A stretch of 64,000 bases of DNA from a virus. The notes below the pieces were generated by a model. That model was not told the DNA's origin. It did no database searches and worked only from the letters and a program-made list of their open reading frames with translations. The translations under genes and the position numbers were made by a program. This document shows positions 1 to 64,000 of the stretch, piece after piece (within the stretch, counting starts at the first letter, position 1; every line of letters starts with the position of its first letter). The stretch is from IMG/VR virus record IMGVR_UViG_3300025117_000042, positions 1 to 64,000 of that record. One strand, 5' to 3'.

Positions 1-308
1 AGAGAGGACCGATCTGAATTGTGTTCATCAGGGAAACTGGCGTTGCATCCTCTGTGACGGAGATGAAGATGTAATAGAATGTTTTTTCTGTGGTAAACAG
101 CTGTTGGTACGTTGTAACTTCGATGACGAATATGCATAGAAAGGGGTATGTATGAGAGAGACACTAGAGTTATATGAAGAGCTTTTGGGTGGGTTTTTCT
201 GTAGTAGGGTGCATTGCAGCGGCCATGATTTCAGAGCCTGTACTGGTTTGGAGGAGATGTTGCTATTAGAAACAATGACCGATAACAAGGTCATGGAGGA
301 TTGAAGCT

Positions 309-497
309 ATGACTGCAATACAAGGTTCGATCCTGGGCTTGGTTAAAGATCTGGTATCGGATCTTTTATATTATAATAGAAAGGAGGATGAAGATATTCC
401 TGTAGGCCGAATAGAAGAAGCAATCAAAAACGGGGATATAACTGTTAAGGAGATAGTAGACGTTTTTGAACGAGAGCTGAGGGAGGCTGTGAAGTGA
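309..497 (+). CDS. hypothetical phage protein
   Basis: 62-aa ORF with GGAGG upstream; overlaps next ORF by GTGA. Confidence 0.6.
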   Translation: MTAIQGSILGLVKDLVSDLLYYNRKEDEDIPVGRIEEAIKNGDITVKEIVDVFERELREAVK

Positions 498-787
498 ATT
501 ACACCGGGATCTGCATATGGGGTCATAAAGAAGGCGAGATGCTATCATGCATTGGGCCTGTGTATGAATACAATGCATTAGAACCTATAAAGCCTCAACC
601 TATAGCTTGTAAAGCAAGTGAAGTTAGAATAACTCCAGAAGTTTATTACACAAGGTTCTATTATTACTTTTATAAAGGCTTTTGGGTTCATAGTTCGCAT
701 GCTAGAGCACCTGAAGATGAGATTATGAGCCGCATTAACGATCTAATACAAAAAGGAGTGGAATACGAAAAGGAGTATGATTTATGA
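494..787 (+). CDS. hypothetical protein
   Basis: 97-aa ORF translationally coupled to both neighbours. Confidence 0.55.
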   Translation: MNYTGICIWGHKEGEMLSCIGPVYEYNALEPIKPQPIACKASEVRITPEVYYTRFYYYFYKGFWVHSSHARAPEDEIMSRINDLIQKGVEYEKEYDL

Positions 788-1071
788 CAATACATGATCT
801 AAAGATAGATTTAAAAGAACATTATTCTTTAAGGGATGGAACTAAACGGTTCGAAATACGCAAGAATGATCGTAACTTTCAGGCAGGAGATATATTACAC
901 CTGAAAGCTACCTTGTATACTGGTGCTGAGATGGCAGAAGGTAAGCCTCTGCAATATACCGGCGAAGAGATGCTGGTAAAGGTTTCACAGATTATACACG
1001 GCCCGATTTATGGGCTTGCGGAGGGTTGGTGCATAATGTCTGTCATAGTGCTTACAGTCTCATTACCATAA
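784..1071 (+). CDS. DUF3850 / ASCH-PUA-like domain protein
   Basis: HDLKI...GTKRFEIRKNDRNFQAGDILHL...YTG...GL.EGWCIMS matches the DUF3850 pattern. Confidence 0.85.
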   Translation: MTIHDLKIDLKEHYSLRDGTKRFEIRKNDRNFQAGDILHLKATLYTGAEMAEGKPLQYTGEEMLVKVSQIIHGPIYGLAEGWCIMSVIVLTVSLP

Positions 1072-1091
1072 TATAAAAAAGGAGCATAAAT

Positions 1092-1256
1092 ATGGGAGCA
1101 GCTAAAAAGTGGTTTACAACAACTTGTAAGATCCACGGTGATGCACCAAAGGGTCAACCGTTCAAAGAGGTAAAAGTGCCTGAGCCTACCGGGAAGAGCC
1201 TGGGACGGCATCGTACTGAATGTCCTTACTGTAAAGGCGATAAGGAGAAGAAATAG
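1092..1256 (+). CDS. small hypothetical protein with CxxH/CxxC (54 aa, below ORF-track cutoff)
   Basis: AAGGAG RBS; own translation MGAAKKWFTTTCKIH...ECPYCKGDKEKK. Confidence 0.5.
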   Translation: MGAAKKWFTTTCKIHGDAPKGQPFKEVKVPEPTGKSLGRHRTECPYCKGDKEKK

Positions 1257-1453
1257 TGCAACTTGATATTAGAGAAGCCAGGGACAAGGCGATTTCTACG
1301 TTGAGCAACTTTAACTCCTGTACTGAGTTGCTCTAGCTTATACCTGCATACTTCTGTGCGATATCGTTAGCGAATTGGAGCACAGGTTATCTGTTTTGGA
1401 GGGTAGGCTCGAAAATATCGAATAACGGGGATATACCATACCAGGGGGTACAA

Positions 1454-1795
1454 ATGGGAATTATATTAGCAATCAAAGATCGGTTTCACCTGAACAAAGG
1501 CGGCAAGGAAATCAGGAGTGATGAGTTCAAAAACATGGAAGAGTTCTTGGCATGGTGTACACGACATGGCGCATCTTGTGGAGAGCTTAAGGTTGTAGAG
1601 CCTAGAATTGTATTAAAAAAAGTCGAGCCTGACAATTATATGTGCGAAATAAAAAGTTGTTTAGGTGATGCTATGTTTCATTTGTCTGATGTTAAGGATG
1701 GGTTAGGTGAAGGTTTCCTATGTGAATCTTGCTTGGAGGAATGGAAAGCAGAGCATCCTGAAGTAATACTGGAGGAAGTAAATGGCGAGAGCTGA
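1454..1795 (+). CDS. hypothetical protein with Cys-rich C-terminus
   Basis: AGGGGG RBS; CEIKSC and CESC. Confidence 0.55.
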   Translation: MGIILAIKDRFHLNKGGKEIRSDEFKNMEEFLAWCTRHGASCGELKVVEPRIVLKKVEPDNYMCEIKSCLGDAMFHLSDVKDGLGEGFLCESCLEEWKAEHPEVILEEVNGES

Positions 1796-2090
1796 GAGAG
1801 ATTTCAAGGTAATACTGACACTGACTGAAGAGGAAGCAAGAGAAGTGTACTTAAATATGAGGTCAAACGTATGGCCGAATCACTGTAAAGAAGTGAGAGA
1901 GGCTATTAGTAAGGTTTTAGGGTACACTCCTCAAGACGATGGTGATGGTTACTTCTAAGAGGTGATGTATGACAACTATATTAGTAATATTCTGTTTATT
2001 TGTAGGGGCGATCATTGCTTTACAGTTCGTTCCGAGTCTGCTTCTTTTCAGTGCTATGGTGAGAGGCTTTTTTAAAAGGAGTAAACGAGC

Positions 2091-2291
2091 ATGAAGCATC
2101 TATTAACAATACTTATCATGGCTGTAATGTTTCAACCTGTCACAACAGTAAAGAAACGGATAGCTCCTCCAAAGAACCTTACAGTCACGCCTTCCGCAAC
2201 AGCAGTATATAATAATACAAAACAACCAGAATCATGGAATAAGCAACAGATCAAGAAAGAACAGCAGCTCAAGGCATTACGGGGTAAGTAA
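2091..2291 (+). CDS. hypothetical protein with N-terminal hydrophobic segment
   Basis: AAGGAG RBS; MKHLLTILIMAVMF. Confidence 0.5.
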   Translation: MKHLLTILIMAVMFQPVTTVKKRIAPPKNLTVTPSATAVYNNTKQPESWNKQQIKKEQQLKALRGK

Positions 2292-2548
2292 TGGTCGGCA
2301 AACACAAGCTGTACATAGTGCATGACGATCAGTACATCCTGGTTGGGGAATGTGCTCCTGAAGACCTGCAAATTAAGGTTATAGGGACTGTAGTAGAGAG
2401 TTACCCTGTCATCTCTGGTGATATCGTCATTGCGGGATGTGCTAATTTCGAGCTGAGGCAGGAAGAAAAGCCTAGCAAGCATCAGTACAGAGAGCTTATG
2501 CAGGATATGTATAATAAAAAGAATAAGGGAAAGAAAAGGAGGAAATAG
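2291..2548 (+). CDS. hypothetical protein
   Basis: TAATG coupling with upstream ORF. Confidence 0.5.
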   Translation: MVGKHKLYIVHDDQYILVGECAPEDLQIKVIGTVVESYPVISGDIVIAGCANFELRQEEKPSKHQYRELMQDMYNKKNKGKKRRK

Positions 2549-3237
2549 TGGTGGATAGCTTAGGTGATCGGATGAAGCTGTTTTATGAAGATCGGAGCAG
2601 GTACAAGCTAACCCGTAGAGTGCCAGTAATCATGCGGCTTGATGGGAGAGCTTTCCATACTTTGTTGCGAGTAGCACGTAAGCCTTATGACATGGGTGTA
2701 ATTTACGCTATGCAGGATACAGCCATGCATCTGATTGAGCAGATCCAGGGCGCAAAGTGTGCCTATGTGCAATCTGATGAGATAAGTATTCTAATAACAG
2801 ACTATGACAAACTCAGTACTGAGGCATGGTTCGATTACAACATTCAAAAGATGTGCTCTATAGCAGCATCTATGGCTTCTGTGTATTTCACTCAGCACTA
2901 CAGAGAGGATGCTAATTTTGATTGCAGGGTGTTTAATATACCAAAGGAAGAGGTAATCAACTATTTCAGGTGGCGATATAAGGATTGGCTCAGGAATAGC
3001 CTACAGATGCTTGCTCAGAGTCTGTATAGCCACAGAGAGCTACATGGTCAGAAAGCTGCATCTCTGCATGACATGTGTATGGCAGTAGGTCATAACTGGA
3101 ATGATGAAAAACCAGTGTGTAAGAACGGTTCTTTTATTACAAAACAACTTGATGTACTGACTGACTTTAACCTGATGGATCTTTTAGATCCTACCAATTC
3201 GATCTTAACTAGCGCACTGTATACCGTCGAGGACTGA
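2548..3237 (+). CDS. tRNA(His) guanylyltransferase Thg1-like (3'-5' polymerase)
   Basis: MRLDGRAFHT, YVQSDEISI, FDYNIQKMCS, FDCRVFNIP, NYFRWR..D..RNS are Thg1/TLP motifs. Confidence 0.92.
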   Translation: MVDSLGDRMKLFYEDRSRYKLTRRVPVIMRLDGRAFHTLLRVARKPYDMGVIYAMQDTAMHLIEQIQGAKCAYVQSDEISILITDYDKLSTEAWFDYNIQKMCSIAASMASVYFTQHYREDANFDCRVFNIPKEEVINYFRWRYKDWLRNSLQMLAQSLYSHRELHGQKAASLHDMCMAVGHNWNDEKPVCKNGSFITKQLDVLTDFNLMDLLDPTNSILTSALYTVED

Positions 3238-3239
3238 TA

Positions 3240-3530
3240 ATGGATAGAGAGCAATTGCTATTAGGTAAACTTGCTGAAGAGTGCAATGAAGTAGCTCAAC
3301 GTGCTCTGAAAGCTCAGCAGTTTGGCCGGGACGAAATTCAACCTGGACAGGAGTTCAACAACAGATATAGACTGGAGCGTGAATTCAATGATCTATTAGC
3401 AATAGTGGAAATGTTGAATGATGATTTTGGTTATGACTTAACTCCTGACATATGGGCGATCAAAGCGAAGATAACAAAAGTAAATAAGTATGCCAAACTG
3501 TCTATTAAATTAGGTAAGGTGCGCCCATGA
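3240..3530 (+). CDS. MazG-like NTP pyrophosphohydrolase
   Basis: KLAEECNEVAQ..K...FG...LEREFNDL acidic helical motif. Confidence 0.7.
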   Translation: MDREQLLLGKLAEECNEVAQRALKAQQFGRDEIQPGQEFNNRYRLEREFNDLLAIVEMLNDDFGYDLTPDIWAIKAKITKVNKYAKLSIKLGKVRP

Positions 3531-3910
3531 ACGAGGAACAAGGTGGAATGCTGAAAAGCTCATGTTGGGTAGCTGCATACACTATGCAACCACCTTTGAC
3601 CGATGAGCAGCACGAAGAAGTAGATGGATTGCGAAGGATCATGTTATCAGCACCTGGGGAGCCTCAGCCTTGCGTAAACTGTCCTAACGAGGTATGGGTA
3701 TGGTGTGCTTTCCAGGGTAATGAGTGCGAGGATTTTGTGGATTTTGCGGATTTCCAGGCATATAAGGGAAAGCTTGATAACCCAATTCCTGAAGGTATGC
3801 GGGAGGTTACGTCCTGGGAGCTGATAAAGTTTGGTATACAAGGATGTATTAGACAATTTTTTGATAAGATATTGGGTAAAAAGGGGGATAAAGGTAATAG
3901 AAGGAAGTAA
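3527..3910 (+). CDS. hypothetical protein
   Basis: ATGA overlap with upstream ORF; CVNC..C..C. Confidence 0.5.
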   Translation: MNEEQGGMLKSSCWVAAYTMQPPLTDEQHEEVDGLRRIMLSAPGEPQPCVNCPNEVWVWCAFQGNECEDFVDFADFQAYKGKLDNPIPEGMREVTSWELIKFGIQGCIRQFFDKILGKKGDKGNRRK

Positions 3911-3918
3911 ATCGCCAC

Positions 3919-4407
3919 ATGGGGGTAATTGGAATGGATAACGAATATAAAGAGCAGGGTTTGAGTATGCTTAATCCTGAAAGCAAGCCTAAAGCGGATA
4001 TACCACCTCCTTCAGAATGGAAAGTAGGTTGGTATATCGACAGTAATTCAATACTGCGGGATGCTTTTAAACATCCGATCAGGTTTTGCAAAAGCTGTGG
4101 TGAGTTTAAGCCGGTCATTGGCCTGGGCCTGTGCAGCAAGTGCTATGGCAAGCAACACGCACGACCACGTAAAGCAGCCAAGAAAGCAGTAGCAAAGAAA
4201 GAGGTTAAGAAGACAACAAAGCAGAGAATGGAGGTTGAGGTTCCTGATACTATGGCAAAGCCAACTGAGCCAAAGCCTCGTATTGCTTTGGTAGCAGAGA
4301 ACTACCAGCTACGAGGGGTTATGTTGGCTGTTGTAGACTTCTTCCATGATCGACTTGAAGCAGAGGATCTAATAGCACTTATGAAGGGGATAGGCTATGA
4401 AGTATGA
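3919..4407 (+). CDS. hypothetical Zn-finger protein with Lys/Ala-rich segment
   Basis: CKSC...GLCSKCY followed by KAAKKAVAKKEVKK. Confidence 0.6.
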   Translation: MGVIGMDNEYKEQGLSMLNPESKPKADIPPPSEWKVGWYIDSNSILRDAFKHPIRFCKSCGEFKPVIGLGLCSKCYGKQHARPRKAAKKAVAKKEVKKTTKQRMEVEVPDTMAKPTEPKPRIALVAENYQLRGVMLAVVDFFHDRLEAEDLIALMKGIGYEV

Positions 4408-4612
4408 ATATGAGCGTTGTTTAGTATGTAATAGAGAGTTGCATTCAGATAGTGCCAGAACACTAGGGATGGGGGGAACATGTGCATCAAATACTCTGTT
4501 GCGTGGTTTGCCTCTGTATGCCAGGGAGCATGCTGCTGAGGAGTACCGGATCATAAGACTGAGAGAGCAGAAGGAGAAGTTGCAAAGACGGCTTAAAGCC
4601 AGAAAGGGCTAA
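4397..4612 (+). CDS. DUF6011-like Zn-finger protein
   Basis: CLVCNREL...S...GMGGTCA. Confidence 0.65.
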   Translation: MKYEYERCLVCNRELHSDSARTLGMGGTCASNTLLRGLPLYAREHAAEEYRIIRLREQKEKLQRRLKARKG

Positions 4613-4616
4613 AGTC

Positions 4617-4847
4617 ATGTTACGCAAGCTAAGTGAAGAAGAGCTTAAGCGGATAGAGTCTGGTACTGCGGTAGCTATTGTATTAGACGTGGATCAAGCA
4701 CTTCAGATAGCTTATCAGCTGAAACAAGGAGAATGTGGCTGTGCTGAAGGTTTTAGAGAGCTATTGTTGGAAGCTTTCTTTAACAAGAAAGAAGATCCTG
4801 TTGATTATTGTGAGTTACATCTACCTTTCAGAGAGGAGCTGACATGA
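4617..4847 (+). CDS. hypothetical protein
   Basis: 76-aa ORF in dense operon. Confidence 0.5.
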   Translation: MLRKLSEEELKRIESGTAVAIVLDVDQALQIAYQLKQGECGCAEGFRELLLEAFFNKKEDPVDYCELHLPFREELT

Positions 4848-5116
4848 TGGAACGAGCTGCTAAATACGTGATGAACGGAAAAAGACAAACACGTAACGTG
4901 GAAGCAATGATCTTGGGTCTGAAGGTAGCAGCAGAGCACATGAAATTTGGGCTGGCAACCAAAGGCTTTATAATAGAGTCTTTGAAAGGAGATGCAGTGG
5001 TATTGGATCTGTCAGATAGTCAACTAGATCCTAGCTCTATGTCAGGTCGAGCTATGGTAAAGCTGGGTTATACGTTGAATGATGATGGGTTTTGGGAGTG
5101 GAGACTGACTGAATAA
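4844..5116 (+). CDS. hypothetical protein
   Basis: GAGGAG RBS, ATGA overlap. Confidence 0.55.
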   Translation: MMERAAKYVMNGKRQTRNVEAMILGLKVAAEHMKFGLATKGFIIESLKGDAVVLDLSDSQLDPSSMSGRAMVKLGYTLNDDGFWEWRLTE

Positions 5117-5124
5117 CCGCTTTG

Positions 5125-5198
5125 CCCCTTTGATGTGGCGTATTGATGTAGGTGAAAGTCCTACACAATTCCCGTAACGGGACGGAGGGGCTTTTTTA
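5125..5198 (+). ncRNA. candidate structured RNA (multi-stem, T-loop-like hairpin, U-tail)
   Basis: closing stem GCCCCTT/GAGGGGC encloses TGTAGG-TGAAAGT-CCTACA and TCCCG-TAA-CGGGA; followed by TTTTTT. Confidence 0.4.
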
Positions 5199-5290
5199 AC
5201 ATCTTAACGGGCGGGAGAAATGGGATGGTTTAGAAAATCTTTATAACTCTAAAACCTTATACCTCACCTGCCTGTTAAAAAATAAAAATG

Positions 5291-5332
5291 CAAAAAGCCT
5301 CTATTAAATAACTTTAGAGGCTTTTCTTTTGC
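5291..5332. terminator. intrinsic terminator, possibly bidirectional
   Basis: AAAAGCCTCTA...TAGAGGCTTTTCTTTT. Confidence 0.6.
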
Positions 5333-5367
5333 AAAAAAGGTGATAAACCTTATATGGGAGGTGAGAT

Positions 5368-5874
5368 ATGAAACGAACATTGGTAACGAGTGATCCACAT
5401 TTAGGCCATGAGAGAGCCGCATTTCATAGGGGTTTCGATACCGTGGAGGAGCACGACGAGCTTATCATCTTTAACTGGAACCGAAAAGCACGTCCTACCG
5501 ATACCGTATACCTGCTGGGGGATGCTGTGTTTAGGCAGTCTACAGCTCTTAGTCTATTAGGTAGATTGAATGGGATCAAAAATCTTATCCTGGGAAACCA
5601 TGAGCATCATGATATTAGCAAATATCTGCCATACTTCCGCAAGATCATGGCAATGGTGATCTATAAAGAGCGATACATCTTCACGCATGTTCCTGTGCAT
5701 CCCTCACAGTTTAATAGATTTGTCGGATTGGTAAATGTACATGGTCATATCCATAAAGGCCAGGATGAATTGTACATCCACGATAAACGATATTTCAACG
5801 TCAATATGGATTTTCACAATCTGACTCCTCTGTATATTGAGGAGTTGGATCAACTTATCAAGGAGAGAGTATGA
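5368..5874 (+). CDS. calcineurin-like metallophosphoesterase
   Basis: SDPHLGH, LGD, GNHE, THVP, HGHIH. Confidence 0.9.
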   Translation: MKRTLVTSDPHLGHERAAFHRGFDTVEEHDELIIFNWNRKARPTDTVYLLGDAVFRQSTALSLLGRLNGIKNLILGNHEHHDISKYLPYFRKIMAMVIYKERYIFTHVPVHPSQFNRFVGLVNVHGHIHKGQDELYIHDKRYFNVNMDFHNLTPLYIEELDQLIKERV

Positions 5875-6827
5875 AAAATCGCATGTTAGTAAAGATGATC
5901 TTTGGTTCTCATCTGTATGGTACAGAGACACCGACAAGCGATCAGGATTTTAAAGGTGTGGCGCTTCCTACCTGGGAACAGGTAGTTTTAGGCCGAATAG
6001 GAAAGCATATAGAGCACTCATCAACAGGGTCTGCTAATAGTAGAAATACAGCTGAAGATGTGGATGTGGAGATATTCACTCTGCATAACTTTATCAAATT
6101 GGCTCTGGAAGGACAAACAGTGGCTTTTGACATGTTACATGCCCCACTTAACAAGCTAATATGGTCTGATTTCATATGGTTCGATCTAGTGTCTAATAGA
6201 GAAAAGTTCTATAGCAAGAATATAAACTCCTTCATTGGCTATGCAGTAGGACAAGCGGCTAAGTACGGGATCAAGGGAAGTAGGTTGAATGCTGCAAAGT
6301 CTGTACTGGAGTGGTTTGAGGGACGGCTGCTTGATTCTAAGCTGATGGATAATGATCTGAGTACCTTTCCTTTCGGGGAGCATGTCAGGTATCTGGAGCC
6401 TGAAGCACCGTTAGGTCAGAGACAGATAGATATATGTGGTAAGCGTATACAGCTTACTACCAAGATCGGTTATGCTGCTTCTATAATAGATCTGTTTTAT
6501 AGAAATTATGGAGAACGAGCTAAACAGGCGGCTAATGACCAGGGGATAGATTGGAAAGCGATTAGCCATGCATTTAGAGCTGCATACCAAATGAAAGAGT
6601 TGTATGCAGAAGGTACTATCACATTTCCTCGTCCTGAAGCTGAAATTTTACGTCACATAAAGACGGGTCAATGTCACTATGTTGATGTTGCTCCTATGCT
6701 GGAAGATCTATTAGATGAGGTTAGGGAGTTGAAAGATAAATCTTCTTTTCCAGAAAAACCGGATCATAAGTTTTGGGATGGGTTCTTGATGGAAGTGATT
6801 GAAAAGCATCTTACACCTGGGAGGTAA
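5871..6827 (+). CDS. Pol-beta superfamily nucleotidyltransferase (T4 NrdC.11-like)
   Basis: FGSHLYGTETPTSDQDFKGV, GYAVGQAAKYGIKGSR, DWKAISHAFR. Confidence 0.85.
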   Translation: MKNRMLVKMIFGSHLYGTETPTSDQDFKGVALPTWEQVVLGRIGKHIEHSSTGSANSRNTAEDVDVEIFTLHNFIKLALEGQTVAFDMLHAPLNKLIWSDFIWFDLVSNREKFYSKNINSFIGYAVGQAAKYGIKGSRLNAAKSVLEWFEGRLLDSKLMDNDLSTFPFGEHVRYLEPEAPLGQRQIDICGKRIQLTTKIGYAASIIDLFYRNYGERAKQAANDQGIDWKAISHAFRAAYQMKELYAEGTITFPRPEAEILRHIKTGQCHYVDVAPMLEDLLDEVRELKDKSSFPEKPDHKFWDGFLMEVIEKHLTPGR

Positions 6828-6830
6828 CGC

Positions 6831-7028
6831 ATGTTCAAACGTAGGTTCCTGCGATTCCGTATTGTAAATAACACTACCGATCACGGCTTTAGGATCGGGG
6901 AGATGGTAACAGTCGAGGCCAGGAATGGATGGACTGTAGCCAAGGCTTATTCACAAGAGGGGAAGAGTTGGTGGGTTAACAGAAATGATGTACATCTGGT
7001 GGGAGAGCTACATGAAGATGAATCCTAA
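6831..7028 (+). CDS. small SH3-like hypothetical protein
   Basis: GGAGG RBS; HGFRIGEMVTV...WWVNRNDV. Confidence 0.5.
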   Translation: MFKRRFLRFRIVNNTTDHGFRIGEMVTVEARNGWTVAKAYSQEGKSWWVNRNDVHLVGELHEDES

Positions 7029-7257
7029 TGATCGGAAAGCGTTAAAGCTAATCGTGATAATGCTTATATTAGACATTCTATTCATTTTGGAGAGGGTATA
7101 TGGCGGTTAGTAAGCAGAAATACACCCTGGGACAAGCGGTAAAGAATGCTCAAGCTGCATGCCGGAAAATCCCATGTGCAGCGATCCAAAACGGTAGGCT
7201 CAAATGTCCGTTTTGTCCACATCTGGCTAAACTATTAAGGAAAGAAAAGGAGAAGAA

Positions 7258-7443
7258 ATGAACGATCTATTACAGGAGTTTGATCGACACATCAGGAGCT
7301 TGTTGGAGTTCAGAAGGCTAATGATCGGAATTATATATAATCAAATAAGTATATGCGGAGATGATACCGAGGCACATAGGTTGAGCATGGAGGGGGAGAT
7401 GGCCGATGCAGTCTGTGATTACTTCTTATGTGATTACGAGTAG
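7258..7443 (+). CDS. hypothetical protein
   Basis: AAGGAG RBS. Confidence 0.45.
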   Translation: MNDLLQEFDRHIRSLLEFRRLMIGIIYNQISICGDDTEAHRLSMEGEMADAVCDYFLCDYE

Positions 7444-7472
7444 TTACGGAGCAAAATAAATATATTATACAA

Positions 7473-7510
7473 CTTGACATGGTTTACCAGGGTGATATAC
7501 TTATATTAGA
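7473..7510 (+). promoter_or_regulatory. early sigma70/sigmaA-type promoter, copy 1
   Basis: cTTGACA-N16-TATACT with TG extension, then TATATTAGA. Confidence 0.8.
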
Positions 7511-7856
7511 TAAAGGGGAGGACAAGAGATGACACGGAAATTTGACGAAGAGCTTAACGAGTGGTACGAGGAGCGGCTGGTTTGCCGTCCTAATGGGCTT
7601 GTCATTGAGCGGTACTATGATGACGGCACTGTATGGCGCAACCATTCCCTGGTTCACACCAGAGCAATCAAAAGGAGCTAAACCATGAGAGAACGTAAAC
7701 ATCTGTGCGTATGTAATTTCAAGATGATGGAAGTACCTGATGGCTGGAAATGCCCTAACTGTGGGCGTGTAGAAGAGCTGTACGTCCAGCCTGTCCTGTA
7801 TGTAGAGGCATTTATTGATCCGACATAAGATTCGAACTTTTTTTGGAGCTAAAATC

Positions 7857-7889
7857 GGGGGCTTAAACCCTTGTTAAGCCTCTGCTTTT
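7857..7889 (+). terminator. putative intrinsic terminator
   Basis: GGGGCTTAA-N7-TTAAGCCTC then TGCTTTT. Confidence 0.5.
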
Positions 7890-7926
7890 ACCTGCAAAAT
7901 AGCTAAATAAAGGAAAGGAGATTTTT

Positions 7927-8118
7927 ATGACAAAATATAATAGAGACGATATTAAGGTTATGGATATTTCGCTGGCTATGGTAAGCGAAATTGAAGGTAT
8001 GGTGTATTACATGGATCATAAGCCTGAAGGTCTTGAAGACCTCCTTACTCAGGTTAATGACCTGTTGATGAAGGAGTCTATGGAGCCTTTTGAAGATGAG
8101 GAGGGAGAACAGGAGTAA
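7927..8118 (+). CDS. small acidic hypothetical protein
   Basis: AAAGGAG RBS; D/E-rich. Confidence 0.55.
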   Translation: MTKYNRDDIKVMDISLAMVSEIEGMVYYMDHKPEGLEDLLTQVNDLLMKESMEPFEDEEGEQE

Positions 8119-8214
8119 TTCTCATGTGTAAATGTGGTGCTCAAGCTCAGTGTATCTGTTGTAAAAGCTGTACGAGGTGTTGCCATTGTTTCGATAAAAT
8201 TATTTTCAAGTAGA

Positions 8215-8252
8215 CTTGCTATTAGACAATTACGCGATATACTTATATTAGA
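8215..8252 (+). promoter_or_regulatory. early promoter, copy 2
   Basis: cTTGCTA-N16-TATACT-TATATTAGA. Confidence 0.75.
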
Positions 8253-8264
8253 AAGGAGCAAGGC

Positions 8265-8450
8265 ATGAGGGCAATTGAAACTATTATGAGGGAAGGACGA
8301 GAGGTAGCTTACAGTGAGGACAAGCGTGAAGCTCAAGAAGCTCTGGAGCTTTTAGCTAAGCTGGAGCACAAAGTTCTCATGATGAATCGTCCTCCACGAG
8401 GATTCACAGATCATCTGTTTGCGATTCGAGACTTGCTGAAATCCATCTAA
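8265..8450 (+). CDS. hypothetical early protein
   Basis: directly after promoter; AAAGGAG RBS. Confidence 0.6.
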   Translation: MRAIETIMREGREVAYSEDKREAQEALELLAKLEHKVLMMNRPPRGFTDHLFAIRDLLKSI

Positions 8451-8467
8451 TAGAAAGGAGCTACGCA

Positions 8468-8674
8468 ATGAGACTCATGATAAACGGGGAACCTGCCGAA
8501 ATCGGTAAAACCTATACGAACTTCAGAGGCGAAAGCATGAAGCTCCTGAGCATCACCAAACCACATAAGCCGAGCAGTACTGGGAGAATTTATGTTGAGG
8601 AAGCAGACGGTTCACGGCATGAGTTCTTCCCTGGTGTGATTGATGGTGTATGGGAAGGAAGAACCGATCAATGA
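8468..8674 (+). CDS. hypothetical protein
   Basis: AAAGGAG RBS; PHKPSSTGRIYV...EFFPGV. Confidence 0.65.
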   Translation: MRLMINGEPAEIGKTYTNFRGESMKLLSITKPHKPSSTGRIYVEEADGSRHEFFPGVIDGVWEGRTDQ

Positions 8675-8952
8675 AACAGGTGAAATGCCAATGGTGTGGT
8701 AGGGTGGTAAGGCTTTCTAATAAAGGTGGATTGATGCCTCATCGTTCACCAGGAAATACATATTGTGTAGGTGGGGGGCAAAAGCCTATACAACACGGTA
8801 AGGGGGAGCAATGACCAGAAGCGATCAACAGGTTATCAAGCATGAGCTTACCAAGATCCGAGGCATGGTGTCTGAAATCAGGATCGGACGTTCACCGGAG
8901 AGCATCGAAGAGTATATTAATAAAGTCCTCGCTGGCTATGAAAGGATCTAAT

Positions 8953-9342
8953 ATGAAACGTTCCCTCGAAAAGACAGAGAAGGTGGTAGAGAAGGCCATT
9001 CAGCGGGTAAAGAAGACCGGTAAACCTGTGGTGGTAGCAAGGCAGAAACCAGAGGCAGCTGAGAAGAAAACCCGCAATCGTATCAGTGGCAAGGATGCTA
9101 TGGCGGCATTGAAGGGCATCGACTCCGATCTTACCTCTCCTCTTCCGGCGATCAGGGCAAAGTGTCTGGATTGTTGCGGGGGAGCTTACACTGAAGTAAC
9201 CCTATGTACAGCTGAACAGTGTCCTCTGTGGGCTTTTCGCCTGGGTAAAAACCCATTCCGTAAACCGAAAGTCATGTCTGATGAGCAGCGTGAAAATGCA
9301 GCTACAAGGTTGGCAGCTGCCAGGAAAGCAAAGGGTAAATAA
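8953..9342 (+). CDS. hypothetical protein with CLDCC...C...CPLW Cys motif
   Basis: start moved from 8842 to ATG 8953 (AAAGGA RBS); AIRAKCLDCCGG..EV..C....CPLW.FR.GKNP. Confidence 0.7.
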   Translation: MKRSLEKTEKVVEKAIQRVKKTGKPVVVARQKPEAAEKKTRNRISGKDAMAALKGIDSDLTSPLPAIRAKCLDCCGGAYTEVTLCTAEQCPLWAFRLGKNPFRKPKVMSDEQRENAATRLAAARKAKGK

Positions 9343-9508
9343 TGCTGATAATGTTTAGAAATAAGAATACTAAAGAGTATGTATTAGACTCAAGTAGATA
9401 CCTTGTTGACTTCAAAGGGACAGTATATTCTTTTGACTATGACATGGAGATACAGGAGGAGCTTGAAGCTGTGGTTGCTGTTTCAAGAGAGCGCAAGGGG
9501 GTGAAAAA

Positions 9509-9712
9509 ATGAAAAGCCACTTAATATCCTGTGGCAATTGTGGAGTTGTATTAGATACCAAGCGAATACCCAAACCCGATATTTGGAGCACAGGCGGTGT
9601 ATTAATAAGAGGTGAAGCAGCTTGGAATGATAATACTGGTAGATATGAACCTCTAATTGCTTGTCCTGTTTGCCGTACAGCCATTTTCTACGATACAGGT
9701 GATAGACAGTGA
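9509..9712 (+). CDS. Zn-ribbon protein
   Basis: CGNC ... CPVC. Confidence 0.6.
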   Translation: MKSHLISCGNCGVVLDTKRIPKPDIWSTGGVLIRGEAAWNDNTGRYEPLIACPVCRTAIFYDTGDRQ

Positions 9713-9722
9713 AGGAGGTACT

Positions 9723-9956
9723 ATGAAGTTGACTTTGTTTTTTACTCGCGGCTTTCATTGGCATTCTTCTGTATGTAGTCTGGAAGGTGAACCTTTAGAT
9801 ATAGATAACTCGATAATAGAACTTGTACATAGTGAATGGTATTTATTATCAATAAAACCAAATGTAAATCAATGTTGTGCTGTAAAATGTTATACCTTGC
9901 AGGAAATATATGAAGAGCAAATGGCACATATAAGTGCGAAAGGAGAAATGGAATGA
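9723..9956 (+). CDS. hypothetical protein
   Basis: start moved to ATG 9723 after GGAGGT. Confidence 0.45.
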   Translation: MKLTLFFTRGFHWHSSVCSLEGEPLDIDNSIIELVHSEWYLLSIKPNVNQCCAVKCYTLQEIYEEQMAHISAKGEME

Positions 9957-10423
9957 AAGCGTTTTTCGGTCTTGACAGGGTACATAATATACAACATCAA
10001 AAGCCTTGGCAGATGATCTATCAGGTGAAAGGTGAAACTGTATTGCCTACATTCACCTATGGTACATTCAGCGATCCTGACGGTGATTATTTCTGGACAA
10101 AAGAAGCAGCTGATGCCTGTGCAGACAATCACCGGATACAGAGAAAGACAAGGCTCAATGAATGGCTTAAGTTTGCGGAAGATTTTAAGATGGAGTTTTT
10201 GTCGTTTCCTACAGGCAGGGTGTACGGTGATGATTTATTAGATGCCCTTACCTGGAGCATTCTCCCTAAGCGAGAACATACCAGGACTAAAGTGTTCAAA
10301 CACAGGGATGATAATTGCCCTATCTGCCAGGATATGGCAAAGGCTCTGAAGTTTGACTACAGCGACCTGGAGCTAAGAATGTTGGGGTATCTGCAAAAAG
10401 AGCTGGAGAATGAGGAAGATTAA
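9953..10423 (+). CDS. hypothetical protein with terminase-like and PolA-motif-A-like peptides
   Basis: AAGGAG RBS; FPTGR..GDDLLDAL and FDYSDLELRML. Confidence 0.55.
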   Translation: MKAFFGLDRVHNIQHQKPWQMIYQVKGETVLPTFTYGTFSDPDGDYFWTKEAADACADNHRIQRKTRLNEWLKFAEDFKMEFLSFPTGRVYGDDLLDALTWSILPKREHTRTKVFKHRDDNCPICQDMAKALKFDYSDLELRMLGYLQKELENEED

Positions 10424-10463
10424 GAAACTTTCGGGTATATAATACATTGAAAGGAGTATACTG

Positions 10464-10664
10464 ATGATCTATAACGCGGAATACGTAGCAGCAAGGGTAA
10501 AGCTGATACCTGAAGCAGAAGCTTTTGCAGATGAGTTGGCTGGGCCTATGCCGGAAACAGCAGGGTTGGAGCGACAACGCTGGGCTAATACTTGGAATCG
10601 TTCATTTCATAGTCGGATGGATCAGCTGGCAAGAGAGCATGGGTTGTTAGGACAAAGGCCATGA
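10464..10664 (+). CDS. hypothetical protein
   Basis: TATAAT and AAAGGAG upstream. Confidence 0.6.
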   Translation: MIYNAEYVAARVKLIPEAEAFADELAGPMPETAGLERQRWANTWNRSFHSRMDQLAREHGLLGQRP

Positions 10665-10948
10665 ACGTAAATGATCTTGAACCTGTGGTTGCGGAGTGCG
10701 GGGAGTGTGGAGCACGTTGTCAGCTGTTACCCTATGGAGAAAACGAGGAGCTGGTATGCTTTAATTGTGGCATGCAATACCATAAACCTTTGGTTGAGGC
10801 TTTTGTCAGGGAAGGGTTCAGGCAAACCCTCAAGCTGGATTATCCTTGTATGTCGCTTGTTGAAGTAGAACGGCAAGTAGAAATCAGATCCAAGGCAGCA
10901 ATACGAACTTTGGAGACAATTTATAATAGTAAAGGAGCTAACGCATGA
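10661..10948 (+). CDS. Zn-finger hypothetical protein
   Basis: CGEC...PYG...CFNC. Confidence 0.55.
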   Translation: MNVNDLEPVVAECGECGARCQLLPYGENEELVCFNCGMQYHKPLVEAFVREGFRQTLKLDYPCMSLVEVERQVEIRSKAAIRTLETIYNSKGANA

Positions 10949-11148
10949 AGATAAAGATCAACTATGACACACCGGCTACTAAGCTTGGCTACGGCTATAT
11001 TCCTGTCAATAAGCGGGGAAAGATCATTACCAATAAAGAGCAGGAGCCGGTTATAAGACCACTCAAACGAGTGCCTTCGAACGCTGAATACGCCTCACAA
11101 CACAACACAACCTCCAGGCAAGGATCAAAGCTTCGACGTGGGTACTAA
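10945..11148 (+). CDS. hypothetical basic protein
   Basis: AAAGGAG RBS. Confidence 0.45.
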   Translation: MKIKINYDTPATKLGYGYIPVNKRGKIITNKEQEPVIRPLKRVPSNAEYASQHNTTSRQGSKLRRGY

Positions 11149-11163
11149 ATATAGGGAGGTGTC

Positions 11164-11361
11164 ATGCTTAAGATCGTAGGACAATCACTATACGCTGTTA
11201 GGTGTCGTAAGGGTTGTAAGGAAGGAGAACCTATAGCTCTGTCCTACACTGAAGCATTTGAGCAAGTTTTGCATAACTGGACTTGTCCTATGTGCGGTGG
11301 TGCTGCTGATTTCGACATGGAAGGTTACGACAAAAATCTATTAAAGGTGCTGAAAAAATGA
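11164..11361 (+). CDS. Zn-ribbon hypothetical protein
   Basis: GGAGGT RBS; CRKGC ... WTCPMC. Confidence 0.55.
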   Translation: MLKIVGQSLYAVRCRKGCKEGEPIALSYTEAFEQVLHNWTCPMCGGAADFDMEGYDKNLLKVLKK

Positions 11362-11517
11362 TCCGATATTTTGATATGCCAGATGATGAATTAGACAGAC
11401 TGTATCAACAGTTTGTTAATGAGCACCCTGAGCTGGTGAACGATGCCGAAAGGGTGCTTTACCTTATCAAGGAGAATTTCGTCTTGAAGCGGGAGTATAC
11501 AACAGCTATAGCAAGGA

Positions 11518-11727
11518 GTGTACGATAATATGTCATATAGGGAGATTGAAATACAAAAAGGCGAGAATTGGGAGACTATTGAATTTGACCAATTACAGGT
11601 TGGGGATATTGTAAGGTATAAAGATGATATTACCAACAAGTTTAAGGTGACAACTAAACCTGCTCCTTGCCCTGATATGGACGGTAGATTTCGGGGCAAC
11701 TATCAAGTTGTAGTGGACAAGCTATGA
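11518..11727 (+). CDS. hypothetical protein
   Basis: WETIEFDQLQVGDIVR. Confidence 0.55.
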   Translation: MYDNMSYREIEIQKGENWETIEFDQLQVGDIVRYKDDITNKFKVTTKPAPCPDMDGRFRGNYQVVVDKL

Positions 11728-11830
11728 TCGAAGTAGATTGTTCTAATCTTCCTTACATGGCATGGTTTAAGTACAGGTGGTATGTAATAGAAGAATTTAT
11801 GATCCTAGACGGTAATTTTTGGGTCTTTCC

Positions 11831-11868
11831 CTTGCTTCCTTGAAAAGTAGTGGTAGACTTATATTAGA
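11831..11868 (+). promoter_or_regulatory. early promoter, copy 3
   Basis: cTTGCTT-N16-TAGACT with TG extension, then TATATTAGA. Confidence 0.7.
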
Positions 11869-11871
11869 AGG

Positions 11872-12144
11872 ATGAAACCTAACTACTGGAGGTTATTCAT
11901 GAAAAGGTCATATCCATCTATTCCTACCATGATTAAATCAGCAGCCAGGGCATGGTGGTACTTCTTAACTTCAGGATGCCAGAAGCTGCCTAAGTACAAA
12001 CGAGATGAGCGGCATGCTGTATGCCTGAACTGCCATGAGCTTTGCCGGATGCGCTGCATGGCCTGTGGTTGTTTCGTAGCAGTCAAAACCTACTTCCCAA
12101 AAGAATCATGTCCAGTTAATAAATGGGGATCGGTGGATCTATGA
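11872..12144 (+). CDS. DUF6171-like Cys-rich protein (start may be the second Met, after GGAGGT)
   Basis: R...CLNC....RC..CGCFV..K......CP..KW. Confidence 0.7.
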   Translation: MKPNYWRLFMKRSYPSIPTMIKSAARAWWYFLTSGCQKLPKYKRDERHAVCLNCHELCRMRCMACGCFVAVKTYFPKESCPVNKWGSVDL

Positions 12145-12371
12145 GAGGATATGTAACAGCTTTCCTGGTACTAGCGGCAACAGCTCTGCCGACAATCAAC
12201 CTGCCAGAGGAGACTCCTATCAAACTGATGGAGTTTCCTCCGGTAACGATGATGCAATTTCCACTATTGGAGGTGTATACATCTAATAGAATAGAGGTGA
12301 AAGATGATACTGACAAGCAGCAACCTGACCGAGGAAGATTATCAGGAGATACAGAAGAGGATAACCGATGA
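12123..12371 (+). CDS. hypothetical protein with signal-like N-terminus
   Basis: MRGYVTAFLVLAATALP. Confidence 0.4.
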   Translation: MGIGGSMRGYVTAFLVLAATALPTINLPEETPIKLMEFPPVTMMQFPLLEVYTSNRIEVKDDTDKQQPDRGRLSGDTEEDNR

Positions 12372-12492
12372 TGAGGAGCTTATCGTTTGCCTGCATCTTA
12401 GGACATATGATCGGCTTACTCAGATCCTGCTTAAGGAGCTGATGCGCCTGAAGGGGATGCGATTACCTGTATCCGATAATGAAATAGCTTAA
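12304..12492 (+). CDS. hypothetical protein
   Basis: GAGGTG RBS; ends before terminator. Confidence 0.5.
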   Translation: MILTSSNLTEEDYQEIQKRITDDEELIVCLHLRTYDRLTQILLKELMRLKGMRLPVSDNEIA

Positions 12493-12499
12493 CCAAATT

Positions 12500-12532
12500 A
12501 ACCCTTGAGCATGTACTGTCAAGGGTTTTTTT
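12500..12532 (+). terminator. intrinsic terminator ending the early region
   Basis: AACCCTTGA-N10-TCAAGGGTT-TTTTT. Confidence 0.8.
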
Positions 12533-12588
12533 GACTTAAGTTACCAACAAAGCTAAGATAAGGATAGTTAATTGAAAAGGAGTATGAA

Positions 12589-14133
12589 ATGAAAGTACGC
12601 ATTGAAAAAGGTATCAGTGGGGGGGAAGTCAGGTTCTTGACACCAGAGAATCCGGCTGAAGCAGCAGAGCTGTACTTTCTGGAGCTTGCTGGGGAGGTGT
12701 CTTCGAATTCTTCCTTTGGGGATTGGAGAGGTGAAACCAAAAAGAGCGAGGTGCAGCAGATAACGATATCAAAAGGGAACCTGCATAAGGAACGGCTTGT
12801 ACTAAGAGATGTAATAGACAAGAGGGGGAGGAAGGCTAAACGATGGGTGTTGATGCACCAAAATCAGGAAAATAGAGATACTAAATTAACCATACAAACT
12901 GATGAGGTAGACTACAGCAAGGATACCAGAGCCTTTGAGTCTATTTCCGAGACTGAGCTACTAAATCAGGCAACACGTAAGGATATATACAGGCAAATGC
13001 AAAGGAACCTGCAAGGGGTTTCTCGTAAGGTGAACGTTCCGAACGAATTGAAAGGCCCAATGGGGGACGAGGCAGTTAGTATAATAGCAGAAGATATGCG
13101 ATCCGAACTGTCGCTGTACACAAGTTGGCTTGCTGGAGATACTACTGACCTGATGCACTTGTATATTAACCAATTCGAAAAAACGCTTAAGGCGGCAGCT
13201 CCTGAGTTTGCTAACAGTAAAGCCTCAGATCTACAAGCTTTGGGTATAGACACGATCCGTAAGCTTATTCACCAGGATATAGAGTCTACACGGCAAACCT
13301 TCTCCGATCATGGAATCAGGCATATCGTCGGAAACATCCTCTACCAGAACAAAATGATTGATGTATTAAACAAAGAAGGTATCCCGGTGACTCCCAAAGA
13401 GAAGCTTATGGGTATGTTTGTCCAGGTGAACCACGATATAGGCTATACGGTGCCTATAGTGCGCTCAGGTGGCAAGAATGGAGCAGTAGCATCTGGTAAG
13501 CATCCGGCATTCTCTGAGAAGGTTTTGAAGGAACAGAAGCATCTGTGGAACGAAGGCAAAATCTTTACCGAAGATGATTATAATAGAATACTTAACATAA
13601 CCAAACTCCATCAGAAGACTACTCTCTCCCTGGAAGATCCTGTCCTGTTCACCACTCAGATTGCCGACAATACCAGCATGTTCAGTAAAGAGAAAATCCC
13701 ACCTCTGTTTCAGTACATAGATGGATCAAGAGAGATACTTACTGATATGGGATTAGCTGCTAAGAGCGGGGATAAAGAGTGGTTTGAACAGTCAAAGACA
13801 GAGCTGTATAAGAGAGTTGATGCTAGTAACTTTAACAAGAATCTGAAAAGAGACTTGAAAGCTGCTGTTGCTTCTATCAATCAAATGACTCCTAAGTTCA
13901 CTATGGGTATTCTTGCCGGTGAGCTTCAAGGTGTGAGCAGTTCTACCGATGCTGTGATAGAAATAAAAGTTAAGCACAATGAGTATGACGCTTTCTTGTC
14001 ACAGTACCTTGATATGGGACAGAAGAAACTGAGAAGCTTACTGTCTGACTATGGAATCACTGAATACAATAAGACTGAATATCGACTTGGTGAACACAAC
14101 AACAAAACGCTAGTCAAAATCGTAGTAGAATAG
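12589..14133 (+). CDS. HD-domain hydrolase with N-terminal K|G sites and basic hairpin (putative capsid cargo)
   Basis: DHGIRH, NHDIGY, H, IADN; N-terminal VRIEKG and ITISKG...LVLRDVIDKRGRKAKRWV. Confidence 0.7.
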   Translation: MKVRIEKGISGGEVRFLTPENPAEAAELYFLELAGEVSSNSSFGDWRGETKKSEVQQITISKGNLHKERLVLRDVIDKRGRKAKRWVLMHQNQENRDTKLTIQTDEVDYSKDTRAFESISETELLNQATRKDIYRQMQRNLQGVSRKVNVPNELKGPMGDEAVSIIAEDMRSELSLYTSWLAGDTTDLMHLYINQFEKTLKAAAPEFANSKASDLQALGIDTIRKLIHQDIESTRQTFSDHGIRHIVGNILYQNKMIDVLNKEGIPVTPKEKLMGMFVQVNHDIGYTVPIVRSGGKNGAVASGKHPAFSEKVLKEQKHLWNEGKIFTEDDYNRILNITKLHQKTTLSLEDPVLFTTQIADNTSMFSKEKIPPLFQYIDGSREILTDMGLAAKSGDKEWFEQSKTELYKRVDASNFNKNLKRDLKAAVASINQMTPKFTMGILAGELQGVSSSTDAVIEIKVKHNEYDAFLSQYLDMGQKKLRSLLSDYGITEYNKTEYRLGEHNNKTLVKIVVE

Positions 14134-14147
14134 GAGGAACACAAACA

Positions 14148-14927
14148 ATGAGTTTAGGGCTAATTGTTCCTGATGGACACATATATCAGGATCAAGATCT
14201 GTTCCGGTTTTTACCTGTAGGAAATTTAATTGTGAGGCGTAAGCCTGATTGGATTATGACTATGGGGGATTTTCTTGGGATGCAAGCTCTATCTCATTGG
14301 GATAAAAACAAAAGAGTAACTGTAGAGGGGAGGCGATACCGTAAAGATCTGGAAGCTGGAAACTTCGCAATGGATCTAATATTAAAACCTCTCCTTGAAC
14401 TTCAAGACAAGCAACGATCTAATCACAAGCCTGTATACAATCCGCAGAAGATCTACCTGATGGGCAACCATGAAGCCTGGGCAACGAAGTTTGTAGAAGA
14501 GAATCCGTCGATGGAAGGGTTTGTTTGCCCAGCAGAGGATCTGTGTTTAGCTGAACGTGGTTTTGAGGTTATAGAGTACAAGCATTATAAGGAGATTGAA
14601 AACGTATTGTTCACTCATGCTGTCATGAATCAAGCTGGTAAGGCTATAGACGGTAAGCATGCTATCTTCAGAGTGTTTGAAACAACCTCTAAATCTATCA
14701 TCTTTGCTCACACTCATAGAAAAGAAGGTCTATGTGGTAGGAGACAGGGTGAAAAAGATATTATACAAGTGTTTACTTGTGGTTGTTACTTTGAGAAAGA
14801 TGAGCCATTTACAGAGGGTTGCCCCAATCCTTTCTGGCGTGGAGTGTTCATGGTAAACATCTTCGAGCCTGGAAGATTCGACCTGGAGGAGATAAGCATA
14901 CACAGACTATTCACAGAATATTGTTAA
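14148..14927 (+). CDS. calcineurin-like metallophosphoesterase
   Basis: PDGH, MGD, GNHE, FTH, AHTHR. Confidence 0.85.
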   Translation: MSLGLIVPDGHIYQDQDLFRFLPVGNLIVRRKPDWIMTMGDFLGMQALSHWDKNKRVTVEGRRYRKDLEAGNFAMDLILKPLLELQDKQRSNHKPVYNPQKIYLMGNHEAWATKFVEENPSMEGFVCPAEDLCLAERGFEVIEYKHYKEIENVLFTHAVMNQAGKAIDGKHAIFRVFETTSKSIIFAHTHRKEGLCGRRQGEKDIIQVFTCGCYFEKDEPFTEGCPNPFWRGVFMVNIFEPGRFDLEEISIHRLFTEYC

Positions 14928-15070
14928 AACATAATTGTTACGATATACTCAGTATGTAAGCTAACTGAGGGAACTTATACGTCGAAGAGAGCATGGTGTC
15001 TCACTAAATTCAAAAGGCAATAAGCCTATTATAAGTTTCCTTCAGTTTTTTGTTTGTAAAGGATCAGGAG

Positions 15071-15436
15071 ATGCCTTTTCAAGAGCTTGACATACTGGTA
15101 AGGACAGGGGATGGCAGACACTGTGTATTGATGGAGCCATTTGTTTATATTACAAACGGTGGTGAACGTATTGAAGTTACTATCGGTAGTGAGACAGATG
15201 GAGCCAGCACACCTCAGATTATTTGGGATCATCTCCCGCCTTTCGGTAGATATTGGAAAGCAGCCTACCTTCACGATTACCTTTATAGATACACTAATAA
15301 AACAAAAGAAGATTGTGATCTTATATTCCTTGAGGCTCTGCTGTCTCTTGGAGTTGATGCTGTTCTAGCTAATGTCATGTATCAGGGAGTTACAAAAGGG
15401 GGCTGGAAGGCTTTTGATGAGTGCAGAAACAAGTAA
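15071..15436 (+). CDS. DUF1353 family protein
   Basis: TDGASTP...GRYWKAAYLHDYLY...D.IFLEAL; ATG 15071 preferred over TTG 15050. Confidence 0.85.
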   Translation: MPFQELDILVRTGDGRHCVLMEPFVYITNGGERIEVTIGSETDGASTPQIIWDHLPPFGRYWKAAYLHDYLYRYTNKTKEDCDLIFLEALLSLGVDAVLANVMYQGVTKGGWKAFDECRNK

Positions 15437-15466
15437 TCATAAAGCGTAAAGCCACATACACAGTTA

Positions 15467-15513
15467 CGGCGCATTTGGTTTTTCAGTCCTTTCTCCATTT
15501 GCGCCGGTTTTTT
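15467..15513 (+). terminator. putative terminator with large loop
   Basis: CGGCGCA...TGCGCCG-GTTTTTT. Confidence 0.4.
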
Positions 15514-15538
15514 ATTTAATATAAAAAGGTTAGATTAA

Positions 15539-15754
15539 GTGGAAAGCAGAATAGAGGACGCAGGGTTAAGATGCGGAAATTGTAGTGAGTATACACCATT
15601 TCCAGATTATATAATAGAACATCGGGATGTTAAATTTGTAATGCAATGTGCTCACTGTCATAAGAAACATGTATTATACAAGGATACAGTAAGGATGGAA
15701 GCAACACATTCACGCTATGACGATGATGATTACTGGTTGAACCAGAGTATTTGA
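15539..15754 (+). CDS. Zn-ribbon protein
   Basis: CGNC ... CAHC. Confidence 0.55.
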   Translation: MESRIEDAGLRCGNCSEYTPFPDYIIEHRDVKFVMQCAHCHKKHVLYKDTVRMEATHSRYDDDDYWLNQSI

Positions 15755-15769
15755 GAGGGAGAAATAATC

Positions 15770-18700
15770 TTGAAGCTATTTATAAAGTCTGACTACGTGC
15801 GTGTTCAGCATGGCAAGCTTCAGCATGTGCATGATAAGCGTATAAAGCATATCATACCGCTCAAAGGCAGATCTTCTGCATCAGTAAGTCTCCGGTTGGG
15901 TAATGATGGTGCTCTGGACTTCAAAACGATCCTACAGGAGAATCCTAAGCTAATAGATAAGCATGCTCTAGCTGTGCAGGGCTATGTAGGCTTTAAAGCT
16001 AAACAGGGAGAGTCTTCTGAGCAAACTATCAAACGTCTAATAAATCATTTGACTGATAACCTAAGCTGGTTGTATGACCAGATACCGGAAGCAGAGCGCA
16101 AGCAAACAAGACAATGGTACGATGGAGCTAACAAGATAGCTAATGATTGGGCGAAGAAGTATAAGCTGCCAGTGCCTCAAGTTGCCGGTGTAATCGCCTG
16201 TATGTCTCCTCAGCTGGAGTGGTATCAAAACTTGCATCTCGCACAACATATAATAGAAACGTACCAAGGTAAAGACAAGCTCAAATGGGCCGATGGGATG
16301 GCTGAGCAGATCGAACCCAAGGTATTGGCTGAACTTAAGGGAAAAGCCCTGTCTGAGGTCGAGGATGAGGGTTTAAGGGCTATTTGGGTATTGGCTTATA
16401 ACAAGTCTCAGGATAAATCCTCTGTTGATATCTATTCACCTGAAGGTGAAAAGGTAGGACAGCAGGGTCAGACCTACTGGTTCACATCAGCTGCTATAAT
16501 AGCAAAAGCCTGGAACATCCTTGAAGGTAGGCCGATCACAAATAACCTCAGTAAAGCTCACAAAGTAAGGAACTTCTATAACAATATAATAGATCCTAGT
16601 GATGCTGAGAGTGTAACCATTGATACTCATGCTATTGCAGCAGCTTACCTTGCACCTCTGGCTGGCAATGACATTGAAGTGTTACACAACTTTGGTGCTG
16701 CCGCTGGTAAAGGTGAGGTATCACCTGGAACTGCTGCCGGTGTGCTTGGAACATATTACATTGCAGCAGATGCTTATCGTAAAGCCGCACAGAAGGTGGG
16801 TTTACTGCCAAGAGAACTACAATCTATTATATGGGACTTTATCAAGAACAAGTTTGATAAGGGACTCAAAATCAGTAGTGCATCCAGTAAGGAGCTAAAA
16901 AATGCCTGGAGTGAGTATACAGCTGGAAAAAGGAGCCTTGAATCAGTCAGAGCAGAAGTCTCCAAACGATGGAACCAATCCGATTCTAAAGCTTATGGCA
17001 GATCTAAAGCTTCCGATGACAAGGGAAAGCTACATAAAAGTTTGTTTTGGATTGAACGTGAAGGAGAGCGACCTGGGAGCGGAGTTCTTAGCAGAACTAC
17101 CAGATTTACCTTAGCAAAGTCTGATTATATAAGAGTGCGCCTGGGTAGACTTGAGCATGTACATGACAGACGTATACGCAAAGAAAAGCCACAGTCATTT
17201 TATAATGGTCTTACAAAGATAAGCGGCCCATTGGGTAGTAATCCAGGCGGAATATACCAGGACAACAACGGCACAAAGTACTATGTGAAGATCCCGGCTA
17301 ATCAGGACACTGCTATCAATGAGGTAGTAGCCAATAAGCTTTATGAGCTTGCCGGTGTCAAAGTGCCTGAACTTGATCTAATAGATGCCAACGGTAAGCT
17401 GGGTGTGGCAGGTAAATGGATGCAGATGGATGCTGAACGTGTAACTCCTGATAAGGAAGGAGTCTATTCTGGCTTTGTTACTGATGCTTGGCTTGCCAAT
17501 TGGGATGTAGTAGGTATGAGCTACGATAACCTTATGTTAGCTGATGGACAGGCTGTGCGTGTGGACACCGGAGGAGCCTTACTGTACCGAGCCAGGGGAG
17601 AGCGTAAAGGAGCTGCTTTTGGGCCTGCGGTTACTGAGCTGCAAACCTTGCGCGATCCATCCTTGAACGAAACCTCAGCTTCTGTTTTTGCTGGTATTCC
17701 TTTGAGTGCTATTAGAAGTAGTGCTGAAAACGTACTCAATATCCCCAAGAAAGCCATTGTAGACACTGTTAACACCTATGGCTCTAAATGGGATGATATA
17801 ACGAAGCAGCATGTTATTGACACATTGTTGGCAAGGCAAGCTTATATACACAATCTATTCACTACATTTGTACTCAAGTCTGAATATTATAGAGTTCGTA
17901 ACGGTAAACTTGAGTATGTACATGATGGTAGAACAAAGCATCAGGTGTTTCATTACAGTAAGAATCACAATCTTGTTAGGCTTGATCCTACGTACTATGG
18001 AACAGGTATGGCAGGAGGTGAGACTAAACGTAAGAAAACAGATCCTGAGAATTGGGTTGATCGCACTTACTTTTATGTAGGTGAGCACCACACTAAAGAA
18101 GATGGCCTGGGTCAGCATAAGTATATATCAGAGTTCGATCCTAAAGAGATATATGACTTTGCTTCAGATCCAGATAGTCTTCAGTCAACTTCAATAGATT
18201 TCGGGAAGTTCTCTGTTACGAAATACGAAAAGAAGATAAAAGAGGCTGGATACAAAGGTTTTATAGTACATCACCCTCAGCTTGGTAGTGTAATAGCTGC
18301 TTTTTATCCTCAGTCAGTAGATAAGTTGTCGAAAGCTGGGTATATAGCAGTTGACCTGAACAATAGTAAGTTTACTGTCAGTAAATCAGATTATGTCAGG
18401 ATTAGAAACGGTAAACTTGAACATGTACATGATAAGCGTGTTAAGAAGGATAAAAGGTTAGACAGAGCTGTAGCTTCACTGCATAAGTCTATGGATGAGA
18501 TAAAGCATTTGGTAGATCATGAAGAGTGTAGGGTTATAGCACCTGATGGCAAGGTAATTTTCAAGAAAGGTGGAAGCAAGTCTCAAATATCTTTTGTAGA
18601 AGAAGAAATGGCCTTATTCAAAGGTTGCTCTTTTATACATAATCATCCCTCTGGAAGTTCATTCTCACTAGAAGATATAAACTTTGCTATTAAAACAGGA

Positions 18701-18982
18701 ATGAAAGAAATATATGCTGTACATGATGGATTAGTATATAAAATGCATATACCTCAAGGTATATCGGATTTGTATGCTTGGTGGGATACTAAAGGAATTC
18801 TTCTTTATTGGCAATTAGACACAGAGTTAAAGAAAGACTTTACAGCACAGATACAAAGTGGAAAGTTAGCTATAGAAGATGCTAACAAGTTGCACCATCA
18901 TGTCTTGTGGAATAGGTTTACCCATGAGGTTAAGTATGCGTTTAAGGTTGATAGTTTTGTATATAGTAAGGAGACAAGGTAA
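15770..18982 (+). CDS. four-domain effector polyprotein (helical glycosylase-like; HipA/PI3-4K-like kinase; ART-like; JAB), each domain preceded by the same 19-aa motif
   Basis: motif at aa 6, 450, 703, 872; KVRNFYNN..VTIDTHA; GSNPGG..YYVK..NE..NWD..N..RVDTGG; HYS..YFY..AGY.G; E..HNHPSGSSFSLED. Confidence 0.8.
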   Translation: MKLFIKSDYVRVQHGKLQHVHDKRIKHIIPLKGRSSASVSLRLGNDGALDFKTILQENPKLIDKHALAVQGYVGFKAKQGESSEQTIKRLINHLTDNLSWLYDQIPEAERKQTRQWYDGANKIANDWAKKYKLPVPQVAGVIACMSPQLEWYQNLHLAQHIIETYQGKDKLKWADGMAEQIEPKVLAELKGKALSEVEDEGLRAIWVLAYNKSQDKSSVDIYSPEGEKVGQQGQTYWFTSAAIIAKAWNILEGRPITNNLSKAHKVRNFYNNIIDPSDAESVTIDTHAIAAAYLAPLAGNDIEVLHNFGAAAGKGEVSPGTAAGVLGTYYIAADAYRKAAQKVGLLPRELQSIIWDFIKNKFDKGLKISSASSKELKNAWSEYTAGKRSLESVRAEVSKRWNQSDSKAYGRSKASDDKGKLHKSLFWIEREGERPGSGVLSRTTRFTLAKSDYIRVRLGRLEHVHDRRIRKEKPQSFYNGLTKISGPLGSNPGGIYQDNNGTKYYVKIPANQDTAINEVVANKLYELAGVKVPELDLIDANGKLGVAGKWMQMDAERVTPDKEGVYSGFVTDAWLANWDVVGMSYDNLMLADGQAVRVDTGGALLYRARGERKGAAFGPAVTELQTLRDPSLNETSASVFAGIPLSAIRSSAENVLNIPKKAIVDTVNTYGSKWDDITKQHVIDTLLARQAYIHNLFTTFVLKSEYYRVRNGKLEYVHDGRTKHQVFHYSKNHNLVRLDPTYYGTGMAGGETKRKKTDPENWVDRTYFYVGEHHTKEDGLGQHKYISEFDPKEIYDFASDPDSLQSTSIDFGKFSVTKYEKKIKEAGYKGFIVHHPQLGSVIAAFYPQSVDKLSKAGYIAVDLNNSKFTVSKSDYVRIRNGKLEHVHDKRVKKDKRLDRAVASLHKSMDEIKHLVDHEECRVIAPDGKVIFKKGGSKSQISFVEEEMALFKGCSFIHNHPSGSSFSLEDINFAIKTGMKEIYAVHDGLVYKMHIPQGISDLYAWWDTKGILLYWQLDTELKKDFTAQIQSGKLAIEDANKLHHHVLWNRFTHEVKYAFKVDSFVYSKETR
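15785..15841 (+). repeat. KS-hairpin motif A, copy 1 (KSDYVRVQHGKLQHVHDKR)
   Basis: peptide repeat read from translation. Confidence 0.95.
17117..17173 (+). repeat. motif A, copy 2 (KSDYIRVRLGRLEHVHDRR)
   Basis: peptide repeat. Confidence 0.95.
17876..17932 (+). repeat. motif A, copy 3 (KSEYYRVRNGKLEYVHDGR)
   Basis: peptide repeat. Confidence 0.95.
18383..18439 (+). repeat. motif A, copy 4 (KSDYVRIRNGKLEHVHDKR)
   Basis: peptide repeat. Confidence 0.95.
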
Positions 18983-21546
18983 TGTTTATATTAGATGATT
19001 CTGAAATCTTGGAACCTGTGTACAAAAAAGAGGACTTTCCTGAACTATTTGCAGAAGGAAAGAAGGACATAAAGAAGTCAATGGCAGTAACTGTACCTAC
19101 ATCCAAAATCAATCCGATGTTGGTTCCTATACAAAAGGTAGTCCATAAAAAGGGTAAAACTCATACCCAAGTATATTGGGTAAACCCGCATGTTGATACC
19201 AAAGTATTGCTGAACACAAAAAAGGTTGAGATGGCACATGAGCTGGCTAAGCTCGAAACCTTCCCGGTAAAGGATGCATGGAAGAAGTTTATGCATGTTA
19301 CTGAGCCTGTAACGCTCCCTGAAGTTGGGGAGGTCAAGATGAACGTGTCAAGGAGTTTCAGTTTCTCAGAAGAGGGGCTGAACTTTGAGTTCTTCAGTCC
19401 AAATACTAATAGATCAGTCACCTATAGTTTGCCTAAAGGGGATACAGTAAGGCTGGACAGTTTGCACATGAATAATCCAGTTGTAAATAAGCAGATGCTT
19501 ATTGAAAGCTTCTCCTGGCTCAGTAGGCAAGGCATTACAAACGTAAAATATACGCGACCTGTGAACGATACTGCCAATGAGATATCAGCAATGCTTGAGA
19601 ACAGTTTCTCAGCAGTTAAAGATAAAGTTGATAACTATGTTAACTTCTATGTTGATATTACAAAGTATCGTAAAGAAGATAACGTTGAGACATATGCTGA
19701 CTATGCACATGTTAGAAACACAACTGAAAAGGTCATGGAGCTGTACGAGGTAGATGACAGCCGTTCAGCTGTGATTGCCTTTGTAGAGAAACTGTACAAA
19801 GAAGACAAGGATACGTTCATTGCTGTAATAGCTGAGTTGTATGCACTGTCTCCTGCTACAGTTTTAGCTGAAATACACAATATAGTAATAGATAATCCTG
19901 ATTTACGTTACGGCATCTCATCTGTAATAGATTTGTTCAGTACCGGTCATAATATCAGTTTAGCAACAACTTCAGATGTTGTTGAAACAGCAACGTTAGT
20001 ATCAACATTGACTGAAAGTTGGAAAGGTAGCTCAAGATCTTTGGGTGCTCAGCTGTTGCAGTATTATGTAGCAGATCTTACTGGCACTACTAAGCCTTCG
20101 TTTTTCAATCACAATTGTAGTGAGGAGATGTTTAATAGCTTTGTAAAATGGCTACATGGTTCTAACGTAGAAGCTAATATAAAAAGATATGTAAAAGATG
20201 TGTATGAGACTACACAAAAAGAGCTTAAAGCAAAGTATTATGCAGAAAAAAAGCTATCAGAAGAGCCTTCTGATGATTATATGATTACGCTTTACAGGGG
20301 TGTAACTAGCAGCTATAACACATCATCTACCCTGGAGAGCTGGACTGAATCATCAGATGTAGCTTACGACTTTGATGGTTCAGATGTATTTAGAAGAGAC
20401 ATACCTATCAAAGCTGTATACGTGTTCTGGAAGAGTAAGAATTGGCTGCACAAAGAAGTAGGTAGTGTATTTGAGACAGAGAAGGAGCATGTATTGATTA
20501 CTGATATGATACCAGCAGCTTTAATAGAAGATGAAAAGGAAAAGAAATTGACAGCAACAGATCGACTTGCTGAGATAAAAGATCTATTGATTACTATAGC
20601 TGATGCTAATTCTGTCTATTTTCACGCAGGATCTGCTTATGGGGAAGACATAGAGTTACTGAAGTTGGCTATTGTATATGCGGGTGGCGCACATACCAAT
20701 GACCTGAAGAATGCGTTCAATCTGAGTTATGAGGACGCTGAACAGGCATCGGAAGCTATTAATAAGTATTGGAAGAACTATCAGATAGATGAAATGTTGG
20801 ATGAAGCTAAGTACACAGAGCATCCTGAACAGCTTGAAGTTCAGCCTTATGATACTGCTGTAGCTATGCTCAGTCCTAACTTTGTCGTAGATCCACTTAA
20901 CAGACAACATATAATAGACATGATTAATTTTGTAGGTATGGGGAATGTAACAGCACAAGGTATAGCAAACAAGTTGTTACTGCCTGATGACAAAGCCCTG
21001 GAGCTGTATCAGAAGTTAGAAAATAATTGGCACACTATATGGGAAAATACCCAATTCAGTATGGAAGATTCTAAAAAAATGTCTGAAATGGCAATAAGTG
21101 AGGCTATATCAGAGTCAGGTGGGGAAAGCAAATTGCTGTTTGCTGATGAGTTGTCTGAAGTGTGGGCTAAATCATACTTAGATAATCCAGCTAATACCAC
21201 ATATTTTTTTACTACAGAACAGAGAGCAAAGCTTAACTATATATTAGACTACGTACAGGAATACCCAAAGGTAATGCAATCCGGGCTGTGGTCAGATCAA
21301 GCCAAAGATATAATAAACAAGTACAGGGATGCTTTGGCTGAAGAGAACAATATGAAGTCGATTGCAGATTACATAAAGGTAAAGGGTATAGATGACGTTA
21401 AAGAATCTGCGTTAAAAACCCTTTACAATTGGTTAGGCCCAAAAGTAGCTAATCAAACTCATTTGGTACTTGGGATGACAAGTGAGGAAACCGATTCTCT
21501 GTATACAAGGCTTGATGATATGTATGGTGTTTTTGCAGGACTCTAA
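18982..21546 (+). CDS. R-S-ExE ADP-ribosyltransferase domain protein with N-terminal K|S site and hairpin motif B (putative capsid cargo)
   Basis: TLYRGV (20287-20304), ESWT (20335-20346), ETEKE (20473-20487); IKKS...LVPIQKVVHKKGKTHTQVYWV. Confidence 0.7.
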   Translation: MFILDDSEILEPVYKKEDFPELFAEGKKDIKKSMAVTVPTSKINPMLVPIQKVVHKKGKTHTQVYWVNPHVDTKVLLNTKKVEMAHELAKLETFPVKDAWKKFMHVTEPVTLPEVGEVKMNVSRSFSFSEEGLNFEFFSPNTNRSVTYSLPKGDTVRLDSLHMNNPVVNKQMLIESFSWLSRQGITNVKYTRPVNDTANEISAMLENSFSAVKDKVDNYVNFYVDITKYRKEDNVETYADYAHVRNTTEKVMELYEVDDSRSAVIAFVEKLYKEDKDTFIAVIAELYALSPATVLAEIHNIVIDNPDLRYGISSVIDLFSTGHNISLATTSDVVETATLVSTLTESWKGSSRSLGAQLLQYYVADLTGTTKPSFFNHNCSEEMFNSFVKWLHGSNVEANIKRYVKDVYETTQKELKAKYYAEKKLSEEPSDDYMITLYRGVTSSYNTSSTLESWTESSDVAYDFDGSDVFRRDIPIKAVYVFWKSKNWLHKEVGSVFETEKEHVLITDMIPAALIEDEKEKKLTATDRLAEIKDLLITIADANSVYFHAGSAYGEDIELLKLAIVYAGGAHTNDLKNAFNLSYEDAEQASEAINKYWKNYQIDEMLDEAKYTEHPEQLEVQPYDTAVAMLSPNFVVDPLNRQHIIDMINFVGMGNVTAQGIANKLLLPDDKALELYQKLENNWHTIWENTQFSMEDSKKMSEMAISEAISESGGESKLLFADELSEVWAKSYLDNPANTTYFFTTEQRAKLNYILDYVQEYPKVMQSGLWSDQAKDIINKYRDALAEENNMKSIADYIKVKGIDDVKESALKTLYNWLGPKVANQTHLVLGMTSEETDSLYTRLDDMYGVFAGL

Positions 21547-21617
21547 GAGATTTACAAAAGTGACAGCTACCGGTATCCTAAAGTAAGTACATCATCTGTT
21601 ATAAAAGAGGAACACAA

Positions 21618-23147
21618 ATGTCTAAGTTCAATTTCTGGAACTATGCTGTCAGTAAGGTTTTCGGAAAACAGATTGAAGTAATAGCAGAGAGCAAGGCAGA
21701 TGATTATATTCAGAAAGCATTGGGTGACAACGTAAGAGCCGATCAAAGATCTTGGCTATTAGACATACTCAACGCTCAAACTGCTATGGGATTTAAAGAG
21801 AATCCAGCAGCTATTACATACAATACACTCCGCAAGGTTTCCCGCAAAAACCCTATCATAGCAGCGATTATAGGCACCAGGATAAATCAAGTGTGTTCCT
21901 TCTCCAAACAGGTCGATGTTATGGAGTTTTCTGCCAATAAGCCTATAGGGTTCAAAGTAGTGCATAAGCGTAAGCATCGGGAAGATATGAACGAGGCAGA
22001 GAAGAAGTTTGCAAACGAGCTGGAAGATTTTATTACATACTGTGGCTATACCGATAGATTCAGGACAGGCCGGAAGCGGGATAACTTCACTGACTTCTTA
22101 CGTAAGGTAACAAGGGATCGGCTGGTGTTAGATCAGATGTGCTTTGAACGTGTATTAAACAAAGCGAAAGAACCAGCTGAAATATTTGCTGTGGACGCTG
22201 CTACAATCAGGCTTGCTTCAGAAGAGAGCATGAATGATGGTGTAGGTTATTGTCAGGTTGTCCAGGGTCAGGTTGTGAATGAGTATACCTGGGCTGAAAT
22301 GGCTTTCTGTATCAATAACCCTGTTAGTGATATAAATCAGTACGGATATGGATTTTCAGAGCTTGAGCAGCTGATTTCGGTTGTTACAGCTCTTTTTTAT
22401 TCAGACACGTATAATACAAAGTTCTTCTCTCAGGGGTTGGGTGCTCAAGGCATCTTAAATATCGTTACAAAGGATGGTGCTATTCCCACCGATCTTATGG
22501 AAGCGTTCCGGTCACAGTTCCAGGCTACAGCTGCTGGTGCAGCTAACGCATGGAAGACTCCGATCATGAATGCTGACAAGCTGGATTGGATCAATTTGAA
22601 ACAGTCTAATAAAGATATGGAGTTTGTTAAGTGGGTTGAGTATCTAATAAAACTTGCTTGCGCTATCTATCAGATATCTCCTGAAGAAATCAATTTTGAA
22701 ACCAGAGGTTCTGGTAGTTCTTCGATGTTTGAGTCTAATCCTGAAGGACGGCTTAAATACAGCAAGGACAAAGGGCTAAGACCGCTGCTTACCTTTCTGT
22801 CAGATCATATCACTGAACACTTCGTTGAGCCTTATTCTCTGGATTATATGATGATTTTTACTGGTCTGGATGAAAAGGAAGAGAAGGATGCAGCTGAAAT
22901 CCGTAAAATAGAAGTTGAGTCTTATAAAACTCTTGATGAAGTACGTGCAGAAGCACAACTAGACCCTCTTGGTGAGGAGAATGGCGGTAATCTGGTACTC
23001 AATCCTCAGTATATTACACATAAGAACCAACAGGCCATGATTGAGCAGCAGAAAGAGATGCAAGCCAGCTTGGGTAGTGGTTTTAGTAGTAGCTATGAAG
23101 ACAGTAATAGTGTGAAACGTGGAGTCAAGAGTGGAAAAGACGAATAA
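21618..23147 (+). CDS. portal protein
   Basis: FLRKVTRDRLVLDQMCFE, FAVDAATIR, GYGFSELE, DMEF.KW..YLI...CAIY.I.P.EINF, SKDKGL.PLL, TLDEVR. Confidence 0.95.
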   Translation: MSKFNFWNYAVSKVFGKQIEVIAESKADDYIQKALGDNVRADQRSWLLDILNAQTAMGFKENPAAITYNTLRKVSRKNPIIAAIIGTRINQVCSFSKQVDVMEFSANKPIGFKVVHKRKHREDMNEAEKKFANELEDFITYCGYTDRFRTGRKRDNFTDFLRKVTRDRLVLDQMCFERVLNKAKEPAEIFAVDAATIRLASEESMNDGVGYCQVVQGQVVNEYTWAEMAFCINNPVSDINQYGYGFSELEQLISVVTALFYSDTYNTKFFSQGLGAQGILNIVTKDGAIPTDLMEAFRSQFQATAAGAANAWKTPIMNADKLDWINLKQSNKDMEFVKWVEYLIKLACAIYQISPEEINFETRGSGSSSMFESNPEGRLKYSKDKGLRPLLTFLSDHITEHFVEPYSLDYMMIFTGLDEKEEKDAAEIRKIEVESYKTLDEVRAEAQLDPLGEENGGNLVLNPQYITHKNQQAMIEQQKEMQASLGSGFSSSYEDSNSVKRGVKSGKDE

Positions 23148-24123
23148 CATCACATTTGTAATAGACAAGTCTTACTATACACGCATCCGTCATGGCAAGC
23201 TTGAGCATGTACATGATAATAGAGTGCGTAAGACTCCAGAGAAAAATTCTGATTTGCGTATCACCATTAAAGAACTCAACAGAGCTTTGACTAAAGGCAC
23301 TGTAGGTATAATTTCAGCTGGCAGGAATACTAATAGTGAAAAAGATCTGCAACTGACAGAAGAAGAGATTGAGAAGCGATACGCCGATCTTGAGAATAAG
23401 CTATTAAAAGATGGTAGAGCCTTTATACGGGCAAAAGGTGTATGGGAAGGCGGGGAAGAGCGGTCTTATATTGTAGCTATTCCTAACAAAGACAGAAGTT
23501 ATCTGATAAAGCTTGGTGTCAAGTACAACCAGGATTCAGTTATATTTGTCAACGAAGGCAGGAATGAGTACATCTACTGTACAGGCCCGAACAAAGGTCA
23601 ATGTCATATCGGCAAGAAGTTCGAAGAAGTAGCAGCTGACATACCATCGGGTTACACTGAGATAGATGCAGTCGGTGCTTCACCATATAAGTTTGCTCTT
23701 GACTTCGACTTTGATAATACAAAACCAGTTAGAAAATCTTACGTAGTAGAAATGATTGCGAAGTCAGACTACGTGCGGGTTCGTAACGGTAGGCTTGAGT
23801 ATGTGCATGATACAAGGGTAGCTCATCCGGTTGAACGTCGTTCAGCTGAGTCAGAAATTGAGTTTGATACACAGCTGAAGGTGTGGGATATGGAACTGGA
23901 GAATCTTACGCGGAAAGAGCATGCTGTAGACTTCATGGATGCACAGTCTCTAATAGAGATATCAAAGAAGAAAGCAGATATCTACACTGCCATGATTGCT
24001 GCCCTGGAGCCTAGAGTAAGTAAGATCGAAGATAAGCCTCGCTATGATTTCGACATGCGCGATACTTTGCTGCATGAGATAAAAATTCCACCTAAGCTAC
24101 TGACAGTCAAAGGAGCGGATTAA
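23119..24123 (+). CDS. two-module cargo protein: SAM lyase (T3 SAMase/DUF3293-like) plus small helical domain, each after motif A
   Basis: IISAGR...GVWEGGEERSYIV...LGVKYNQDSVIF...FEEV...GYTEID; start could be GTG 23131 (GGAG RBS). Confidence 0.75.
   Translation: MESRVEKTNNITFVIDKSYYTRIRHGKLEHVHDNRVRKTPEKNSDLRITIKELNRALTKGTVGIISAGRNTNSEKDLQLTEEEIEKRYADLENKLLKDGRAFIRAKGVWEGGEERSYIVAIPNKDRSYLIKLGVKYNQDSVIFVNEGRNEYIYCTGPNKGQCHIGKKFEEVAADIPSGYTEIDAVGASPYKFALDFDFDNTKPVRKSYVVEMIAKSDYVRVRNGRLEYVHDTRVAHPVERRSAESEIEFDTQLKVWDMELENLTRKEHAVDFMDAQSLIEISKKKADIYTAMIAALEPRVSKIEDKPRYDFDMRDTLLHEIKIPPKLLTVKGAD
23167..23223 (+). repeat. motif A, copy 5 (KSYYTRIRHGKLEHVHDNR)
   Basis: peptide repeat. Confidence 0.95.
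23761..23817 (+). repeat. motif A, copy 6 (KSDYVRVRNGRLEYVHDTR)
   Basis: peptide repeat. Confidence 0.95.
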
Positions 24124-25187
24124 TGGATTTTGTAATAGAAAAATCAGTAAGAGCCGGTCTGATTCCTATAAGAAAGACTGTCACTCAAAACGGTAGAACC
24201 TTTCAGAGGACGTACTGGTGTAAACAGAAGGATCTGCAAAGCTTCAATGCTACAGCTCCTGCTGTCGAGTTTCTTGCTGCCAGTATAGAGACTCAGAAAG
24301 AGATGATGGATATTGTTTCACAGCTTGAGGACTATAATCAGGGACTCGCTGCTGAAATATACAACGAAATGCAAAAGAGTGGTGAAACGTCTATTAAAAT
24401 AGCTGATAAGATCGCTAAAGTGTCTGATTGGGTTACTGCCAGGGAAACCAACATGACCACCTTTCTCGCTGGTATGAGACAGCTGCTGAATGAGAAAGGC
24501 AAGATCGACATGGCAGATCTAGCTAAGACCTACCAGGATGTGTCTTATCAGTACCATAAGATGGGCCTGGAGCTTTCCACTGTCAATGCTGAAGGTAAAG
24601 AGAAACCTCTGAAAAAGATGGGAGTCATTCAGGATCTTGTTCCTATGAACTGGACTGATACTGTCAAGGAAGTAGGAGCTGCTTTGCGTGAATCTATTAA
24701 AAACGGTCTGACTACCTTACGTGCTGTATGGGGTAAGCTGGGCCGAGCCAAGATACCTAAACAGCCAGAGGAGCTTGATTACAGGCTGAAGGAGAACAAG
24801 GGTAAGCTGGAAGAGCTGTACGAGGAGTACCAGAAGCAAGCTCCAGATCTACGACCTCCGAAACGTAAGCTCACTGAGGAGCAAAAGCTTGCCCTGGAAG
24901 GTACTCCAGCTCCTGCTCCTAAAGGTGATAATAAGAAGAAATTCACTATCAATCCTGAAGCTCCTATGAAGAAGAAACCTGCAAAGAAAGCTCCAGATAA
25001 CATTGATATTAGCAAAATAAGTTATAAGCGTCCTGAAGATATTACTATGAAAGAGCTTAAAGCTATCAAGAAACAGGCTGAGACACAGTTCAAACAGGTT
25101 GTTGCTGAGTATGGTTCATGGGAGAATGTACCTGAGCATGTTAAACATCTGATTATTTCACTAACGTTAAAGACAGGAGCGAAGTAA
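24123..25187 (+). CDS. putative internal head protein with FVIEK|S and hairpin motif B; helical body, Lys/Pro-rich tail
   Basis: MDFVIEKSVRAGLIPIRKTVTQNGRTFQRTYWC; between portal and protease. Confidence 0.65.
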   Translation: MDFVIEKSVRAGLIPIRKTVTQNGRTFQRTYWCKQKDLQSFNATAPAVEFLAASIETQKEMMDIVSQLEDYNQGLAAEIYNEMQKSGETSIKIADKIAKVSDWVTARETNMTTFLAGMRQLLNEKGKIDMADLAKTYQDVSYQYHKMGLELSTVNAEGKEKPLKKMGVIQDLVPMNWTDTVKEVGAALRESIKNGLTTLRAVWGKLGRAKIPKQPEELDYRLKENKGKLEELYEEYQKQAPDLRPPKRKLTEEQKLALEGTPAPAPKGDNKKKFTINPEAPMKKKPAKKAPDNIDISKISYKRPEDITMKELKAIKKQAETQFKQVVAEYGSWENVPEHVKHLIISLTLKTGAK

Positions 25188-25309
25188 TGGACAAGAAACT
25201 GGAAGCTGAACGACTCCTTTCATCCATACTTGAGTATTATAAGAAGCTGAACGCTACTCAATCCAAAGTACTTGAGACAATGAACTCAGTATTAGTCAAA
25301 AAGAGGTGA
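25187..25309 (+). CDS. 40-aa hypothetical protein (below ORF-track cutoff)
   Basis: AGGAG RBS, TAATG coupling; MDKKLEAERLLSSILEYYKK... Confidence 0.5.
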   Translation: MDKKLEAERLLSSILEYYKKLNATQSKVLETMNSVLVKKR

Positions 25310-25316
25310 TAGAGAA

Positions 25317-26123
25317 ATGAAACTGCATAAACCAGACTTTAAACTGTTCTTTGAATTCGATTGTATAGAAAAAGCTGAGGATGGAGAGAAATCTCGTAGA
25401 ATCTGTGGTTATGCTTCTACTGAGGCTCTGGACAAGCAAGGTGAAATCCTTGTACAGAAGGGGCTGGACTTTACTGACTTCCTGAAGTCTGGTTGGTTCA
25501 ACGATAACCATGATCGTACTACTACCGGTGTCCTGGGCTATCCTACCAAAGTAGAGTATCACGAAGGCAAGGGATGGTATGTTGAAGGCTACATGGTCAA
25601 GGGATACCGGAGGGCTGATGAGATTTGGGAGCTTGCCAATGCTCTGCAAAAGTCTAATAGACGATTGGGATTCTCAGTAGAGGGTAACAACGTAAAACGT
25701 GACTCAGTGCAGACTAACAAGGTATTGAAGTGTAAAGTTACAAATGTAGCTATTACACATTGTCCTGTTAATGCTGAGTGTACGATGGAAGTACTGGCTA
25801 AAAGCTTCTGTAGTCACTGTGAATCAGAAAAATGCATTGAGTGTAACGCTGATTGTGTTAAGTCTCTTGAGGCTGGATACGAGCAGTCAACCGATATGGA
25901 AGGTGGCGCAGCACTAAGAAAACAGAGCATTGACGGTGAATGTAAATGTCAGAAGGAAGGCAGCACTTGCAAGAAATGTAATAAAAAAACTGACAAGTCC
26001 ATGTTATCGTATAAAGAAGCAATGGACGTAATAGTAAATCGAGGGTATGATAAGAATCATGCCGAGAAGATATTATCACGTCTGGATGAACTAGGTTACT
26101 TTGAGACAAAAGTAGAAGAATAA
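25317..26123 (+). CDS. prohead (maturation) protease, HK97/assemblin-like fold
   Basis: GYASTEALDKQGE, NDNH, LGFSVEG, VAITHCPVN; position between portal and scaffold. Confidence 0.92.
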   Translation: MKLHKPDFKLFFEFDCIEKAEDGEKSRRICGYASTEALDKQGEILVQKGLDFTDFLKSGWFNDNHDRTTTGVLGYPTKVEYHEGKGWYVEGYMVKGYRRADEIWELANALQKSNRRLGFSVEGNNVKRDSVQTNKVLKCKVTNVAITHCPVNAECTMEVLAKSFCSHCESEKCIECNADCVKSLEAGYEQSTDMEGGAALRKQSIDGECKCQKEGSTCKKCNKKTDKSMLSYKEAMDVIVNRGYDKNHAEKILSRLDELGYFETKVEE

Positions 26124-26147
26124 AAACCCATAGGGAGGACTTACACA

Positions 26148-26771
26148 ATGGCTGGTGAAGAAAAAGTTATCGCTCAGGATAAACTGGAAAAAGCTCTTGA
26201 AGGTCTGGATGAGCTTTTGAAAAGTGAAAAACCTGTCGATGACAAAGAAGAAAAAAAGGGCGAAGTAGAAGAAACAGAGGAAAAATCCTTTGCCAAAGTT
26301 GCTGAGGAAAATGAAACTCTGAATAAAAGCATGGATGTTGCTCCTTTCCTTGCCGAGCTGGTGAATGTAATTGGTGAGCACATGGACAACTCCGCAGCTT
26401 CCCTCAGTAAGTCAATGGTAGAGCAGAGAGAAAGTCAGGCTAAGTTCAACGAGAATCTGGTAAAGTCTCTGAAAGAACTTGGTGATGCACTTCTTTCTAT
26501 TACAAAACGTCAGGATGAACTTGAAAAAGAGCCTGTCGGTGTTAAGAAATCAATCACAGCCAAACCGGTTGAACGTCAATTCGCAAAATCTGGTGAGGAA
26601 GAAGGACAGGAACAGAGACTCACGAAGTCAATGGTTGCCAGTAAGATCACTGACCTGATTATCAAAGGCGAAATTGTTGGCGGTACTCCTGTTACTCAGG
26701 CCGAGCTTACCAAGTTTGAAGCAACCGGCCAGATGCGCCCTGAACTGAGAGAACTTTTCGTAAAAAAATAA
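26148..26771 (+). CDS. scaffolding protein
   Basis: acidic coiled-coil between protease and MCP; eight [LVF]xK[SA] sites. Confidence 0.8.
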   Translation: MAGEEKVIAQDKLEKALEGLDELLKSEKPVDDKEEKKGEVEETEEKSFAKVAEENETLNKSMDVAPFLAELVNVIGEHMDNSAASLSKSMVEQRESQAKFNENLVKSLKELGDALLSITKRQDELEKEPVGVKKSITAKPVERQFAKSGEEEGQEQRLTKSMVASKITDLIIKGEIVGGTPVTQAELTKFEATGQMRPELRELFVKK

Positions 26772-26809
26772 TAAACAAACAGCAAATTACAAAGGAGGCA
26801 CAGTAAACC

Positions 26810-28228
26810 ATGTTTGAGAATGACGTTGAAGGATTTGGGATTGGTACTTCGCAGGATGTAGCAGAGCTTAACAAAGCTTTGACTGCTGGTTACGAAGAAA
26901 CCACAAGCATGACCGGTGGTGCGGCTCTGCGTGTTCAATCCCTGGAAAACACCCTTAAGCTTCTTACTTTCCGTGAAGACCACATGGTCATGTGGAAAGA
27001 CATTTCGAAACTCCCGGCTTACAGTACTGTTGAAGAATACAGTCAGCAGACTTCTGTAGGTAGCGACAATCCTGGGTTCACAGGCGAAGGTGTTGCGCCG
27101 GAAGAAGATGATTCTGGATATGCCCGTAAAGCATCCCTGGTTAAATTCCTTGGGACTACCCGCAAAATTACGCATCCGATGCAGTTGGTACGTACAATCA
27201 ATGGTGATGCAGTTGCACGTGAATCGACCAACGGTATCCTCAAAGTAATGCGTGATGCCGAATTCGGTCTGCTTTGGGGTAACAGTGATCTTGTATACAC
27301 TGCTGCTGGTACTACTCCTGAAGGTCTTGAGTGGGATGGCTTGAATGTACTGATCGACGCAACTAACGACCTTGACCTTTCCAATAGGAACTTGGAAGAG
27401 GGCGACTTTACAACTATGGGTGAAACCATTGCTAATAGCTTTGGCTACATCAATCGTTGTTACGTCCCTAATAGTGTAGCATCCACTCTGGATGTTTCCT
27501 TGCTACCTAAAGAGCGTATCGCCCTTCCTGGTGCAAACGGAATGGAAGTCGGCACCAACGTAGGATCTGTAAAAACTTCCTTCGGTAAAATTGCTGTTCG
27601 TCCTTCGTTGTTCATGGGGGCTGCTCTTACTGCTGGTCGTTCCCCGAAGAAAACCCCTCCGGCTGCTGCTACTTCCACCAAAGCTCCTGCTGCTCCAGCT
27701 TCCATAGCTGCTAGCTCTCTGACAGGTACTGATGGTAGATTCCGCGCAGCTCAGGTTGGTGTATGCACTTTTAAAGCCACCGCCTGTAACAGATACGGAG
27801 AGTCTGCTCCTACAGCTGCCACTAGCAACGTAACTGTTGGGGCTGGTGATGTTGCCAAACATATTCCTTTGGCAATTACAAACAGCGCATCGTCTGAGAC
27901 AGTTATTCCTGACTATTTCAACATCTACTGTTCTCCGGTAGGCACCGCAGCTTGGTATCTCGTTGCTTCCGTACCTTGTACTGATAAGACCAATAGTGGT
28001 ACAGGCGCATCTTATAACTATACTGGTTATATCATGCCAAACACTGCTATCTGTTTTGCTGGTCAGTTTGACAGTGAAATTCTGGTATTCAAACAGTTGG
28101 CTCCGATCATGAAAATGGACTTGGCAGTAATTGAGCCTTCCTATCGTTTCATGATTCTGCTGTACGGTGTTCCTCAGCTGTTTGCGCCTAAAAAACTTAT
28201 GCGTGTTATCAACGTCAAAGATTATTAA
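26810..28228 (+). CDS. major capsid protein (Herelleviridae-like, with Ig-like insertion)
   Basis: KALTAGY...GGAALRVQSLE, AYSTVEEY, VKFLG, EWDGL, LAPIMKMDLA...FMILLYG. Confidence 0.95.
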   Translation: MFENDVEGFGIGTSQDVAELNKALTAGYEETTSMTGGAALRVQSLENTLKLLTFREDHMVMWKDISKLPAYSTVEEYSQQTSVGSDNPGFTGEGVAPEEDDSGYARKASLVKFLGTTRKITHPMQLVRTINGDAVARESTNGILKVMRDAEFGLLWGNSDLVYTAAGTTPEGLEWDGLNVLIDATNDLDLSNRNLEEGDFTTMGETIANSFGYINRCYVPNSVASTLDVSLLPKERIALPGANGMEVGTNVGSVKTSFGKIAVRPSLFMGAALTAGRSPKKTPPAAATSTKAPAAPASIAASSLTGTDGRFRAAQVGVCTFKATACNRYGESAPTAATSNVTVGAGDVAKHIPLAITNSASSETVIPDYFNIYCSPVGTAAWYLVASVPCTDKTNSGTGASYNYTGYIMPNTAICFAGQFDSEILVFKQLAPIMKMDLAVIEPSYRFMILLYGVPQLFAPKKLMRVINVKDY

Positions 28229-28245
28229 TCGGAGGTTCACTGACA

Positions 28246-28527
28246 ATGACACGTATATTTCATGACAGATCTAAAGGACAAACAGCAATAATTGGCTCTT
28301 ATGTTGTGGAGTTTGATGAAGAAGGTTTCGGTGTACTTGAGGATGACGAGTATGCCGAAACCCTCTGTAAAGACATACCAGAATATAAGCTAGCTCCAGA
28401 GCTTCCTCCTGTAGCTAGTACAAAGGTTTCATCGGAACCGGATAGTAAGCCAATAGATTCTGAACCAGATAAAAAACCAGAGGAGCCTGACAAGGAAAAC
28501 GCTCCTAAGAGAAAATCAAGAGGATAA
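28246..28527 (+). CDS. hypothetical protein downstream of MCP
   Basis: GGAGG RBS; VEFDEEG plus P/E/K-rich tail. Confidence 0.65.
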   Translation: MTRIFHDRSKGQTAIIGSYVVEFDEEGFGVLEDDEYAETLCKDIPEYKLAPELPPVASTKVSSEPDSKPIDSEPDKKPEEPDKENAPKRKSRG

Positions 28528-28532
28528 ACCAC

Positions 28533-28573
28533 TTAGGAGCCTTATGAATAACTTTTGTAAGGCTCCTAATTTT
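28533..28573 (+). terminator. intrinsic terminator after the capsid genes
   Basis: TTAGGAGCCTTA-N13-TAAGGCTCCTAA-TTTT. Confidence 0.8.
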
Positions 28574-28604
28574 ACAAGCTTAGTACGGAGGTATAATACA
28601 AGAC

Positions 28605-29132
28605 ATGGCAATTAGAGTAAAAAATACCCTTGAGAAGGGGGGAATACTGGATGCACTTCTCAGCGCATTCAATACACTGGTTACAAACTGTAACGCTAGT
28701 ATCGGTTCTGTTACAGGGGTTAATCTGCTGGTAGCAGATCATAATAAAGCAGCTGTTGATCTTGCTACTGTAAAAACAGATCATGATAAAGCTGCTGCTA
28801 ATATTATATCGTTGAGAGCTACGCTAGCGGCAGTGCAAGCAGACGTAGCTGCTTTACGTACAACTTTAGCGGCTACTCAAGCTGACGTTGCAGCGGCTAA
28901 AACAGCGCACGATACTTTAGCAACCAAACTGAATGCAGACGAGGGTGTTACAGACACTAACTATGCAGCTATGGCTGCTCTTACCAGTTCAGCTCCTGCT
29001 GCTCTTACCAGTTCAGCTCCCGCTGCTACTACAGTAGTAGGTACTATTACCATTACTGCTGAAGGCTCAGTCGCTGATGTTGAGGCCGGAGGTATTACAG
29101 CTTCCGAAACACTCACGGTAGTAGATCACTAA
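28605..29132 (+). CDS. Ala-rich coiled-coil virion protein (head fibre/decoration-like)
   Basis: TLAAVQADVAA/TLAATQADVAA, KLNADEGVTDTNYAA, tandem AALTSSAP x2. Confidence 0.65.
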   Translation: MAIRVKNTLEKGGILDALLSAFNTLVTNCNASIGSVTGVNLLVADHNKAAVDLATVKTDHDKAAANIISLRATLAAVQADVAALRTTLAATQADVAAAKTAHDTLATKLNADEGVTDTNYAAMAALTSSAPAALTSSAPAATTVVGTITITAEGSVADVEAGGITASETLTVVDH

Positions 29133-29167
29133 ACACCAACTAAAATAGGATGTTAGGTAGGGACACT

Positions 29168-29203
29168 AAAAGCAAGGGGTGTAAGACATGTCCCTTGCTT
29201 TTT
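29168..29203. terminator. intrinsic terminator
   Basis: AAAAGCAAGGG...CCCTTGCTTTTT. Confidence 0.75.
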
Positions 29204-29262
29204 CTTTGCTTAAACCACACGTAATTTATAGAAGATAACGCTGGAAACAGGAGAATATCACA

Positions 29263-29595
29263 ATGGAACATAAGCTGGTACGGGCAGTCATGGTAAAGGA
29301 TCGGACAGGGTATTTCTCTACACAGCTTTTCAGGGAAAGAAGGTATCAACAGGTGACAATGGCAGCTGCTACCCATATTGAGTTTGCAGCCTGTCAGAAT
29401 GAAGTTGTAGATCTTTACGTTGCAGCAGCAGCTTATTACAGAATAACAACTGCTGGTACAGCAGCTACAGTCGATGGTGCTGTTTGTGGCTATCTTCCTG
29501 CCGGGACTACACGTAGGCTTGTAGTCAACGTGGGCGACATAGTTTCTGTCATCAGTGCTGCTGGTGGACAAGCTAATCTTACTGAAATGGGGTAA
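29263..29595 (+). CDS. small beta-rich virion protein
   Basis: AGGAG RBS; TAATVDG...YLPAG...VSVISAAGG. Confidence 0.6.
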   Translation: MEHKLVRAVMVKDRTGYFSTQLFRERRYQQVTMAAATHIEFAACQNEVVDLYVAAAAYYRITTAGTAATVDGAVCGYLPAGTTRRLVVNVGDIVSVISAAGGQANLTEMG

Positions 29596-29704
29596 AAAAT
29601 GGCTGATATAGTAATACAACCTGATGACAGTTACATCGAAAATTTCGTGGAGCTATTAGAACAACGGGCATTCGAACGTAAAATAGAGCAGGAGGAAGAA
29701 AACA

Positions 29705-30073
29705 ATGGCTAAATGGTGTGCAAGTTCTGTAATAGATGGAGCACTGAACGTGCTGGCTACAGCAACCGGTGAAGTTGTATGCAGTGCTCAACCTGCTAAT
29801 AGAACAGAAGCTGTTACTACCTACGGGCTTACTGCTGTAGCTACTCTGGCTGGTGGTGACTTTACTTTAGCAGCTGGTGATACTTCGGGAAGGAAGGTTA
29901 CTATAGCTCAGAAAACAGGAGTGTCTGTTACAGCAAACGGTACAGCTACACATGTGGCTCTGGTCGATGCTACTAACCTGCTGTACGTTACTACCTGTAC
30001 CTCTCAGGCTCTGACTTCTGGCAATACTGCAACTATCAACAGCTGGAAAGTCGAAATCAATGCCCCAACGTAA
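29705..30073 (+). CDS. small beta-sandwich virion/fibre subunit
   Basis: A/T/G-rich; GDTSGRKVT, GTATHVAL, SQALTSGNTAT. Confidence 0.7.
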   Translation: MAKWCASSVIDGALNVLATATGEVVCSAQPANRTEAVTTYGLTAVATLAGGDFTLAAGDTSGRKVTIAQKTGVSVTANGTATHVALVDATNLLYVTTCTSQALTSGNTATINSWKVEINAPT

Positions 30074-30108
30074 TCTGTGTATTATAACAATTTATTACCA
30101 AGGGGAGA

Positions 30109-31932
30109 TTGCTGATGAGTAACTTTAAAGATTACGTGTTAACCAGGGGAAGTGCGACACTACCTGTAAATAGGTCAGATGATTTACTGCCGCTTGTACA
30201 AGGTAGTGTCACCAAAAAAGTTCTATTAAAAGATATTGTATTTGACTATGTGCAGGTTACTAACTTAGCTGTGCAAGCCGAGGACGTAACACTGAATGGT
30301 AAGCTTCTGGTGGTATCTGATGTACAGGAACTGGATGCAGCTTACATAGACGATAAAATCATTTGGGTAACTCCTACTGGTAGGATAAATGTAACAACCG
30401 GGAACACTTGTGAGTTTGCCCCAACAACTACTCTAGTAGCAGGAAAGTACCAGATCTTTGCAGGAGCAGGTACTGTTATAGGTCTTCGAGCTGTAGAACC
30501 TATCTGGTGGGGTGCTAAAGGTGATGACAGTACCGACGATAGCGATCCTATCAATGCAGCTATAGCCTGTATAACCACAAATGGTGGTGTCCTTGACTTC
30601 GAAGCTAAGATATACAGATGTAATATAACGGTTACTTCAGCATTCCTGGCAAAGACTATTATCAATCTTAATGGAGCTACATTACGCCCATATGCTGATG
30701 CAGACCTACTCACTGTTGATTCTGCCGGTACACTGAACCATGTAATGTATTTTGAATTTGGTGGTGGTTATATGAAAAACGTAGATGGTTTTACATCTGC
30801 GTCTGCTATTAGAATAAAAGGTACTGATGATAACACCTTCAATGATTGGCACACTTATCATGATCTTAAGATAAGTGAATTTAAACATGGCATTCATGCT
30901 ACTGAAAGGCTTAACTGGTTGACCTTCGAAGAGATAGACGTAATGTACTCATCTGACACCGGTATTTATGTTGAGAGTGCATATACTATGTCTATTAATT
31001 ACTTCAAAAAAGTAAGAGTAGGTCAGTCTCAAAAACATGGTATACATGTAAAAAACACATCAGCTGCTGACAGCAATTTAGTATGGACATTTGATACATG
31101 CAATTTCGAAGGAAACGGACTGACTGTAGCCACTCCTGAGATATCTGGTATGCTGTTTGAAGATTGCGGCATTGCTAATATAGTAAGTTGTTACATAGAG
31201 AATAACGGTGTAGGAGCTACTGATGGTAAAGGGTGTGGTATCAGGATAAAAGGATCTTATGGTTATGAGTTTAATATAAAATCCAATGTAATTTGGGGTA
31301 ACACTTATAATATCGAAAATACAACAGTATTTGCTTCTGGTTGTATAAAAGGTAATAGATTAAATGGTGAATGCCATATTGCTGTAGGTGGCTCCAGTGA
31401 CGGTATTGAGATAGGTGAAAACTTCGGTGGCACCTGGAATATTGAACCGGATGCAAATGGTTATTACCATGTAATATATACCTCTCCAGCTGGTTGGGTT
31501 CCCGCTTGCCCTGCAAGTGGTAGTACACTTTGGCCTAAACACCAGAATGTTATTTCGCATGCATCTAATACGGATGATACTTTATCGACAGCAGCTGATG
31601 GTGTGCTGGGTCAGTTATTGTTAATAGAGAAAACCGGAGGTACTGGTACTCTTACAATCAGTCATGGCACAGGCACTAACAACTTCTGTCTTAAGAACGG
31701 GATCAATACACTCATTCCTAAAGGGGATGGAATTTTATTTCGTAAAGGCTCAACTTACTGGATAGAAGTAATGCGAAGTAAAACTCCTGTAGTTCTTACA
31801 GCAAATCTTCCAGCAGCTAGTGCTGATATGGATGGTGCTGTTGTAATAGAAGATGCAGGAGCTGGTGACAGGAATATTATTCTGTACGCGGGAGGTCAAC
31901 GTTTCCGTATAGATGGTGGAACTAACTTCTAA
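30109..31932 (+). CDS. tailspike-like right-handed beta-helix protein
   Basis: WWGAKGDDSTDDSDPINAAI entry motif, then parallel beta-helix repeats (NFEGN, YIENN). Confidence 0.8.
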   Translation: MLMSNFKDYVLTRGSATLPVNRSDDLLPLVQGSVTKKVLLKDIVFDYVQVTNLAVQAEDVTLNGKLLVVSDVQELDAAYIDDKIIWVTPTGRINVTTGNTCEFAPTTTLVAGKYQIFAGAGTVIGLRAVEPIWWGAKGDDSTDDSDPINAAIACITTNGGVLDFEAKIYRCNITVTSAFLAKTIINLNGATLRPYADADLLTVDSAGTLNHVMYFEFGGGYMKNVDGFTSASAIRIKGTDDNTFNDWHTYHDLKISEFKHGIHATERLNWLTFEEIDVMYSSDTGIYVESAYTMSINYFKKVRVGQSQKHGIHVKNTSAADSNLVWTFDTCNFEGNGLTVATPEISGMLFEDCGIANIVSCYIENNGVGATDGKGCGIRIKGSYGYEFNIKSNVIWGNTYNIENTTVFASGCIKGNRLNGECHIAVGGSSDGIEIGENFGGTWNIEPDANGYYHVIYTSPAGWVPACPASGSTLWPKHQNVISHASNTDDTLSTAADGVLGQLLLIEKTGGTGTLTISHGTGTNNFCLKNGINTLIPKGDGILFRKGSTYWIEVMRSKTPVVLTANLPAASADMDGAVVIEDAGAGDRNIILYAGGQRFRIDGGTNF

Positions 31933-31952
31933 CATATAATCGGGGTAAGATA

Positions 31953-34900
31953 ATGGCTCTTCCCGCTTCCGATAGTTTTAATAGATCAAACGAAAACCCT
32001 ATAAGTGGTAACTGGTCAACAGCTGCTGGTTTCAATGCTATGCAGCTGTTGAACAATGTAATAACGGGCACAATAGGGGGAGATGATAACGGGGCTTACT
32101 GGAACGCTGATAGTTTTTCGAGTGATCATTATAGTCAAGCTACTTTAGCATCACTTGGATCTTATAATATGTTACTTTGTAGGGTACAAAGTGGCACATT
32201 AAAGAATTGTTATGCTTTATGGGTTAATTCCACTCAGTTTCGTTTTTGTAGATGGGTTGCCGGATCGTTTCAGCAATTAGGGACAGCTGCTACACCTAGA
32301 ACCACCACCGCAGGTACTGTTGTAAAGTTTGAAGTAGTTGGATCTACACTGAAGGCTTACTTTAACGGAGTACTCCATGAGACAACTATCACTGACTCTA
32401 CTTTTACTGGTGGCGCTCCTGGTGTTTATGCAGGTAACACTGTTAATACCTGGGATGATTGGTCTGGTAATAACGTAACTGCTGTGCATACCGTTGTTAC
32501 GCAAGGTGCAGCTCAAGCTCAGACGGCTGGTAATACTACACTCAATCAGAATCATGTTCTTATAATACACAACACTGCGCATGCACATTCAGCAACGTCA
32601 AGCGTTCCACTGTTTCAGAAACCAAGTAACTTGGTACTTGTTCCAAGTATCTCCTCGCCTAGTTCTGTAGGAACTACTATTAGAATAAATGCCACTGCTT
32701 CTGGTGGAACATCACCTTATGAGTATCGGTTTTCACTTCAGAAAGATGGTGGAGCTTATTCTGTTGTCAGAACCTATAGCACTACAGATTATTGGGATTG
32801 GACTCCTACAGAGGACGGAACATATAATATCAAGGTGGACACAAGATCGGTAGGCTCACCTGAAGATAGTGATATTTATAATACAATAGAAGGTTACATT
32901 GTCTATTTGACGATTGTAGCTGCCGGGGCATCTCATGCACAGATAACAGGCACTTTGGCTTTAAATCAAAATCACATCATGGCTCCTAACGTATGTAGAC
33001 ATGCATCCTTAAGCTTGTCTCCTACGTTGAGGCAAAATCATGTAATAGTAACAGCAGCATCGACTCAGGCTCAGACAGCTCTCAATACTACACTGTCAAT
33101 AACCCTGGTAAGGATCGTTGCAGATGTACTCCAGGCGATAGAAGCAAATGCTGGCTGGAAGTTTATATTAAAAATAGTCAGAGATATTCAGGCTATTTTT
33201 CATCGGTTGGCACCTCAGAATCAGCTTACTGATGATGCTGGAGCTGCTATCACGAATGAGGATGACGATACGCCGATCACGTATGAGGAGTCTGTAGACA
33301 ACACCAATTACATTATAGGCAGGATCAAAGCCATATTGAATGCTGTGTTCGTAAGGGATTTTACAATTCAGAATGTAAAATATATTAGGACTGTTGCTGA
33401 TGTGCTGAACTTTATAGAGACTAATATAACTCAGAAAGGCATAGTACGTCTAATAGCGGAAGTTACTCAGTTAGTAGAGGTATCAAGACGTATATTAGGT
33501 TACATAAAGACTATCTCAGATACAGAGCAGTTAGTTGAAACCAATATATTCTTGAGACTGTTAAGAAAGATAGTAAACAACGCTGTTAGTCTAATAGAAA
33601 CTAGTTACAAGCTGATATGTCGGATCAGGTACAAAACAGAGCAGGTTTCTGTGGTCGAGTCCAGGCGTAGACCTATGACGATGGTACGGCTAAAAGCTGA
33701 AGTGGAATCTTTCGTTGAGAACTTCAAGAAGAAACTGGAACTACGTAGATCAGCTCCTCTGGATACAGTAAATTCAGAAGAGACTTCAGCTAGGCCGATG
33801 ACCTTGAGAAGATATAAGGCTGATGTGCTTCGGTTCGTGGAAACAAAACTCAATCCTCGTAAGCTCAATAGGCATAAGCTGGAACTTACAACTCTGTGGG
33901 AGACTTACCCACATAGATTGTCTATTAAAAGAACTATAGATAACGCAGTAAGTCTGGTTGAGTCAATTCGTAACGGGATGAGAATGACCAGAAGTAAAGC
34001 AGACCAGGAAAGTATCTCTGAAGCAAGGCAGAGAAACATTAGAATTTCACGATTAATAGAGGATAGCTTGTCCTTTGTTGAGACTACGTTACGGTTCAGA
34101 ACATTTCTACGTAGTATCAGTGATGTAGTGAATGCTATCGAAACCAAAGCAAAGCGCACCTCGCTAAAACGTGTAATAGACAACACTGTAACAACTTTCG
34201 AAAACCTGCTAAGTAAGATCACTATCCTACAGATCATAGATGACGTTTTGCAATCTGTAGAAGCCAGATCCATACGGAAGGTTCTTATAAAGGTACGATC
34301 TAATATAGTAAGTCTTGTTGAAACCAGCTACTACAATCACACTATCTTGCGGATAATCCATTCGTGGATGAATCATATTGAATCGGTGCAAAGTAAGCGG
34401 TTCCTAAACAGAATAACTTCTGAAGTTGTCAGAAGTGTTGAGCTTTCTTATTACAAGCATACAATACTTCAGATAATAAACAACATTACACAGTCGGTAG
34501 AGGTTATAGCGATCAGGAATAGCTTGAATAGGATAGTGGATCAGGCTATGCAGCTGGCCGAAACAAGGCTAACCTTCAGGAGTTTACGGAGGATCATAAA
34601 CAATACTATACGATCCATAGATCTAACATACAAACAGCAGGAATTCAAACGAGTGGTATCCGATATTGTGACTCACCTGGATATCATAGGTCATCTGAAA
34701 ACTATTAGACTCTCAGTAAGTGACACGTTTAGTATTATAGAAGTTATCAGGATAAGGTTGTTGCTGAAGCGTATAGTAGACGATAACCTGAGTCTTGCTG
34801 AGTCTATCATCAAGAACTGGCTATTCACTATCAACAGCAACATAAGTCTAATAGAAAACAGGATCAAGAAGGTAGAACTTAAACGGGCTATAGCTGAGAC

Positions 34901-35216
34901 ACTGGATATATCAGAGCTTAAGTCAACAGCATGGCACTACATAAGGCTGATTGCTGAATCTTATCGTCTAATAGATAGAAGCATACAGTCAGCAGTATAC
35001 AGGCGCATAGTCAACGATACTCAAGCTGTGAATGAAATAATACGGTATCGTAAAGCCATGTTTAGGGTTATACTAAATACAGTGAATATTAGTATCACAA
35101 GCACTACGAAATTTGTTATAACAAGAGTAGTAAGCCTCGTTAAAGCTATTCTGTGTATGAGACTTGTGAAACCTAAGTTCAGGATCAGGACGAACGATCA
35201 GCCACCTGAAAATTGA
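31953..35216 (+). CDS. long fibre protein: lectin-like head, Ig-like domain, ~22-aa repeats, ~29 copies of a 20-aa repeat
   Basis: DSFNR...WDDWSG head; ASGGTSPYEYRF...WTP..GTY.IKV Ig-like domain; R-x3-[DNE]-x5-E periodicity. Confidence 0.7.
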   Translation: MALPASDSFNRSNENPISGNWSTAAGFNAMQLLNNVITGTIGGDDNGAYWNADSFSSDHYSQATLASLGSYNMLLCRVQSGTLKNCYALWVNSTQFRFCRWVAGSFQQLGTAATPRTTTAGTVVKFEVVGSTLKAYFNGVLHETTITDSTFTGGAPGVYAGNTVNTWDDWSGNNVTAVHTVVTQGAAQAQTAGNTTLNQNHVLIIHNTAHAHSATSSVPLFQKPSNLVLVPSISSPSSVGTTIRINATASGGTSPYEYRFSLQKDGGAYSVVRTYSTTDYWDWTPTEDGTYNIKVDTRSVGSPEDSDIYNTIEGYIVYLTIVAAGASHAQITGTLALNQNHIMAPNVCRHASLSLSPTLRQNHVIVTAASTQAQTALNTTLSITLVRIVADVLQAIEANAGWKFILKIVRDIQAIFHRLAPQNQLTDDAGAAITNEDDDTPITYEESVDNTNYIIGRIKAILNAVFVRDFTIQNVKYIRTVADVLNFIETNITQKGIVRLIAEVTQLVEVSRRILGYIKTISDTEQLVETNIFLRLLRKIVNNAVSLIETSYKLICRIRYKTEQVSVVESRRRPMTMVRLKAEVESFVENFKKKLELRRSAPLDTVNSEETSARPMTLRRYKADVLRFVETKLNPRKLNRHKLELTTLWETYPHRLSIKRTIDNAVSLVESIRNGMRMTRSKADQESISEARQRNIRISRLIEDSLSFVETTLRFRTFLRSISDVVNAIETKAKRTSLKRVIDNTVTTFENLLSKITILQIIDDVLQSVEARSIRKVLIKVRSNIVSLVETSYYNHTILRIIHSWMNHIESVQSKRFLNRITSEVVRSVELSYYKHTILQIINNITQSVEVIAIRNSLNRIVDQAMQLAETRLTFRSLRRIINNTIRSIDLTYKQQEFKRVVSDIVTHLDIIGHLKTIRLSVSDTFSIIEVIRIRLLLKRIVDDNLSLAESIIKNWLFTINSNISLIENRIKKVELKRAIAETLDISELKSTAWHYIRLIAESYRLIDRSIQSAVYRRIVNDTQAVNEIIRYRKAMFRVILNTVNISITSTTKFVITRVVSLVKAILCMRLVKPKFRIRTNDQPPEN

Positions 35217-35310
35217 TATTAAAAGAAGGCTTACATGGACAAACTCAAAGCTAAAGAACGAGTGGTGGCAGTTATAACGAAAAGCAACAATCACAAGGAG
35301 GTTATTGACA

Positions 35311-35856
35311 ATGAAGATGGAATTTGTAAACGGTTGTTTCGGAAAACGTATCGTCTGTTCCGATGGTGTCGAGAGAATCTGTAACGTAGTTGCAGTAGTG
35401 ACTCATGCTGATGGTACAGAAGATGCTCATCTTGGTGCTAACATCGTAACCGATGCTGGTGACAGGTATTATGCAGAAAAAGCTTGTGGTCAGACCCCTA
35501 ATTCTGACTTTGCCGCTGGTGGAATGCGCCTGGGTACAGGTTCGACCTCTCCCGCTAAATCCGATACCGATGTAACCACGTTCGTTACTGGATCTGGCAA
35601 AGCTGTCGATGCCACTTACCCGAAAACTGCTGATGCTGACACAGATAATTCCGGTGCCGGTACTGATATCGTTACCTGGAGGGTATCTTACGCTACTTCG
35701 GAAGCAAACTCAGCTGGTATCAATGAAGGTGCTGTAGTTGATAATATTACAACTCCAACAGCAGCTCACTGTCACTGGCTGTTTGCAGCCCCTTTCACCA
35801 AAACCAGCACAGACACATTGAAAGTATTTGTCAATCATCAGTTCAATGGAGTCTAA
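35311..35856 (+). CDS. small beta-sandwich virion/fibre subunit
   Basis: NIVTDAG, MRLGTG, SYATSEAN...INE, FTKTSTDTLKVFVNH; ATG 35311 after AAGGAGG. Confidence 0.7.
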   Translation: MKMEFVNGCFGKRIVCSDGVERICNVVAVVTHADGTEDAHLGANIVTDAGDRYYAEKACGQTPNSDFAAGGMRLGTGSTSPAKSDTDVTTFVTGSGKAVDATYPKTADADTDNSGAGTDIVTWRVSYATSEANSAGINEGAVVDNITTPTAAHCHWLFAAPFTKTSTDTLKVFVNHQFNGV

Positions 35857-35859
35857 TAA

Positions 35860-36186
35860 ATGACTCGTACTGTACCACAAGATTCAGGGTGTACAGTAGA
35901 GATTGAATTTCTGGACAACAACGGGGGAGCTGTGATTCCGGTCACAGCTTCTTACCGTATTACAGATATCAACTCTGGTGTACGATTACAGACAGACACG
36001 GAAATATCCCCTCTAGCTGCTGTTGTAGCTATAGAGATAGCTCCTTCAGTGAATGCGTTACGTAACAGTCTAATAGAGTTTGAACCCAAAGCTCTGACTG
36101 TTACTTTTACGTTTGACGATGGACATATTAGATCAAGGACAGTTGAATATCAATATAACGTTGAACGACTTTATGGAAGAGTGTAA
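35860..36186 (+). CDS. Ig-like adaptor virion protein
   Basis: beta-rich 108 aa; FLDNNG.AVIP..ASYRI. Confidence 0.55.
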   Translation: MTRTVPQDSGCTVEIEFLDNNGGAVIPVTASYRITDINSGVRLQTDTEISPLAAVVAIEIAPSVNALRNSLIEFEPKALTVTFTFDDGHIRSRTVEYQYNVERLYGRV

Positions 36187-39122
36187 TGGCTATCAGGCTA
36201 ATACATACAAGCTGTAATATAGCTTCTTCTGGAGTAAATTCCTACGTTGTAGAGGGAAACAATTTCAGCCTAGACTTGCAGACATATATTTCACAGCCCC
36301 GCACAACACTTCGGAATACTACCGTTTCTGTGCCTATTACTTTTACATCTGCCAATACTTTCATGGGGATGTATATGTGCATAGCTAGAAGCGGTATTTT
36401 AACTGGTACGCTTAACATCACTCTAAACGTTAAAAAGAATGGAACAAGCCAAGGCACAAAGACTTTTGCCTTTACAGAAGTATGCGTTGATGCAATGAAC
36501 TTTTATTATTTCGACCTTGCAAGTCTTAACATCACTACCAGCTCAGCAGATACATGGACAGTGGAATTTTCTTATCCAGACAGCACCAACTATCCGCTTA
36601 TTTGTAGAGGTTCTGGTGGAGCGAGTGATTTCTTTTATGCAGTCTGTACAAACGCAGACACAAACAACCTTGCGAACGATGATTCTTTCTTTGTAAATCA
36701 AGGCGTGACCTTTACCCAAGAGGCTTCTTTTATCATGGCTACCAACGCTACTAAGCGAGGTATCTTTTTAGGTAGAGACGCTGAATTTATTGTAATTGAT
36801 ACAGGCACTCCAATTACGTTAACCGCCAACTCTCGAATTGTGATGCTCAACGCCAAAGTAAAGATTGGAACATCAGAAAGTCCTATTTCTGTAGCTGGAA
36901 AGTTCACCTGGGATGCTTCAAGCATGACCGCAGGCTATCAGCTTATCGAAGGTACTTCGTATTCCAACGGAGTACTTACTAGGTGTGAAATCGAATTCTA
37001 TGGGGCTAAATATCTTAAATCACGTATCAGACTGACCGCAGACACCTTAGTCGGAGCAAACGTCTTTAATGTGGATACTGACGTAACAAATGATTGGAAT
37101 GCTGGCGATACGATTTTCGTTTATGGCAAAGACCAAAACGATGTAGAAACGCAGACTTTCATTATAGATTCACTGACTGCAACGCAAATCACAACTACAA
37201 CCAATGTAGTTACTAACAAATATCTTTCAGGTGGAGCAGTTGTCAATGCTTCTAAATACGAGTCATTTGGAGTTGTTCTAAAGGGCACAGGAGGTGGATT
37301 GCTTTCTGGTAAAGCTGACGGTGTCTATGCAAATGCCAATGAAGCAGCGATACACAAGCTTATATTATCGGGCGTGGGAATGCTAAATGTTGCAATGCAT
37401 CATCGTTCAGATTCTACTACTGGTGCAGTGTTTTCCACAGACAGCGTGATAGTGCGCAATATGCTTGCTAGTTACTATTCTTTTCCACAAATAGTTGTTA
37501 CGGGAACTCAACGGGGTTCTCATATGGTAGATACACATTTTGCATACAATATTAACGTTAATACCGAGTCTACCATTACCCTGCCAGCAATTACGATAAA
37601 TAAGCTGACTATGAAAAATACTTACACAGCTCTTTATATTAATTCCAACAATGCTGTTATTAATGACATTGTAGCCAGCCATGCTTATACTAGTGGCACA
37701 ACATTAAGCTATGGTGTTCTCAAGCTGTCTGGAGCTAAAGTTACGCTTTCTAACACATGGCTTAATGGTTCTAATGGGTCACTTGTTTTAGTTGGAGCAG
37801 TTAATTTTGTTGCTTCTAATGTCGTGAGTAACGGAGGAAACGGCTACAGCGTGGGAGGTGCTTCCACTACTTGTATTGCAACTTTTAATAACTGCGATTT
37901 TGGGAAACAAAAAGCTCCATTGCAAGGTTGTGTGGTTTTTAACACTGACTCTTTTCATCAATTTACTTTTAACAACTGTTATTTTAACCATGCCAATGTA
38001 GCTAATAATATAGAAAACACTTATGATGGCTCATTTGTTCGTTCTACTACACATAACAATACTGCTAATGATTATAGGTCATGGTATAAGTACGGTAATT
38101 TTATATCTACGATAGACACTATCGAAGCTAAAAATAATAATACCACAGATACTTTGACAAATACTTACAACTTATCTAGTGGTAATATAGCCACTATTCC
38201 TGTATTAATAACAGTAAATTGTCAACTTCCAGATTCAAGTTACACTGCTGTATTAGATGTTGAATATGACGGTGGAACTGTTATATCAGATAGCGGTTCT
38301 GCGACAACTAACCTACAAGAACTTTCTGTAGCATTCACACCCACGTTAAGTTATAGACAGCTGGTAGTTAATTTGAAACAGCAGTCTGACTCAGTTTTAG
38401 ACATAGATTGGTCAAATCTAACCATAACCATGCGTCCTTATGGTTATCAAGAGACTTATATATTAAAAGAGCTAGTTAGAACTACAGACGATGTTATAGC
38501 AGATATAATAAAAAATTCAATCGACTTGTTTATATCAGAAGCAGATATGGCAGTAGTCTCTGCTTATACAGGTATAACAATAAACCATAGCACTGAAACA
38601 ATTTTAATAAGTTCAAATCATACCATATATGATATTTATGATTATTGTCAGTATGATTTAGGTCAAAATCTCAGCAAAACAAAATTTTTCAGTACTATTG
38701 ATGCTATTACATATTCATCAACTTATAATATAACAGTAGATAATGCGGTTTTAACAGCTACAGGAAAAACGCTTTCTTTACCTACCAAAACCTTCACTAC
38801 GTTGAACGGGGGATCTACTACAGCTAAAGTGATAGATATAAATGGTGCCTTGGTTCCAGTTACTTTAACCAATGTAGCTGTAGGCTCACAGGTATATATC
38901 GCTAAACAGTCAGATGGAACGGTTATATTATCACAGTCAGCTGCTTCATCTACTATAAGTATCAACTTCTTACATCCAGGCGGTGAGGATATTGCTATTA
39001 CAATTCGTGTAAGAAAAGGAACATCGTCTACCAAGTATCTTCCTTATGAAGCTACTGGATACATATCAGCTACGACAGGTTTCAGTTTAGCTATAAGTCA
39101 AATAATAGATAACATAGCATAA
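36186..39122 (+). CDS. large beta-rich virion protein with beta-helix region
   Basis: N/T/S-rich beta strands; DWNAGD; C-terminal RVRKG...LPYE.TG domain shared with next gene. Confidence 0.65.
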   Translation: MAIRLIHTSCNIASSGVNSYVVEGNNFSLDLQTYISQPRTTLRNTTVSVPITFTSANTFMGMYMCIARSGILTGTLNITLNVKKNGTSQGTKTFAFTEVCVDAMNFYYFDLASLNITTSSADTWTVEFSYPDSTNYPLICRGSGGASDFFYAVCTNADTNNLANDDSFFVNQGVTFTQEASFIMATNATKRGIFLGRDAEFIVIDTGTPITLTANSRIVMLNAKVKIGTSESPISVAGKFTWDASSMTAGYQLIEGTSYSNGVLTRCEIEFYGAKYLKSRIRLTADTLVGANVFNVDTDVTNDWNAGDTIFVYGKDQNDVETQTFIIDSLTATQITTTTNVVTNKYLSGGAVVNASKYESFGVVLKGTGGGLLSGKADGVYANANEAAIHKLILSGVGMLNVAMHHRSDSTTGAVFSTDSVIVRNMLASYYSFPQIVVTGTQRGSHMVDTHFAYNINVNTESTITLPAITINKLTMKNTYTALYINSNNAVINDIVASHAYTSGTTLSYGVLKLSGAKVTLSNTWLNGSNGSLVLVGAVNFVASNVVSNGGNGYSVGGASTTCIATFNNCDFGKQKAPLQGCVVFNTDSFHQFTFNNCYFNHANVANNIENTYDGSFVRSTTHNNTANDYRSWYKYGNFISTIDTIEAKNNNTTDTLTNTYNLSSGNIATIPVLITVNCQLPDSSYTAVLDVEYDGGTVISDSGSATTNLQELSVAFTPTLSYRQLVVNLKQQSDSVLDIDWSNLTITMRPYGYQETYILKELVRTTDDVIADIIKNSIDLFISEADMAVVSAYTGITINHSTETILISSNHTIYDIYDYCQYDLGQNLSKTKFFSTIDAITYSSTYNITVDNAVLTATGKTLSLPTKTFTTLNGGSTTAKVIDINGALVPVTLTNVAVGSQVYIAKQSDGTVILSQSAASSTISINFLHPGGEDIAITIRVRKGTSSTKYLPYEATGYISATTGFSLAISQIIDNIA

Positions 39123-39134
39123 AGGAGAGGTATC

Positions 39135-40520
39135 ATGGCAATTCAAGACGATTTCTCACTGAATTACACTACCAAGAAAATAAGTCATTCGGCTGGCACT
39201 ACACGATATACAGTCAATGCTTTCTACTCCTGGCTTATGGATCTATTTGATGACGCAACACAGATGGATGACACTGTTCCTATAAAAGCAAACACTCCTA
39301 CAGAGTATGAGCTTATCAACGGGTGGACATTTAATGCTGATACTGATCTAGGTTATTTGTATCAAGGTTCTATTAAAGTAAATGAGACTGACGATCTTTG
39401 GGCTAACTTCTATACCTTGGGTACTATAGAAGCTGATGCTGTTGTGTACTGGTATCAGAATGGCAGTCTTGTAGCAGCTGCTCCTAACTATACATCTGGT
39501 CATATAGATCAGCTGATAAAGGTAAGAGCAACCGGTACTGATATAGACACTAGAAACTTAACAGCTTTTATTAGGAACAATGCAGCAGGTAATGCTGACT
39601 TGTACGATCATTTTAAACTACAAGCTCCTACTACAGGTGGTCGTAACCCTGTGCCTTTGGCTACTTCTCCAGATACCAACGATGCAGGAGATGGTGGTTC
39701 TGTTGCCGGTGTCACAGTAGCTTTCGGAGCTGCACAGGCTGATATTGACGGTGATGGTAGCAATGAGAATTACGATGTAACTATCGACGGTAACAGTAAT
39801 ACCTGTGCTGATGTGTACAAGTATCTTAAATATATTACAAGAAGAGAAAATACTAGTGCAGTAGGTACAGGAACTACGACCGAAGGTAGATTTTACCTTG
39901 CTGCTGATGGTGCTTACGCTGAAGTTAAAGCTGCTCCTTTCGGGACATTTGCTGGCGGAAAATTCTTTGGTGCCAGGGGTATTTTGGTAACAAATGTTAG
40001 TGATCCAAATAACAGAGTTCTAATAGATGCAAGTAACACCACTCGTACTCCTCCGGTGCAGATGACAGTAACTGTATCTGCTGTACAATCTGGCGACAGG
40101 GTTCTAGTAGCTCGTTCTTCGGCTGGAACTATAAATAAATCACAGTTTACAATAGCTTCGCGTACAACTACTACTGTCACAGTAAATGAGGTAGTGGGAT
40201 CTGATATTTCAACAACTGGAGTGCTACGTGTAGGTGATGATCGTTATACTTATTCTGGTTTGAACAGAGGCACCAAAACATTTTCTGGAATGACAGCTGT
40301 TTCTGAGTATGCCGGAGGTACTGCCTGTTATGTACCTCTAATAGATGACGTAGCTTCAGGAACTTCGATATCTAGTTCAGCTATAACGTATGTTTCTGAC
40401 TTTGATGTAATAGCTAGGGTCAGAAAAAAATCAATACTTCCATTCGAGAACACTGGAACAGTAACTTCCGCAGGTTTGACTGTTGCTGCTATTAGAACAG
40501 CTGATACTATCGTACAGTAA
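39135..40520 (+). CDS. virion structural protein
   Basis: YSWLMDLFDD..QMDD, GGRNPVPLAT..D; C-terminal RVRK...PFE.TGT. Confidence 0.7.
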   Translation: MAIQDDFSLNYTTKKISHSAGTTRYTVNAFYSWLMDLFDDATQMDDTVPIKANTPTEYELINGWTFNADTDLGYLYQGSIKVNETDDLWANFYTLGTIEADAVVYWYQNGSLVAAAPNYTSGHIDQLIKVRATGTDIDTRNLTAFIRNNAAGNADLYDHFKLQAPTTGGRNPVPLATSPDTNDAGDGGSVAGVTVAFGAAQADIDGDGSNENYDVTIDGNSNTCADVYKYLKYITRRENTSAVGTGTTTEGRFYLAADGAYAEVKAAPFGTFAGGKFFGARGILVTNVSDPNNRVLIDASNTTRTPPVQMTVTVSAVQSGDRVLVARSSAGTINKSQFTIASRTTTTVTVNEVVGSDISTTGVLRVGDDRYTYSGLNRGTKTFSGMTAVSEYAGGTACYVPLIDDVASGTSISSSAITYVSDFDVIARVRKKSILPFENTGTVTSAGLTVAAIRTADTIVQ

Positions 40521-40531
40521 GGGGTTATGTA

Positions 40532-41122
40532 ATGGCTTTTGTGTACGATTTCGTACAAAAGTACATATACGTACCTGTTGATTCTGTTGATGTTGATGTT
40601 CAGACACTCTTGAATGATATCAGAACAACAGAGTCCTCAGAGGTAGGTATATTATACCCTCCGATAGCTTCTGCCTCCGGTAAAGAAAATTTAGGTGGGG
40701 GGGTTGCTATCGGAATTACCTTAAACCTATTAGGCTGGCAACTTAAGTTCCCTGATGCTCCTATAGGCGGATATACCGCTAAAATTTACGGGGGCAATCT
40801 AGTAGGTGGGGTAGATGGTGACACTGTAGCTTATTCGGATGGTGTACAGATTATGGTAATACAATCTGCTGCATCTACCATAGTTACACAGAATACAGGA
40901 TCAGGTTTGTCAGAAGAGCAAGATCAGCTGTTACGTAGTGCTGTAACTCAATCTACAGCAGCTTCTATACAAGCTACTCTCAGCAGAAAGATGCAGACTA
41001 ATAAAGCTGTTATCTCAGGTGATGGTTTATCTGTTATCATATATGAAGATGATGGTGTTACTCCTTTATGGCTATTCGATGTGAGTTCTAATAAACTTAC
41101 TAGGATAGGTAGACAACCATAA
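40532..41122 (+). CDS. virion structural protein
   Basis: N-terminal domain related to 39135; YEDDGVTPL C-terminus. Confidence 0.65.
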   Translation: MAFVYDFVQKYIYVPVDSVDVDVQTLLNDIRTTESSEVGILYPPIASASGKENLGGGVAIGITLNLLGWQLKFPDAPIGGYTAKIYGGNLVGGVDGDTVAYSDGVQIMVIQSAASTIVTQNTGSGLSEEQDQLLRSAVTQSTAASIQATLSRKMQTNKAVISGDGLSVIIYEDDGVTPLWLFDVSSNKLTRIGRQP

Positions 41123-41123
41123 C

Positions 41124-41306
41124 ATGCATAAAAAAGAATTGGATAAAAACAGGAAAGTATACAGTTCAGATTCCTCAGCAGAATCATTTGATTATAGGTT
41201 GTATGGAGAGGGTTCTGAAAGGCAGACTGTTACTATTTTGGATATGATAGTTAGAAATCTCACCCTGAAAATTATATCTAATATGCTACTTGGAAAGAAG
41301 AAATGA
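41124..41306 (+). CDS. hypothetical protein
   Basis: fills gap in structural operon. Confidence 0.4.
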   Translation: MHKKELDKNRKVYSSDSSAESFDYRLYGEGSERQTVTILDMIVRNLTLKIISNMLLGKKK

Positions 41307-41500
41307 GTATTTACCCTGATTGGCTTTATCAAATAACAAACAACGAGTTTTCAAACACACCTACTGTGGTTGATTTTAATCTAGTTCCTATAACTAGATC
41401 TTTTAATATAGATATACAGGAACGTAGTTTTGATTACAGTATATCTCAGTATACTTTTGATTATATTATATTAGACAGAGAGTTTGAGGTGAATGTATGA
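41303..41500 (+). CDS. hypothetical protein with short R[SE]F repeats
   Basis: RSFNIDIQE RSFDYSISQ YTFDYIILD REFEV. Confidence 0.5.
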   Translation: MSIYPDWLYQITNNEFSNTPTVVDFNLVPITRSFNIDIQERSFDYSISQYTFDYIILDREFEVNV

Positions 41501-41820
41501 TTAAGCTAAAGCAAGGAAGCAGTTTAGGCATGGACATAACATCTCCTCAAGCTCCAGATCTTACAGGGGATTGGGCCGGTAAATGGGCTATAGTTAAAGT
41601 ACTAGGGGTGCATACTGTAGATAATACAGTAGCTTCCGGTAATTTAACCAAATCAAATGATAATACAAAATTTGAACTTCGCGTACCTCCAACAGCTACA
41701 GAAGATGTGCCAGTTGGAAAGTACTTTCTAATAGTTCAATGTGAAAGTGCTTCCTTGTCATTCAAAGATGAACCTATACAAGAAGTTCTGGATTTACTGC
41801 CGCAAGGGATAAAGGGGTAA
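41497..41820 (+). CDS. Ig/BppU-like adaptor protein
   Basis: LKQG...DLTG...T..VPVGKY. Confidence 0.55.
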   Translation: MIKLKQGSSLGMDITSPQAPDLTGDWAGKWAIVKVLGVHTVDNTVASGNLTKSNDNTKFELRVPPTATEDVPVGKYFLIVQCESASLSFKDEPIQEVLDLLPQGIKG

Positions 41821-41824
41821 TAGT

Positions 41825-43033
41825 ATGAATTTAGTACAGCTTGTATCCTTTGATACTCTACCTTATGCAAAGTTCACTCTGACAAGAGATATAGCTGCCG
41901 GGGCTACTGACATTTATTTGACTGCTACTGAGGGTTTATCTAAAGGGAGTTTTCTAATAGTAGGTTCTATCAATAGTCCTACAGCTCAGTTAGTAGAGAT
42001 AGATTCAATAACAAACTCTACAACTGTTAAACTTGTTGCTGCCTTGAGATATGCACATCTAATAGATGATCCAGTTACTTTAACTCTTTTCGATCAGTTT
42101 AACATCTATTTCGGTACTACCGCTGACTTTAATAGCCATACCCTTCTGGACACTATTGATATTATGGTATCCAGAAATATCACGACTTACGTGGATGAGG
42201 ACACTTCCCATACACCTTCTACCTTTTACAGCTATTCGTACTATAATTCAGATACCGGGATTGAGAGCAACCGTATTCCGGTCATCTCCTCTGGCCTGGA
42301 TATTGACATTACTCCTCAATACCTCCGTGAGAACTATCTGTATGGGTTGGATCTTACGGAAGATAACGGAAACCCTCTCCCTGAAGGCGTGTATTGGGAA
42401 GGCATTAAAGCTGGTATAGATTGGCTTGAGCAAGTTTTGAACATTGATATTATATCTCGTACTCATACTGATGAGATGAGTGACTTTAATAGACAAGAGT
42501 ACTTGCAATGGGTATTCCTTAAAGCCAAACACTTCCCGATCAGAGAAGTTCTGTCAGTAAAAGGCTCTTATTACGGTAATGAAATTACTTTCCCGCTAGA
42601 TTGGGTAAGGCTAAAAGAACGAGCTGGTATTATAAATCTTGTTCCTGGGGCTTCTACGTTCTCTAGCTTCCTTATTCCGGCAAGCGGGGGCATTCTTCCC
42701 ATATTAAACAATCAAGTATCGTACATACCAGGATTCTGGAGAATTTCTTACACATCAGGATTTGCCAGAGGGACAATTCCTTACAACCTCAAGGCTTTGA
42801 TCTGTAAAAAAGCTGCATTCATGCCTCTGAACATCCTGGGCGACTTGGTTGGTGGTGTTGCTATTGCCAGTAAGAGCATTGGTATAGACGGCTTGAGTCA
42901 GTCTATTAACACTACAAACAGTGCTGAGAACGCTGGTTATAGTGCAAGGCTTAGAATGTACCTGAAAGAGATAGATCAGGAGCTTCCACAGGTTCAGAAA
43001 TTCTGGCGACCTATTAATTTTGTATGTGTTTGA
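41825..43033 (+). CDS. head-tail adaptor (neck) protein with N-terminal extension
   Basis: YLYGLDL..DNG, P..W.ISYTSGF, GIDGLSQSI.TT.SA...GY.AR. Confidence 0.85.
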   Translation: MNLVQLVSFDTLPYAKFTLTRDIAAGATDIYLTATEGLSKGSFLIVGSINSPTAQLVEIDSITNSTTVKLVAALRYAHLIDDPVTLTLFDQFNIYFGTTADFNSHTLLDTIDIMVSRNITTYVDEDTSHTPSTFYSYSYYNSDTGIESNRIPVISSGLDIDITPQYLRENYLYGLDLTEDNGNPLPEGVYWEGIKAGIDWLEQVLNIDIISRTHTDEMSDFNRQEYLQWVFLKAKHFPIREVLSVKGSYYGNEITFPLDWVRLKERAGIINLVPGASTFSSFLIPASGGILPILNNQVSYIPGFWRISYTSGFARGTIPYNLKALICKKAAFMPLNILGDLVGGVAIASKSIGIDGLSQSINTTNSAENAGYSARLRMYLKEIDQELPQVQKFWRPINFVCV

Positions 43034-43041
43034 GGTGACAA

Positions 43042-43704
43042 ATGGGTAAGGCAAGCCAACGAGTTGATTTCGTTGTTGAAGAGTTTGATAAAACAATAAA
43101 AGAAAAAGGCTATCATCTATTACATGAAAAAGCTTATCGGTGTCCTTGTGTCAATGACTCCGGTGAGCTTCAGATAACCTGTCCTCACTGTCATGGCAAA
43201 GGTATACGCTACGTGGGAGATGCCGCACGTATAGAGGGTATCCTTACCAGCATGAGCAAGGATTGGATGTTCGATGAGTACGGAGTATCATCTACAGGGA
43301 CTGTCTATGTAACGACACATGCAAAGTATAAGCTTGGTTTTGCTGACAGACTTACTCTATTAGACGGTAAAATAGTGTTTTCTGAAGTAATCGAAAATCT
43401 CAATACAATTCCGGTACTTAAGTATCCTATAATTGACGTTGACTCTATTGTGAGTTTTAATAAAGTTTATGTGGAAAATACTGATTACTCTTTGGCTAAT
43501 GGAGTTATCACTTGGCTTAAGCCTGTACATGAGGCTTACAGCATTCGTTATATTACATATCCTACTTTTATTATTCTTAATTTCCCGAACGTTGTCAGAG
43601 GTACACAGGCTAAAGTAAAACAGCCGGTCATTCGGTATGTAGATCTGCCAGTACGAGCCTTAGCTAAGCTGGAGTTCAAAGTAAAGGTAGCTGAGTTACA
43701 ATAA
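43042..43704 (+). CDS. neck/head-closure protein
   Basis: EKAYRCPC...CPHCHGKG, DRLTL; position. Confidence 0.75.
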   Translation: MGKASQRVDFVVEEFDKTIKEKGYHLLHEKAYRCPCVNDSGELQITCPHCHGKGIRYVGDAARIEGILTSMSKDWMFDEYGVSSTGTVYVTTHAKYKLGFADRLTLLDGKIVFSEVIENLNTIPVLKYPIIDVDSIVSFNKVYVENTDYSLANGVITWLKPVHEAYSIRYITYPTFIILNFPNVVRGTQAKVKQPVIRYVDLPVRALAKLEFKVKVAELQ

Positions 43705-44147
43705 TGGAATTTTCAATAGAAGTAACAGATGCTAAGGCAGTATCACTGAAGAAGCTCCAACAAGCTGCCGAGGAAGTGCGTAAGAAAATGATGCAGCTTG
43801 CATACCAGAACCTGTCGCCTGAGACTGCTGCGATCTACACGATGGCATTGACTCCGGTTAGGCTTATAGGCACTGAAGCTGTCTTTGAGCTAGAAGGCTG
43901 GCTGGCAAAGTCATTGGAAGAAGGAGTTGATCCGTTCGACATGAAACCAGGAATGCTTAGAAGCCATAAAGCTCAAGTATCCAAAACAGGATCTACATTT
44001 CTGCGTGTTCCGATCAGAGACAAAGAGGAAGGAAAACTTTCTATTAGAACAGTCAGTTCCAGGTCTAAGCCGGGAAGCTGGATACATCCAGGGTTGACCG
44101 GTAGACACTTTTGGGAACAAGCTAAAATTGAATGGAGTAAAAAGTAA
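43704..44147 (+). CDS. neck/tail completion protein
   Basis: EEG..PFDMK, RTVS..S..GSWIHPG. Confidence 0.65.
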   Translation: MEFSIEVTDAKAVSLKKLQQAAEEVRKKMMQLAYQNLSPETAAIYTMALTPVRLIGTEAVFELEGWLAKSLEEGVDPFDMKPGMLRSHKAQVSKTGSTFLRVPIRDKEEGKLSIRTVSSRSKPGSWIHPGLTGRHFWEQAKIEWSKK

Positions 44148-44765
44148 ATGGGCATTATATTAGTAAACCGATTCGTTCAGTCATTACTGAGCACGTGCAT
44201 GGAAAACTTGATAAACGATACAGCTTCCATAATTCCTGAGATATATTCTCCTGACATGTACAAACCAACAGAAGTAAGTCAGCTTGTAGAGTATTACGGA
44301 GGTAACAGGGTAAAAGTGAAAGGAGGCTATCCTTCTGAGGAAGTATCATCACCTTCTGTCTATGTTGCAACCGGCAATGCAAATCTAATAGAAGAGATGA
44401 TAGGGTTTGCTGAACGATATGATATAGTTGCTAGTGAGACTGTCGGCACTATGGAAGGCAAAGTCTATAATAAATCATGTCGTGTAGTAGTGGCATCTGA
44501 GAACCATACTGTCAGTGATACTCTGTCCGGTATATGTGAATATTTCCTTCACCAAAACGAGGAAACATTCACTAGGTATGGAATGACCAATCTACACTGT
44601 TCCTTTCAGGAAGTTGATCTATTATCAAGGCTATTTCCTCAAGGGTTCTTCTATAGAACATTTATCGTTACTTTTGACGTTGTAGATACTATGATAGTAA
44701 GTAAAGATCGTTTGATAAAAACAATAGATATAGGTACTATCACGTTCAATTTAGAAGGAGAATAG
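44148..44765 (+). CDS. putative tail terminator
   Basis: position upstream of sheath; GYP motif; ~200 aa. Confidence 0.55.
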   Translation: MGIILVNRFVQSLLSTCMENLINDTASIIPEIYSPDMYKPTEVSQLVEYYGGNRVKVKGGYPSEEVSSPSVYVATGNANLIEEMIGFAERYDIVASETVGTMEGKVYNKSCRVVVASENHTVSDTLSGICEYFLHQNEETFTRYGMTNLHCSFQEVDLLSRLFPQGFFYRTFIVTFDVVDTMIVSKDRLIKTIDIGTITFNLEGE

Positions 44766-44766
44766 A

Positions 44767-45003
44767 ATGAAGGAAAAAGAAGAAAGGAAAGAACTGCCTG
44801 TGTACGCCGAACCTGTTGTGGAAGAGCCTGTGAAGGTTGTCGGTGAGGTTATTCACGTATCTCACTCTGACTTCGTATCCACACTCAAAGACACTGATTA
44901 TCTTATAGGTATGGCTATGAGACAGGAGTTCCAACGTAAACGGTTATCAATGGAAGAGTGGCACATAGAACTACGCAAATTTGGGAAAAGGGAGGTAAAA
45001 TAA
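44767..45003 (+). CDS. hypothetical protein before sheath
   Basis: AAGGAG RBS. Confidence 0.55.
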   Translation: MKEKEERKELPVYAEPVVEEPVKVVGEVIHVSHSDFVSTLKDTDYLIGMAMRQEFQRKRLSMEEWHIELRKFGKREVK

Positions 45004-45006
45004 CAA

Positions 45007-46773
45007 ATGAGTGTTTACAAGGGGATTTACTTTCGAGGTCGGGGCATCATCATTCCCGGTGCCTATGCTGATGTAGACGCAACAAGCATGGTGCCGAACA
45101 GATTGTCTCCTGCCAATGTCCTTGCAATGCTGGGGCAAGCTAAAGGTGGGGTTCCGAATCAAGCTGTGCGGGTTCTTAACCTGCGGGATGCTGTAAACAT
45201 GCTGCGGAGTGGCGATCTTAAGACTGCGGCAGAACTTGCCTACGATCCAAGTGCTGACATGCCTGGAGCTGGGGAAGTTATCTTTATCAGGGTAGCTGGT
45301 ACAGGTTGTGCTAGATCAACTTCTGACCTTTCGAGTCAGGTTACTCTTACAGCCGTTGACTATGGGGAACATACAAACTTTCTCCGTAGGAAAATTGAAG
45401 CTGGTTCTGTAGCTGGCCGGAAAATCACTATCAACCATCAGGCAGATGATATTACAGAAGTATATGATAACATCGGGCCTGTCTTTCAAATCCAGTACGT
45501 AGGGTCTGCTTCGGCTGCTCGTATGAGTTTCGATGCTAGTACAAAGATTCTGCTTATCGAAATAAATACTGGTTCGTGGGTTCCGCTGGTTACTTATACT
45601 GTAACCAACATTGCTGTTGATACAATCTCTGAACTTGTGACTATCCTTGACTCTCATCAGGATCTTACTTGTAATATACACAAGTATGGTTCTGGCAACA
45701 TGAGTTCTTCTTTGCTGGATGCAATGACTCAGGTTGATATTAAAACCGCTCTTACCACTGTATCTTCTGAAGTTGGTTCTCTTATCACTTGGGTTAACAA
45801 TCGTTCTGCGCTGTGTACTGCGGCTGCTGGTGTGTCTGCCACTGGTAACTTTACTAATAGCAACTGGACAAATTTCGTAAACGGTTCTGAAGGTTCCGCT
45901 CCTGATGTAGCTGCATGGTCGGCAGCTCTGGCTCTTCTTGAGTCTGAGACTGATGTTAAATACATCTATTGTGCTACTGACAATGAATCCATCCATACCG
46001 CAGCTATCGCACATTGCACCACTCAGTCAGATCCTAAAGTAGGCCGGGAACGTAGGCTTATCTTCGGTGGTGCTGCTTCTGAAACTGTCGATCAGGCTAC
46101 TACAAGGGCTATCAATCAAGGTTCTCCAAGAGCCATGCTTGTATATCCTGGTATCAAGCGGGTTAACGCTCAGACTAACCTGTTGACCGTTATTCCTCCG
46201 TATCTCACAGCCGCAGCTGTCGCTGGAATGGCTGCTGGTGCTACGCCGGAAACTCCGCTTACCTACAAAACCATCAAAGCTCATGGGATGGAAAAATACC
46301 TGAAGGATGCTGAAGTTGAACAGCTCCTACAACAGGGTGTTACTCCTATTCGGTACGTAAAAGAAGATGCTATCTATCAGATCGTTCAGTCTATTACAAC
46401 TTGGCAGAAAGATGCCAATGTAATCTATCGCAAATGGTCTGGTATGGGCATTCACGATTACCTCCGTCAGGAAGCTCGTAATACGGCTAAACCATTCATC
46501 GGAAGAGTAGGCGATATGTATGCTATGTTGTCTATTAAAAACGCCGTAGCAGCAAAACTTGACCTTCTTACCCGTACTCCTCAGAATCCTAACGGTGTCC
46601 TTACGAAAGTATGGGACTATGCAAAAGAGCAGGTACTACCTGCTTGGGATAACCTGTTGGTTGAATGGGATGGTTATGACCATGTAAACGTTTCCTTCAG
46701 GGCACATCCTGTCGGGGAAATTGCTTACATCACGATCATGTGTACTCTTGAACCTGCAAAGATGACAGTATAA
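45007..46773 (+). CDS. tail sheath protein
   Basis: F.GR.IIIPGAY..VD, G.A.GG.P, LRSGDL, AAAVAG, PLTYK, IVQSITT. Confidence 0.95.
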   Translation: MSVYKGIYFRGRGIIIPGAYADVDATSMVPNRLSPANVLAMLGQAKGGVPNQAVRVLNLRDAVNMLRSGDLKTAAELAYDPSADMPGAGEVIFIRVAGTGCARSTSDLSSQVTLTAVDYGEHTNFLRRKIEAGSVAGRKITINHQADDITEVYDNIGPVFQIQYVGSASAARMSFDASTKILLIEINTGSWVPLVTYTVTNIAVDTISELVTILDSHQDLTCNIHKYGSGNMSSSLLDAMTQVDIKTALTTVSSEVGSLITWVNNRSALCTAAAGVSATGNFTNSNWTNFVNGSEGSAPDVAAWSAALALLESETDVKYIYCATDNESIHTAAIAHCTTQSDPKVGRERRLIFGGAASETVDQATTRAINQGSPRAMLVYPGIKRVNAQTNLLTVIPPYLTAAAVAGMAAGATPETPLTYKTIKAHGMEKYLKDAEVEQLLQQGVTPIRYVKEDAIYQIVQSITTWQKDANVIYRKWSGMGIHDYLRQEARNTAKPFIGRVGDMYAMLSIKNAVAAKLDLLTRTPQNPNGVLTKVWDYAKEQVLPAWDNLLVEWDGYDHVNVSFRAHPVGEIAYITIMCTLEPAKMTV

Positions 46774-46807
46774 CCAAATACAGTAGTTAAAGGGGAGGTG
46801 TTACAAA

Positions 46808-47251
46808 GTGCCTAACACGTTTATTACAACTGGTCATAACATCCTTTTGAAGGTCAAAGGAGAAGAGGTAGGTGCCGCAAGGAGCATCGTCGGGAATCAG
46901 GACTTCGGTGTTGAAGGTGCCTATGTAATCGGTTCCATCCTTCCTGTAGAGAACACTCCGCAGAAATGGACAGGCAACCTGGAAATCGACAAGTTCTTTA
47001 TCAAACGGGATATCCATCTTCTGGCTAACGTTGATACAAGCTCTGAAGGGGTACTGGAAATCAGTCCTGTTGATATCGAAATTATCGAAAAAGAAACAGG
47101 CAGCACTGTTATGATCTATCAGGGATGTACTCTTACATCCACGACCATCACAATCACTGCCAATGCCTATGTAGGAGAAAGAGCAGTATTTGTACCGTTG
47201 CGGGTCATTCGTGCCGCTTTGGGCAAATCCATCCTTCCTCCAGGGGTTTAA
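46808..47251 (+). CDS. tail tube protein
   Basis: follows sheath; TGH.I.L...G..VG.A.S, DFG....Y.IGSI.P.E, YQGC. Confidence 0.9.
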   Translation: MPNTFITTGHNILLKVKGEEVGAARSIVGNQDFGVEGAYVIGSILPVENTPQKWTGNLEIDKFFIKRDIHLLANVDTSSEGVLEISPVDIEIIEKETGSTVMIYQGCTLTSTTITITANAYVGERAVFVPLRVIRAALGKSILPPGV

Positions 47252-47281
47252 CAATAAAACCGCATATTTAGGTATCTTTCT

Positions 47282-47312
47282 AGGGGAGGAGTCAATCAGG
47301 CTCCTCCTCTTT
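47282..47312 (+). terminator. intrinsic terminator after tube gene
   Basis: AGGGGAGGAG-N9-CTCCTCCTCT-TT. Confidence 0.7.
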
Positions 47313-47341
47313 ATCTATTAACTAAAAAGGAGCAATACACA

Positions 47342-47788
47342 ATGGAAGACGCGAAAAAAGCACTCAATCAGATCAACGCTGGTGACTCTCTCACTATCGA
47401 CGTTCCTTACGAACTTACAATTAAAAACAAATCATACAAAGGAACAGTAGGATTCAGGTTCCCAAGTGTAAGGGATCAGATCGCTATCGGCCTGGAAGAA
47501 GCAAAGCTGCGTGGTAATGTAATAGAACTTAACGGTAAGCCTGAACTATTGGCAATACCAGCAGAAGCTCTTGATTCATATACCGCTCATCTGGTAGAGG
47601 CTATAGCTACTATTAGAGTACTTGCTGTTGACAAGAAGGAGAACTATGAAGTAATGCCGCCTGAAGTGATATCTGAGATTTATCGGGGGTATCTTCGGGC
47701 AGAAGGTGACGATGGAACACTACCTGATGACGGCGATACCGAAAACACTGGAGCTGACACAGGCGAAACTTCAGAGCAGAGTGTCTGA
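47342..47788 (+). CDS. tail assembly chaperone
   Basis: between tube and tape measure; YKGT..F.FPSVRD. Confidence 0.7.
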   Translation: MEDAKKALNQINAGDSLTIDVPYELTIKNKSYKGTVGFRFPSVRDQIAIGLEEAKLRGNVIELNGKPELLAIPAEALDSYTAHLVEAIATIRVLAVDKKENYEVMPPEVISEIYRGYLRAEGDDGTLPDDGDTENTGADTGETSEQSV

Positions 47789-47954
47789 TATATACAGAGT
47801 AAGTCCATTCTCTGAAGACATACTACGCATGACTACAGTGCAGATGCTATGGATCATAAAGAGTGATCTAATAAATAAAGGCATTGACGATAACAATGAG
47901 AGCTTTATAGATGAGGATTACGAAGAGAAGAAAAAACAAGCTCTAGGGGAATAG
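47706..47954 (+). CDS. second tail assembly chaperone (overlapping frame)
   Basis: P.SEDI..MT..Q..W; acidic end FIDEDYE; directly before tape measure. Confidence 0.6.
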   Translation: MTMEHYLMTAIPKTLELTQAKLQSRVSDIYRVSPFSEDILRMTTVQMLWIIKSDLINKGIDDNNESFIDEDYEEKKKQALGE

Positions 47955-47957
47955 TAA

Positions 47958-50900
47958 ATGGATCAGAACAATCTGGTTTTTAAATTTAAGTCACACGATG
48001 TTAATAATAGTGCTTTAGAGAGTATCCGTAAGCACATTGAACAGATTGCGAATGAACATAAGGGTATCCCTAAATCAGCTGAAGAGTGGAACAAACTTCT
48101 AATATCACAAAAAGAACACTCAAAAGAGCTGGCATCTCAAATTGATAATATTAAGACTAAGCTGCATGAGATACAAGTTCAGTCTAATATATCATCGAAT
48201 GAAACAACCAACTCCCTACAAAAAGAAATAAATCTATTAGAGAGAAGGCTTAAGCTTCGCCAGAAGGATTATGTAGAGTCCAGGCAAGCTGCTAATGCCA
48301 TAGATAGCTTGATGCAACAACAGCATGCTATACCTGCAAAAATGCTTCCAGCTATACTTGGTGGTGGTAGAACTCAATCTGGAGGAGGAACAGCACAACC
48401 TAGCACTCCCCACCTTCCTGCCGAGAAAAAGCCTATATTGCCTGAACAAGCTGCAAAGCATATGGGTGACTTTGCTAAAGGTGGGGCTGAAGCTCTGGCT
48501 CATGGTGTTACAGGAGCACTTATGGGAACTATTACAAGAGTAATAGCCTCAGCTACTAACCCTGTAACCCTTGCTGCTGCTGTTGTAGGTGCTGTTGCCT
48601 TTGGTGCTAAAAAAACGATGGATTGGGGCTGGGAAAAAGCAGCTCCTGCCAGAGAATATGTAACTCAGTCACAGAAAATGTCATACAGATACAGGCTAGG
48701 TGAGGATCTTTCTGACTACACCACAAAGAACAATCCAGGTGCTGCTGGCTTGTATTCTGATAAAGAGCTTATGGAGGAGATGTATCCAGCTATAGGTGGA
48801 GCAACAGGCTCTACCTACCTGGAAGGTGCCAATAAAAATAAATACTTACCTTATCTTGCAAAGTACACCAGGGAACAGGGGATGAGCTTCGGGGAAACAG
48901 CTCAGAATCTGCAAATAGGTATGCGTGGCGGCATGATCCTGCCTTCAGGTGAAGGGACTACTGAATCTCTGGCTGTTCTTACTAACGCTATGACTTCAGG
49001 GGCTAAACTTGGATTCGATAGGTCTGAACGAGTAGGACAGCTACAGAAGGTTATCCAGCTTGGTAACAGGGATCTAGGGGCGATCTACAAAGACACCGGT
49101 AAAAATATGGTGGCTGAATTGAGAGCCTTCGAACGTGCCGGTATGCGTGGTGTTACAGGCGATCGCGCTTTAGATATGTTAGCTAATACAAAAGGCATGG
49201 TTTCTAATATGCCTATTCAGCGATATGCTAGCATGCAGATGATGGGCCTACTTCCTGATATGGAGGAAGAAGCTATTAAAAATCTTGCTGACACTCATGG
49301 TGGTGATATGAAAACAGCAAGAGAAACTTATAAAGGCATGACTCCAGCACAACAGATGCAGTTACAGCGACAGACTCTGCTTACAAGCTCTGAATCTTTG
49401 CCAGCAATGAGTAAGCTGATAAAGCAATTTGAAGGTAGAGAAGGTATGCTTGGCATGATGTTGAAAGGTGGAGAGCTTACTGATAAAGAGCAGACTCAGT
49501 GGACTGATTTTGTTATGGGAGTAAAACAAGGAAAGTTCAATAAGGAAGCTCTATCTGCTGTCTTAGGTGAGCAAGACAAGATGCCAAAGGATCACATAGC
49601 TCATAACGAAAAAGCCAGACAGTCAGAACAAGCTAAGATGATGGAAGATCAGGTAAAACTGCGTGGTGCTCTGATAGCTCTGGATAAAACGATTGATATG
49701 CAGATTGGTAAATTGAACCTGGAAATGAAAGCTCTAAATGCTTTCTTTGGTAATTCAGGTTTGACTAATACAGAACAACCTAAAGGACAACGCAAACCTT
49801 TTGAGGAGAAGACACCTATAGGAAGGTTCTTTAACAGGGTGGAGAATGCTGCTGAAAAGCCTTTCTTCAACTTCCTGGGGGATACTGCGAAAGGTGCTGC
49901 TACAAGTGTCAAAGAAGCAGCACAAGCTACGTATCCAAAAGAATTCAAAGCCTTGTCGAGTATGGGGAAATGGATATCCAAACGATGGGCGGCAGCTCAA
50001 GGCACAGTATCAGAGGCACATGCAGCTAATCCCTCTGTTCCTAAAGCTCTTATCAATGCTGTTATAAGGGCTGAAAGTGAATACAATCCTAAAGCAGTGT
50101 CCAGTGCAGGAGCACAAGGCATGATGCAGCTGATGCCAGCTACTGCCAGGGGTTTGAACGTAAAGAATCCTTTCGATCCTGAGCAAAACATACATGGCGG
50201 TACAAAGCACTTAGCTTATCTATTAGAGAAGTATAACGGTGATATGGAGAAAGCTGTAGCTGCTTATAATGCCGGTGAAGGTACAGTCAATAAGGCTATT
50301 AAGAAAGGAAAGCCTTTACCACAAGAAACACAGGACTATGTACCTAAAGTAATGAAGTACTATGAGGAAGAGAAACAGCGTGAAGCTAACTCTGAGATAC
50401 AGACAACTTTAAATAAAGGCATGTCTACTCATGGCTCTAAGAAAGACAAAGAGTTTGCTGATGAGTTTAATACTAAGCAAATTAAACGTAATAAGGTAGT
50501 AGAAGAGTCTAAAGAGAGCACAACAAACAAATCGTTGGATGTAACAAATAAAAGTAACAGTGTATCTCTTATGTCTTCTCATGTATCATCTGTTAATATG
50601 CGTACTGATAATAAAAGTCAGTCAAGTACTCATAGCACATCAGATGTTCCTGTAAGAGACAGTAAGAAAGAAGTCATCAAAGAGAAGAGCATAGAGAAAC
50701 ACTTAGCACCAAAGCAAAATGTATTAGAAAAACAAATGTCTTCTCATAAGGCAACTCAGGATAAGATAGAGAAGATATATAATAAAGAGACAGTGTTGAA
50801 AGAGAAACAGATCGAAAAAGAGCAAAAAAATACTGTACGTCTTGCTGAGGAGCGTGACAATACCAGATCCAACTCAACCGGTACTTCTGCTTCTGGAGTC

Positions 50901-51023
50901 AATGTGAACTCAGTACATGTTGACGTTCCAGGCTTTACTATTACACAACAGGGTAGGGATGAGATGAAGAAGACTTTCGAACATCATCTTGTACCTCTGC
51001 CTAAATCCAACGGGAAGAGATAA
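47958..51023 (+). CDS. tape measure protein with lytic transglycosylase (SLT) domain
   Basis: AVIRAESEYNPKAVS.AGAQGMMQLMP, NI.GG..L, AAYNAGEG. Confidence 0.9.
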   Translation: MDQNNLVFKFKSHDVNNSALESIRKHIEQIANEHKGIPKSAEEWNKLLISQKEHSKELASQIDNIKTKLHEIQVQSNISSNETTNSLQKEINLLERRLKLRQKDYVESRQAANAIDSLMQQQHAIPAKMLPAILGGGRTQSGGGTAQPSTPHLPAEKKPILPEQAAKHMGDFAKGGAEALAHGVTGALMGTITRVIASATNPVTLAAAVVGAVAFGAKKTMDWGWEKAAPAREYVTQSQKMSYRYRLGEDLSDYTTKNNPGAAGLYSDKELMEEMYPAIGGATGSTYLEGANKNKYLPYLAKYTREQGMSFGETAQNLQIGMRGGMILPSGEGTTESLAVLTNAMTSGAKLGFDRSERVGQLQKVIQLGNRDLGAIYKDTGKNMVAELRAFERAGMRGVTGDRALDMLANTKGMVSNMPIQRYASMQMMGLLPDMEEEAIKNLADTHGGDMKTARETYKGMTPAQQMQLQRQTLLTSSESLPAMSKLIKQFEGREGMLGMMLKGGELTDKEQTQWTDFVMGVKQGKFNKEALSAVLGEQDKMPKDHIAHNEKARQSEQAKMMEDQVKLRGALIALDKTIDMQIGKLNLEMKALNAFFGNSGLTNTEQPKGQRKPFEEKTPIGRFFNRVENAAEKPFFNFLGDTAKGAATSVKEAAQATYPKEFKALSSMGKWISKRWAAAQGTVSEAHAANPSVPKALINAVIRAESEYNPKAVSSAGAQGMMQLMPATARGLNVKNPFDPEQNIHGGTKHLAYLLEKYNGDMEKAVAAYNAGEGTVNKAIKKGKPLPQETQDYVPKVMKYYEEEKQREANSEIQTTLNKGMSTHGSKKDKEFADEFNTKQIKRNKVVEESKESTTNKSLDVTNKSNSVSLMSSHVSSVNMRTDNKSQSSTHSTSDVPVRDSKKEVIKEKSIEKHLAPKQNVLEKQMSSHKATQDKIEKIYNKETVLKEKQIEKEQKNTVRLAEERDNTRSNSTGTSASGVNVNSVHVDVPGFTITQQGRDEMKKTFEHHLVPLPKSNGKR

Positions 51024-51025
51024 CC

Positions 51026-52597
51026 ATGCAATTAGGGGTAATGGTAGACATATACAGGCTTAACGGCAGCTGTCCTTATAATATGCATGATTGGTTTGAG
51101 TTTGGGGCAACTAACCCTACTTCAGCCTTTGTGTCTATTAAAATAGATAGAGCTATCAATACACCTCTGTTCAGTGCTTCCCTGGTTCTCAAGCCTATGA
51201 AGGATGCTCAAGGTAAAACATGGGCTGATCTAATACAACTTATGGATGTGGTGGTAGTAACTGTACGGCAAAGTATAGATAGAGAGGTAGTCGAAAGGAT
51301 CAAATTCTTCGGGTTCGTTATGGATATCATAGAGGATGAATCGTGGGATATACACATGGGCAAGGGTAACATCGTCTTACAGTGTCAAGCCTATCCATTC
51401 CTGACAAATCCGCTACTTGCTTTTGATAATATGTCCGATCCGATGGCTGCTGGTATAGGGGTGAAAACTCGCATTTGGGAAAGCCTCGCTCCCTTGGAGG
51501 ACAAGCCTTCTCTGTCGATGGGTAAGATCATTGATAACGGTCTGTACGAGCTTCTGAAGCCGATCAAGCTGGATGGCAATCCCATTGGTGACTATCTTCA
51601 CTATGTCTTTGAGACTTGTTCTAATATATTACCTTTCACATACACAATGGCGCACTCTTATATTACAGATGCCATGATGTATGATTTCTGGTCGGCACTA
51701 TCAAAGCTTGCAGAGATACAGGGTGAGGCTGGCTGGCTGCATGAGATGTTTCTGGATATAGTTGATGACGAGCAGATGAACAACATGTCCGGTGATGCGG
51801 TAGGCCCAATGGTAGCTATCCCTGGTACGGCTAGGGAAAACTTTTATCTTACATTGGTGTGCCGAGAAAATCCTTTTCCTACATTCACAACAGGAAATGC
51901 TGGATTGAAGGACATAGACTTCATTTCTCTACCTGGGGGAGGAGTTTCTTACGATAGCTCCAGGTGGGATGACCTTCTGGTGAATACCTTAAGAGGAAAT
52001 CCCATTGCTTTTCAGTCATGTAAGAGTGCAAATCTATTAAAGACTATATTCACCATTGACATGGAAGTCGATCCTACAAGGTGGTGGAGCTGGAACCTCC
52101 CTACGATTGTAGATGTGCTGGGGTACACTCGCATAGGGTATAACTCCTTGAACATACTCACATCTTATGCAAGGTGTAGATCTGGTTTAACTTCAGGTTC
52201 TATCATTGAGAAGGACGAAACTCTATTAAACATCATCCAGCTCAACTTGAGGAATGCCAGCTACAATGCCTGTATGGATCTTTACAAGCAAGCTACTCTG
52301 GTGATACCTCTGGATATCTCTGTAGGATTGGGTGAGCTGTACTTTCTGCCACAAGATATAACTGGTAAAAAAGATCAGACTTATTACATTAACAGAATAT
52401 CTGATATTATTACTACAGAAGGCATAAGTAGTACGACGATGACATTGACCAGGGGAATGTATGACTCCGAACACGACAGTTTAGAAACAGCTATTTCTAA
52501 TAGATTAGCTTTCGCTAGAACTGTTGATATTCAGAAGAGGCTGGACAATCTGCCAGCTCCAATAAAAGATGGATACTTAAAGGGGTTAGCACAATAA
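51026..52597 (+). CDS. baseplate hub protein
   Basis: after tape measure; FFGFV, E.F.D, RENPF, YYI..I......TT.TLTRG. Confidence 0.7.
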   Translation: MQLGVMVDIYRLNGSCPYNMHDWFEFGATNPTSAFVSIKIDRAINTPLFSASLVLKPMKDAQGKTWADLIQLMDVVVVTVRQSIDREVVERIKFFGFVMDIIEDESWDIHMGKGNIVLQCQAYPFLTNPLLAFDNMSDPMAAGIGVKTRIWESLAPLEDKPSLSMGKIIDNGLYELLKPIKLDGNPIGDYLHYVFETCSNILPFTYTMAHSYITDAMMYDFWSALSKLAEIQGEAGWLHEMFLDIVDDEQMNNMSGDAVGPMVAIPGTARENFYLTLVCRENPFPTFTTGNAGLKDIDFISLPGGGVSYDSSRWDDLLVNTLRGNPIAFQSCKSANLLKTIFTIDMEVDPTRWWSWNLPTIVDVLGYTRIGYNSLNILTSYARCRSGLTSGSIIEKDETLLNIIQLNLRNASYNACMDLYKQATLVIPLDISVGLGELYFLPQDITGKKDQTYYINRISDIITTEGISSTTMTLTRGMYDSEHDSLETAISNRLAFARTVDIQKRLDNLPAPIKDGYLKGLAQ

Positions 52598-53502
52598 TGC
52601 AAGCATTCATAGCAAGAGTAGTCAGTAACGATGAATATCCTGATGAAGACTGTATCGACGTAGTATTTATCAGGGAATCAATGATGAAAGCTAAGGTTCA
52701 TGTATTACATGATCGAGCTAATCCTTTGTATGGCAGGAGTGGGTACTTACCAGACGTAGGAGAGACAGGCATTGTTATCAGAGTGTCTGACTTTGGTGAT
52801 ACCTACTACTGGCTAGGTAGTTTCCATGATCCTTGTGATAATATATGTACCAAGAATACTTTTGAAGTAGGTAGAGACTTGTACCATCATCAATCAGATG
52901 TTTGGCATCAGATACTGAAGGATGGCACAGTTGAATTCTCACATCCCTCTGGTACATTCATAAAACTTGGTTCAGGCACTACGCTGAATAGCAGGACTAG
53001 GTTTCAGAAATTGCCTAAATTGTACAATCAGAAAGCAGAAAACCCATATCCGAACAGGGGCGAAACTCCTGTAGCTCTGACTATCAACCATACTTGGCTG
53101 AACGGTGGAGCTAGTCAGCAAACATATGCAATAGACAAACGTAAACAGCACCATACTGGTGATATTAAAACTACAAAACTTATATTAGATGCTTTCGGTG
53201 GCATCACGCTTGACCATGAGACAGCAACCGGAACTCACATGACGCTGACCATAGATAATGCTGGCAACGTTGCTGCCTGTGCTCCTACATTCAATTTCTC
53301 CGGTATAGGTGGACAAACAGCTGTAACTATCAACGGTACGCTGCATACAACTAATAATATACTCTGTGATACTAACATAAAGGCTGTAGCTGAAGTGTAT
53401 GATATGAACGGATCACAACCTACTTTCTGTATGTCTGGAATGAGAGCCGTTTATAACCTACATCAACATGCTGATTCACCGCCACCTTCGCCTTCAATGT
53501 AG
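52597..53502 (+). CDS. baseplate central spike (gpV/gp5-like)
   Basis: N-terminal LP.VGE.G OB-fold, HPSGT beta-repeats, C-terminal HQH metal-binding tip. Confidence 0.8.
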   Translation: MQAFIARVVSNDEYPDEDCIDVVFIRESMMKAKVHVLHDRANPLYGRSGYLPDVGETGIVIRVSDFGDTYYWLGSFHDPCDNICTKNTFEVGRDLYHHQSDVWHQILKDGTVEFSHPSGTFIKLGSGTTLNSRTRFQKLPKLYNQKAENPYPNRGETPVALTINHTWLNGGASQQTYAIDKRKQHHTGDIKTTKLILDAFGGITLDHETATGTHMTLTIDNAGNVAACAPTFNFSGIGGQTAVTINGTLHTTNNILCDTNIKAVAEVYDMNGSQPTFCMSGMRAVYNLHQHADSPPPSPSM

Positions 53503-53548
53503 ATGATTCACAGGAATTGAGTTAATATCAATAAAGAGGGTTTATATT

Positions 53549-54643
53549 ATGGCTGGTTCTCAGGCTAAACAAACAATCACGTTCATGGTTACTGATTCTG
53601 GTGGATCACCTATGGGAAGCTGGGATTCACGCATTTCCGCATCCAGTAAACCCTCATACACTTTTAATATAAATCCTACCGATCTAATCAGAAATCAGCC
53701 GATGCGTAGCGAGGTCACTCCTAGTATCTGTTTTGACGCAGATACAAGCCCTACAGGTCTTGTTCAAACTTGGGGTGAGGGGTTGCCTACCTGGACTATC
53801 CGAGGGCATACAGGGTACAGCCAAGGCGCACAGGGGGTCGATGGCTTTCAAGCTTATGTTGCGCTGTATCAAATGTTCGAAGCTTACGCAAAGCAGAACG
53901 TTCTTCTATTAAAAGATAACAAGCCACCTTGCCAGATGATCTTTATCAATTGGGCAGACACGTTTCAGGATTGGTGGTTCGTGGAGCCTACTAAGATCCC
54001 CGATAAGATACGTTCCTGCGATAGGCCATTGTATTATTTCTATGATATAAACCTTGTCGGTGTGAAGCCTTACGCTAATGTTATGAAGGTAACAGACGCC
54101 ATTTCGACTACAGTAAATAGGCCGGATATCCGCTTGCCGAAAGTCGCAGCATCTATCAAAGCACAGAAGGAATCTCTTGATGCTTTCGGAGACAAGATGT
54201 ATGCCAGTTCCCTGGAAGCAGGAGGGCTGAACTCATACATAGGGTCTATTATAAATCCAAATTCGATCACTGATTTCCCGACAAAGATCAGAAACGCTTA
54301 CGCTGATATCAAAGACAGAGTTGAACAGATTCTGTATAAAAACACAATCTTTACTAATATACAGAAGGCTGTGTACATAGCTCAGACCACTATCAATGTA
54401 ATAAACAACGCAATCAATGACATAAAGACAACTGTAAAGACTGTACTGTCTCCTCTGTACGGTCTTGTTAACGTCTATAAGCAGCTTAAATGTGCACTTA
54501 TGACTTTAATCACGCTTCCGATTGACTTGGTATCTTCTTCTATTAACAGTATTAAACAGCTTATTGCTAGTCTCAAGGCAAGCGGTTGTGGTACTACCAT
54601 CACCTCTGACAATACTAAAATTGGTTTTAACTCAATCAAGTAA
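53549..54643 (+). CDS. baseplate/tube-initiator-like protein
   Basis: FNINP, I.GHTG, RS..RPL.Y.Y.I.L. Confidence 0.6.
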   Translation: MAGSQAKQTITFMVTDSGGSPMGSWDSRISASSKPSYTFNINPTDLIRNQPMRSEVTPSICFDADTSPTGLVQTWGEGLPTWTIRGHTGYSQGAQGVDGFQAYVALYQMFEAYAKQNVLLLKDNKPPCQMIFINWADTFQDWWFVEPTKIPDKIRSCDRPLYYFYDINLVGVKPYANVMKVTDAISTTVNRPDIRLPKVAASIKAQKESLDAFGDKMYASSLEAGGLNSYIGSIINPNSITDFPTKIRNAYADIKDRVEQILYKNTIFTNIQKAVYIAQTTINVINNAINDIKTTVKTVLSPLYGLVNVYKQLKCALMTLITLPIDLVSSSINSIKQLIASLKASGCGTTITSDNTKIGFNSIK

Positions 54644-54658
54644 CGAGGAATATATACT

Positions 54659-55318
54659 GTGATAAAGAAGTACATTATACAAGAGAATGACACACTCAGG
54701 GATATAGCAAAGAGATTCTATGCCAATCCCAATATGTGGGTAAAGCTGGCAATAGATAACAATCTTGAGTATCCTTATGTCGGCAGAATCGGGGAAGGAT
54801 ACAATGGCAAGGTGCTGTATCCTGGTGATAGTATCATGCTCTCTTTCACCAACGATGAGAGTGAGAGCATTTACTTCACTGAAAGAAACGTAAGCAATAT
54901 CAATTACCTGGATATGCTGATGGGTACTGATATAGGCTTGGTGAACGGTCAACTTGCATTGGTAGGGGGTAATGAAGGTTTTGACTTCTACACTGTCAAA
55001 GGATCATTCAATATAAAACAAGCAATCCAGCATAAATTCAAAGTTATAAAGGGTGGACTATTCTATTATCCTGATTACGGAACCAAACTGCCAACTTACA
55101 TAGGCAATATCACTGATATGGATGCAATAGAAATGGTAAAAGCTGAGGCAGCTCGTACCATACTGGAGGATCTTAGGGTAGAGTCTTTGTCTTCTATTCA
55201 AGCTGAGTATGATGGACATGATTCTATTACAATATCGGCAGGATTACAGCTGGTGGGTAACTTTGTAACATCAATTGCTATTAAAATAGATGGTCAGAAC
55301 TCAGTAATAATCCAATAG
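54659..55318 (+). CDS. LysM plus gp25-like baseplate protein
   Basis: YIIQENDTLRDIA.RFY....W..LA..NNL; G..NIKQAI...YPDYG...D.RV. Confidence 0.85.
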   Translation: MIKKYIIQENDTLRDIAKRFYANPNMWVKLAIDNNLEYPYVGRIGEGYNGKVLYPGDSIMLSFTNDESESIYFTERNVSNINYLDMLMGTDIGLVNGQLALVGGNEGFDFYTVKGSFNIKQAIQHKFKVIKGGLFYYPDYGTKLPTYIGNITDMDAIEMVKAEAARTILEDLRVESLSSIQAEYDGHDSITISAGLQLVGNFVTSIAIKIDGQNSVIIQ

Positions 55319-55327
55319 GGAGTTAAC

Positions 55328-56434
55328 ATGGCGAACTTTGAAATAAAAGACTTTGAACTGCTGAAAGCAAGTCTATTAAACTATATTTTTTATTCAGACA
55401 ACTCTCTCACTGACTTCAACGTAGGGGCGGTTATGCGCTGCTTGCTTGAGGCAGTAGCTCAGGAGGAGGAAGAAACCTACTTCAGGCTCTGGCAAGGGGT
55501 ACAAAAAGCTATTCAAGAATCTATCCTGTTCGCATTCAATTTTGTACCAACACAGGGTACATATGCATCAGGTATGGTGACATTCGGAAGGGACAACGCA
55601 GCTTCCACAGATATAGTCATTCCAGCTGGAACTGTTGTAGCATCTGCTGCCGGTAACACATATAAGACTCTGGCTGATGCAACAATCGCACTAGGCACCT
55701 ACTCAATAGATGCTACTGTAATTGCCACAACCTATGGATCAGCTTACAACATTTTCTCACCAAACACTGTACTCAATATTACAAAACCTATGTATGGTGT
55801 CAGTTGGGCCAAAACAGCTTCCACCATAGCTGGAGGTACTGATACAGAGAGCCAATCATCGTTGTTCTATCGGTTCACTCAATACATTGATTCATTGTCC
55901 AGGGGAACTATAGCCGCTATACAGTACGGGGCATCTCTGGCTGAGCTGGTAGATGCCGGTGGCAACACCACTGAGCGGGTCATCAGGGTAAAAGCATATG
56001 ACTTCCCTAATAACCTGGGATATGTGGACTGCTACATCGACAACGGATCAGGCACAGCTTCCGGTGGTCTGGTTACTAGAGCACAACAGATAATAGATGG
56101 ATATACAAACAGTGATGGTATACTGGTTGAAGGTTATAAAGCAGCTGGAGTTAAAGTAGTAGTGTCACCGGTTCAGCCTGTTGCAATAGATATGGTGTTG
56201 ACATTAAGTGCAGATGATTTCTATGGTGTTAAGCCCTATGTAGAGTCTGCTGTGAGTTATTACTTTTCAAAATTGGATATAGGACAGCCTGTTAACTATG
56301 AAAAGCTGATAGCTGATACGTTCTATTCAAACTCTGGTGTAAAAGATATTACAATATCCACACCGAATGCTGACATTTCTATTGGAACACATGAAATTGC
56401 GATACTTGGGACTTTAACGATAGTAGCTGCCTAA
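55328..56434 (+). CDS. baseplate J-like wedge protein
   Basis: LTDFNVGAV.R.LLEA, IPAGT, GGTDTE, RGT..AI, KAAGV. Confidence 0.92.
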   Translation: MANFEIKDFELLKASLLNYIFYSDNSLTDFNVGAVMRCLLEAVAQEEEETYFRLWQGVQKAIQESILFAFNFVPTQGTYASGMVTFGRDNAASTDIVIPAGTVVASAAGNTYKTLADATIALGTYSIDATVIATTYGSAYNIFSPNTVLNITKPMYGVSWAKTASTIAGGTDTESQSSLFYRFTQYIDSLSRGTIAAIQYGASLAELVDAGGNTTERVIRVKAYDFPNNLGYVDCYIDNGSGTASGGLVTRAQQIIDGYTNSDGILVEGYKAAGVKVVVSPVQPVAIDMVLTLSADDFYGVKPYVESAVSYYFSKLDIGQPVNYEKLIADTFYSNSGVKDITISTPNADISIGTHEIAILGTLTIVAA

Positions 56435-56449
56435 AGGAGATAGAAAGCT

Positions 56450-59400
56450 ATGGCTGTATACACACTTCCGATCAACAGGAATAGTACTTGGCAGGGTAAT
56501 GCAGGGGTTAAGAATGACATTCCCTCAAGAACCACTATCTATACCACTGTAAGCCCTTCCAATGACACTTCAGGGGCTACTGACTTTACTAATATAAACA
56601 CAGCTCTAGCTAACTGCCCACAGAATCAAGTGGTTAAACTTGCTGCTGGTACGTTCTACACCAATGCTTTTATCAAAGTACCGAGTAATAAAACTCTACG
56701 TGGCAACGGGATGGGATCTACTGTATTGCGAGGTGTTGGTGGTAGCAATATTACGGCTATTGTAGGTTTTGATGGTGGGATGTATCAGGATGCAAACGGT
56801 ATTAACGTTACTTCAGGTTACACAAAAGGTTCCACTCAAATTGTAACTGCTACAGCTACTGGCTGGGCTGTTGGAGATATATTTCTATTAGATGAAATAA
56901 TGGATGCCGGAGGCGATCCTCCTGTAACTAATACCGGGAGCAACGGAACGGCTACCTGGAACGCAAGAGATGGAAACCGATGCTTAGGGCAAGTAAACTC
57001 AGTAGCTGCTATTAACGGTAATACTATTACTTTGGATGTTCCTTTACACTGGAACTTTAGCACATCCAGGGTGCCACAGGTTATCAGGTACAACGCTCCA
57101 GTAAAATTAGCGGGTATAGAAGCTTTGACGGTAGATAATGCTGCTGATGCTACCAAACATGAAACAGGTGATCCTGCTAATATAAGTTTACTTGGGTGCT
57201 CTAACTGTTGGTGTTTAAACGTAGAATCCAAAAACATCTATCAGTGTCACTTTAGGCTCAGGAGGAACTTTAGAACTACTATCAGAGGATGCGCTTTCTA
57301 TGGGCATCTTGTTAGTGCTTCTAATAGATATGGAGTATGGCTTGGGCCAGCTGGATCTTGTCTGGTAGAAAACTGTATATCTTATCAGCTGTCTCCTGCT
57401 ATCACAATGGCCTATGCTATTATGGGCAATGTAATTGGTTATAACTGGCTGCACTGGATGGATGGGGAATCTTCCGGTTGGGCTGCAAACTGTATCAGTA
57501 TCCACGGCGGTCACTGTGCATTTAATCTAATAGAAGGTAACATTATTGAAGGTAGGATATCTGCTGATAACGTATGGGGAAGCGGAAGTCATACTGTATA
57601 CCTTCGTAATAGAGTGTATCTTGATAGCAGAAGATTTCAAACAGGTAACTGCGGAGCTTTTGACCTTGAGTTCCAGTATAACAGTCTGTATTACTCAACA
57701 ATAGGTAATGTCATAGGGCAAGGTTCTGAGGGTTATGTTCTATTAAATGGGGTAGACATAATTGAAGGCTCAAGAAGTATCTATCGTACTGGTTACGTTT
57801 ATGATAGTGATAACGGTGCTTCTGGAAATAACCCCAATGTATTCACTACACTACTACGACATGGTGATTGGAATATAAAAGACAACGCTGTAATCTGGAA
57901 TGGTGTTGATTCACATGAGCTTCCAGTTTCACTGTATCTTACCGCCAAACCTGCATGGATGGGATCTGCAATATCATTTCCTTCAATTGGGCCTGATGTT
58001 ACTCCAATGTATCCTACTCCTCCTACTGACAACACTATATTTCCATTTACATCTTCAGGAGGTGGTGGTTCTCTACTAAATCTTTATGTTGCTACAACAG
58101 GAAGTGATACAGCCGGGAATGGATCAAGCTCTTCACCTTATGCATCTCTGTCTAAGGCATGCTCAGTGGCTACAGCTGGTTATACAATCAATGTAGCTGC
58201 CGGAAATTATACTGATTACTCTCGTTGTAATATAGTTCCAGGTGTAAACGTTGTTGGAGCTGGTAAACAGAGTACTATTATAAACTGTCGTGTTGGAACT
58301 TCTTCTGACAGTTATTATTTCAATGCCAGAACAAGTGGCTCTTTAGGACATAACATCTCAGGTATTACCTTCATGGGCGGGACAAGTATAAGCAGCAGAT
58401 CTTGTTCGGCTGTAGGTAGTTTCTGGAAGCGCAACAACGTTATATTACATGACTGTGACTTTAAGTACTTTTCAGGCACCAACACAGGCTTCTGTCTTGA
58501 GTTCCTGGGTGCTGCATCCTGGTCTGGTGAGGTCAGTGATACCTCTCCTCCTACTATGTGGCAGAGCGGCTGTCAGGTTTATAACTGTAGTTTCATAGGA
58601 TGTGACTATGCTTCACAGTATACTGCCGCTTTCCGTGGTAGTGCTCTGAAGGACATGGTAGTTCATGACTGTATCTTTGATGAACGTGGTACAGGTGGTT
58701 ACGGCATGAAACTGTCTAATCCTGGCTGGCTTAACAACTGTAAGTTCTATAATAACCAACATTTTGTTGATCCCTTTGGTGGTAGAGATGAGTCATTAAA
58801 CATAGAATTGTGGAACCTTGTAAATAACTCTGAGATGTATGGTTGCCAGTTTACTAACGGTTATATTTCCTTGGTTCGTGGGCAGCTTCTTGGTGGAACA
58901 AGATCTTTCTATGTTCATGACAACATACTTACCGATATGATTGCCAATGAGTTTGCTGTACCTGAGATGACTGTATATAAAAATATTATCAAAGGGTATG
59001 GAACTACATCTAACTACGATAACTGTTCAGGCTTAAGAGTATGGAGTCCTTATCCAGCTGTAACATACTTCAGTAACATGATCTTTTGTTACAACCAGTT
59101 TTATGATGGTCACACCGGTTCTCCTGCTATAGGATTTACTAACAACAATGGATCTGTAACTTGTGTTAATGCGCTTATATTCAATAATACATTTAATAAT
59201 ACAGGCCCAGCCTTCGATAACTCTATCTCAAGCTTACAGAATTTAAAGTTTTGTAATAATATAGTTACAAGTTGCGCTGGTGGTGTCAACAACAGGGGAG
59301 GGCTTGCTGGTGTTGATGTACATAATAACTGCTTTAACTCTAATAGCTATAACTGGAATCTTGCTGGAGCTTCTGGTCAGAGTATTGTAGCCAATTTAGT

Positions 59401-62098
59401 GAGTGTAAGTCCTCTGTACGTGGATGCTACAAACAAAAACTTTGCTTTGCAAGTGACTTCTCCATGTATTGATGCAGGTAAAGACATGGGTAGAGGCTAT
59501 CCATTCGTAGGCTCAGGCTATGATATCGGAGCTAAGGAATATGGTTATGTTGAACCAGATCCTGAAGAGCCGCCTGAAGAGCCTGAAGATCCTGAAGCTC
59601 CTACAGCTGGAGCTATGTACTACGTAGACTTCGTAAGCGGTTCTGATAGTAACAATGGAACCTCTACTGGAACTCCTTTCCAACATTGCCCTGGTGACTC
59701 AGCGGCTACTGGATCAGCTGCTAGTACTGCTCTTGCAGCTGGTGACACTGTAGTTTTCAAGAAAGGTGTAACGTATAGACCTAATCTTATTACTATAGCC
59801 AATGAGGGAAGTACAGTTTGCACTGGAACAACAGGAATGCTCACATCATCTGGAGTATTCACTGATGCTTCTGGAACGTTTGTAACCAGTGGAATTAAAG
59901 TAGGTGATTATCTGTATATCTGGCATAGTCTTGATAGCATGATAAACAACTATGTAGAGGAATGTGGGCTTTACAAAATAACTGCAATAGGTAGTAATAC
60001 TCAGCTCACTATCACAGGATACTCAGGCCCTGGTTATAATGCTGTAGCCACCATCTCCTACACTGTATGCAGACCTATTACATATAAGTCTTTGGCAGCT
60101 TGGGGTACTGGTTATGCTACTATAACAGGTGATATGAATGCCAGCGGTACAGTAGATTCTGGTGATAAGTTGAAGCTTATAGAGTTGAATGGTAAGAACC
60201 ACATCAGGTTTGAGGATCTTCGATTCAACTTGTGTAATACAGATACTAACGTAACTACAGCAGCAATTGCTAATACTGTCGGTGATGCTCTTTACTTACA
60301 GTTGATCGGGTGTACTTTTGACAACATCAAGTCAAGCAGTGTGTATACTGGACGGTCGATGTATACAATTTGTATCGGTAACATTTGTTCTAATATAGGA
60401 TTTAATGCTCTCCCTCCAGGTGGGGAAGGTTGTCTGTATGAGTACAACATGATTTCCGGCCCAGGTTGTCGCAGTGGCTGCTATGGATTGAGATACAGTA
60501 TTACACGTTATAATACAATAAAGGATCTTACAACTGCCTGGAACTCAAACGTACCTTACGCAATCGGGCCTATTGATGCGGGGTCACTGAACAACGGATG
60601 GTGGGGGTGGGTACATGGGAACTTTATTGATAATTGTACTTATGGTGTGGTTCTGCCTAACAATTCCAACAAACCGGCCAAAGAATGGGTAATTCATAGT
60701 AATGTATTCGTAGGCAGGATGGAACAGACCGGATTTGGGACAGCAGCAATTCTTTTATCTGGTTCAGCTGATGTAGGGATCTATAATAACACTATCTATG
60801 GCTCAGCTGGTAAAGGCTGGATAGATGGTATTAAGATGGAAGCTTCAGGATCTTATAACTGTTCTGGAACTGACATTAAAAATAACATCTTCTATCATAT
60901 GATCGGTGTGTCAAGTCCTGCAAGGCAGATGATTAACGTTGCTGCTAATCAATCTACCGGTTTGGTGAGTGACTACAACCACTATTACACTGACAATCCT
61001 ACTCCGTTCATATACGAAGGCGATCCTAAAGCTTTAGTTCAGTGGAAGGCTCTCAGCTTCGATGTACACGGTGTACATTCATTGCTGGATATAAATGCTA
61101 ACCCAAACTTTGTTAATACAAACCTCAGTAACTTGAGCCTTGCTTTACAGTCCTCAAGTCCTGATATATCGAAAGGTATCAGCTGTGCTACAGCCTTTAC
61201 TAAAGATATATTAGGTAACAAACGTGCTATTTGGGATACTGGTGCTTATATGTACGGTGCTAGTACTCCTCCAGGTGCTGTTGGTGCTGGTCAGAACAGG
61301 ATCAGATACAGTGTTGACGATTGTACTACCTACTCCTGGTCAGTATCTACAGGAACCAAAGCGATCATGTCTTCTGCTAATATACAGATACTTGATGGCG
61401 ATCAGTATGCTACCAACATGGTTGACTTTGCCAATAAGGGAATGATGATACATTTCCCCGGTAACTTGTCTATTAACAATATAAAGCTTAAGTTCAACCA
61501 AAGCAGCACATCGTTGAAGATCGAAACCTCAGCTGACTCTACCGATGGTTTTGATGGAACCTGGACTACCTTGATAAACAACGGTAGCTATCTGACTCCG
61601 AACTACACTATGTACGGGATGAATGATACTGTTTGTACTTGGGTAAGGGTATCTAATACAAACGGTGGAACCATCTACTGTGCTCATATCTTTGGTACAT
61701 ACACTGTACCTAAGATAGAGGTGTGGAGAGCTGATAAGACGCAGGAATTCACGGCAGATTACCCTCTGTCATTCCCAAACATACCGGACAGTTCAAACTT
61801 CTCCAGCTATGTTGATTTCAAGATTCTGAATAAAGACTCAGTGCCTCACTCATATCAATTGACTGTAGGAGCGGTTAAATATAACGGTGACGTTATAATA
61901 ACAAACTACTTCAAACTATCACTTGATAATGGTGTAACAAAAGCAACAACAGTTATCGCAAAGAGTGAAGCTAACGTATCTGTAGCAGTTCCTTCAAATG
62001 GTTATTCACAGACAGTAAGAATCTACGCAGATATACTTAAGACTCAGAACCCGGCTGATGGTTATCACTACTTCACAATAGCTATAGAAGAGGTGTAA
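56450..62098 (+). CDS. giant receptor-binding/depolymerase protein with three tandem beta-helix modules
   Basis: NTALANCP..QVVKLAAGTF; LYVATTGSD..GNGS...PY; YYVD..GSDSNNGTS..TPF; DIGAKEY and DTGAYMY module ends. Confidence 0.8.
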   Translation: MAVYTLPINRNSTWQGNAGVKNDIPSRTTIYTTVSPSNDTSGATDFTNINTALANCPQNQVVKLAAGTFYTNAFIKVPSNKTLRGNGMGSTVLRGVGGSNITAIVGFDGGMYQDANGINVTSGYTKGSTQIVTATATGWAVGDIFLLDEIMDAGGDPPVTNTGSNGTATWNARDGNRCLGQVNSVAAINGNTITLDVPLHWNFSTSRVPQVIRYNAPVKLAGIEALTVDNAADATKHETGDPANISLLGCSNCWCLNVESKNIYQCHFRLRRNFRTTIRGCAFYGHLVSASNRYGVWLGPAGSCLVENCISYQLSPAITMAYAIMGNVIGYNWLHWMDGESSGWAANCISIHGGHCAFNLIEGNIIEGRISADNVWGSGSHTVYLRNRVYLDSRRFQTGNCGAFDLEFQYNSLYYSTIGNVIGQGSEGYVLLNGVDIIEGSRSIYRTGYVYDSDNGASGNNPNVFTTLLRHGDWNIKDNAVIWNGVDSHELPVSLYLTAKPAWMGSAISFPSIGPDVTPMYPTPPTDNTIFPFTSSGGGGSLLNLYVATTGSDTAGNGSSSSPYASLSKACSVATAGYTINVAAGNYTDYSRCNIVPGVNVVGAGKQSTIINCRVGTSSDSYYFNARTSGSLGHNISGITFMGGTSISSRSCSAVGSFWKRNNVILHDCDFKYFSGTNTGFCLEFLGAASWSGEVSDTSPPTMWQSGCQVYNCSFIGCDYASQYTAAFRGSALKDMVVHDCIFDERGTGGYGMKLSNPGWLNNCKFYNNQHFVDPFGGRDESLNIELWNLVNNSEMYGCQFTNGYISLVRGQLLGGTRSFYVHDNILTDMIANEFAVPEMTVYKNIIKGYGTTSNYDNCSGLRVWSPYPAVTYFSNMIFCYNQFYDGHTGSPAIGFTNNNGSVTCVNALIFNNTFNNTGPAFDNSISSLQNLKFCNNIVTSCAGGVNNRGGLAGVDVHNNCFNSNSYNWNLAGASGQSIVANLVSVSPLYVDATNKNFALQVTSPCIDAGKDMGRGYPFVGSGYDIGAKEYGYVEPDPEEPPEEPEDPEAPTAGAMYYVDFVSGSDSNNGTSTGTPFQHCPGDSAATGSAASTALAAGDTVVFKKGVTYRPNLITIANEGSTVCTGTTGMLTSSGVFTDASGTFVTSGIKVGDYLYIWHSLDSMINNYVEECGLYKITAIGSNTQLTITGYSGPGYNAVATISYTVCRPITYKSLAAWGTGYATITGDMNASGTVDSGDKLKLIELNGKNHIRFEDLRFNLCNTDTNVTTAAIANTVGDALYLQLIGCTFDNIKSSSVYTGRSMYTICIGNICSNIGFNALPPGGEGCLYEYNMISGPGCRSGCYGLRYSITRYNTIKDLTTAWNSNVPYAIGPIDAGSLNNGWWGWVHGNFIDNCTYGVVLPNNSNKPAKEWVIHSNVFVGRMEQTGFGTAAILLSGSADVGIYNNTIYGSAGKGWIDGIKMEASGSYNCSGTDIKNNIFYHMIGVSSPARQMINVAANQSTGLVSDYNHYYTDNPTPFIYEGDPKALVQWKALSFDVHGVHSLLDINANPNFVNTNLSNLSLALQSSSPDISKGISCATAFTKDILGNKRAIWDTGAYMYGASTPPGAVGAGQNRIRYSVDDCTTYSWSVSTGTKAIMSSANIQILDGDQYATNMVDFANKGMMIHFPGNLSINNIKLKFNQSSTSLKIETSADSTDGFDGTWTTLINNGSYLTPNYTMYGMNDTVCTWVRVSNTNGGTIYCAHIFGTYTVPKIEVWRADKTQEFTADYPLSFPNIPDSSNFSSYVDFKILNKDSVPHSYQLTVGAVKYNGDVIITNYFKLSLDNGVTKATTVIAKSEANVSVAVPSNGYSQTVRIYADILKTQNPADGYHYFTIAIEEV

Positions 62099-62101
62099 TC
62101 A

Positions 62102-63388
62102 ATGGCAAAGCTCAATATATCCGGTAAGTCAATACTTACTCCGCAAGATCAAACTAAGTTTTCTATTACAGGTTTTGCGATAGCTCTTAACTCATACACC
62201 ACAACTACAGGAACTCCAGTAGCTCCTCTAGGTGTGAGTGCCATAGGTCAGAACAACCAAGTAAGACTGTCTTGGAGTCCTGTACCTCAAGCGGTATCGT
62301 ATAACGTGTACTGGTCAACCATCTATGGGGTAACTCCAGTAAGCGGTTACAAACTGGCTTCTGTAAATTCTCCATACATACATGTAGGTCTAATAGCAAA
62401 CACAACATACTTCTATTGTGTAACTGCTGTGAACGATATAGGTGAGGGGCCAGCTTCTAGGCAGGTTCATGCTACTACAGCTCAATCGGGAGTGGTTAAA
62501 CCGCCGCTCCCTCCTCCTCCAACTCCGTCTACAGCGGTAACATATCCTGTCAGTCCGATAAATCTAGTAGAAAACTTACCTTCATACTTTGACAAGGACA
62601 GTTACCCTACACCGGTTTTCAGGGTACTGGATGAGAGGGTAAACCATGTCAGGGTTGCTCCTGACTTAAAGAGTATCATTGTACGTCTGCCTGAAGCTGA
62701 GACAGAGATTGATATTGTAGGGAAGACCATAGGACAGATAGCTCAAGCTGTGAGAGATGCAGGGTTTCAGGTCGAGGCGATAAACCTGGAGTATGACAAC
62801 CTGAAGAACCACACTCTCACCAATGGGCCTACGATCAGTAACACAGTGTACTTTGAGACTTCTTTTAATAGAAGAATCTGTGCTTCCATAGAGCAGTTTT
62901 TGATGAGTAACATTAGCGATTTCATAGCTGGAAAGGATGAAATCTATTTCTCAAGATCTGATAACGACTGGTTGACTCTCTGGTGCAGGTACTTTGGATT
63001 TGGGAGACTAACAGCTGAGGATGATGCTGTACTGTTTCGTAGAGCCTTAGCAGGTATATCTGCTATTAAAATAAACGAGAAAGCTCTTATCAAATTGATG
63101 CTTTCTCAGCTAGGTTATTCAGTAACAATAACGGATGAGTACCCTACAATAAGGAATACTTTCGGGATAAAGTTTCAAGGTGTAGATATATCAAAACTTC
63201 CACAGGTAGATATAGATGCTATAATAGACGTTGTGAATAGGTATAGAGCAGCTGGTTGTTTTCCTATATACTATATTCAGAGCGGTTATTTGCACACTAA
63301 CACTGTGGGAGAAACCACGAATAATTCTCAGTGGAGAACAGCCCCAGGCAGTGTTCTGTACATACCGATAGTATTACAGCACTCATAA
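62102..63388 (+). CDS. baseplate wedge (gpI-like) protein with N-terminal FN3 domain
   Basis: V.LSWSPV..A.SYNVYW...YFYCVTAVN..GE (FN3); poly-Pro linker; WL..W..YFG..R...E.D, RAAG. Confidence 0.8.
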   Translation: MAKLNISGKSILTPQDQTKFSITGFAIALNSYTTTTGTPVAPLGVSAIGQNNQVRLSWSPVPQAVSYNVYWSTIYGVTPVSGYKLASVNSPYIHVGLIANTTYFYCVTAVNDIGEGPASRQVHATTAQSGVVKPPLPPPPTPSTAVTYPVSPINLVENLPSYFDKDSYPTPVFRVLDERVNHVRVAPDLKSIIVRLPEAETEIDIVGKTIGQIAQAVRDAGFQVEAINLEYDNLKNHTLTNGPTISNTVYFETSFNRRICASIEQFLMSNISDFIAGKDEIYFSRSDNDWLTLWCRYFGFGRLTAEDDAVLFRRALAGISAIKINEKALIKLMLSQLGYSVTITDEYPTIRNTFGIKFQGVDISKLPQVDIDAIIDVVNRYRAAGCFPIYYIQSGYLHTNTVGETTNNSQWRTAPGSVLYIPIVLQHS

Positions 63389-63402
63389 AGAGGACATGAC
63401 AA

Positions 63403-64000
63403 ATGATAAAGGGAATCAACTGGACAGGCAATTACTCGCGCTTTGGCTACGATGAGGCTGATAATTATCTCATGGTGCTAAAAGAAATGGGTGTACCTGT
63501 TCCTGATGACGAATTCAATGCTATGCAGGAGATGCAGCTTACCTATCTGCGTAGAATAGCTTACATGATCGTTGGTGATGGTACGAATGACAATGGCTTT
63601 CTATGTGTAGGCACCGGAGCTGCAAACAACTTTACTATAAAAGCCGGTAAACATCTATTAGACGGTTGGTACATAGCTAACTCAATAGACTGTACTTACA
63701 CGACTCAACCTAATACACAGCCAGCATTGACAACACCTAGCGGTGCTCGTCAAGACAATGTGTACCTTGATATTTGGTATGATGAAATAAACGATCTTGC
63801 CGATCCAGATATCAAAGATCCTACTCTCAACATCAGAACCTCCTGCCGACTCAAACTTAATTGGGCTGTTAAAGTGGCTGAAGCTAATAGCACAATGTCA
63901 AACTACTCTGACAGTAACCAGAGGTATCATTGGGTTACATTGATAGCTATCCTAAATAGATCTGCTTCAACTGCTATTGATGCCAGTATGGTTACTGACA
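63403..64000 (+). CDS. tail fibre/baseplate protein, DUF6519-like N-terminus (runs off the window)
   Basis: own translation MIKGINWTGNYSR...MGVPVPDDEFNAMQE; GAGGA RBS; no stop seen. Confidence 0.7.
   Translation, partial: MIKGINWTGNYSRFGYDEADNYLMVLKEMGVPVPDDEFNAMQEMQLTYLRRIAYMIVGDGTNDNGFLCVGTGAANNFTIKAGKHLLDGWYIANSIDCTYTTQPNTQPALTTPSGARQDNVYLDIWYDEINDLADPDIKDPTLNIRTSCRLKLNWAVKVAEANSTMSNYSDSNQRYHWVTLIAILNRSASTAIDASMVTD

Follow-up and report, generated by a model that had tools for sequence, protein, structure and literature searches.

What holds together a series of unrelated enzyme domains beside the portal gene of a phage? The phage studied here is uncultured and has a genome of 103.5 kb; we analysed a stretch of 64,000 nt of it (the window) and found that such domains are encoded on both sides of the portal gene, ahead of the genes for the head protease, the scaffold and the major capsid protein (MCP). 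Six copies of one short peptide element (hairpin A) and two to three copies of another (hairpin B) are confined to 12.6-25.2 kb, around the portal and protease genes. The first terminator-like site to exceed 11 stem pairs is the 15-pair one at 29168. Judged from sequence, the portal-flanking genes may encode polyvalent enzymes that are delivered with the virion, being loaded into the head, cut at Lys-Ser bonds by the head protease and left with their hairpins, an account to which we give about an even chance of being right. The genes and elements are the following, with an arrow at each bond predicted to be cut.

12589..14133, plus strand: 514-aa protein with ITISK↓G and then a hairpin-B-like segment (12796-12849); HD-type motifs according to the sequence-only reading
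15770..18982, plus strand: 1070-aa polyvalent protein, in the order hairpin A, DUF7178, hairpin A, putative HipA-like domain, hairpin A, unassigned domain, hairpin A, domain with an HNHPSG (RadC/JAB-type) motif
15770..15850, plus strand: leader MKLFIK↓S and hairpin A copy 1, N-terminal (motif scan, alignment, HMM)
17102..17182, plus strand: leader RFTLAK↓S and hairpin A copy 2 (motif scan, alignment, HMM)
17861..17941, plus strand: leader TTFVLK↓S and hairpin A copy 3 (motif scan, alignment)
18368..18448, plus strand: leader KFTVSK↓S and hairpin A copy 4 (motif scan, alignment)
18982..21546, plus strand: 854-aa protein directly upstream of the portal gene, with DIKK↓S, hairpin B (19120-19185) and then an acidic body
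21618..23147, plus strand: portal protein (PF04860, E 1.7e-18; phrog_15361, phrog_12)
23119..24123, plus strand: 334-aa protein, in the order hairpin A, SAM lyase (about 23308-23643), hairpin A, helical C-terminal part
23152-23232 and 23746-23826, plus strand: hairpin A copies 5 and 6, in the 334-aa protein (motif scan, structure model)
24123..25187, plus strand: 354-aa basic protein in which leader MDFVIEK↓S and hairpin B (24159-24221) are followed by a helical body and a tail rich in Lys
25317..26123, plus strand: prohead (head maturation) protease (phrog_1028, E 2e-61; tblastn matches to Herelleviridae proteases)
26148..26771, plus strand: acidic scaffolding protein (phrog_15087) with 8 KS dipeptides
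26810..28228, plus strand: MCP, with a predicted maturation site LNK22↓A23 at 26873-26878

When we searched six frames with a strict hairpin A pattern (K-S-x-Y-x-R-[VI]-x-x-G-[KR]-L-[EQ]-[HY]-V-H-D), we found exactly the six copies that the sequence-only reading had listed (15785, 17117, 17876, 18383, 23167 and 23761), all on the plus strand, and an HMM of the six copies found no seventh anywhere among the six-frame ORFs of the full genome (103.5 kb). In the protein alignment of the six copies ten of 37 columns are invariant, and in the DNA alignment mean column identity is 62% with many synonymous differences, indicating that hairpin A is conserved at the peptide level, as had been proposed from its diverged codons. 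The copies had also been said to precede unrelated domains; all-against-all blastp of the segments that follow them agrees, with every E > 0.1 and no mutual similarity among the four segments of the 1070-aa protein and the two of the 334-aa protein. AF2 on a 13-copy hairpin A alignment predicts a β-hairpin (residues 8-13 and 16-21, pLDDT ~91) behind an unpaired leader, and in the model of the full 334-aa protein the same hairpins are not packed against the enzyme core. The hairpins are basic (+0.6 to +6.4), as compared to the acidic scaffold (-11). Their leaders show alternating hydrophobic residues (F-T-I-x-K); another conserved leader type (LxDYxDxxIxK↓[SG]F) occurs ahead of hairpins of either class. 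The N-terminal copies have leaders of 6-17 residues with no domain upstream.

In a syntenic relative, L001, we found the same modules in another order with breakpoints at the hairpins, which supports the plug-and-play arrangement suggested for this cassette. In L001 one chain of 1923 aa holds the fused modules, the counterpart of the 854-aa protein being joined to the polyvalent protein, and hairpin A copy 3 is orthologous to the L001 copy that precedes the same domain (21/27 identical). Of two modules swapped into L001, the first has a DGHHRW motif and the other a DLDKT motif, neither with a Pfam match; L001 is without the JAB-motif domain, yet the hairpins are kept. Eight of the ten cleavable tags originally proposed are kept in L001 as hydrophobic-x-K↓S/A, whereas VRIEK↓G is not kept and ITISK↓G corresponds to VTLQK↓S. 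VRIEK↓G sits at the N-terminus of the protein at 12589, whose L001 orthologue keeps VTLQK↓S and a hairpin-like segment; this 514-aa protein, which has no Pfam match, is the weakest member of the tagged set. Variable module order with breakpoints at the hairpins would also be seen if the repeats had simply arisen through recent DNA duplication or as joints of recombination, with no function at the peptide level. We regard this as highly improbable: codon divergence between copies that hold ten peptide columns invariant largely refutes it, and the motif is kept in the distant proteins P0011, P0015, P0016, P0017 and P0019.

The window protease is 42% identical to the vB_EalM-132 prohead protease (tblastn) and the MCP is ~40% identical to the CP-51/SPO1-type MCP; protease, scaffold and MCP have Herelleviridae homologues that lie in the same gene order, and we assign the protease and MCP to the Herelleviridae type on these similarities. 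The A511 capsid protein Cps reportedly matures at Lys23↓Ser24. In the window MCP, LNK22↓A23-LTAGYE aligns with ALK23↓S24-FTTGY of the A511-like LMTA-34 MCP, and the C-terminal part of the window protease holds a second copy of the MCP maturation site (CVK↓SLEAGYE...), a second copy that is present in the proteases of four phages. The whole window MCP has no KS dipeptide, and the scaffolds have many (observed/expected 8/1.8 in the window, 11/2.2 in YungSlug, 13/2.7 in vB_EalM-132 and 12/3.2 in SPO1L1). At the K[SA] sites of the window scaffold P3 is hydrophobic in 8/9 cases, and in the scaffolds of five other phages L, I, V, M or F occupies P3 at 49/64 such sites as compared to 60/232 in ORFs of this phage that do not encode head proteins (Fisher p 3e-13). 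From these sites we infer a cutting rule of hydrophobic-x-Lys↓Ser/Ala, whose support in the protease, MCP and scaffolds is independent of the cargo. All 13 hairpin A copies of the window and L001 have L, I, V, M or F at P3 followed by x-K↓S or K↓A, and the N-terminal leaders MKLFIK↓S, ..ITFVIDK↓S and MDFVIEK↓S are short and end at this derived consensus, a match in sequence only. P2' differs, being hydrophobic in 58% of scaffold sites and Asp, Glu, Tyr or Asn in hairpin A. We observe the motif, its modular use and its head-gene context together with a match to the protease rule.

Because the Lys-Ser bond of the element fits the cutting rule of the head protease, the cargo is probably loaded into the capsid, separated by the protease and injected. 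In the series of packaging, cleavage and hairpin binding that we infer, the cargo (a SAM lyase, a HipA-like kinase, an ART-like protein, DUF7178 and a RadC/JAB-motif domain) would be made late, together with the head genes, and each module would start with an extended leader (hydrophobic-x-Lys), then Ser/Ala and a basic two-stranded β-hairpin of class A or B. The leader, and possibly the hairpin too, would draw the precursor into the assembling prohead, and the Herelleviridae-type prohead protease would cut it after Lys; the same protease would trim the MCP at LNK↓A and shred the acidic scaffold at many L-x-K↓S sites. Cleavage would free about eight or nine products, each beginning with its own basic hairpin; this hairpin may keep the product attached, first to the acidic scaffold and then to DNA, up to its ejection along with the genome. 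The protease does not need the hairpin, since its MCP, scaffold and protease sites have none, and one loading tag per polyprotein would suffice; a hairpin on every module is thus more than this account calls for, which counts against it.

A rival account is that these are multidomain polyvalent proteins that are packaged or act uncut, the hairpins being nucleic-acid- or protein-binding inter-domain modules and K-S just a piece of a folded or binding motif. The hairpins are basic and predicted to be free-standing, K and the residues after it are conserved as a single block, the L001 modules lie in one chain and, in passages of PMC5512222, some polyvalent proteins travel full-length. We nevertheless consider this account unlikely because the hairpin units invariantly have hydrophobic-x-K↓S/A, in agreement with a rule derived independently from scaffolds and MCP, the N-terminal copies have no upstream domain that a linker could join, and a portal-adjacent protein of phage YungSlug begins at the predicted mature end. 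Alternatively, the leader and hairpin could be a dock for the portal, the scaffold or the capsid interior, with any processing done elsewhere or by another peptidase such as the JAB-motif domain. Parallels would be encapsulin cargo-loading peptides and the binding of SPP1 gp7 to the portal; the window genes lie on either side of the portal gene, the alternating hydrophobic leaders suit β-strand addition and the second leader type serves both hairpin classes. However, Pfam-type scans of the cargo proteins found no MuF domain (PF04233), L001 keeps its hairpins despite missing the JAB-motif domain, and docking is compatible with K↓S cutting rather than exclusive of it; as a separate explanation it seems to us quite unlikely.

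It counts against the reading in which the cargo is packaged and cut that most of the cargo domains are identified as leads only. The SAM lyase domain of the 334-aa protein scores 35.1 bits against PF23780 (gathering cut-off 28). The model of this protein has a mean pLDDT of only 47 (core 60-89), and its best seven Foldseek matches are all phage SAM lyases, led by the T3 SAM lyase (8bb1_E, E 9e-4); Pfam score and fold match together confirm the identity. T3 synthesizes its SAM lyase soon after it has entered the cell; if our proposal is right, it points to a pre-made, capsid-borne SAM lyase here, in contrast to T3. DUF7178 in the 1070-aa protein matches PF23802 at E 4e-30, above the Pfam cut-off. 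A HipA_2 match is a lead for the HipA-like domain of the same protein, and an ART-like stretch at about aa 400-560 of the 854-aa protein is a lead only. Sequence searches of the PDB with the three large cargo proteins gave nothing useful. The activity of prohead proteases is not limited to the prohead, and non-virion substrates are cleaved by them in cells (PMC12991175), so cleavage alone would not prove packaging, and the cargo could instead be late cytoplasmic polyproteins that act, unpackaged, in the producing cell after cleavage by a host protease or by the head protease. This strikes us as very unlikely, since SAM lyase, ART-like and kinase-like domains would be useful at entry and not at the end of infection, and both the location inside the head module and the portal-adjacent hairpin B proteins found across Spounavirinae point to a role in the head.

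In T4, the capsid targeting sequence of IPI-III and Alt is removed by the prohead protease gp21. As in the window, a short N-terminal leader ends at the consensus site of the head protease, the cargo includes host-modifying or anti-restriction enzymes and an ART, and expression goes with the head genes. In contrast to the window, the gp21 site is L/I-x-E↓ rather than hydrophobic-x-K↓S/A, no conserved hairpin follows the cut, and T4 cargo consists of separate single-domain proteins, whereas the window element also recurs inside polyproteins. By analogy, the window system would work like that of T4 but is not a member of it. The prohead protease consensus of SPN3US/phiKZ is S/A/G-x-E, unlike that of the window. 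The ejection proteins of these phages (PMC7411985, PMC10052503) are like the proposed window cargo in being a large set of proteins inside the head that the head protease trims at a simple consensus and that pass into the cell, and unlike it in their long propeptides, other capsid lineage and lack of a repeated hairpin module. The Dar anti-restriction proteins of P1 enter the head while it is being assembled and reach the cell together with the DNA (PMC12810830, PMC9024508), but their loading hangs on the order of DarA/Hdf incorporation, with no protease-matched repeated peptide tag. With A511/HK97-type maturation the window shares a homologous protease and MCP and an aligned site; A511-type Lys↓Ser cutting is known only for the capsid protein, and the cutting of a whole set of cargo enzymes in this way would be new.

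Polyvalent proteins are described in sections of Iyer et al. (2017; PMC5512222) as packaged effectors that are encoded beside portal genes and predicted to be injected. The window proteins resemble them in having at least two unrelated effector-type domains in one chain, in a portal-terminase phage and beside virion genes, and those sections likewise describe unrelated effector-type domains within a chain, mosaic orthologue orders and a RadC-type motif. They propose processing by built-in zincin-like metallopeptidase domains, a common but not universal trait of polyvalent proteins; in contrast, Pfam and NCBIfam scans of the window proteins found no peptidase families and no built-in domain of this kind. 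The window domain borders instead bear a leader, K↓S and hairpin matched to the head protease, and no such punctuation turned up in the sections of PMC5512222 concerned.

How far the two hairpins extend beyond this phage differs. In the strict DNA pattern search, hairpin A was found in IMG/VR only in the L001 and L002 contigs and in JGI metagenomes only in the same contig plus two chance matches, and tblastn found nothing among GenBank phages up to E 10. An exhaustive HMM search of 1.84 billion representatives gave 12 matches, two of them translated repeat junk, and IMG/VR held no loci related to P0015, P0017 or P0019. Only a small uncultured clade carries hairpin A. P0020 is a further distant carrier of the motif. 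Neither hairpin is covered by a Pfam or NCBIfam family, the sole match being a weak one to phrog_21154 (47 aa, unknown function). Homology between classes A and B was rejected (hhalign E 0.33).

For hairpin B, an HMM search found all the copies claimed for the window (19120, 24159 and a weaker one at 12796); relatives of the 354-aa protein are P0023 (in L001) and P0024. The HMM search that had been recommended as a check reached few homologues of hairpin A. Leader and hairpin B also head portal-adjacent unannotated proteins of SPO1-like, JL, vB_EalM-132 and YungSlug phages, an occurrence beyond this phage that is new here. Cultured carriers of the element include SPO1, in a small protein encoded upstream of the portal gene, JL, in gp86/87/89, and also CP-51 and YungSlug. 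By profile, the window hairpin B matches the Spounavirinae motif moderately (E 2.9e-4, probability 40%), and the link comes mainly from tblastn (E 8e-4 to 8e-3), shared position and the visible pattern. The cassette interpretation gains from a cut rule backed by non-cargo sites and from re-ordered modules, and loses its supposed uniqueness: the motif, thought undescribed, has its leader and hairpin B in cultured Spounavirinae, and the literature already had both the concept of packaged polyvalent effectors and the leader-directed packaging of T4, whose leaders the protease takes off. A broader reading, which we find possible though doubtful, is that leader, K↓S and hairpin form a portable loading and release cassette from SPO1-type phages to this clade, in which passenger domains of any kind would be docked in the prohead by the leader and then released by the head protease, the basic hairpin would tether them to DNA for co-ejection and the hairpin-coding stretches would serve as in-frame joints for swapping in new effector modules.

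If the packaged-cargo proposal is right, injected effectors of the lineage would be recognisable from sequence alone by leader, protease-matched Lys↓Ser and hairpin, a short tag would be on offer for loading foreign proteins into Herelleviridae-type capsids, and unannotated portal-adjacent proteins of the well-studied SPO1-type phages would gain a function, in phages where it is directly testable. The portal-adjacent 'PARP polymerase' of YungSlug begins at hairpin B, which is the start expected of the window 354-aa protein after the cut. A HEFAH motif appears only in the vB_EalM-132 relative.

In the window, the putative cargo proteins that flank the portal carry two classes of basic β-hairpin (A and B), which follow a short leader ending in Lys|Ser, where | marks the predicted cut:

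15770-18982, 1070-aa protein
18982-21546, 854-aa protein
23119-24123, 334-aa protein
24123-25187, 354-aa protein

The sequence-only reading had counted six copies of hairpin A, and we found the strict pattern at exactly 15785, 17117, 17876, 18383, 23167 and 23761; a scan of all six frames gave no further occurrence elsewhere or in other frames, and an HMM of the copies run against every frame of the whole genome gave no seventh copy. Hairpin B was recovered, as claimed, at 19120 and 24159, and a weaker relative of it lies at 12796; comparison of classes A and B gave no detectable homology. In the hairpin-A alignment, 10 of 37 peptide columns are invariant, whereas the DNA copies have a mean column identity of 62% with many synonymous differences, which bears out the claim that selection acts on the peptide. 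The segments behind the hairpins show no mutual relationship, also as proposed, and every hairpin has a basic net charge. An AF2 model from 13 hairpin-A copies (6 from the window and 7 from L001, a contig from an uncultured relative) is a two-stranded hairpin (DYVRIR / KLEHVH; pLDDT ~91) with the five-residue leader unpaired. A model of the complete 334-aa protein, of low confidence, also has both hairpins, and they are not packed on the enzyme core. This protein begins at a GTG inside the 3' end of the portal gene, with which it shares 29 bases in a different frame (23119-23147); the database protein P0010 begins four codons further on.

The predicted SAM lyase in the 334-aa protein is a solid assignment by profile and modelled structure: its score exceeds the PF23780 cut-off, and its best seven Foldseek matches are phage SAM lyases, T3's among them. 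DUF7178 is firmly assigned by profile as a family only, with no function attached. A possible HipA-like kinase domain (Pfam E 0.064, protein-language features 0.92) and an ART-like stretch in the 854-aa protein, for which features and structure point to DRAT/ART clusters, are leads only. The HNHPSG motif in the last domain of the 1070-aa protein is one usual in RadC-type JAB domains, but this domain has no Pfam match; neither a MuF domain nor a zincin peptidase was found in the window cargo proteins. A metallophosphoesterase (phrog_221; 14148-14927) without leader or hairpin lies between the tagged genes and is conserved at the corresponding position in L001.

The window covers the opening 64 kb of a 103,540-bp contig with nearly all genes on the + strand, and the tail sheath gene at 45007-46773 indicates a myovirus-type phage. 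The window has no DNA-level match to GenBank phages, and its head module is Herelleviridae-like:

21618-23147, + strand, portal (profile matches)
25317-26123, + strand, prohead protease (phrog_1028, E 2e-61; 42% identity to that of Exiguobacterium phage vB_EalM-132)
26148-26771, + strand, scaffold (phrog_15087)
26810-28228, + strand, major capsid protein, MCP (~40% identical to MCPs of CP-51, JL, SPO1-like, YungSlug)

The early region encodes a Thg1-like tRNA-His guanylyltransferase (phrog_4717, E 2.5e-75) and a nucleotidyltransferase (phrog_388) at 2548-3237 and 5871-6827, and downstream of the head genes a 1087-aa protein (31953-35216) has a long run of ~20-residue repeats (..VET.., ..IES..).

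We derived a cutting rule from MCP, protease and scaffolds only, without cargo sequences. The window MCP N-terminus reads ..AELNK22|A23LTAGYE..GGAALR, the MCP of LMTA-34 (an A511-like Listeria phage) reads ..EDALK23|S24FTTGY..AGALR at the aligned position, and those of vB_EalM-132, SPO1L1 and YungSlug read ..LNK|AL[ES]AG[YH]; Loessner and Scherer are said to have placed the cut of A511 Cps at position 23|24 in 1995. All four proteases compared (window, LMTA-34, vB_EalM-132, YungSlug) repeat the MCP site in their C-terminal part; in the window, this second copy is CVK|SLEAGYE..GGAALRKQS as compared to LNK|ALTAGYE..GGAALRVQS in the MCP. A Cys-rich insert (several CxxC) precedes the window protease copy. 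KS dipeptides are frequent in scaffolds (observed/expected 8/1.8 in the window, p 6e-4; YungSlug 11/2.2; vB_EalM-132 13/2.7; SPO1L1 12/3.2) and absent from the MCPs of the window, vB_EalM-132 and SPO1L1. The third residue before the predicted cut is hydrophobic (L, I, V, M, F) at 49 of 64 scaffold K[SA] sites in five other phages, as compared to 60 of 232 sites in 96 non-head ORFs of the window phage (Fisher p 3e-13). From these sequences we infer that the head protease cuts at hydrophobic-x-K|S/A. This rule is obeyed by 13/13 hairpin-A units (window and L001), and hairpin-B leaders also fit it (VIEK|S, DIKK|S; in L001, TIEK|A, RVVK|S).

Few proteins carry hairpin A: when 1.84 billion representative proteins were searched exhaustively with its profile, 12 matched at E < 1e-3, and two of these were rejected as translated repeat junk. 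Pattern scans of IMG/VR and JGI metagenomes found only L001 (102.8 kb) and a fragment, L002, to be related. L001 is syntenic with the window and its cargo is a single chain of 1923 aa, with modules ordered as follows ([A] or [B], leader plus hairpin of that class):

L001: [A], DGHHRW (ParB-type) motif module, [A], HipA-like, [A], unassigned domain and DLDKT (HAD-type) stretch, [A], DUF7178, [B], counterpart of the window 854-aa protein
Window: [A], DUF7178, [A], HipA-like, [A], unassigned, [A], RadC/JAB-motif domain, stop, then [B], 854-aa protein

Homology between the two begins or ends at hairpins. The two extra L001 modules (DGHHRW, DLDKT) have no Pfam match, and L001 also encodes, immediately ahead of its protease, a further hairpin-A protein of 100 aa. 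In another lineage, P0011 is a stand-alone hairpin-A and SAM-lyase protein. Leaders of a second conserved type, LxDYxDxxIxK|[SG]F, stand ahead of either A or B (database proteins P0011, P0012, P0020, P0024). The portal N-terminus (21618-21720) reads ..DDYIQK|A, which is like this second type and obeys the protease rule; trimming of the portal is thus possible too.

Leader and hairpin B also appear in cultured Spounavirinae, always adjoining the portal. JL gp86 has ELIIDVSK|A followed by ..GKLVKRAVQVKGQGGRTFTRMQW, and gp87 and gp89 likewise carry the pair, as do vB_EalM-132 proteins 00060, 00061 and 00063; the SPO1L1 144-aa protein immediately upstream of the portal has leader, hairpin and a Lys/Glu-rich tail. 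Profile comparison links window B to the Spounavirinae motif with moderate strength (hhalign E 2.9e-4, probability 40%). By tblastn, window hairpin B matched YungSlug, two Lysinibacillus phages and two Thermus phages (E 8e-4 to 8e-3), all within the head module. The 'PARP polymerase' of the Bacillus phage YungSlug (L012:7995-10604), directly upstream of the portal, starts MTRAGLMPVQR... with hairpin B and no leader, at the predicted post-cut start of the window 354-aa protein (…EK|SVRAGLIPIRK…); its similarity to the window 854-aa protein is confined to the hairpin. The motif is common to four PHROGs; databases list the hairpin-B proteins of these other phages as 'hypothetical' throughout, and no Pfam family covers them. 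In Thermus phage Cumys, a 572-aa protein (L013:2922-4640) encoded behind portal and minor head protein has RPGLMPVRKTVRRGGRTHEQTYYV ~35 residues from its N-terminus, a hairpin-B-like motif beyond Herelleviridae.

Taken together, these data are best read as a polyvalent, virion-delivered effector set, a concept set out in PMC5512222: short leaders would load cargo modules into the head, the head protease would separate them at hydrophobic-x-K|S/A, and each released product would retain its basic hairpin. Protease-cleavable capsid cargo had been proposed from the sequence; that proposal gains the rule match and modularity across relatives, while packaging, cleavage and hairpin tether stay predictions. 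The proposed leader/protease logic is that of T4 leader-directed packaging, although the T4 cleavage consensus differs. The least secure step is the role of the hairpin: no hairpin accompanies the scaffold and MCP sites, so the protease would not need it, and one tag per polyprotein would be sufficient for loading, which together favour a role after cleavage. The role we favour, though less likely than not, is that the hairpin then holds the product on the acidic scaffold and later on DNA. Prohead proteases are able to act outside proheads (PMC12991175), and thus cleavage, even if proven, would be no proof of packaging. Effector delivery is an established concept; every mechanistic step here is one that we infer. 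The leader-hairpin element is sharply defined, fits an independently derived protease rule and is modular among relatives, and SPO1-type phages permit its direct testing. These phages have a small unannotated protein directly upstream of the portal (L014:4776-5210 in SPO1L1; L011:9175-9717, JL gp89; L010:5711-6241), in which a leader with K|G at its end is followed by a hairpin-B-like motif and a tail rich in Lys and Glu; it is possibly a conserved protein of the head interior or one that binds DNA.

Follow-up and report, generated by a model that had tools for sequence, protein, structure and literature searches.

The phage protein P0001 carries four enzyme-like domains in one chain, and each is headed by a copy of the same short, rare sequence. 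This sequence, here called motif A, spans about 25 amino acids and consists of a hydrophobic-x-K↓S site (the arrow marks the putative cut) followed by a basic β-hairpin (SDYVRVRNGKLEHVHD.R). On balance, we lean towards reading P0001 as a capsid-loaded multi-effector precursor, i.e., a polyvalent protein, that would be cut by a protease and injected with the phage DNA. An earlier note on this DNA, made from the sequence alone, had described a string of four domains with motif A at each of them; the open reading frame proved to be real and all four motif copies were confirmed.

A four-cassette protein encoded in the head module

The window is the whole 64,000-nt stretch of DNA that was analyzed, and it belongs to the complete 103,540-bp genome of an uncultured phage. 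The phage is a lytic myophage, with a capsid distantly like that of Herelleviridae. The window opens with 12 kb of small genes. The P0001 gene belongs to the head module and is followed shortly by the portal, protease, scaffold, and major capsid protein (MCP) genes, with the same strand used throughout:

15770..18982, plus strand: cargo polyprotein gene P0001, 1,070 aa; TTG start, ribosome-binding site GAGGGAG
18982..21546, plus strand: downstream protein P0085, 854 aa; leader ending in IKK↓S, second hairpin type, R-S-E ADP-ribosyltransferase (ART) motifs
23119..24123, plus strand: second tagged cargo protein P0002, 334 aa; directly 3' of the portal gene
25317..26123, plus strand: prohead (head maturation) protease, phrog_1028 (E 1.9e-61); proposed processing enzyme
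26148..26771, plus strand: scaffold protein, 207 aa; seven hydrophobic-x-K-S sites
26810..28228, plus strand: MCP; candidate maturation site LNK22↓A23

The TTG start codon of P0001 is 8 nt 3' of GAGGGAG, which places the first copy of motif A at the extreme N-terminus of the protein, and the stop codon runs into the ATG that starts the following gene (TAATG). In P0002 the order is motif A, a SAM-lyase-like domain, motif A, and a C-terminal helical domain. Searches with Pfam and PHROGs found no peptidase family in P0001, the zincin-like MPTase included, and neither MuF (PF04233) nor Phage_min_cap2 (PF06152) was found in P0001 or in any of six frames across the complete genome. The four copies of motif A in P0001, with the K↓S bond at aa 6↓7, 450↓451, 703↓704, and 872↓873, are:

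15779..15841, plus strand: copy 1, aa 4-24; FIK↓S and hairpin; AlphaFold2 (AF2) strands 7-13/16-22, pLDDT 43-61
17111..17173, plus strand: copy 2, aa 448-468; LAK↓S and hairpin
17870..17932, plus strand: copy 3, aa 701-721; VLK↓S and hairpin; AF2 strands
18377..18439, plus strand: copy 4, aa 870-890; VSK↓S and hairpin; AF2 strands

The hairpin strands were modeled with a pLDDT of just 36-61. The hairpins carry a net charge of +2 to +5 with two to four His residues, and H21-D22 is invariant within them; an invariant K-S/A pair precedes every hairpin, with a hydrophobic residue at P3. Judged by its copies, motif A is conserved at the protein and not at the DNA level: about half of the residues identical among copies are specified by different codons and exact nucleotide matches reach only 6-17 nt, indicating that selection acts on the peptide. 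High-GC variants of the hairpin read R..DPRTGK.E.V, which we take to resemble the β-arm turn of HU/IHF. N14 is not conserved, and self-cleavage at an Asn-Gly pair of the hairpin turn was rejected on that ground.

A motif A HMM applied to all six reading frames of the genome (103,540 bp) detected two further copies, both in P0002, and none outside P0001 and P0002. Among 1.84 billion cluster representatives, the motif matches only about ten further proteins. P0077 and P0081, which the motif search also returned, were discarded as translations of repeated DNA (LKSDYVRIE three times). None of the 50,697 deposited phages searched contains motif A. Across IMG/VR (queried with the motif, portal, protease, P0078, and P0080), JGI metagenomes, GTDB genomes, and the deposited phages, the only further motif-bearing loci found were one related contig, L001, and a fragment, L002. 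The motif A cassette was not found in 70 other polyvalent proteins bearing D1 or D2, the first two domains of P0001.

Motif A also heads single-domain proteins, namely P0074 (SAM-lyase-like), P0075, P0078, P0082, and P0083, and the hydrophobic-x-K↓S site always lies ahead of the hairpin. A cut at K↓S would leave the hairpin on the downstream domain, which together with the single-domain proteins suggests a cargo tag plus a joint. The idea that motif A is punctuation thus held for the sites, which lie at the junctions, but not for the hairpin, which would be retained downstream and also starts proteins with a single domain. Since the putative scaffold and MCP cuts do not require the hairpin, cleavage does not explain its strong conservation.

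Fold assignments of the four domains

The domain boundaries proposed in the earlier note fit the AlphaFold model, in which disordered linkers separate the domains:

15917..16996, plus strand: D1, aa 50-409; DUF7178 (Pfam E 4e-30)
17207..17860, plus strand: D2, aa ~480-697; possibly kinase-like (HipA/PI3-4K-like), as a lead
17933..18325, plus strand: D3, aa 722-852; putative ADP-ribosyltransferase fold
18488..18979, plus strand: D4, aa 907-1070; JAB/RadC-like signature HNHPSGSSFSLED

The AF2 model of D1 is folded at aa 50-409 with a pLDDT of about 90, and aa 30-45 and 409-481 are disordered. Structural alignment of this model supports an HhH-GPD glycosylase fold, the two-lobed helical type of EndoIII, OGG, AlkA, and AGOG, in agreement with the family suggested before from the strings WYDGAN..SPQ..W..N, KVRNFYNN, VTIDTHA, and ELQSIIW, all of which are present in the translation. 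The best 22 VIA-align rows (Z 8.9-4.4) are all from the HhH-GPD superfamily or its relative QNG1, led by Tm1821 (Z 8.9, rmsd 3.9, 182 residues aligned), and unrelated rows have a Z of 4.3 or below. The best Foldseek match was AGOG (E 0.18). D1 sequences, including the D1 profile, matched neither Pfam HhH-GPD nor PDB sequences. The invariant K265 and D285 (TIDTHA) align with K120/D138 of EndoIII (Nth) in the sole segment returned by hhalign, whose probability is only 0.3%. Members of the superfamily have a catalytic Asp behind the HhH element, joined by a Lys in the bifunctional ones.

For D2, the invariant residues G14/S15/G18, K32, E43, D97..N102.D104, and D124.G126 read as a kinase-type series (G-loop/K/E/D..N.D/D.GG; in kinases a Gly-rich loop, β3 Lys, αC Glu, catalytic D..N, and DxG metal site), and the Atlas score for HipA_2/PI3_PI4 is 0.92. 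Pfam gave HipA_2 at E 0.06, with no family assigned up to E 10, and a PDB sequence search with D2 and its profile gave nothing usable; we regard the kinase-like identity proposed earlier as a lead. Separately, PDB sequence searching returned a weak match to an RyR repeat, at aa 650-682 of P0001 (E 7e-5 to 0.01).

The best six VIA rows for D3 are all ART-fold toxins (NatT, VPA0770, MbcT, AcrIF11, ParT, and RES; Z 5.2-4.1), and H728, Y767, and E820 are invariant in five sequences; ART cores comprise a split β-sheet with a triad of the H-Y-E or R-S-E type. An ART-like fold, as previously suggested, is faintly indicated by this comparison, but the underlying AlphaFold model (aa 699-1070, built with five sequences) is poor, with a mean pLDDT of 45. 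No Pfam family was found for D3 up to E 10 and nothing usable came from a PDB sequence search.

D4 can be called JAB/RadC-like at the level of its motif. The HNHPSG..S..D motif aligns to Escherichia coli YicR, over 8-11 residues only, and the Atlas scores are 0.82 for Prok-JAB and 0.80 for RadC; the signature HNHPSGSSFSLED is one residue shorter than the RadC spacing of the JAB/MPN metal-binding motif (E ... HxH ... S..D). The JAB label given to D4 before therefore stands for the motif but not for the fold, for which the AlphaFold model (aa 699-1070) gave no resolved structure, and Pfam up to E 10, RadC included, gave no match; PDB sequence searching was equally unproductive. The C-terminal domain of P0086, a Phage_min_cap2 fusion protein, shares 40% identity with D4.

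Other phages encode relatives of D1, D2, and D3 within large polyvalent proteins, those of D3 within giant polyvalent ORFs. Elsewhere, D2 homologs occur in minor capsid proteins, fused to their MuF (PF04233) and ART domains. The kinship with polyvalent proteins asserted in the earlier note is upheld, P0001 being a multi-enzyme string of that kind. D2 and D4 have homologs on MuF or Phage_min_cap2 carriers.

Candidate cut sites and cassette shuffling

Hydrophobic-x-K-S is most enriched in the scaffold protein, where seven sites were observed against 0.54 expected and none of 300 shuffles reached seven. It occurs six times in P0001 (1.9 expected), three times in the protease (0.4 expected), and three times in P0002 (0.45 expected). 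The statistic, from which the protease specificity is read, is not clean: beyond the head module, a DnaB-like helicase (67638-68966) has five K-S sites against 0.82 expected; it was rejected as cargo because the sites can be ascribed to chance (Walker A GKS). All six strict sites of P0001 are in motif A or disordered linkers and none is inside a folded domain. Beyond the motif copies, two upstream sites noted previously, LHK↓S and LSK↓A, are present, together with a third:

17030..17041, plus strand: LHK423↓S424, aa 421-424, in the disordered linker after D1
18326..18361, plus strand: LSK855↓A856, aa 853-856, followed by GYIAVDLN
18479..18490, plus strand: LHK906↓S907, aa 904-907, between hairpin 4 and D4

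Every inter-domain linker of P0001 therefore holds a hydrophobic-x-K↓S/A site. Because the same site is enriched in the scaffold, present in the MCP (K22↓A23), and found in every linker, the best reading of these sequences is that the adjacent prohead protease would be the enzyme that cuts P0001. The sites differ from the T4-type L/I-x-E↓ cleavage motif. The HK97 gp4 protease cuts gp5 after Lys103, before Ser104, so that an assemblin-type head protease there makes a Lys↓Ser maturation cut such as we propose; HK97 is not known to carry tagged enzymatic cargo. Cleavage of A511 Cps, in work by Loessner and Scherer from 1995, reportedly offers a Lys↓Ser precedent.

The helicase result, and the small genes of unknown role in the opening 12 kb, could be taken to mean that P0001 is a cytoplasmic multi-enzyme protein, made early or late, and that its proximity to head genes and its K-S dipeptides are incidental. 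We give this little credence: the gene is tightly placed and translationally coupled between head-region genes and the portal gene, L001 shows conserved synteny, relatives of the domains ride on MuF or minor-capsid carriers, and the same tag occurs on P0002, encoded directly after the portal gene.

The comparison with L001, a single related genome, shows cassettes that are reordered and partly replaced, with break-points at the motif, which is the kind of domain swap that the earlier note had suggested looking for among orthologs. The P0001 locus reads tag-D1, tag-D2, tag-D3, tag-D4, stop, P0085, and L001 reads tag-ParB-like, tag-D2, tag-D3-HAD, tag-D1, joined in frame to the P0085 homolog. 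Shared segments are 55-62% identical. At the L001 fusion junction between D1 and the ART protein, LRK↓S and VVK↓S are retained, LRK↓S being the counterpart of LHK423↓S424. GYIAVDLN, after LSK855↓A856, is a vestige of the start of a HAD-like cassette, which L001 has at this position. The K-S sites of the scaffold are mostly kept in L001 though the scaffold proteins are only 66% identical, and the MCP site LNK22↓A23 is identical.

Differing cassette order and content, with break-points at the motif, would also be expected of a demarcation module of the VENN/PT/Rhs type, with release through autoproteolysis, the JAB domain, or a host protease instead of the prohead protease. The metal-protease-like HNHPSG signature at the C-terminus of P0001 and the invariant H21-D22 of the hairpin, which could in principle be catalytic, fit such a module. 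We nevertheless consider it improbable, since L001 carries motif A without a JAB domain, P0002 and the single-domain proteins carry it without any peptidase, the identical nucleotide stretches that the copies share (6-17 nt) would not allow efficient homologous exchange, and the site fits the scaffold/MCP pattern. RadC-type JAB domains are moreover predicted to act on nucleic acids and not as processing peptidases (Iyer et al., PMC5512222).

It is also conceivable, if unlikely, that P0001 stays an unprocessed polyvalent protein, packaged or expressed, and working, as a single 120-kDa chain in which motif A is a structural or nucleic acid-binding basic β-ribbon arm. The charge of the hairpin and its presumed likeness to the HU/IHF arm would suit that role, and a hairpin that stays attached after a K↓S cut must do more than direct cutting. 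For many polyvalent proteins, processing is not proven (PMC5512222). Against a single chain are the invariant K-S/A pair and P3 hydrophobic residue before every hairpin, which make scaffold-type sites, the additional sites that flank spacers, the sites kept by the ART protein whether fused or separate, and the motif copy at the extreme N-terminus, where there is no upstream domain to space.

Known capsid-delivered proteins and a proposed role for the tag

Phage proteins injected with the DNA include T4 Alt and the T4 internal proteins, P1 Dar, and the N4 RNA polymerase. To our knowledge, only in very few cases is it understood how enzymes so diverse are targeted to the capsid. Packaging and processing have been predicted for polyvalent proteins (Iyer, Burroughs, Anand, de Souza, and Aravind 2017, PMC5512222), and P0001 resembles them in that it strings together several unrelated domains of effector or enzyme type and is encoded beside virion genes. 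They share ART-like, kinase-like, and RadC-JAB-like types with P0001, and ParB with L001, as well as actual homologs. Unlike them, P0001 is without MuF and the zincin-like MPTase, which is frequent there and not obligatory, and each of its domains sits behind one conserved cut-site-plus-hairpin cassette, an arrangement not found by term searches of PMC5512222.

In T4, an N-terminal tag loads Alt and the internal proteins IPI-III and is cut by gp21 (PMC5512222; PMC10052503). Like the tag proposed here, it brings proteins that are not structural, an ART among them, into the prohead, and the T4 head-protease site is likewise a hydrophobic-x-charged sequence common to scaffold and capsid proteins. 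The T4 tag is removed, occurs once per protein, and is cut at L/I-x-E↓, whereas the hairpin of P0001 would be retained after the cut, occurs four times, and follows K↓S. In the giant phages phiKZ, 201phi2-1, and SPN3US, the prohead protease cuts many internal head proteins, ejection and inner-body proteins among them, at a short motif that recurs in propeptides, and the cuts remove and degrade N-terminal propeptides (13/14 sites; PMC10052503); neither the separation of chained enzymes nor a shared hairpin tag, as proposed for P0001, is described for these head proteins. A further parallel is with effectors fused to MuF (SPP1 gp7)/Phage_min_cap2 and with MuF polymorphic toxins (Jamet et al. 2017, PMC5576092); D2 and D4 homologs occur as C-terminal passengers of such head proteins. 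The presumed logic of the MuF fusions, a head-carried effector delivered with the DNA, is the same as the one proposed for P0001, which has a 25-aa tag in place of the carrier domain.

We infer packaging, cleavage, injection, and a role for the hairpin from these observations. In the mechanism that we favor, each of four cassettes would supply a hydrophobic-x-Lys↓Ser site, a basic β-hairpin of about 20 aa, and an enzyme-like domain. The P0001 precursor would enter the prohead during head assembly, as would the tagged SAM-lyase protein P0002 and the ART protein encoded next to the portal gene. The prohead protease would then trim the capsid protein after K22, shred the scaffold, and cut P0001 in its disordered linkers, releasing single enzymes as the earlier note had supposed. 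About four products would result: a 46.5-kDa HhH-GPD glycosylase-like, a 27.9-kDa kinase-like, a 17.6-kDa ART-like, and an 18.9-kDa JAB-like protein, the first three with the hairpin as their new N-terminus. The freed enzymes would remain in the capsid, be carried into the next host along with the DNA, and act early on host or defense targets. The hairpin may be a portable tag for loading, retention, or ejection of cargo, replacing the MuF or minor-capsid carrier used by the same effector domains in other phages.

A bolder proposal, which we hold only tentatively and think somewhat doubtful, is that the hairpin and K↓S joint form a self-sufficient, transferable capsid-loading and delivery tag that replaces MuF-like carriers, and that this clade reshuffles its injected arsenal cassette by cassette. 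Any domain placed behind the tag would then be packaged, freed by the protease, and injected, and the arsenal would comprise anti-restriction, ART, kinase, and glycosylase functions. The grammar of P0001 (site, hairpin, domain) predicts both the specificity of the protease and the masses of the fragments, and L001 represents a natural swap experiment, which makes the favored mechanism directly testable. If that mechanism holds, it would explain how polyvalent proteins are converted into separate enzymes, would mark likely early host-takeover or anti-defense enzymes, including a glycosylase-fold member of the large DUF7178 family, and would offer a short tag with which proteins of choice could be loaded into the phage heads of laboratory strains.

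Genome context and domains of the putative polyprotein

The phage contig is 103,540 bp long, and its first 64 kb make up the window. Its ends share a 165-bp overlap, CheckV gives a completeness of 100%, the + strand holds nearly all of its genes, and the major capsid protein (MCP) is ~40% identical to the MCPs of SPO1- and CP-51-type Herelleviridae. The 15770-18982 ORF proposed in the earlier note is real, with a TTG start 8 nt past GAGGGAG, and its stop codon shares bases with the ATG start codon of the gene that follows. The gene order is metallophosphoesterase, two small ORFs, P0001, P0085, portal, P0002, a 354-residue protein, head maturation protease, scaffold, and MCP, with the following positions in the window.

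15770-18982 (+), P0001, 1,070-residue putative cargo polyprotein with four enzyme-like domains (D1-D4)
18982-21546 (+), P0085, 854-residue ADP-ribosyltransferase (ART)-motif protein
23119-24123 (+), P0002, 334-residue SAM-lyase-like protein
25317-26123 (+), prohead protease
26148-26771 (+), scaffold
26810-28228 (+), MCP

A 514-residue ORF at 12589-14133, which has a 513-residue counterpart in the related phage contig L001, occupies a position where one might look for a large terminase; it has no match in Pfam or PHROG.

D1 (residues 50-409) matches Pfam DUF7178 (E 4e-30) and has more than 100 stand-alone homologs, and many of its relatives lie within large polyvalent proteins of uncultured phages. 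It folds confidently in AlphaFold (pLDDT ~90, pTM 0.80, 52-sequence alignment). Every one of the best 22 VIA-align matches belongs to the HhH-GPD glycosylases or to the queuine-salvage enzyme related to them: Tm1821 (Z 8.9, rmsd 3.9, 182 aligned), DUF2419 (Z 8.3), AGOG (Z 7.0), and EndoIII (Z 6.6-7.0), with unrelated rows next at Z <= 4.3. Foldseek agreed weakly (AGOG, E 0.18), and the sole hhalign segment with Escherichia coli EndoIII, which is not significant, pairs the invariant K265 and D285 (TIDTHA) with K120 and D138 (VDTH). Together, these results support at the fold level the initial suggestion that D1 is HhH-GPD/EndoIII-like.

D2 (residues ~480-697) may be kinase-like, with the ordered invariants of such a domain and weak HipA/PI3-4K leads; its homologs are mostly found inside MuF and ART minor capsid proteins. 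D3 (residues 722-852) is 75% identical in L001, and three further viral contigs have it, without motif A, inside giant ORFs. Its model is poor, but the six best structure matches consist entirely of ART-fold toxins and the ART-type anti-CRISPR AcrIF11 (Z 5.2-4.1). D4 (residues 907-1070), a candidate JAB domain, contains HNHPSGSSFSLED and shares 40% identity with the C-terminal domain of a Phage_min_cap2 fusion protein; with RadC-like YicR, the HNHPSG signature alone aligns.

Motif A and candidate cleavage sites

Motif A consists of a hydrophobic-x-K/S candidate cut site (the slash marks the joint) and a basic beta-hairpin of ~20 residues. A regular expression, followed by an HMM built from the copies, located four in P0001 (K/S at 6/7, 450/451, 703/704, and 872/873) and two in P0002, and none outside these proteins in six frames of the whole genome. 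This phage and its relative together supply 13 copies, in which K6, Y9, R11, V20, and H21 are invariant, G15, E18, D22, and R24 are nearly so, and P3, ahead of the Lys-Ser or Lys-Ala pair, is hydrophobic. The AlphaFold models cover all four P0001 copies, with low confidence throughout (pLDDT 36-61): a beta-hairpin is predicted for copy 1 (first model) and for copies 3 and 4 (second model), and coil for copy 2, where the first model has a disordered tail. Approximately half of the identical residues differ in codon, and copies share exact nucleotide stretches of 6-17 nt at the longest; the motif A peptide is therefore under selection, and recent duplication or gene conversion is ruled out.

The motif is rare. 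A profile search of 1.84 billion cluster representatives detected 12 proteins at E <= 1e-3, two from this phage, two that are translated repeat DNA, and eight others. These eight are otherwise unrelated proteins that have the motif N-terminally or in an interdomain position, including one SAM-lyase-like singleton and a 766-residue protein with two to three copies; hydrophobic-x-K/S precedes the hairpin in all eight. Searches of 50,697 deposited phage genomes, of GTDB genomes, and of IMG/VR and JGI contigs yielded no further copy except in one relative and in a fragment of a second. A PHROG family, phrog_21154 (47 positions, function unknown), matches weakly. In other phages (L006, L007, and L008, each at 2920-3000), G.PV..DG...L.H[FW]S stands ahead of the ART-like D3 domain, and MAFFT aligned it with the latter half of motif A; the likeness could be due to chance, or the hairpin could occupy the place of a native N-terminal hairpin of D3.

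Hydrophobic-x-K-S strings are enriched in the 207-residue scaffold (7 observed, 0.54 expected; 0/300 shuffles reach 7), P0001 (6, 1.9 expected), the protease (3, 0.4 expected), and P0002 (3, 0.45 expected), and the MCP carries LNK22/A23. The statistic calls for caution: one high score arose by chance elsewhere in the genome, in a DnaB-like helicase (G000:C1:67638-68966, outside the window), where the five strings include the Walker A GKS and were rejected as a false positive. The sites are conserved in L001 despite a scaffold identity of only 66%, and all strict P0001 sites fall within motif A or linkers disordered in AlphaFold. If cut, P0001 would yield fragments 7-423 (46.5 kDa), 451-703 (27.9 kDa), 704-855 (17.6 kDa), and 907-1070 (18.9 kDa), plus short spacers. 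Cleavage does not explain the conservation of the hairpin, because a cut at K/S leaves the hairpin on the downstream domain, and no hairpin accompanies the sites in scaffold and MCP.

Cassette order in the related phage

L001 is 102.8 kb and syntenic, with structural proteins 64-91% identical, and its counterpart of P0001 is a 1,923-residue ORF.

Cassettes of the L001 ORF, in order; the tag is motif A.
Cassette 1: tag, then ParB-like domain (DGHHR; Pfam ParBc_2, E 0.003)
Cassette 2: tag, then D2
Cassette 3: tag, then D3, then HAD-like segment headed by LTK/S, without hairpin
Cassette 4: tag, then D1, LRK/S, VVK/S, then P0085 homolog as in-frame fusion

Domain swaps at motif boundaries, for which a comparison of orthologs had been proposed, were found: D1 is first in P0001 and last in the L001 ORF, the JAB candidate D4 is missing from the latter, and ParB and HAD are missing from the former. 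The fused (L001) and separate (window) forms of the ART protein retain the same sites. This pattern is what would be expected of independent cassettes that are cut apart anyway. Directly ahead of motif copy 4, GYIAVDLN (18338-18361) corresponds to the first residues of a lost HAD cassette, which L001 retains intact at this position (~L001:9737-9994), with a DxDxT-type motif region at its start.

Neighboring proteins and the role of the hairpin

P0085 (fused homolog at L001:11390-13831) has the R-S-E ADP-ribosyltransferase motifs LYRG, STLESW, and EKEHV and no Pfam or PHROG match. It starts with ..IKK/S, and the 354-residue protein, sited between P0002 and the protease, with ..IEK/S. In both, a basic hairpin of another type comes next, ..PI[QR]K.V...G[KR]T....YW (19069-19182 and 24135-24221, respectively), beyond which the two are unrelated. 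A leader upstream of K/S, ..LDDY.D.VI.KGF.., is common to stand-alone tagged proteins (P0074, P0075, and P0083 from the motif search; L001:17629-17931), and the P0085 leader MFILDDSEIL.. (18982-19030) resembles it; the shared leader may represent an additional address element that can be removed.

P0002 directly follows the portal gene, at the usual location of MuF, and comprises a tag, a SAM-lyase-like domain (PF23780, E 1.5e-8), a second tag, and a ~90-residue helical domain; its metagenomic homolog P0074 is the tag and SAM-lyase half alone. In the protease, C-terminal residues 191-204 (STDMEGGAALRKQS, 25887-25928) repeat N-terminal residues 31-44 of the MCP (TTSMTGGAALRVQS, 26900-26941), and both segments are conserved in L001. 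The protease may be co-assembled into the prohead by capsid protein mimicry.

P0001 qualifies as a polyvalent protein as Iyer et al. 2017 (PMC5512222) use the term. In the way it would work, it most resembles the tagged, gp21-processed T4 internal proteins and Alt, and the giant-phage ejection proteins that are processed by a protease (PMC10052503). It differs in three respects: its hairpin tag is repeated and, if cut, retained, its putative joint is Lys/Ser, and it has no carrier or peptidase domain. The hairpin heads single-domain proteins, and D2 and D4 are elsewhere passengers of MuF or min_cap2 carriers, neither of which this genome has; for these reasons we read the hairpin as a cargo tag, which would act in loading, retention, DNA binding, or ejection.

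What the first reader, a model, noticed from the sequence alone, without database searches (positions are those of the whole stretch)
23119..23760. T3-type SAM lyase placed between portal and protease as tagged cargo
Seen: GIISAGR...KGVWEGGEERSYIV...IKLGVKYNQDSVIF...YIYCTG...FEEVAADIPSGYTEID. This follows, in order, the T3 SAMase motifs as I recall them (LVSAFR...GCYRE...EEKTVRV...EQDCVL...LVYAKG...FQEV...GCFTID), including the EE and QD residues. It is bracketed by motif A copies 5 and 6, with an extra VRK|S site at its end. Established: T3 SAMase is an early-expressed enzyme that counters SAM-dependent type I R-M and BREX. Inference: this phage packages the enzyme so SAM is depleted as DNA enters. 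A virion-delivered SAM lyase would be unusual and is the best clue that the cargo is anti-defence.
Basis: partly seen in the sequence, partly recalled or inferred. Interest (0 to 1): 0.85.

Follow-up and report, generated by a model that had tools for sequence, protein, structure and literature searches.

The report
Head-module phage SAM lyase cargo
An uncultured 103-kb phage encodes, between its portal and head-protease genes, a relative of the phage T3 enzyme that destroys the methyl donor SAM. It is flanked by protease-site tags, so it is probably packed into the capsid and injected with the DNA to blunt SAM-dependent host defences, though neither activity nor packaging has been measured.

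Summary
ORF 23131-24123 (+) lies between the portal and the prohead protease, and residues ~50-205 are a T3-type SAM lyase domain. Pfam PF23780 scores 35 bits against a cut-off of 28. The AlphaFold model has pLDDT 94 and matches T3 SAMase at Z 13.2, against Z about 6 for Svi3-3. The substrate-binding residues are present (G107, E113-E114, Q138-D139-S140), with Trp109 in place of the usual Tyr.

The domain is bracketed by two of six copies of a "hydrophobic-x-K|S + basic hairpin" motif. All three K|S sites in the ORF fall in predicted disordered linkers. The same site is 6-8-fold enriched in the scaffold, here and in a 54%-identical relative.

The domain family has at least 385 clusters. It is a shuffled module of phage "polyvalent" proteins: 7 of 70 scanned members are fused to portals, one to MuF and one to a prohead protease.

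A PF23780 homologue was detected in Synechococcus phage S-CREM2 virions in 2023. This scan has also noted similar late or head-module SAM-lyase-like genes on other DNA. Verdict: a new variant of a known kind, of moderate interest.

The parts
21618..23147 (+). Portal protein gene. Its last 17-29 nt overlap the start of the lyase ORF.
   Evidence: Pfam Phage_portal E=1.7e-18; PHROG portal families down to 3e-43.
23131..24123 (+). Precursor ORF of 330 aa (334 aa if started at GTG 23119). Order: short leader, motif A, SAM lyase domain, linker with two K|S sites, motif A, helical hairpin, disordered tail.
   Evidence: GGAG at 23120-23123 lies 7 nt before GTG 23131, and this RBS region is conserved in relative L001.
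23152..23253 (+). Motif A copy 5: a hydrophobic strand ITFVIDK|S followed by the basic hairpin SYYTRIRHGKLEHVHDNRVRK. The predicted cleavage is K17|S18 (nt 23167-23172).
   Evidence: Motif HMM iE=6.5e-21. Hits phrog_21154. Modelled as a beta-hairpin at aa 19-32 with low to moderate confidence, after a disordered stretch at aa 1-19. The site is conserved in L001.
23266..23733 (+). T3-type SAM lyase domain (aa ~50-205). The Pfam match covers 23308-23646.
   Evidence: PF23780 35.1 bits against cut-off 28 and 37 bits. AF2 pLDDT 94.3. 8bb1_E Z 13.2 with 134 aligned; 7ock Z 12.1-12.3; next unrelated hit Z about 5.5.
23437..23460 (+). G107-V-W109 and the E113-E114 doublet. These are the counterparts of T3 G55-C-Y57 and E67-E68, and of Svi3-3 G56, Y58 and E69.
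   Evidence: G107 and E114 are nearly invariant. Position 109 is Tyr in at least 90% of relatives and Trp here and in L001. The residue roles come from PMC7877911.
23530..23538 (+). Q138-D139-S140, the counterpart of T3 Q94-D95-C96 and Svi3-3 Q104-E105-S106.
   Evidence: Q138 is invariant in 50 and in 57 relatives, and S140 is nearly invariant. Roles.
23725..23766 (+). Linker with two predicted protease sites: PVRK206|S207 and MIAK215|S216.
   Evidence: Both are conserved in L001 and P0003. They lie in a segment with pLDDT below 50, aa 207-217.
23749..23847 (+). Motif A copy 6 (VVEMIAK|SDYVRVRNGRLEYVHDTRV).
   Evidence: Motif HMM iE=6.7e-21. Modelled as a hairpin at aa 217-230.
23848..24030 (+). 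C-terminal helical hairpin (aa 244-304) of unknown role. It could be a scaffold-like anchor or a second small cargo.
   Evidence: AF2 helices 244-268 and 275-304, pLDDT about 85. Conserved in L001 and P0003. No family match.
15770..18982 (+). Upstream 1070-aa multi-domain protein carrying motif A copies 1-4. Together with ORF 18982-21546 it corresponds to one 1923-aa ORF in relative L001.
   Evidence: DUF7178 at E=4e-30.
24123..25187 (+). 354-aa ORF that starts with FVIEK|S followed by a second hairpin type (motif B), which ORF 18982-21546 also carries.
25317..26123 (+). Prohead protease, the presumed processing enzyme.
   Evidence: phrog_1028 head maturation protease, E=1.9e-61.
26148..26771 (+). 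Scaffolding protein, with eight [LIVFMA]-x-K-[SA] sites.
   Evidence: phrog_15087. 8 sites observed against 1.35 expected; 0 of 2000 shuffles reached 8. 9 against 1.13 in L001.
26810..28228 (+). Major capsid protein with an ELNK22|A23 site near its N-terminus.
   Evidence: SU10_MCP and phrog_752 at 4.5e-92. About 40% identity to Herelleviridae capsid proteins. Site.

Best explanation
ORF 23131-24123 encodes a precursor whose core (aa ~50-205) is a T3-type S-adenosylmethionine lyase. It is made late, together with the head genes. Inferred steps: the precursor is co-assembled into the procapsid. The prohead protease then cuts it at hydrophobic-x-K|S sites (K17|S18, K206|S207, K215|S216). This would release a fragment of about 189 aa (~21 kDa), consisting of the N-terminal basic hairpin plus the lyase, and a fragment of about 119 aa consisting of a hairpin plus the helical region. 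The lyase would be ejected with the DNA and split SAM into methylthioadenosine and homoserine lactone before any phage gene is expressed. That would weaken SAM-dependent defences such as type I/III restriction and BREX. Shown here: the domain identity, the fold, the conserved binding residues, the gene position, the shared motif, the site statistics, and the covalent fusion of the same domain to head-assembly proteins in other phages. Inferred: enzymatic activity, substrate, packaging, cleavage, ejection and the anti-defence effect.
For: Domain identity. PF23780 scores above its cut-off. The AF2 model has pLDDT 94.3. T3 SAM lyase is the only strong PDB match: Foldseek E=2.3e-5 with TM 0.60/0.66, Z 12.1 over 132 of 152 residues with the next hit at 5.5, and Z 13.2 and 12.3 against 6.1 and 5.5 for Svi3-3.

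Binding residues. G107, the E113-E114 doublet and Q138-D139-S140 are collinear with T3 G55, E67-E68 and Q94-D95. They are conserved across 50-57 relatives. Their roles are described in PMC7877911.

Head context. The ORF overlaps the end of the portal gene, is co-directional with the protease, scaffold and capsid genes, and shows no promoter, terminator or GC discontinuity. The arrangement is conserved in L001.

Processing. [LIVFMA]-x-K-[SA] occurs 8 times in the scaffold against 1.35 expected, and 4 times in the protease against 1.0. It occurs once at the capsid protein N-terminus and is depleted in tail proteins. L001 shows the same pattern. The ORF's three sites are conserved and lie in disordered linkers, with none inside the lyase domain.

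Packaging by analogy. The same domain is fused to portals in 7 of 70 scanned members, to MuF in one and to an S78 prohead protease in one. It also occurs with ART-PolyVal, ddrB-ParB, InPase, Zeta_toxin and RelA_SpoT in polyvalent proteins. In L005, L006, L007 and L016 it sits in the large ORF upstream of a portal about 36% identical to this one. Homologue S-CREM2 gp6 (PF23780 70 bits; hhalign probability 95.7%) was detected in purified virions with 19 peptides.

No conflict with the phage's own enzymes. No DNA methyltransferase family was found in the phage's own genome.
Against: There is no experimental datum for this phage or its lineage: no activity, no virion proteome and no known host.

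This subfamily (ISAGRN...KYNQDS, overlapping DUF3293) has never been assayed. Tyr is replaced by Trp at position 109. The loop between G-x-W and EE is 6 residues shorter than in T3 and Svi3-3.

The family includes enzymes specific for SAM-AMP that do not cleave SAM (PMC12255297), so the substrate is uncertain.

Profile searches against PDB sequences found nothing, and the hhalign match to the single T3 sequence is weak. The link therefore rests on the Pfam profile and the fold.

The hairpins are modelled with low confidence, and their role as an address tag is conjecture.

Kinetics are a concern. This is my own estimate. At roughly 10 turnovers per second (Svi3-3) and about 1e5 SAM molecules per cell (textbook E. 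coli value), a few tens of injected molecules would need minutes to drain the pool while MetK keeps making SAM.

Many family members sit in non-structural neighbourhoods, so head association is not universal.
Confidence: 0.5

Rival explanations
1. A late cytoplasmic enzyme that is not packaged. The lyase is simply co-transcribed with the head genes and acts inside the infected cell late in infection, for example to keep progeny DNA unmethylated or to shut down host SAM metabolism. In this reading the flanking motifs serve folding, protease regulation or another role.
For: There is no direct packaging evidence. Accessory genes are often inserted in late operons. Many homologues lie in non-structural neighbourhoods. 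T3 SAMase itself works as a free cytoplasmic enzyme (PMC8406200).
Against: The motif is shared with a 1070-aa multi-domain protein next to the portal. The protease-type sites sit exactly at the domain borders, in disordered linkers, and are conserved in L001. The same domain is covalently fused to portal, MuF and protease proteins elsewhere. A homologue was detected in virions.
Confidence: 0.2
2. Packaged cargo with a different substrate. The domain would be a SAM-AMP lyase, countering type III-B CRISPR/CorA signalling, or a lyase for another SAM-derived or sulfonium compound, rather than a bulk SAM lyase.
For: PF23780/SAM-lyase relatives include enzymes that cleave SAM-AMP and not SAM, among them a phage enzyme with an extra N-terminal domain (PMC12255297). 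A few injected molecules can destroy a low-abundance signal more realistically than a pool of about 0.1 mM. The substrate loop differs in length from that of T3. One family member is fused to an mCpol domain and 11 to RelA_SpoT, and these pairings point to nucleotide-signal conflicts.
Against: The fold is much closer to T3 SAM lyase (Z 13.2) than to the PII-like Svi3-3 type (Z about 6), to which the solved SAM-AMP lyase was compared. The E/Q/D residues that hold the methionine moiety are shared by both kinds of enzyme, so they do not discriminate.
Confidence: 0.2
3. A non-catalytic module. The domain would be kept as a binding or structural unit, for example to bind and inhibit SAM synthetase as T3 SAMase does, or to serve as an internal head protein, with lyase activity lost.
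For: T3 SAMase also acts by polymerising MetK (PMC8406200). The Y-to-W change at position 109 departs from at least 90% of relatives.
Against: The key Glu, Gln and Gly residues are strictly kept here and in the 54%-identical relative. Trp can still provide the cation-pi contact (inference).
Confidence: 0.08

Closest known systems
Bacteriophage T3 gp0.3 SAM lyase (SAMase; PDB 7OCK, 8BB1; Pfam PF23780)
   Same: Same Pfam family and same fold (Z 12-13 over about 132-134 of about 150 residues). Collinear SAxR, G-x-Y/W, EE and QD(S/C) motifs.
   Different: About 18% identity. The loop before the EE doublet is 6 residues shorter, and Trp replaces Tyr. T3's enzyme is a free 152-aa protein and the first gene expressed after infection. 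This one is embedded in a 330-aa tagged precursor in the late head operon. MetK binding cannot be inferred.
Synechococcus phage S-CREM2 gp6 'SAM hydrolase', a virion protein by mass spectrometry (PMC10665884)
   Same: It carries a PF23780 domain (70 bits) that aligns to this subfamily (hhalign 95.7%), including LGKKY(D/N)QDSV. It is the published precedent for a virion-associated SAM-lyase-family protein. Its authors also proposed entry with the DNA.
   Different: It is a 414-aa protein encoded among DNA-metabolism genes of a T4-like cyanophage, not in the head module. It has no motif A tags. Neither its activity nor its processing has been tested.
Phage polyvalent / head-packaged effector proteins (Iyer, Burroughs, Anand, de Souza, Aravind 2017, PMC5512222)
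   Same: The lyase-like domain recurs in proteins of 400-2000 aa together with ART-PolyVal, ddrB-ParB, InPase, Zeta_toxin, RelA_SpoT, LPD1, portal and MuF domains. The neighbouring 1070-aa and 854-aa ORFs form such a protein, fused as 1923 aa in L001.
   Different: The main text of that paper names no SAMase, AdoMet or DUF3293 domain. No zincin metallopeptidase was found here. Processing appears to be delegated to the prohead protease through K|S sites. The lyase lies on its own small ORF downstream of the portal.
T4 internal proteins and Alt (capsid-targeting leader removed by prohead protease gp21)
   Same: Same logic: late-made cargo carrying a short leader and a protease consensus site, delivered with the DNA to counter host defence or to take over the host.
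   Different: The site rule differs: hydrophobic-x-K|S/A rather than L/I-x-E| (the T4 rule is from general knowledge). The conserved element here, the basic hairpin, lies after the cut and would stay on the mature protein. The proteins are unrelated.
Svi3-3 SAM lyase and Clostridium botulinum / phage SAM-AMP lyases (PII-like trimers; PDB 6ZM9)
   Same: Shared catalytic logic and shared Gly/Glu/Gln binding residues.
   Different: The structural match is much weaker (Z 5.5-6.1 over about 87 residues). The oligomer and topology differ: T3 SAMase is a dimer with a fold its authors called unique.

Membership tests
PF23780 S-AdoMet_lyase (T3-type SAM lyase) | Sequence match above Pfam's curated gathering score | tested here: met
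   35.1 bits against 28, E=1.5e-8, aa 64-175. 37 bits on the six-frame genome search. T3 gp0.3 scores 143 bits on the same model.
PF23780 S-AdoMet_lyase (T3-type SAM lyase) | T3 SAMase fold (antiparallel beta-barrel-like sheet with two outer helices) | tested here: met
   Model pLDDT 94.3. 8bb1_E Z 13.2, rmsd 3.4, 134 aligned. 7ock Z 12.1-12.3. Next unrelated chain about 5.5. Foldseek E=2.3e-5.
PF23780 S-AdoMet_lyase (T3-type SAM lyase) | Conserved SAM-binding residues: Gly, Tyr, Glu, Gln-(Asp/Glu) | tested here: inconclusive
   Gly107, Glu114 (of the EE doublet), Gln138 and Asp139 are present and conserved. The Tyr position is Trp109 here and in L001. The residue equivalence rests on motif collinearity and the Pfam match, not on a residue-level structural superposition.
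PF23780 S-AdoMet_lyase (T3-type SAM lyase) | Cleaves SAM to 5'-methylthioadenosine plus homoserine lactone | not testable with these tools
   A biochemical assay is needed. Related enzymes prefer SAM-AMP.
PF23780 S-AdoMet_lyase (T3-type SAM lyase) | Homo-oligomer (dimer in T3) | not tested
Phage polyvalent / head-packaged effector proteins (Iyer et al. 2017) | The domain occurs in multi-domain effector polypeptides with other polyvalent-protein domains | tested here: met
   Members carry ART-PolyVal, ddrB-ParB, InPase, LPD1, Zeta_toxin, RelA_SpoT, ParB and SNF2 domains. The ORF itself holds only the lyase plus an unassigned helical region.
Phage polyvalent / head-packaged effector proteins (Iyer et al. 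2017) | Encoded with, or fused to, portal, MuF or other head genes | tested here: met
   The ORF overlaps the portal gene and precedes the protease. Among 70 scanned relatives there are 7 portal fusions, 1 MuF fusion and 1 S78 protease fusion.
Phage polyvalent / head-packaged effector proteins (Iyer et al. 2017) | Zincin-like metallopeptidase domain for self-processing | tested here: not met
   No peptidase family was found in this ORF or in the 1070-aa and 854-aa neighbours at E<=0.1. Processing by the prohead protease is proposed instead.
Phage polyvalent / head-packaged effector proteins (Iyer et al. 2017) | Physical presence in the virion and transfer to the host | not testable with these tools
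   The only support is the virion proteome of a distant homologue, S-CREM2 gp6.
Protease-processed capsid cargo (T4 IP/Alt type) | Leader ending in the prohead protease consensus site | tested here: inconclusive
   The site rule is inferred from enrichment: scaffold 8 against 1.35 and 9 against 1.13; the capsid protein has K22|A23. The ORF's sites lie in disordered linkers. No cleavage data exist.
SAM-AMP lyase / AcrIIIB4-like | PII-like trimer with a SAM-AMP-specific T-loop | tested here: inconclusive
   The model is far closer to T3 SAMase than to Svi3-3. No SAM-AMP lyase chain was listed among the matches shown. Substrate preference cannot be read from the sequence.

The most novel reading that the evidence does not exclude
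Phage heads of this and many other uncultured lineages may load interchangeable enzyme cassettes. The cassettes would be marked by short punctuation tags: a prohead-protease site followed by a basic Gly-turn hairpin. A T3-type SAM lyase would be one widespread cassette. It would be delivered pre-made with the DNA, so that SAM, or a SAM-derived alarm signal, is destroyed before the first phage transcript appears. That would amount to an undescribed, general, pre-emptive counter-defence route.
Probability: 0.3. Interest if true: 0.8.

Novelty: new variant of a known kind. Interest (0 to 1): 0.55.

Why it matters
SAM lyases are known as early-expressed anti-restriction and anti-BREX enzymes. Delivering one pre-made would close the window between DNA entry and first gene expression, which is when SAM-dependent defences act.

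The domain subfamily found here is large: at least 385 clusters at 50% identity. It is almost absent from cultured phages, unnamed in the polyvalent-protein literature I could search, and repeatedly fused to portal, MuF or protease proteins. Virion-borne SAM, or SAM-signal, destruction may therefore be a common and overlooked strategy.

The clean K|S site rule and the hairpin tags also offer a testable handle on how cargo is addressed to, and processed in, HK97-fold capsids. That handle could be reused to load proteins into phage heads.

Tried and rejected
- phmmer of the ORF, and hmmsearch of a 50-sequence profile, against PDB sequences gave no SAM lyase hit. The link had to come from Pfam and the fold.
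- hhalign of the family profile against the single T3 sequence gave a weak, partly misregistered alignment. I did not use it for residue mapping.
- A megablast of the head module against GenBank phages found nothing.
- tblastn of the domain against 50,697 phage records and 72,556 plasmids found nothing. A more typical family member hit only Myxococcus phage Mx1, in a 559-aa hypothetical protein next to the tail sheath.
- The motif A peptide has no tblastn hit in GenBank phages. A degenerate DNA pattern for GKLE[HY]VHD in IMG/VR returned only this lineage plus chance matches. Motif A itself is therefore lineage-specific.
- A programmed frameshift joining the portal to the lyase was considered. 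The lyase frame is +1 relative to the portal, I noticed no canonical slippery heptamer on reading the 29-nt overlap (no systematic scan), and a conserved GGAG plus start codon is present. I rejected it as unnecessary.
- Promoter and terminator scans and the GC profile show no boundary around the ORF.
- Literature searches for SAM lyase domain, PF23780, DUF3293 and the Flavobacterium 'elemo' phage proteome found nothing usable. The A511 genome paper, wanted to check the recalled Lys|Ser capsid cleavage, is not held.
- Contexts of the individual database homologues and the dimer test could not be done.
Full report
**What is there.** The window belongs to a 103,540-bp IMG/VR virus record that CheckV rates as complete. 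Its capsid protein is about 40% identical to those of SPO1/CP-51-type Herelleviridae. The region from 12.6 to 28.2 kb is a co-directional head module. Its gene order is: a 1070-aa ORF (15770-18982), an 854-aa ORF (18982-21546), the portal (21618-23147), the ORF in question (23119/23131-24123), a 354-aa ORF, the prohead protease, the scaffold and the major capsid protein. The ORF overlaps the end of the portal gene and has a GGAG 7 nt before GTG 23131. Public gene calls give 330 aa. No promoter-like or terminator-like signal above chance separates it from its neighbours, and there is no GC discontinuity.

**The observation.** The T3 motifs it recalled are all in the real T3 gp0.3 sequence, in the same order and with almost the same spacing. 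A profile built from the repeated motif finds exactly six copies in the window. Four are in the 1070-aa ORF, and two flank the enzyme domain at nt 23152 and 23749. The extra PVRK|S site is real.

**Is it a SAM lyase domain?**
- *Sequence.* Pfam PF23780 (S-AdoMet_lyase) matches aa 64-175 at 35.1 bits against a curated cut-off of 28, and at 37 bits.
- *Fold.* With a 50-sequence alignment, AlphaFold2 gives a model of aa 45-209 at mean pLDDT 94.3. Foldseek against the PDB ranks T3 SAM lyase first (8bb1_E, E=2.3e-5, TM 0.60/0.66), then 7OCK, then Svi3-3. An aligner that does not depend on Foldseek gives 7ock_L Z 12.1 (132 of 152 residues, rmsd 3.4), with the next chain at 5.5. The second look gives 8bb1_E Z 13.2, 7ock_J 12.3 and Svi3-3 6.1 and 5.5. 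The domain is therefore specifically T3-type.
- *Key residues.* The residues reported as conserved and functionally important are Svi3-3 G56, Y58, E69, Q104 and E105, with T3 E68 of the E67-E68 doublet (PMC7877911). Their collinear counterparts here are G107, W109, E113-E114 and Q138-D139-S140. G107, E114, Q138 and S140 are invariant or nearly so across relatives. Position 109 is Tyr in at least 90% of them and Trp in this phage and its 54%-identical relative.
- *Caveats.* This residue mapping rests on motif collinearity, not on a residue-level superposition. Sequence-only searches against PDB chains found nothing.

**The family behind it.** An exhaustive phmmer search of the domain against 1.84 billion representatives finds 385 clusters at E<=1e-3 and 214 at E<=1e-10. 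The domain sits at any position in proteins of 145 to 2036 aa. Pfam scans of 70 multi-domain members show the following fusion partners:
- portal domains in 7 members (Portal_Mu, Phage_portal_2, Phage_portal), Phage_Mu_F in 1 and Peptidase_S78 prohead protease in 1;
- RelA_SpoT in 11, NUDIX in 5, and Zeta_toxin, InPase and ART-PolyVal in several each;
- ddrB-ParB/ParB, LPD1, topoisomerase IB, an SNF2 helicase and mCpol.

This is the repertoire of the "polyvalent proteins" of Iyer et al. 2017, which those authors argue are packaged in phage heads. Their main text names no SAMase, AdoMet or DUF3293 domain. In four IMG/VR phages (L005, L006, L007, L016) whose portals are about 36% identical to this one, the lyase-like domain lies in the large ORF upstream of the portal. 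The module thus moves around within the head block. Other family members lie among non-structural genes. BFVD fold matches include both large "structural" or polyvalent proteins and the small SAM hydrolases of T3-like podoviruses.

**Cultured phages almost lack this subfamily.** tblastn of the window's domain finds nothing in 50,697 GenBank phage records or in PLSDB plasmids. A typical family member hits only Myxococcus phage Mx1.

**Evidence bearing on packaging and processing.**
- *Site enrichment.* The pattern [LIVFMA]-x-K-[SA] occurs 8 times in the 207-aa scaffold against 1.35 expected, and 0 of 2000 shuffles reached that count. It occurs 4 times in the protease against 1.0 expected, and once at residue 22|23 of the capsid protein. 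It is depleted in the tail proteins.
- *Replication.* The relative L001 shows the same pattern, with 9 against 1.13 in its scaffold. This is what a prohead-protease site would look like. From general knowledge, HK97 gp5 is cut after a Lys, before Ser104.
- *Sites in this ORF.* The lyase ORF has three such sites: K17|S18, K206|S207 and K215|S216. All three are conserved in L001 and P0003. All lie in segments that the full-length model leaves disordered (aa 1-19 and 207-217), and none lies inside the enzyme domain.
- *Motif A structure.* Each motif A copy is a hydrophobic strand ending in K|S, followed by a basic Gly-turn hairpin. The hairpins are modelled as hairpins, but with low confidence.
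- *Predicted products.* Cleavage would give a fragment of about 189 aa (hairpin plus lyase) and a fragment of about 119 aa (hairpin plus helical hairpin).
- *Same principle elsewhere.* Other polyvalent proteins carrying this domain have their own repeated inter-domain basic hairpins, for example LxK|SHVKAHxRKTKSG twice in L013 and PxGTVHxYxDGxxYKK twice in L006. Motif A itself is confined to this lineage.

**Published precedent.** The virion proteome of Synechococcus phage S-CREM2 contains ORF6, annotated as SAM hydrolase (19 peptides). The authors suggest it enters the cell to protect the DNA. I fetched that gene. It carries PF23780 at 70 bits and aligns to this subfamily's profile at 95.7% probability, including the LGKKY(D/N)QDSV block. 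A virion-associated member of the family therefore already exists in the literature, though without activity or processing data.

**What remains open.**
- Activity and substrate are untested. A bacterial and a phage relative cleave SAM-AMP and not SAM (PMC12255297).
- Whether a few tens of injected molecules could drain a SAM pool of about 1e5 molecules at about 10 turnovers per second is doubtful without help. This is my own estimate and a textbook pool size. It favours either a high copy number, a local effect, or a low-abundance substrate.
- The phage encodes no recognisable DNA methyltransferase, so SAM loss would not hurt a methylation strategy of its own.
- The host is unknown.

**Verdict.** The enzyme-family call is well supported. 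Delivery as tagged head cargo is the best reading, at about 0.5 for the whole chain of steps, and it is indirect. The case is a new variant of known kinds (T3-type SAM lyase; packaged polyvalent effectors), not a new category. This scan has already noted similar late or head-module SAM-lyase-like genes on other DNA.

Noticed in passing
window 15770-21546; L001 2645-8416: The 1070-aa and 854-aa ORFs upstream of the portal meet at a one-base stop/start overlap at 18982 and lie in different frames. In the 54%-identical relative L001 they are one continuous 1923-aa ORF. The polyvalent protein is therefore split here, or made by an undetected frameshift.
   Followed up: partly
window 18632-18688: The last segment of the 1070-aa ORF carries FIHNHPSGSSFSLEDINFA, which reads as a JAB/RadC-type H-x-H-x7-S-x2-D metal site. 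Pfam gave no hit at E<=0.1.
   Followed up: no
window 25863-25928 and 26885-26950: The C-terminal part of the prohead protease (SLEAGYEQSTDMEGGAALRKQS) mimics the capsid protein just after its predicted K22|A23 cut (ALTAGYEETTSMTGGAALRVQS). The match is conserved in L001. It is possibly how the protease is anchored inside the shell.
   Followed up: partly
window 19120-19182 and 24159-24221: A second hairpin type (motif B; VPIQKVVHKKGKTHTQVYWVNP and IPIRKTVTQNGRTFQRTYWCKQ) follows a K|S site near the N-termini of the 854-aa and 354-aa ORFs.
   Followed up: partly
L001 12214-12516: The relative has an extra 100-aa ORF, carrying a seventh motif A copy, just upstream of its protease. The window has no counterpart in the 130-nt gap at 25188-25316.
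   Followed up: no
L006 9152-12259, L013 8930-11614, L016 3863-6826, L017 8963-14473: Large ORFs carrying the lyase-like domain in unrelated IMG/VR phages each contain their own pair of near-identical inter-domain basic hairpin peptides. In L006 and L016 the pair flanks the domain; in L013 the second copy lies near the domain's C-terminal end; in L017 both copies lie downstream, the first directly after the domain. This suggests that 'punctuation' hairpins are a general feature of polyvalent proteins.
   Followed up: partly
proteins P0007, P0008, P0009: Homologues of 213-235 aa with signal-peptide-like hydrophobic N-termini. P0007 and P0008 sit on very long contigs (336 kb and 946 kb; P0009's longest contig is 19 kb), so those two may be cellular rather than phage copies of the domain.
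   Followed up: no
representative proteins: The lyase-like domain is fused in single proteins to RelA_SpoT (11 of 57), NUDIX (5) and once to mCpol (minimal CRISPR polymerase). These pairings point towards nucleotide-signal conflicts.
   Followed up: no
L038 8128-9807 (Myxococcus phage Mx1, OR576727): This is the only cultured-phage hit for the subfamily. It is a 559-aa hypothetical protein with a sub-threshold PF23780/DUF3293 match, directly upstream of the tail sheath gene.
   Followed up: partly
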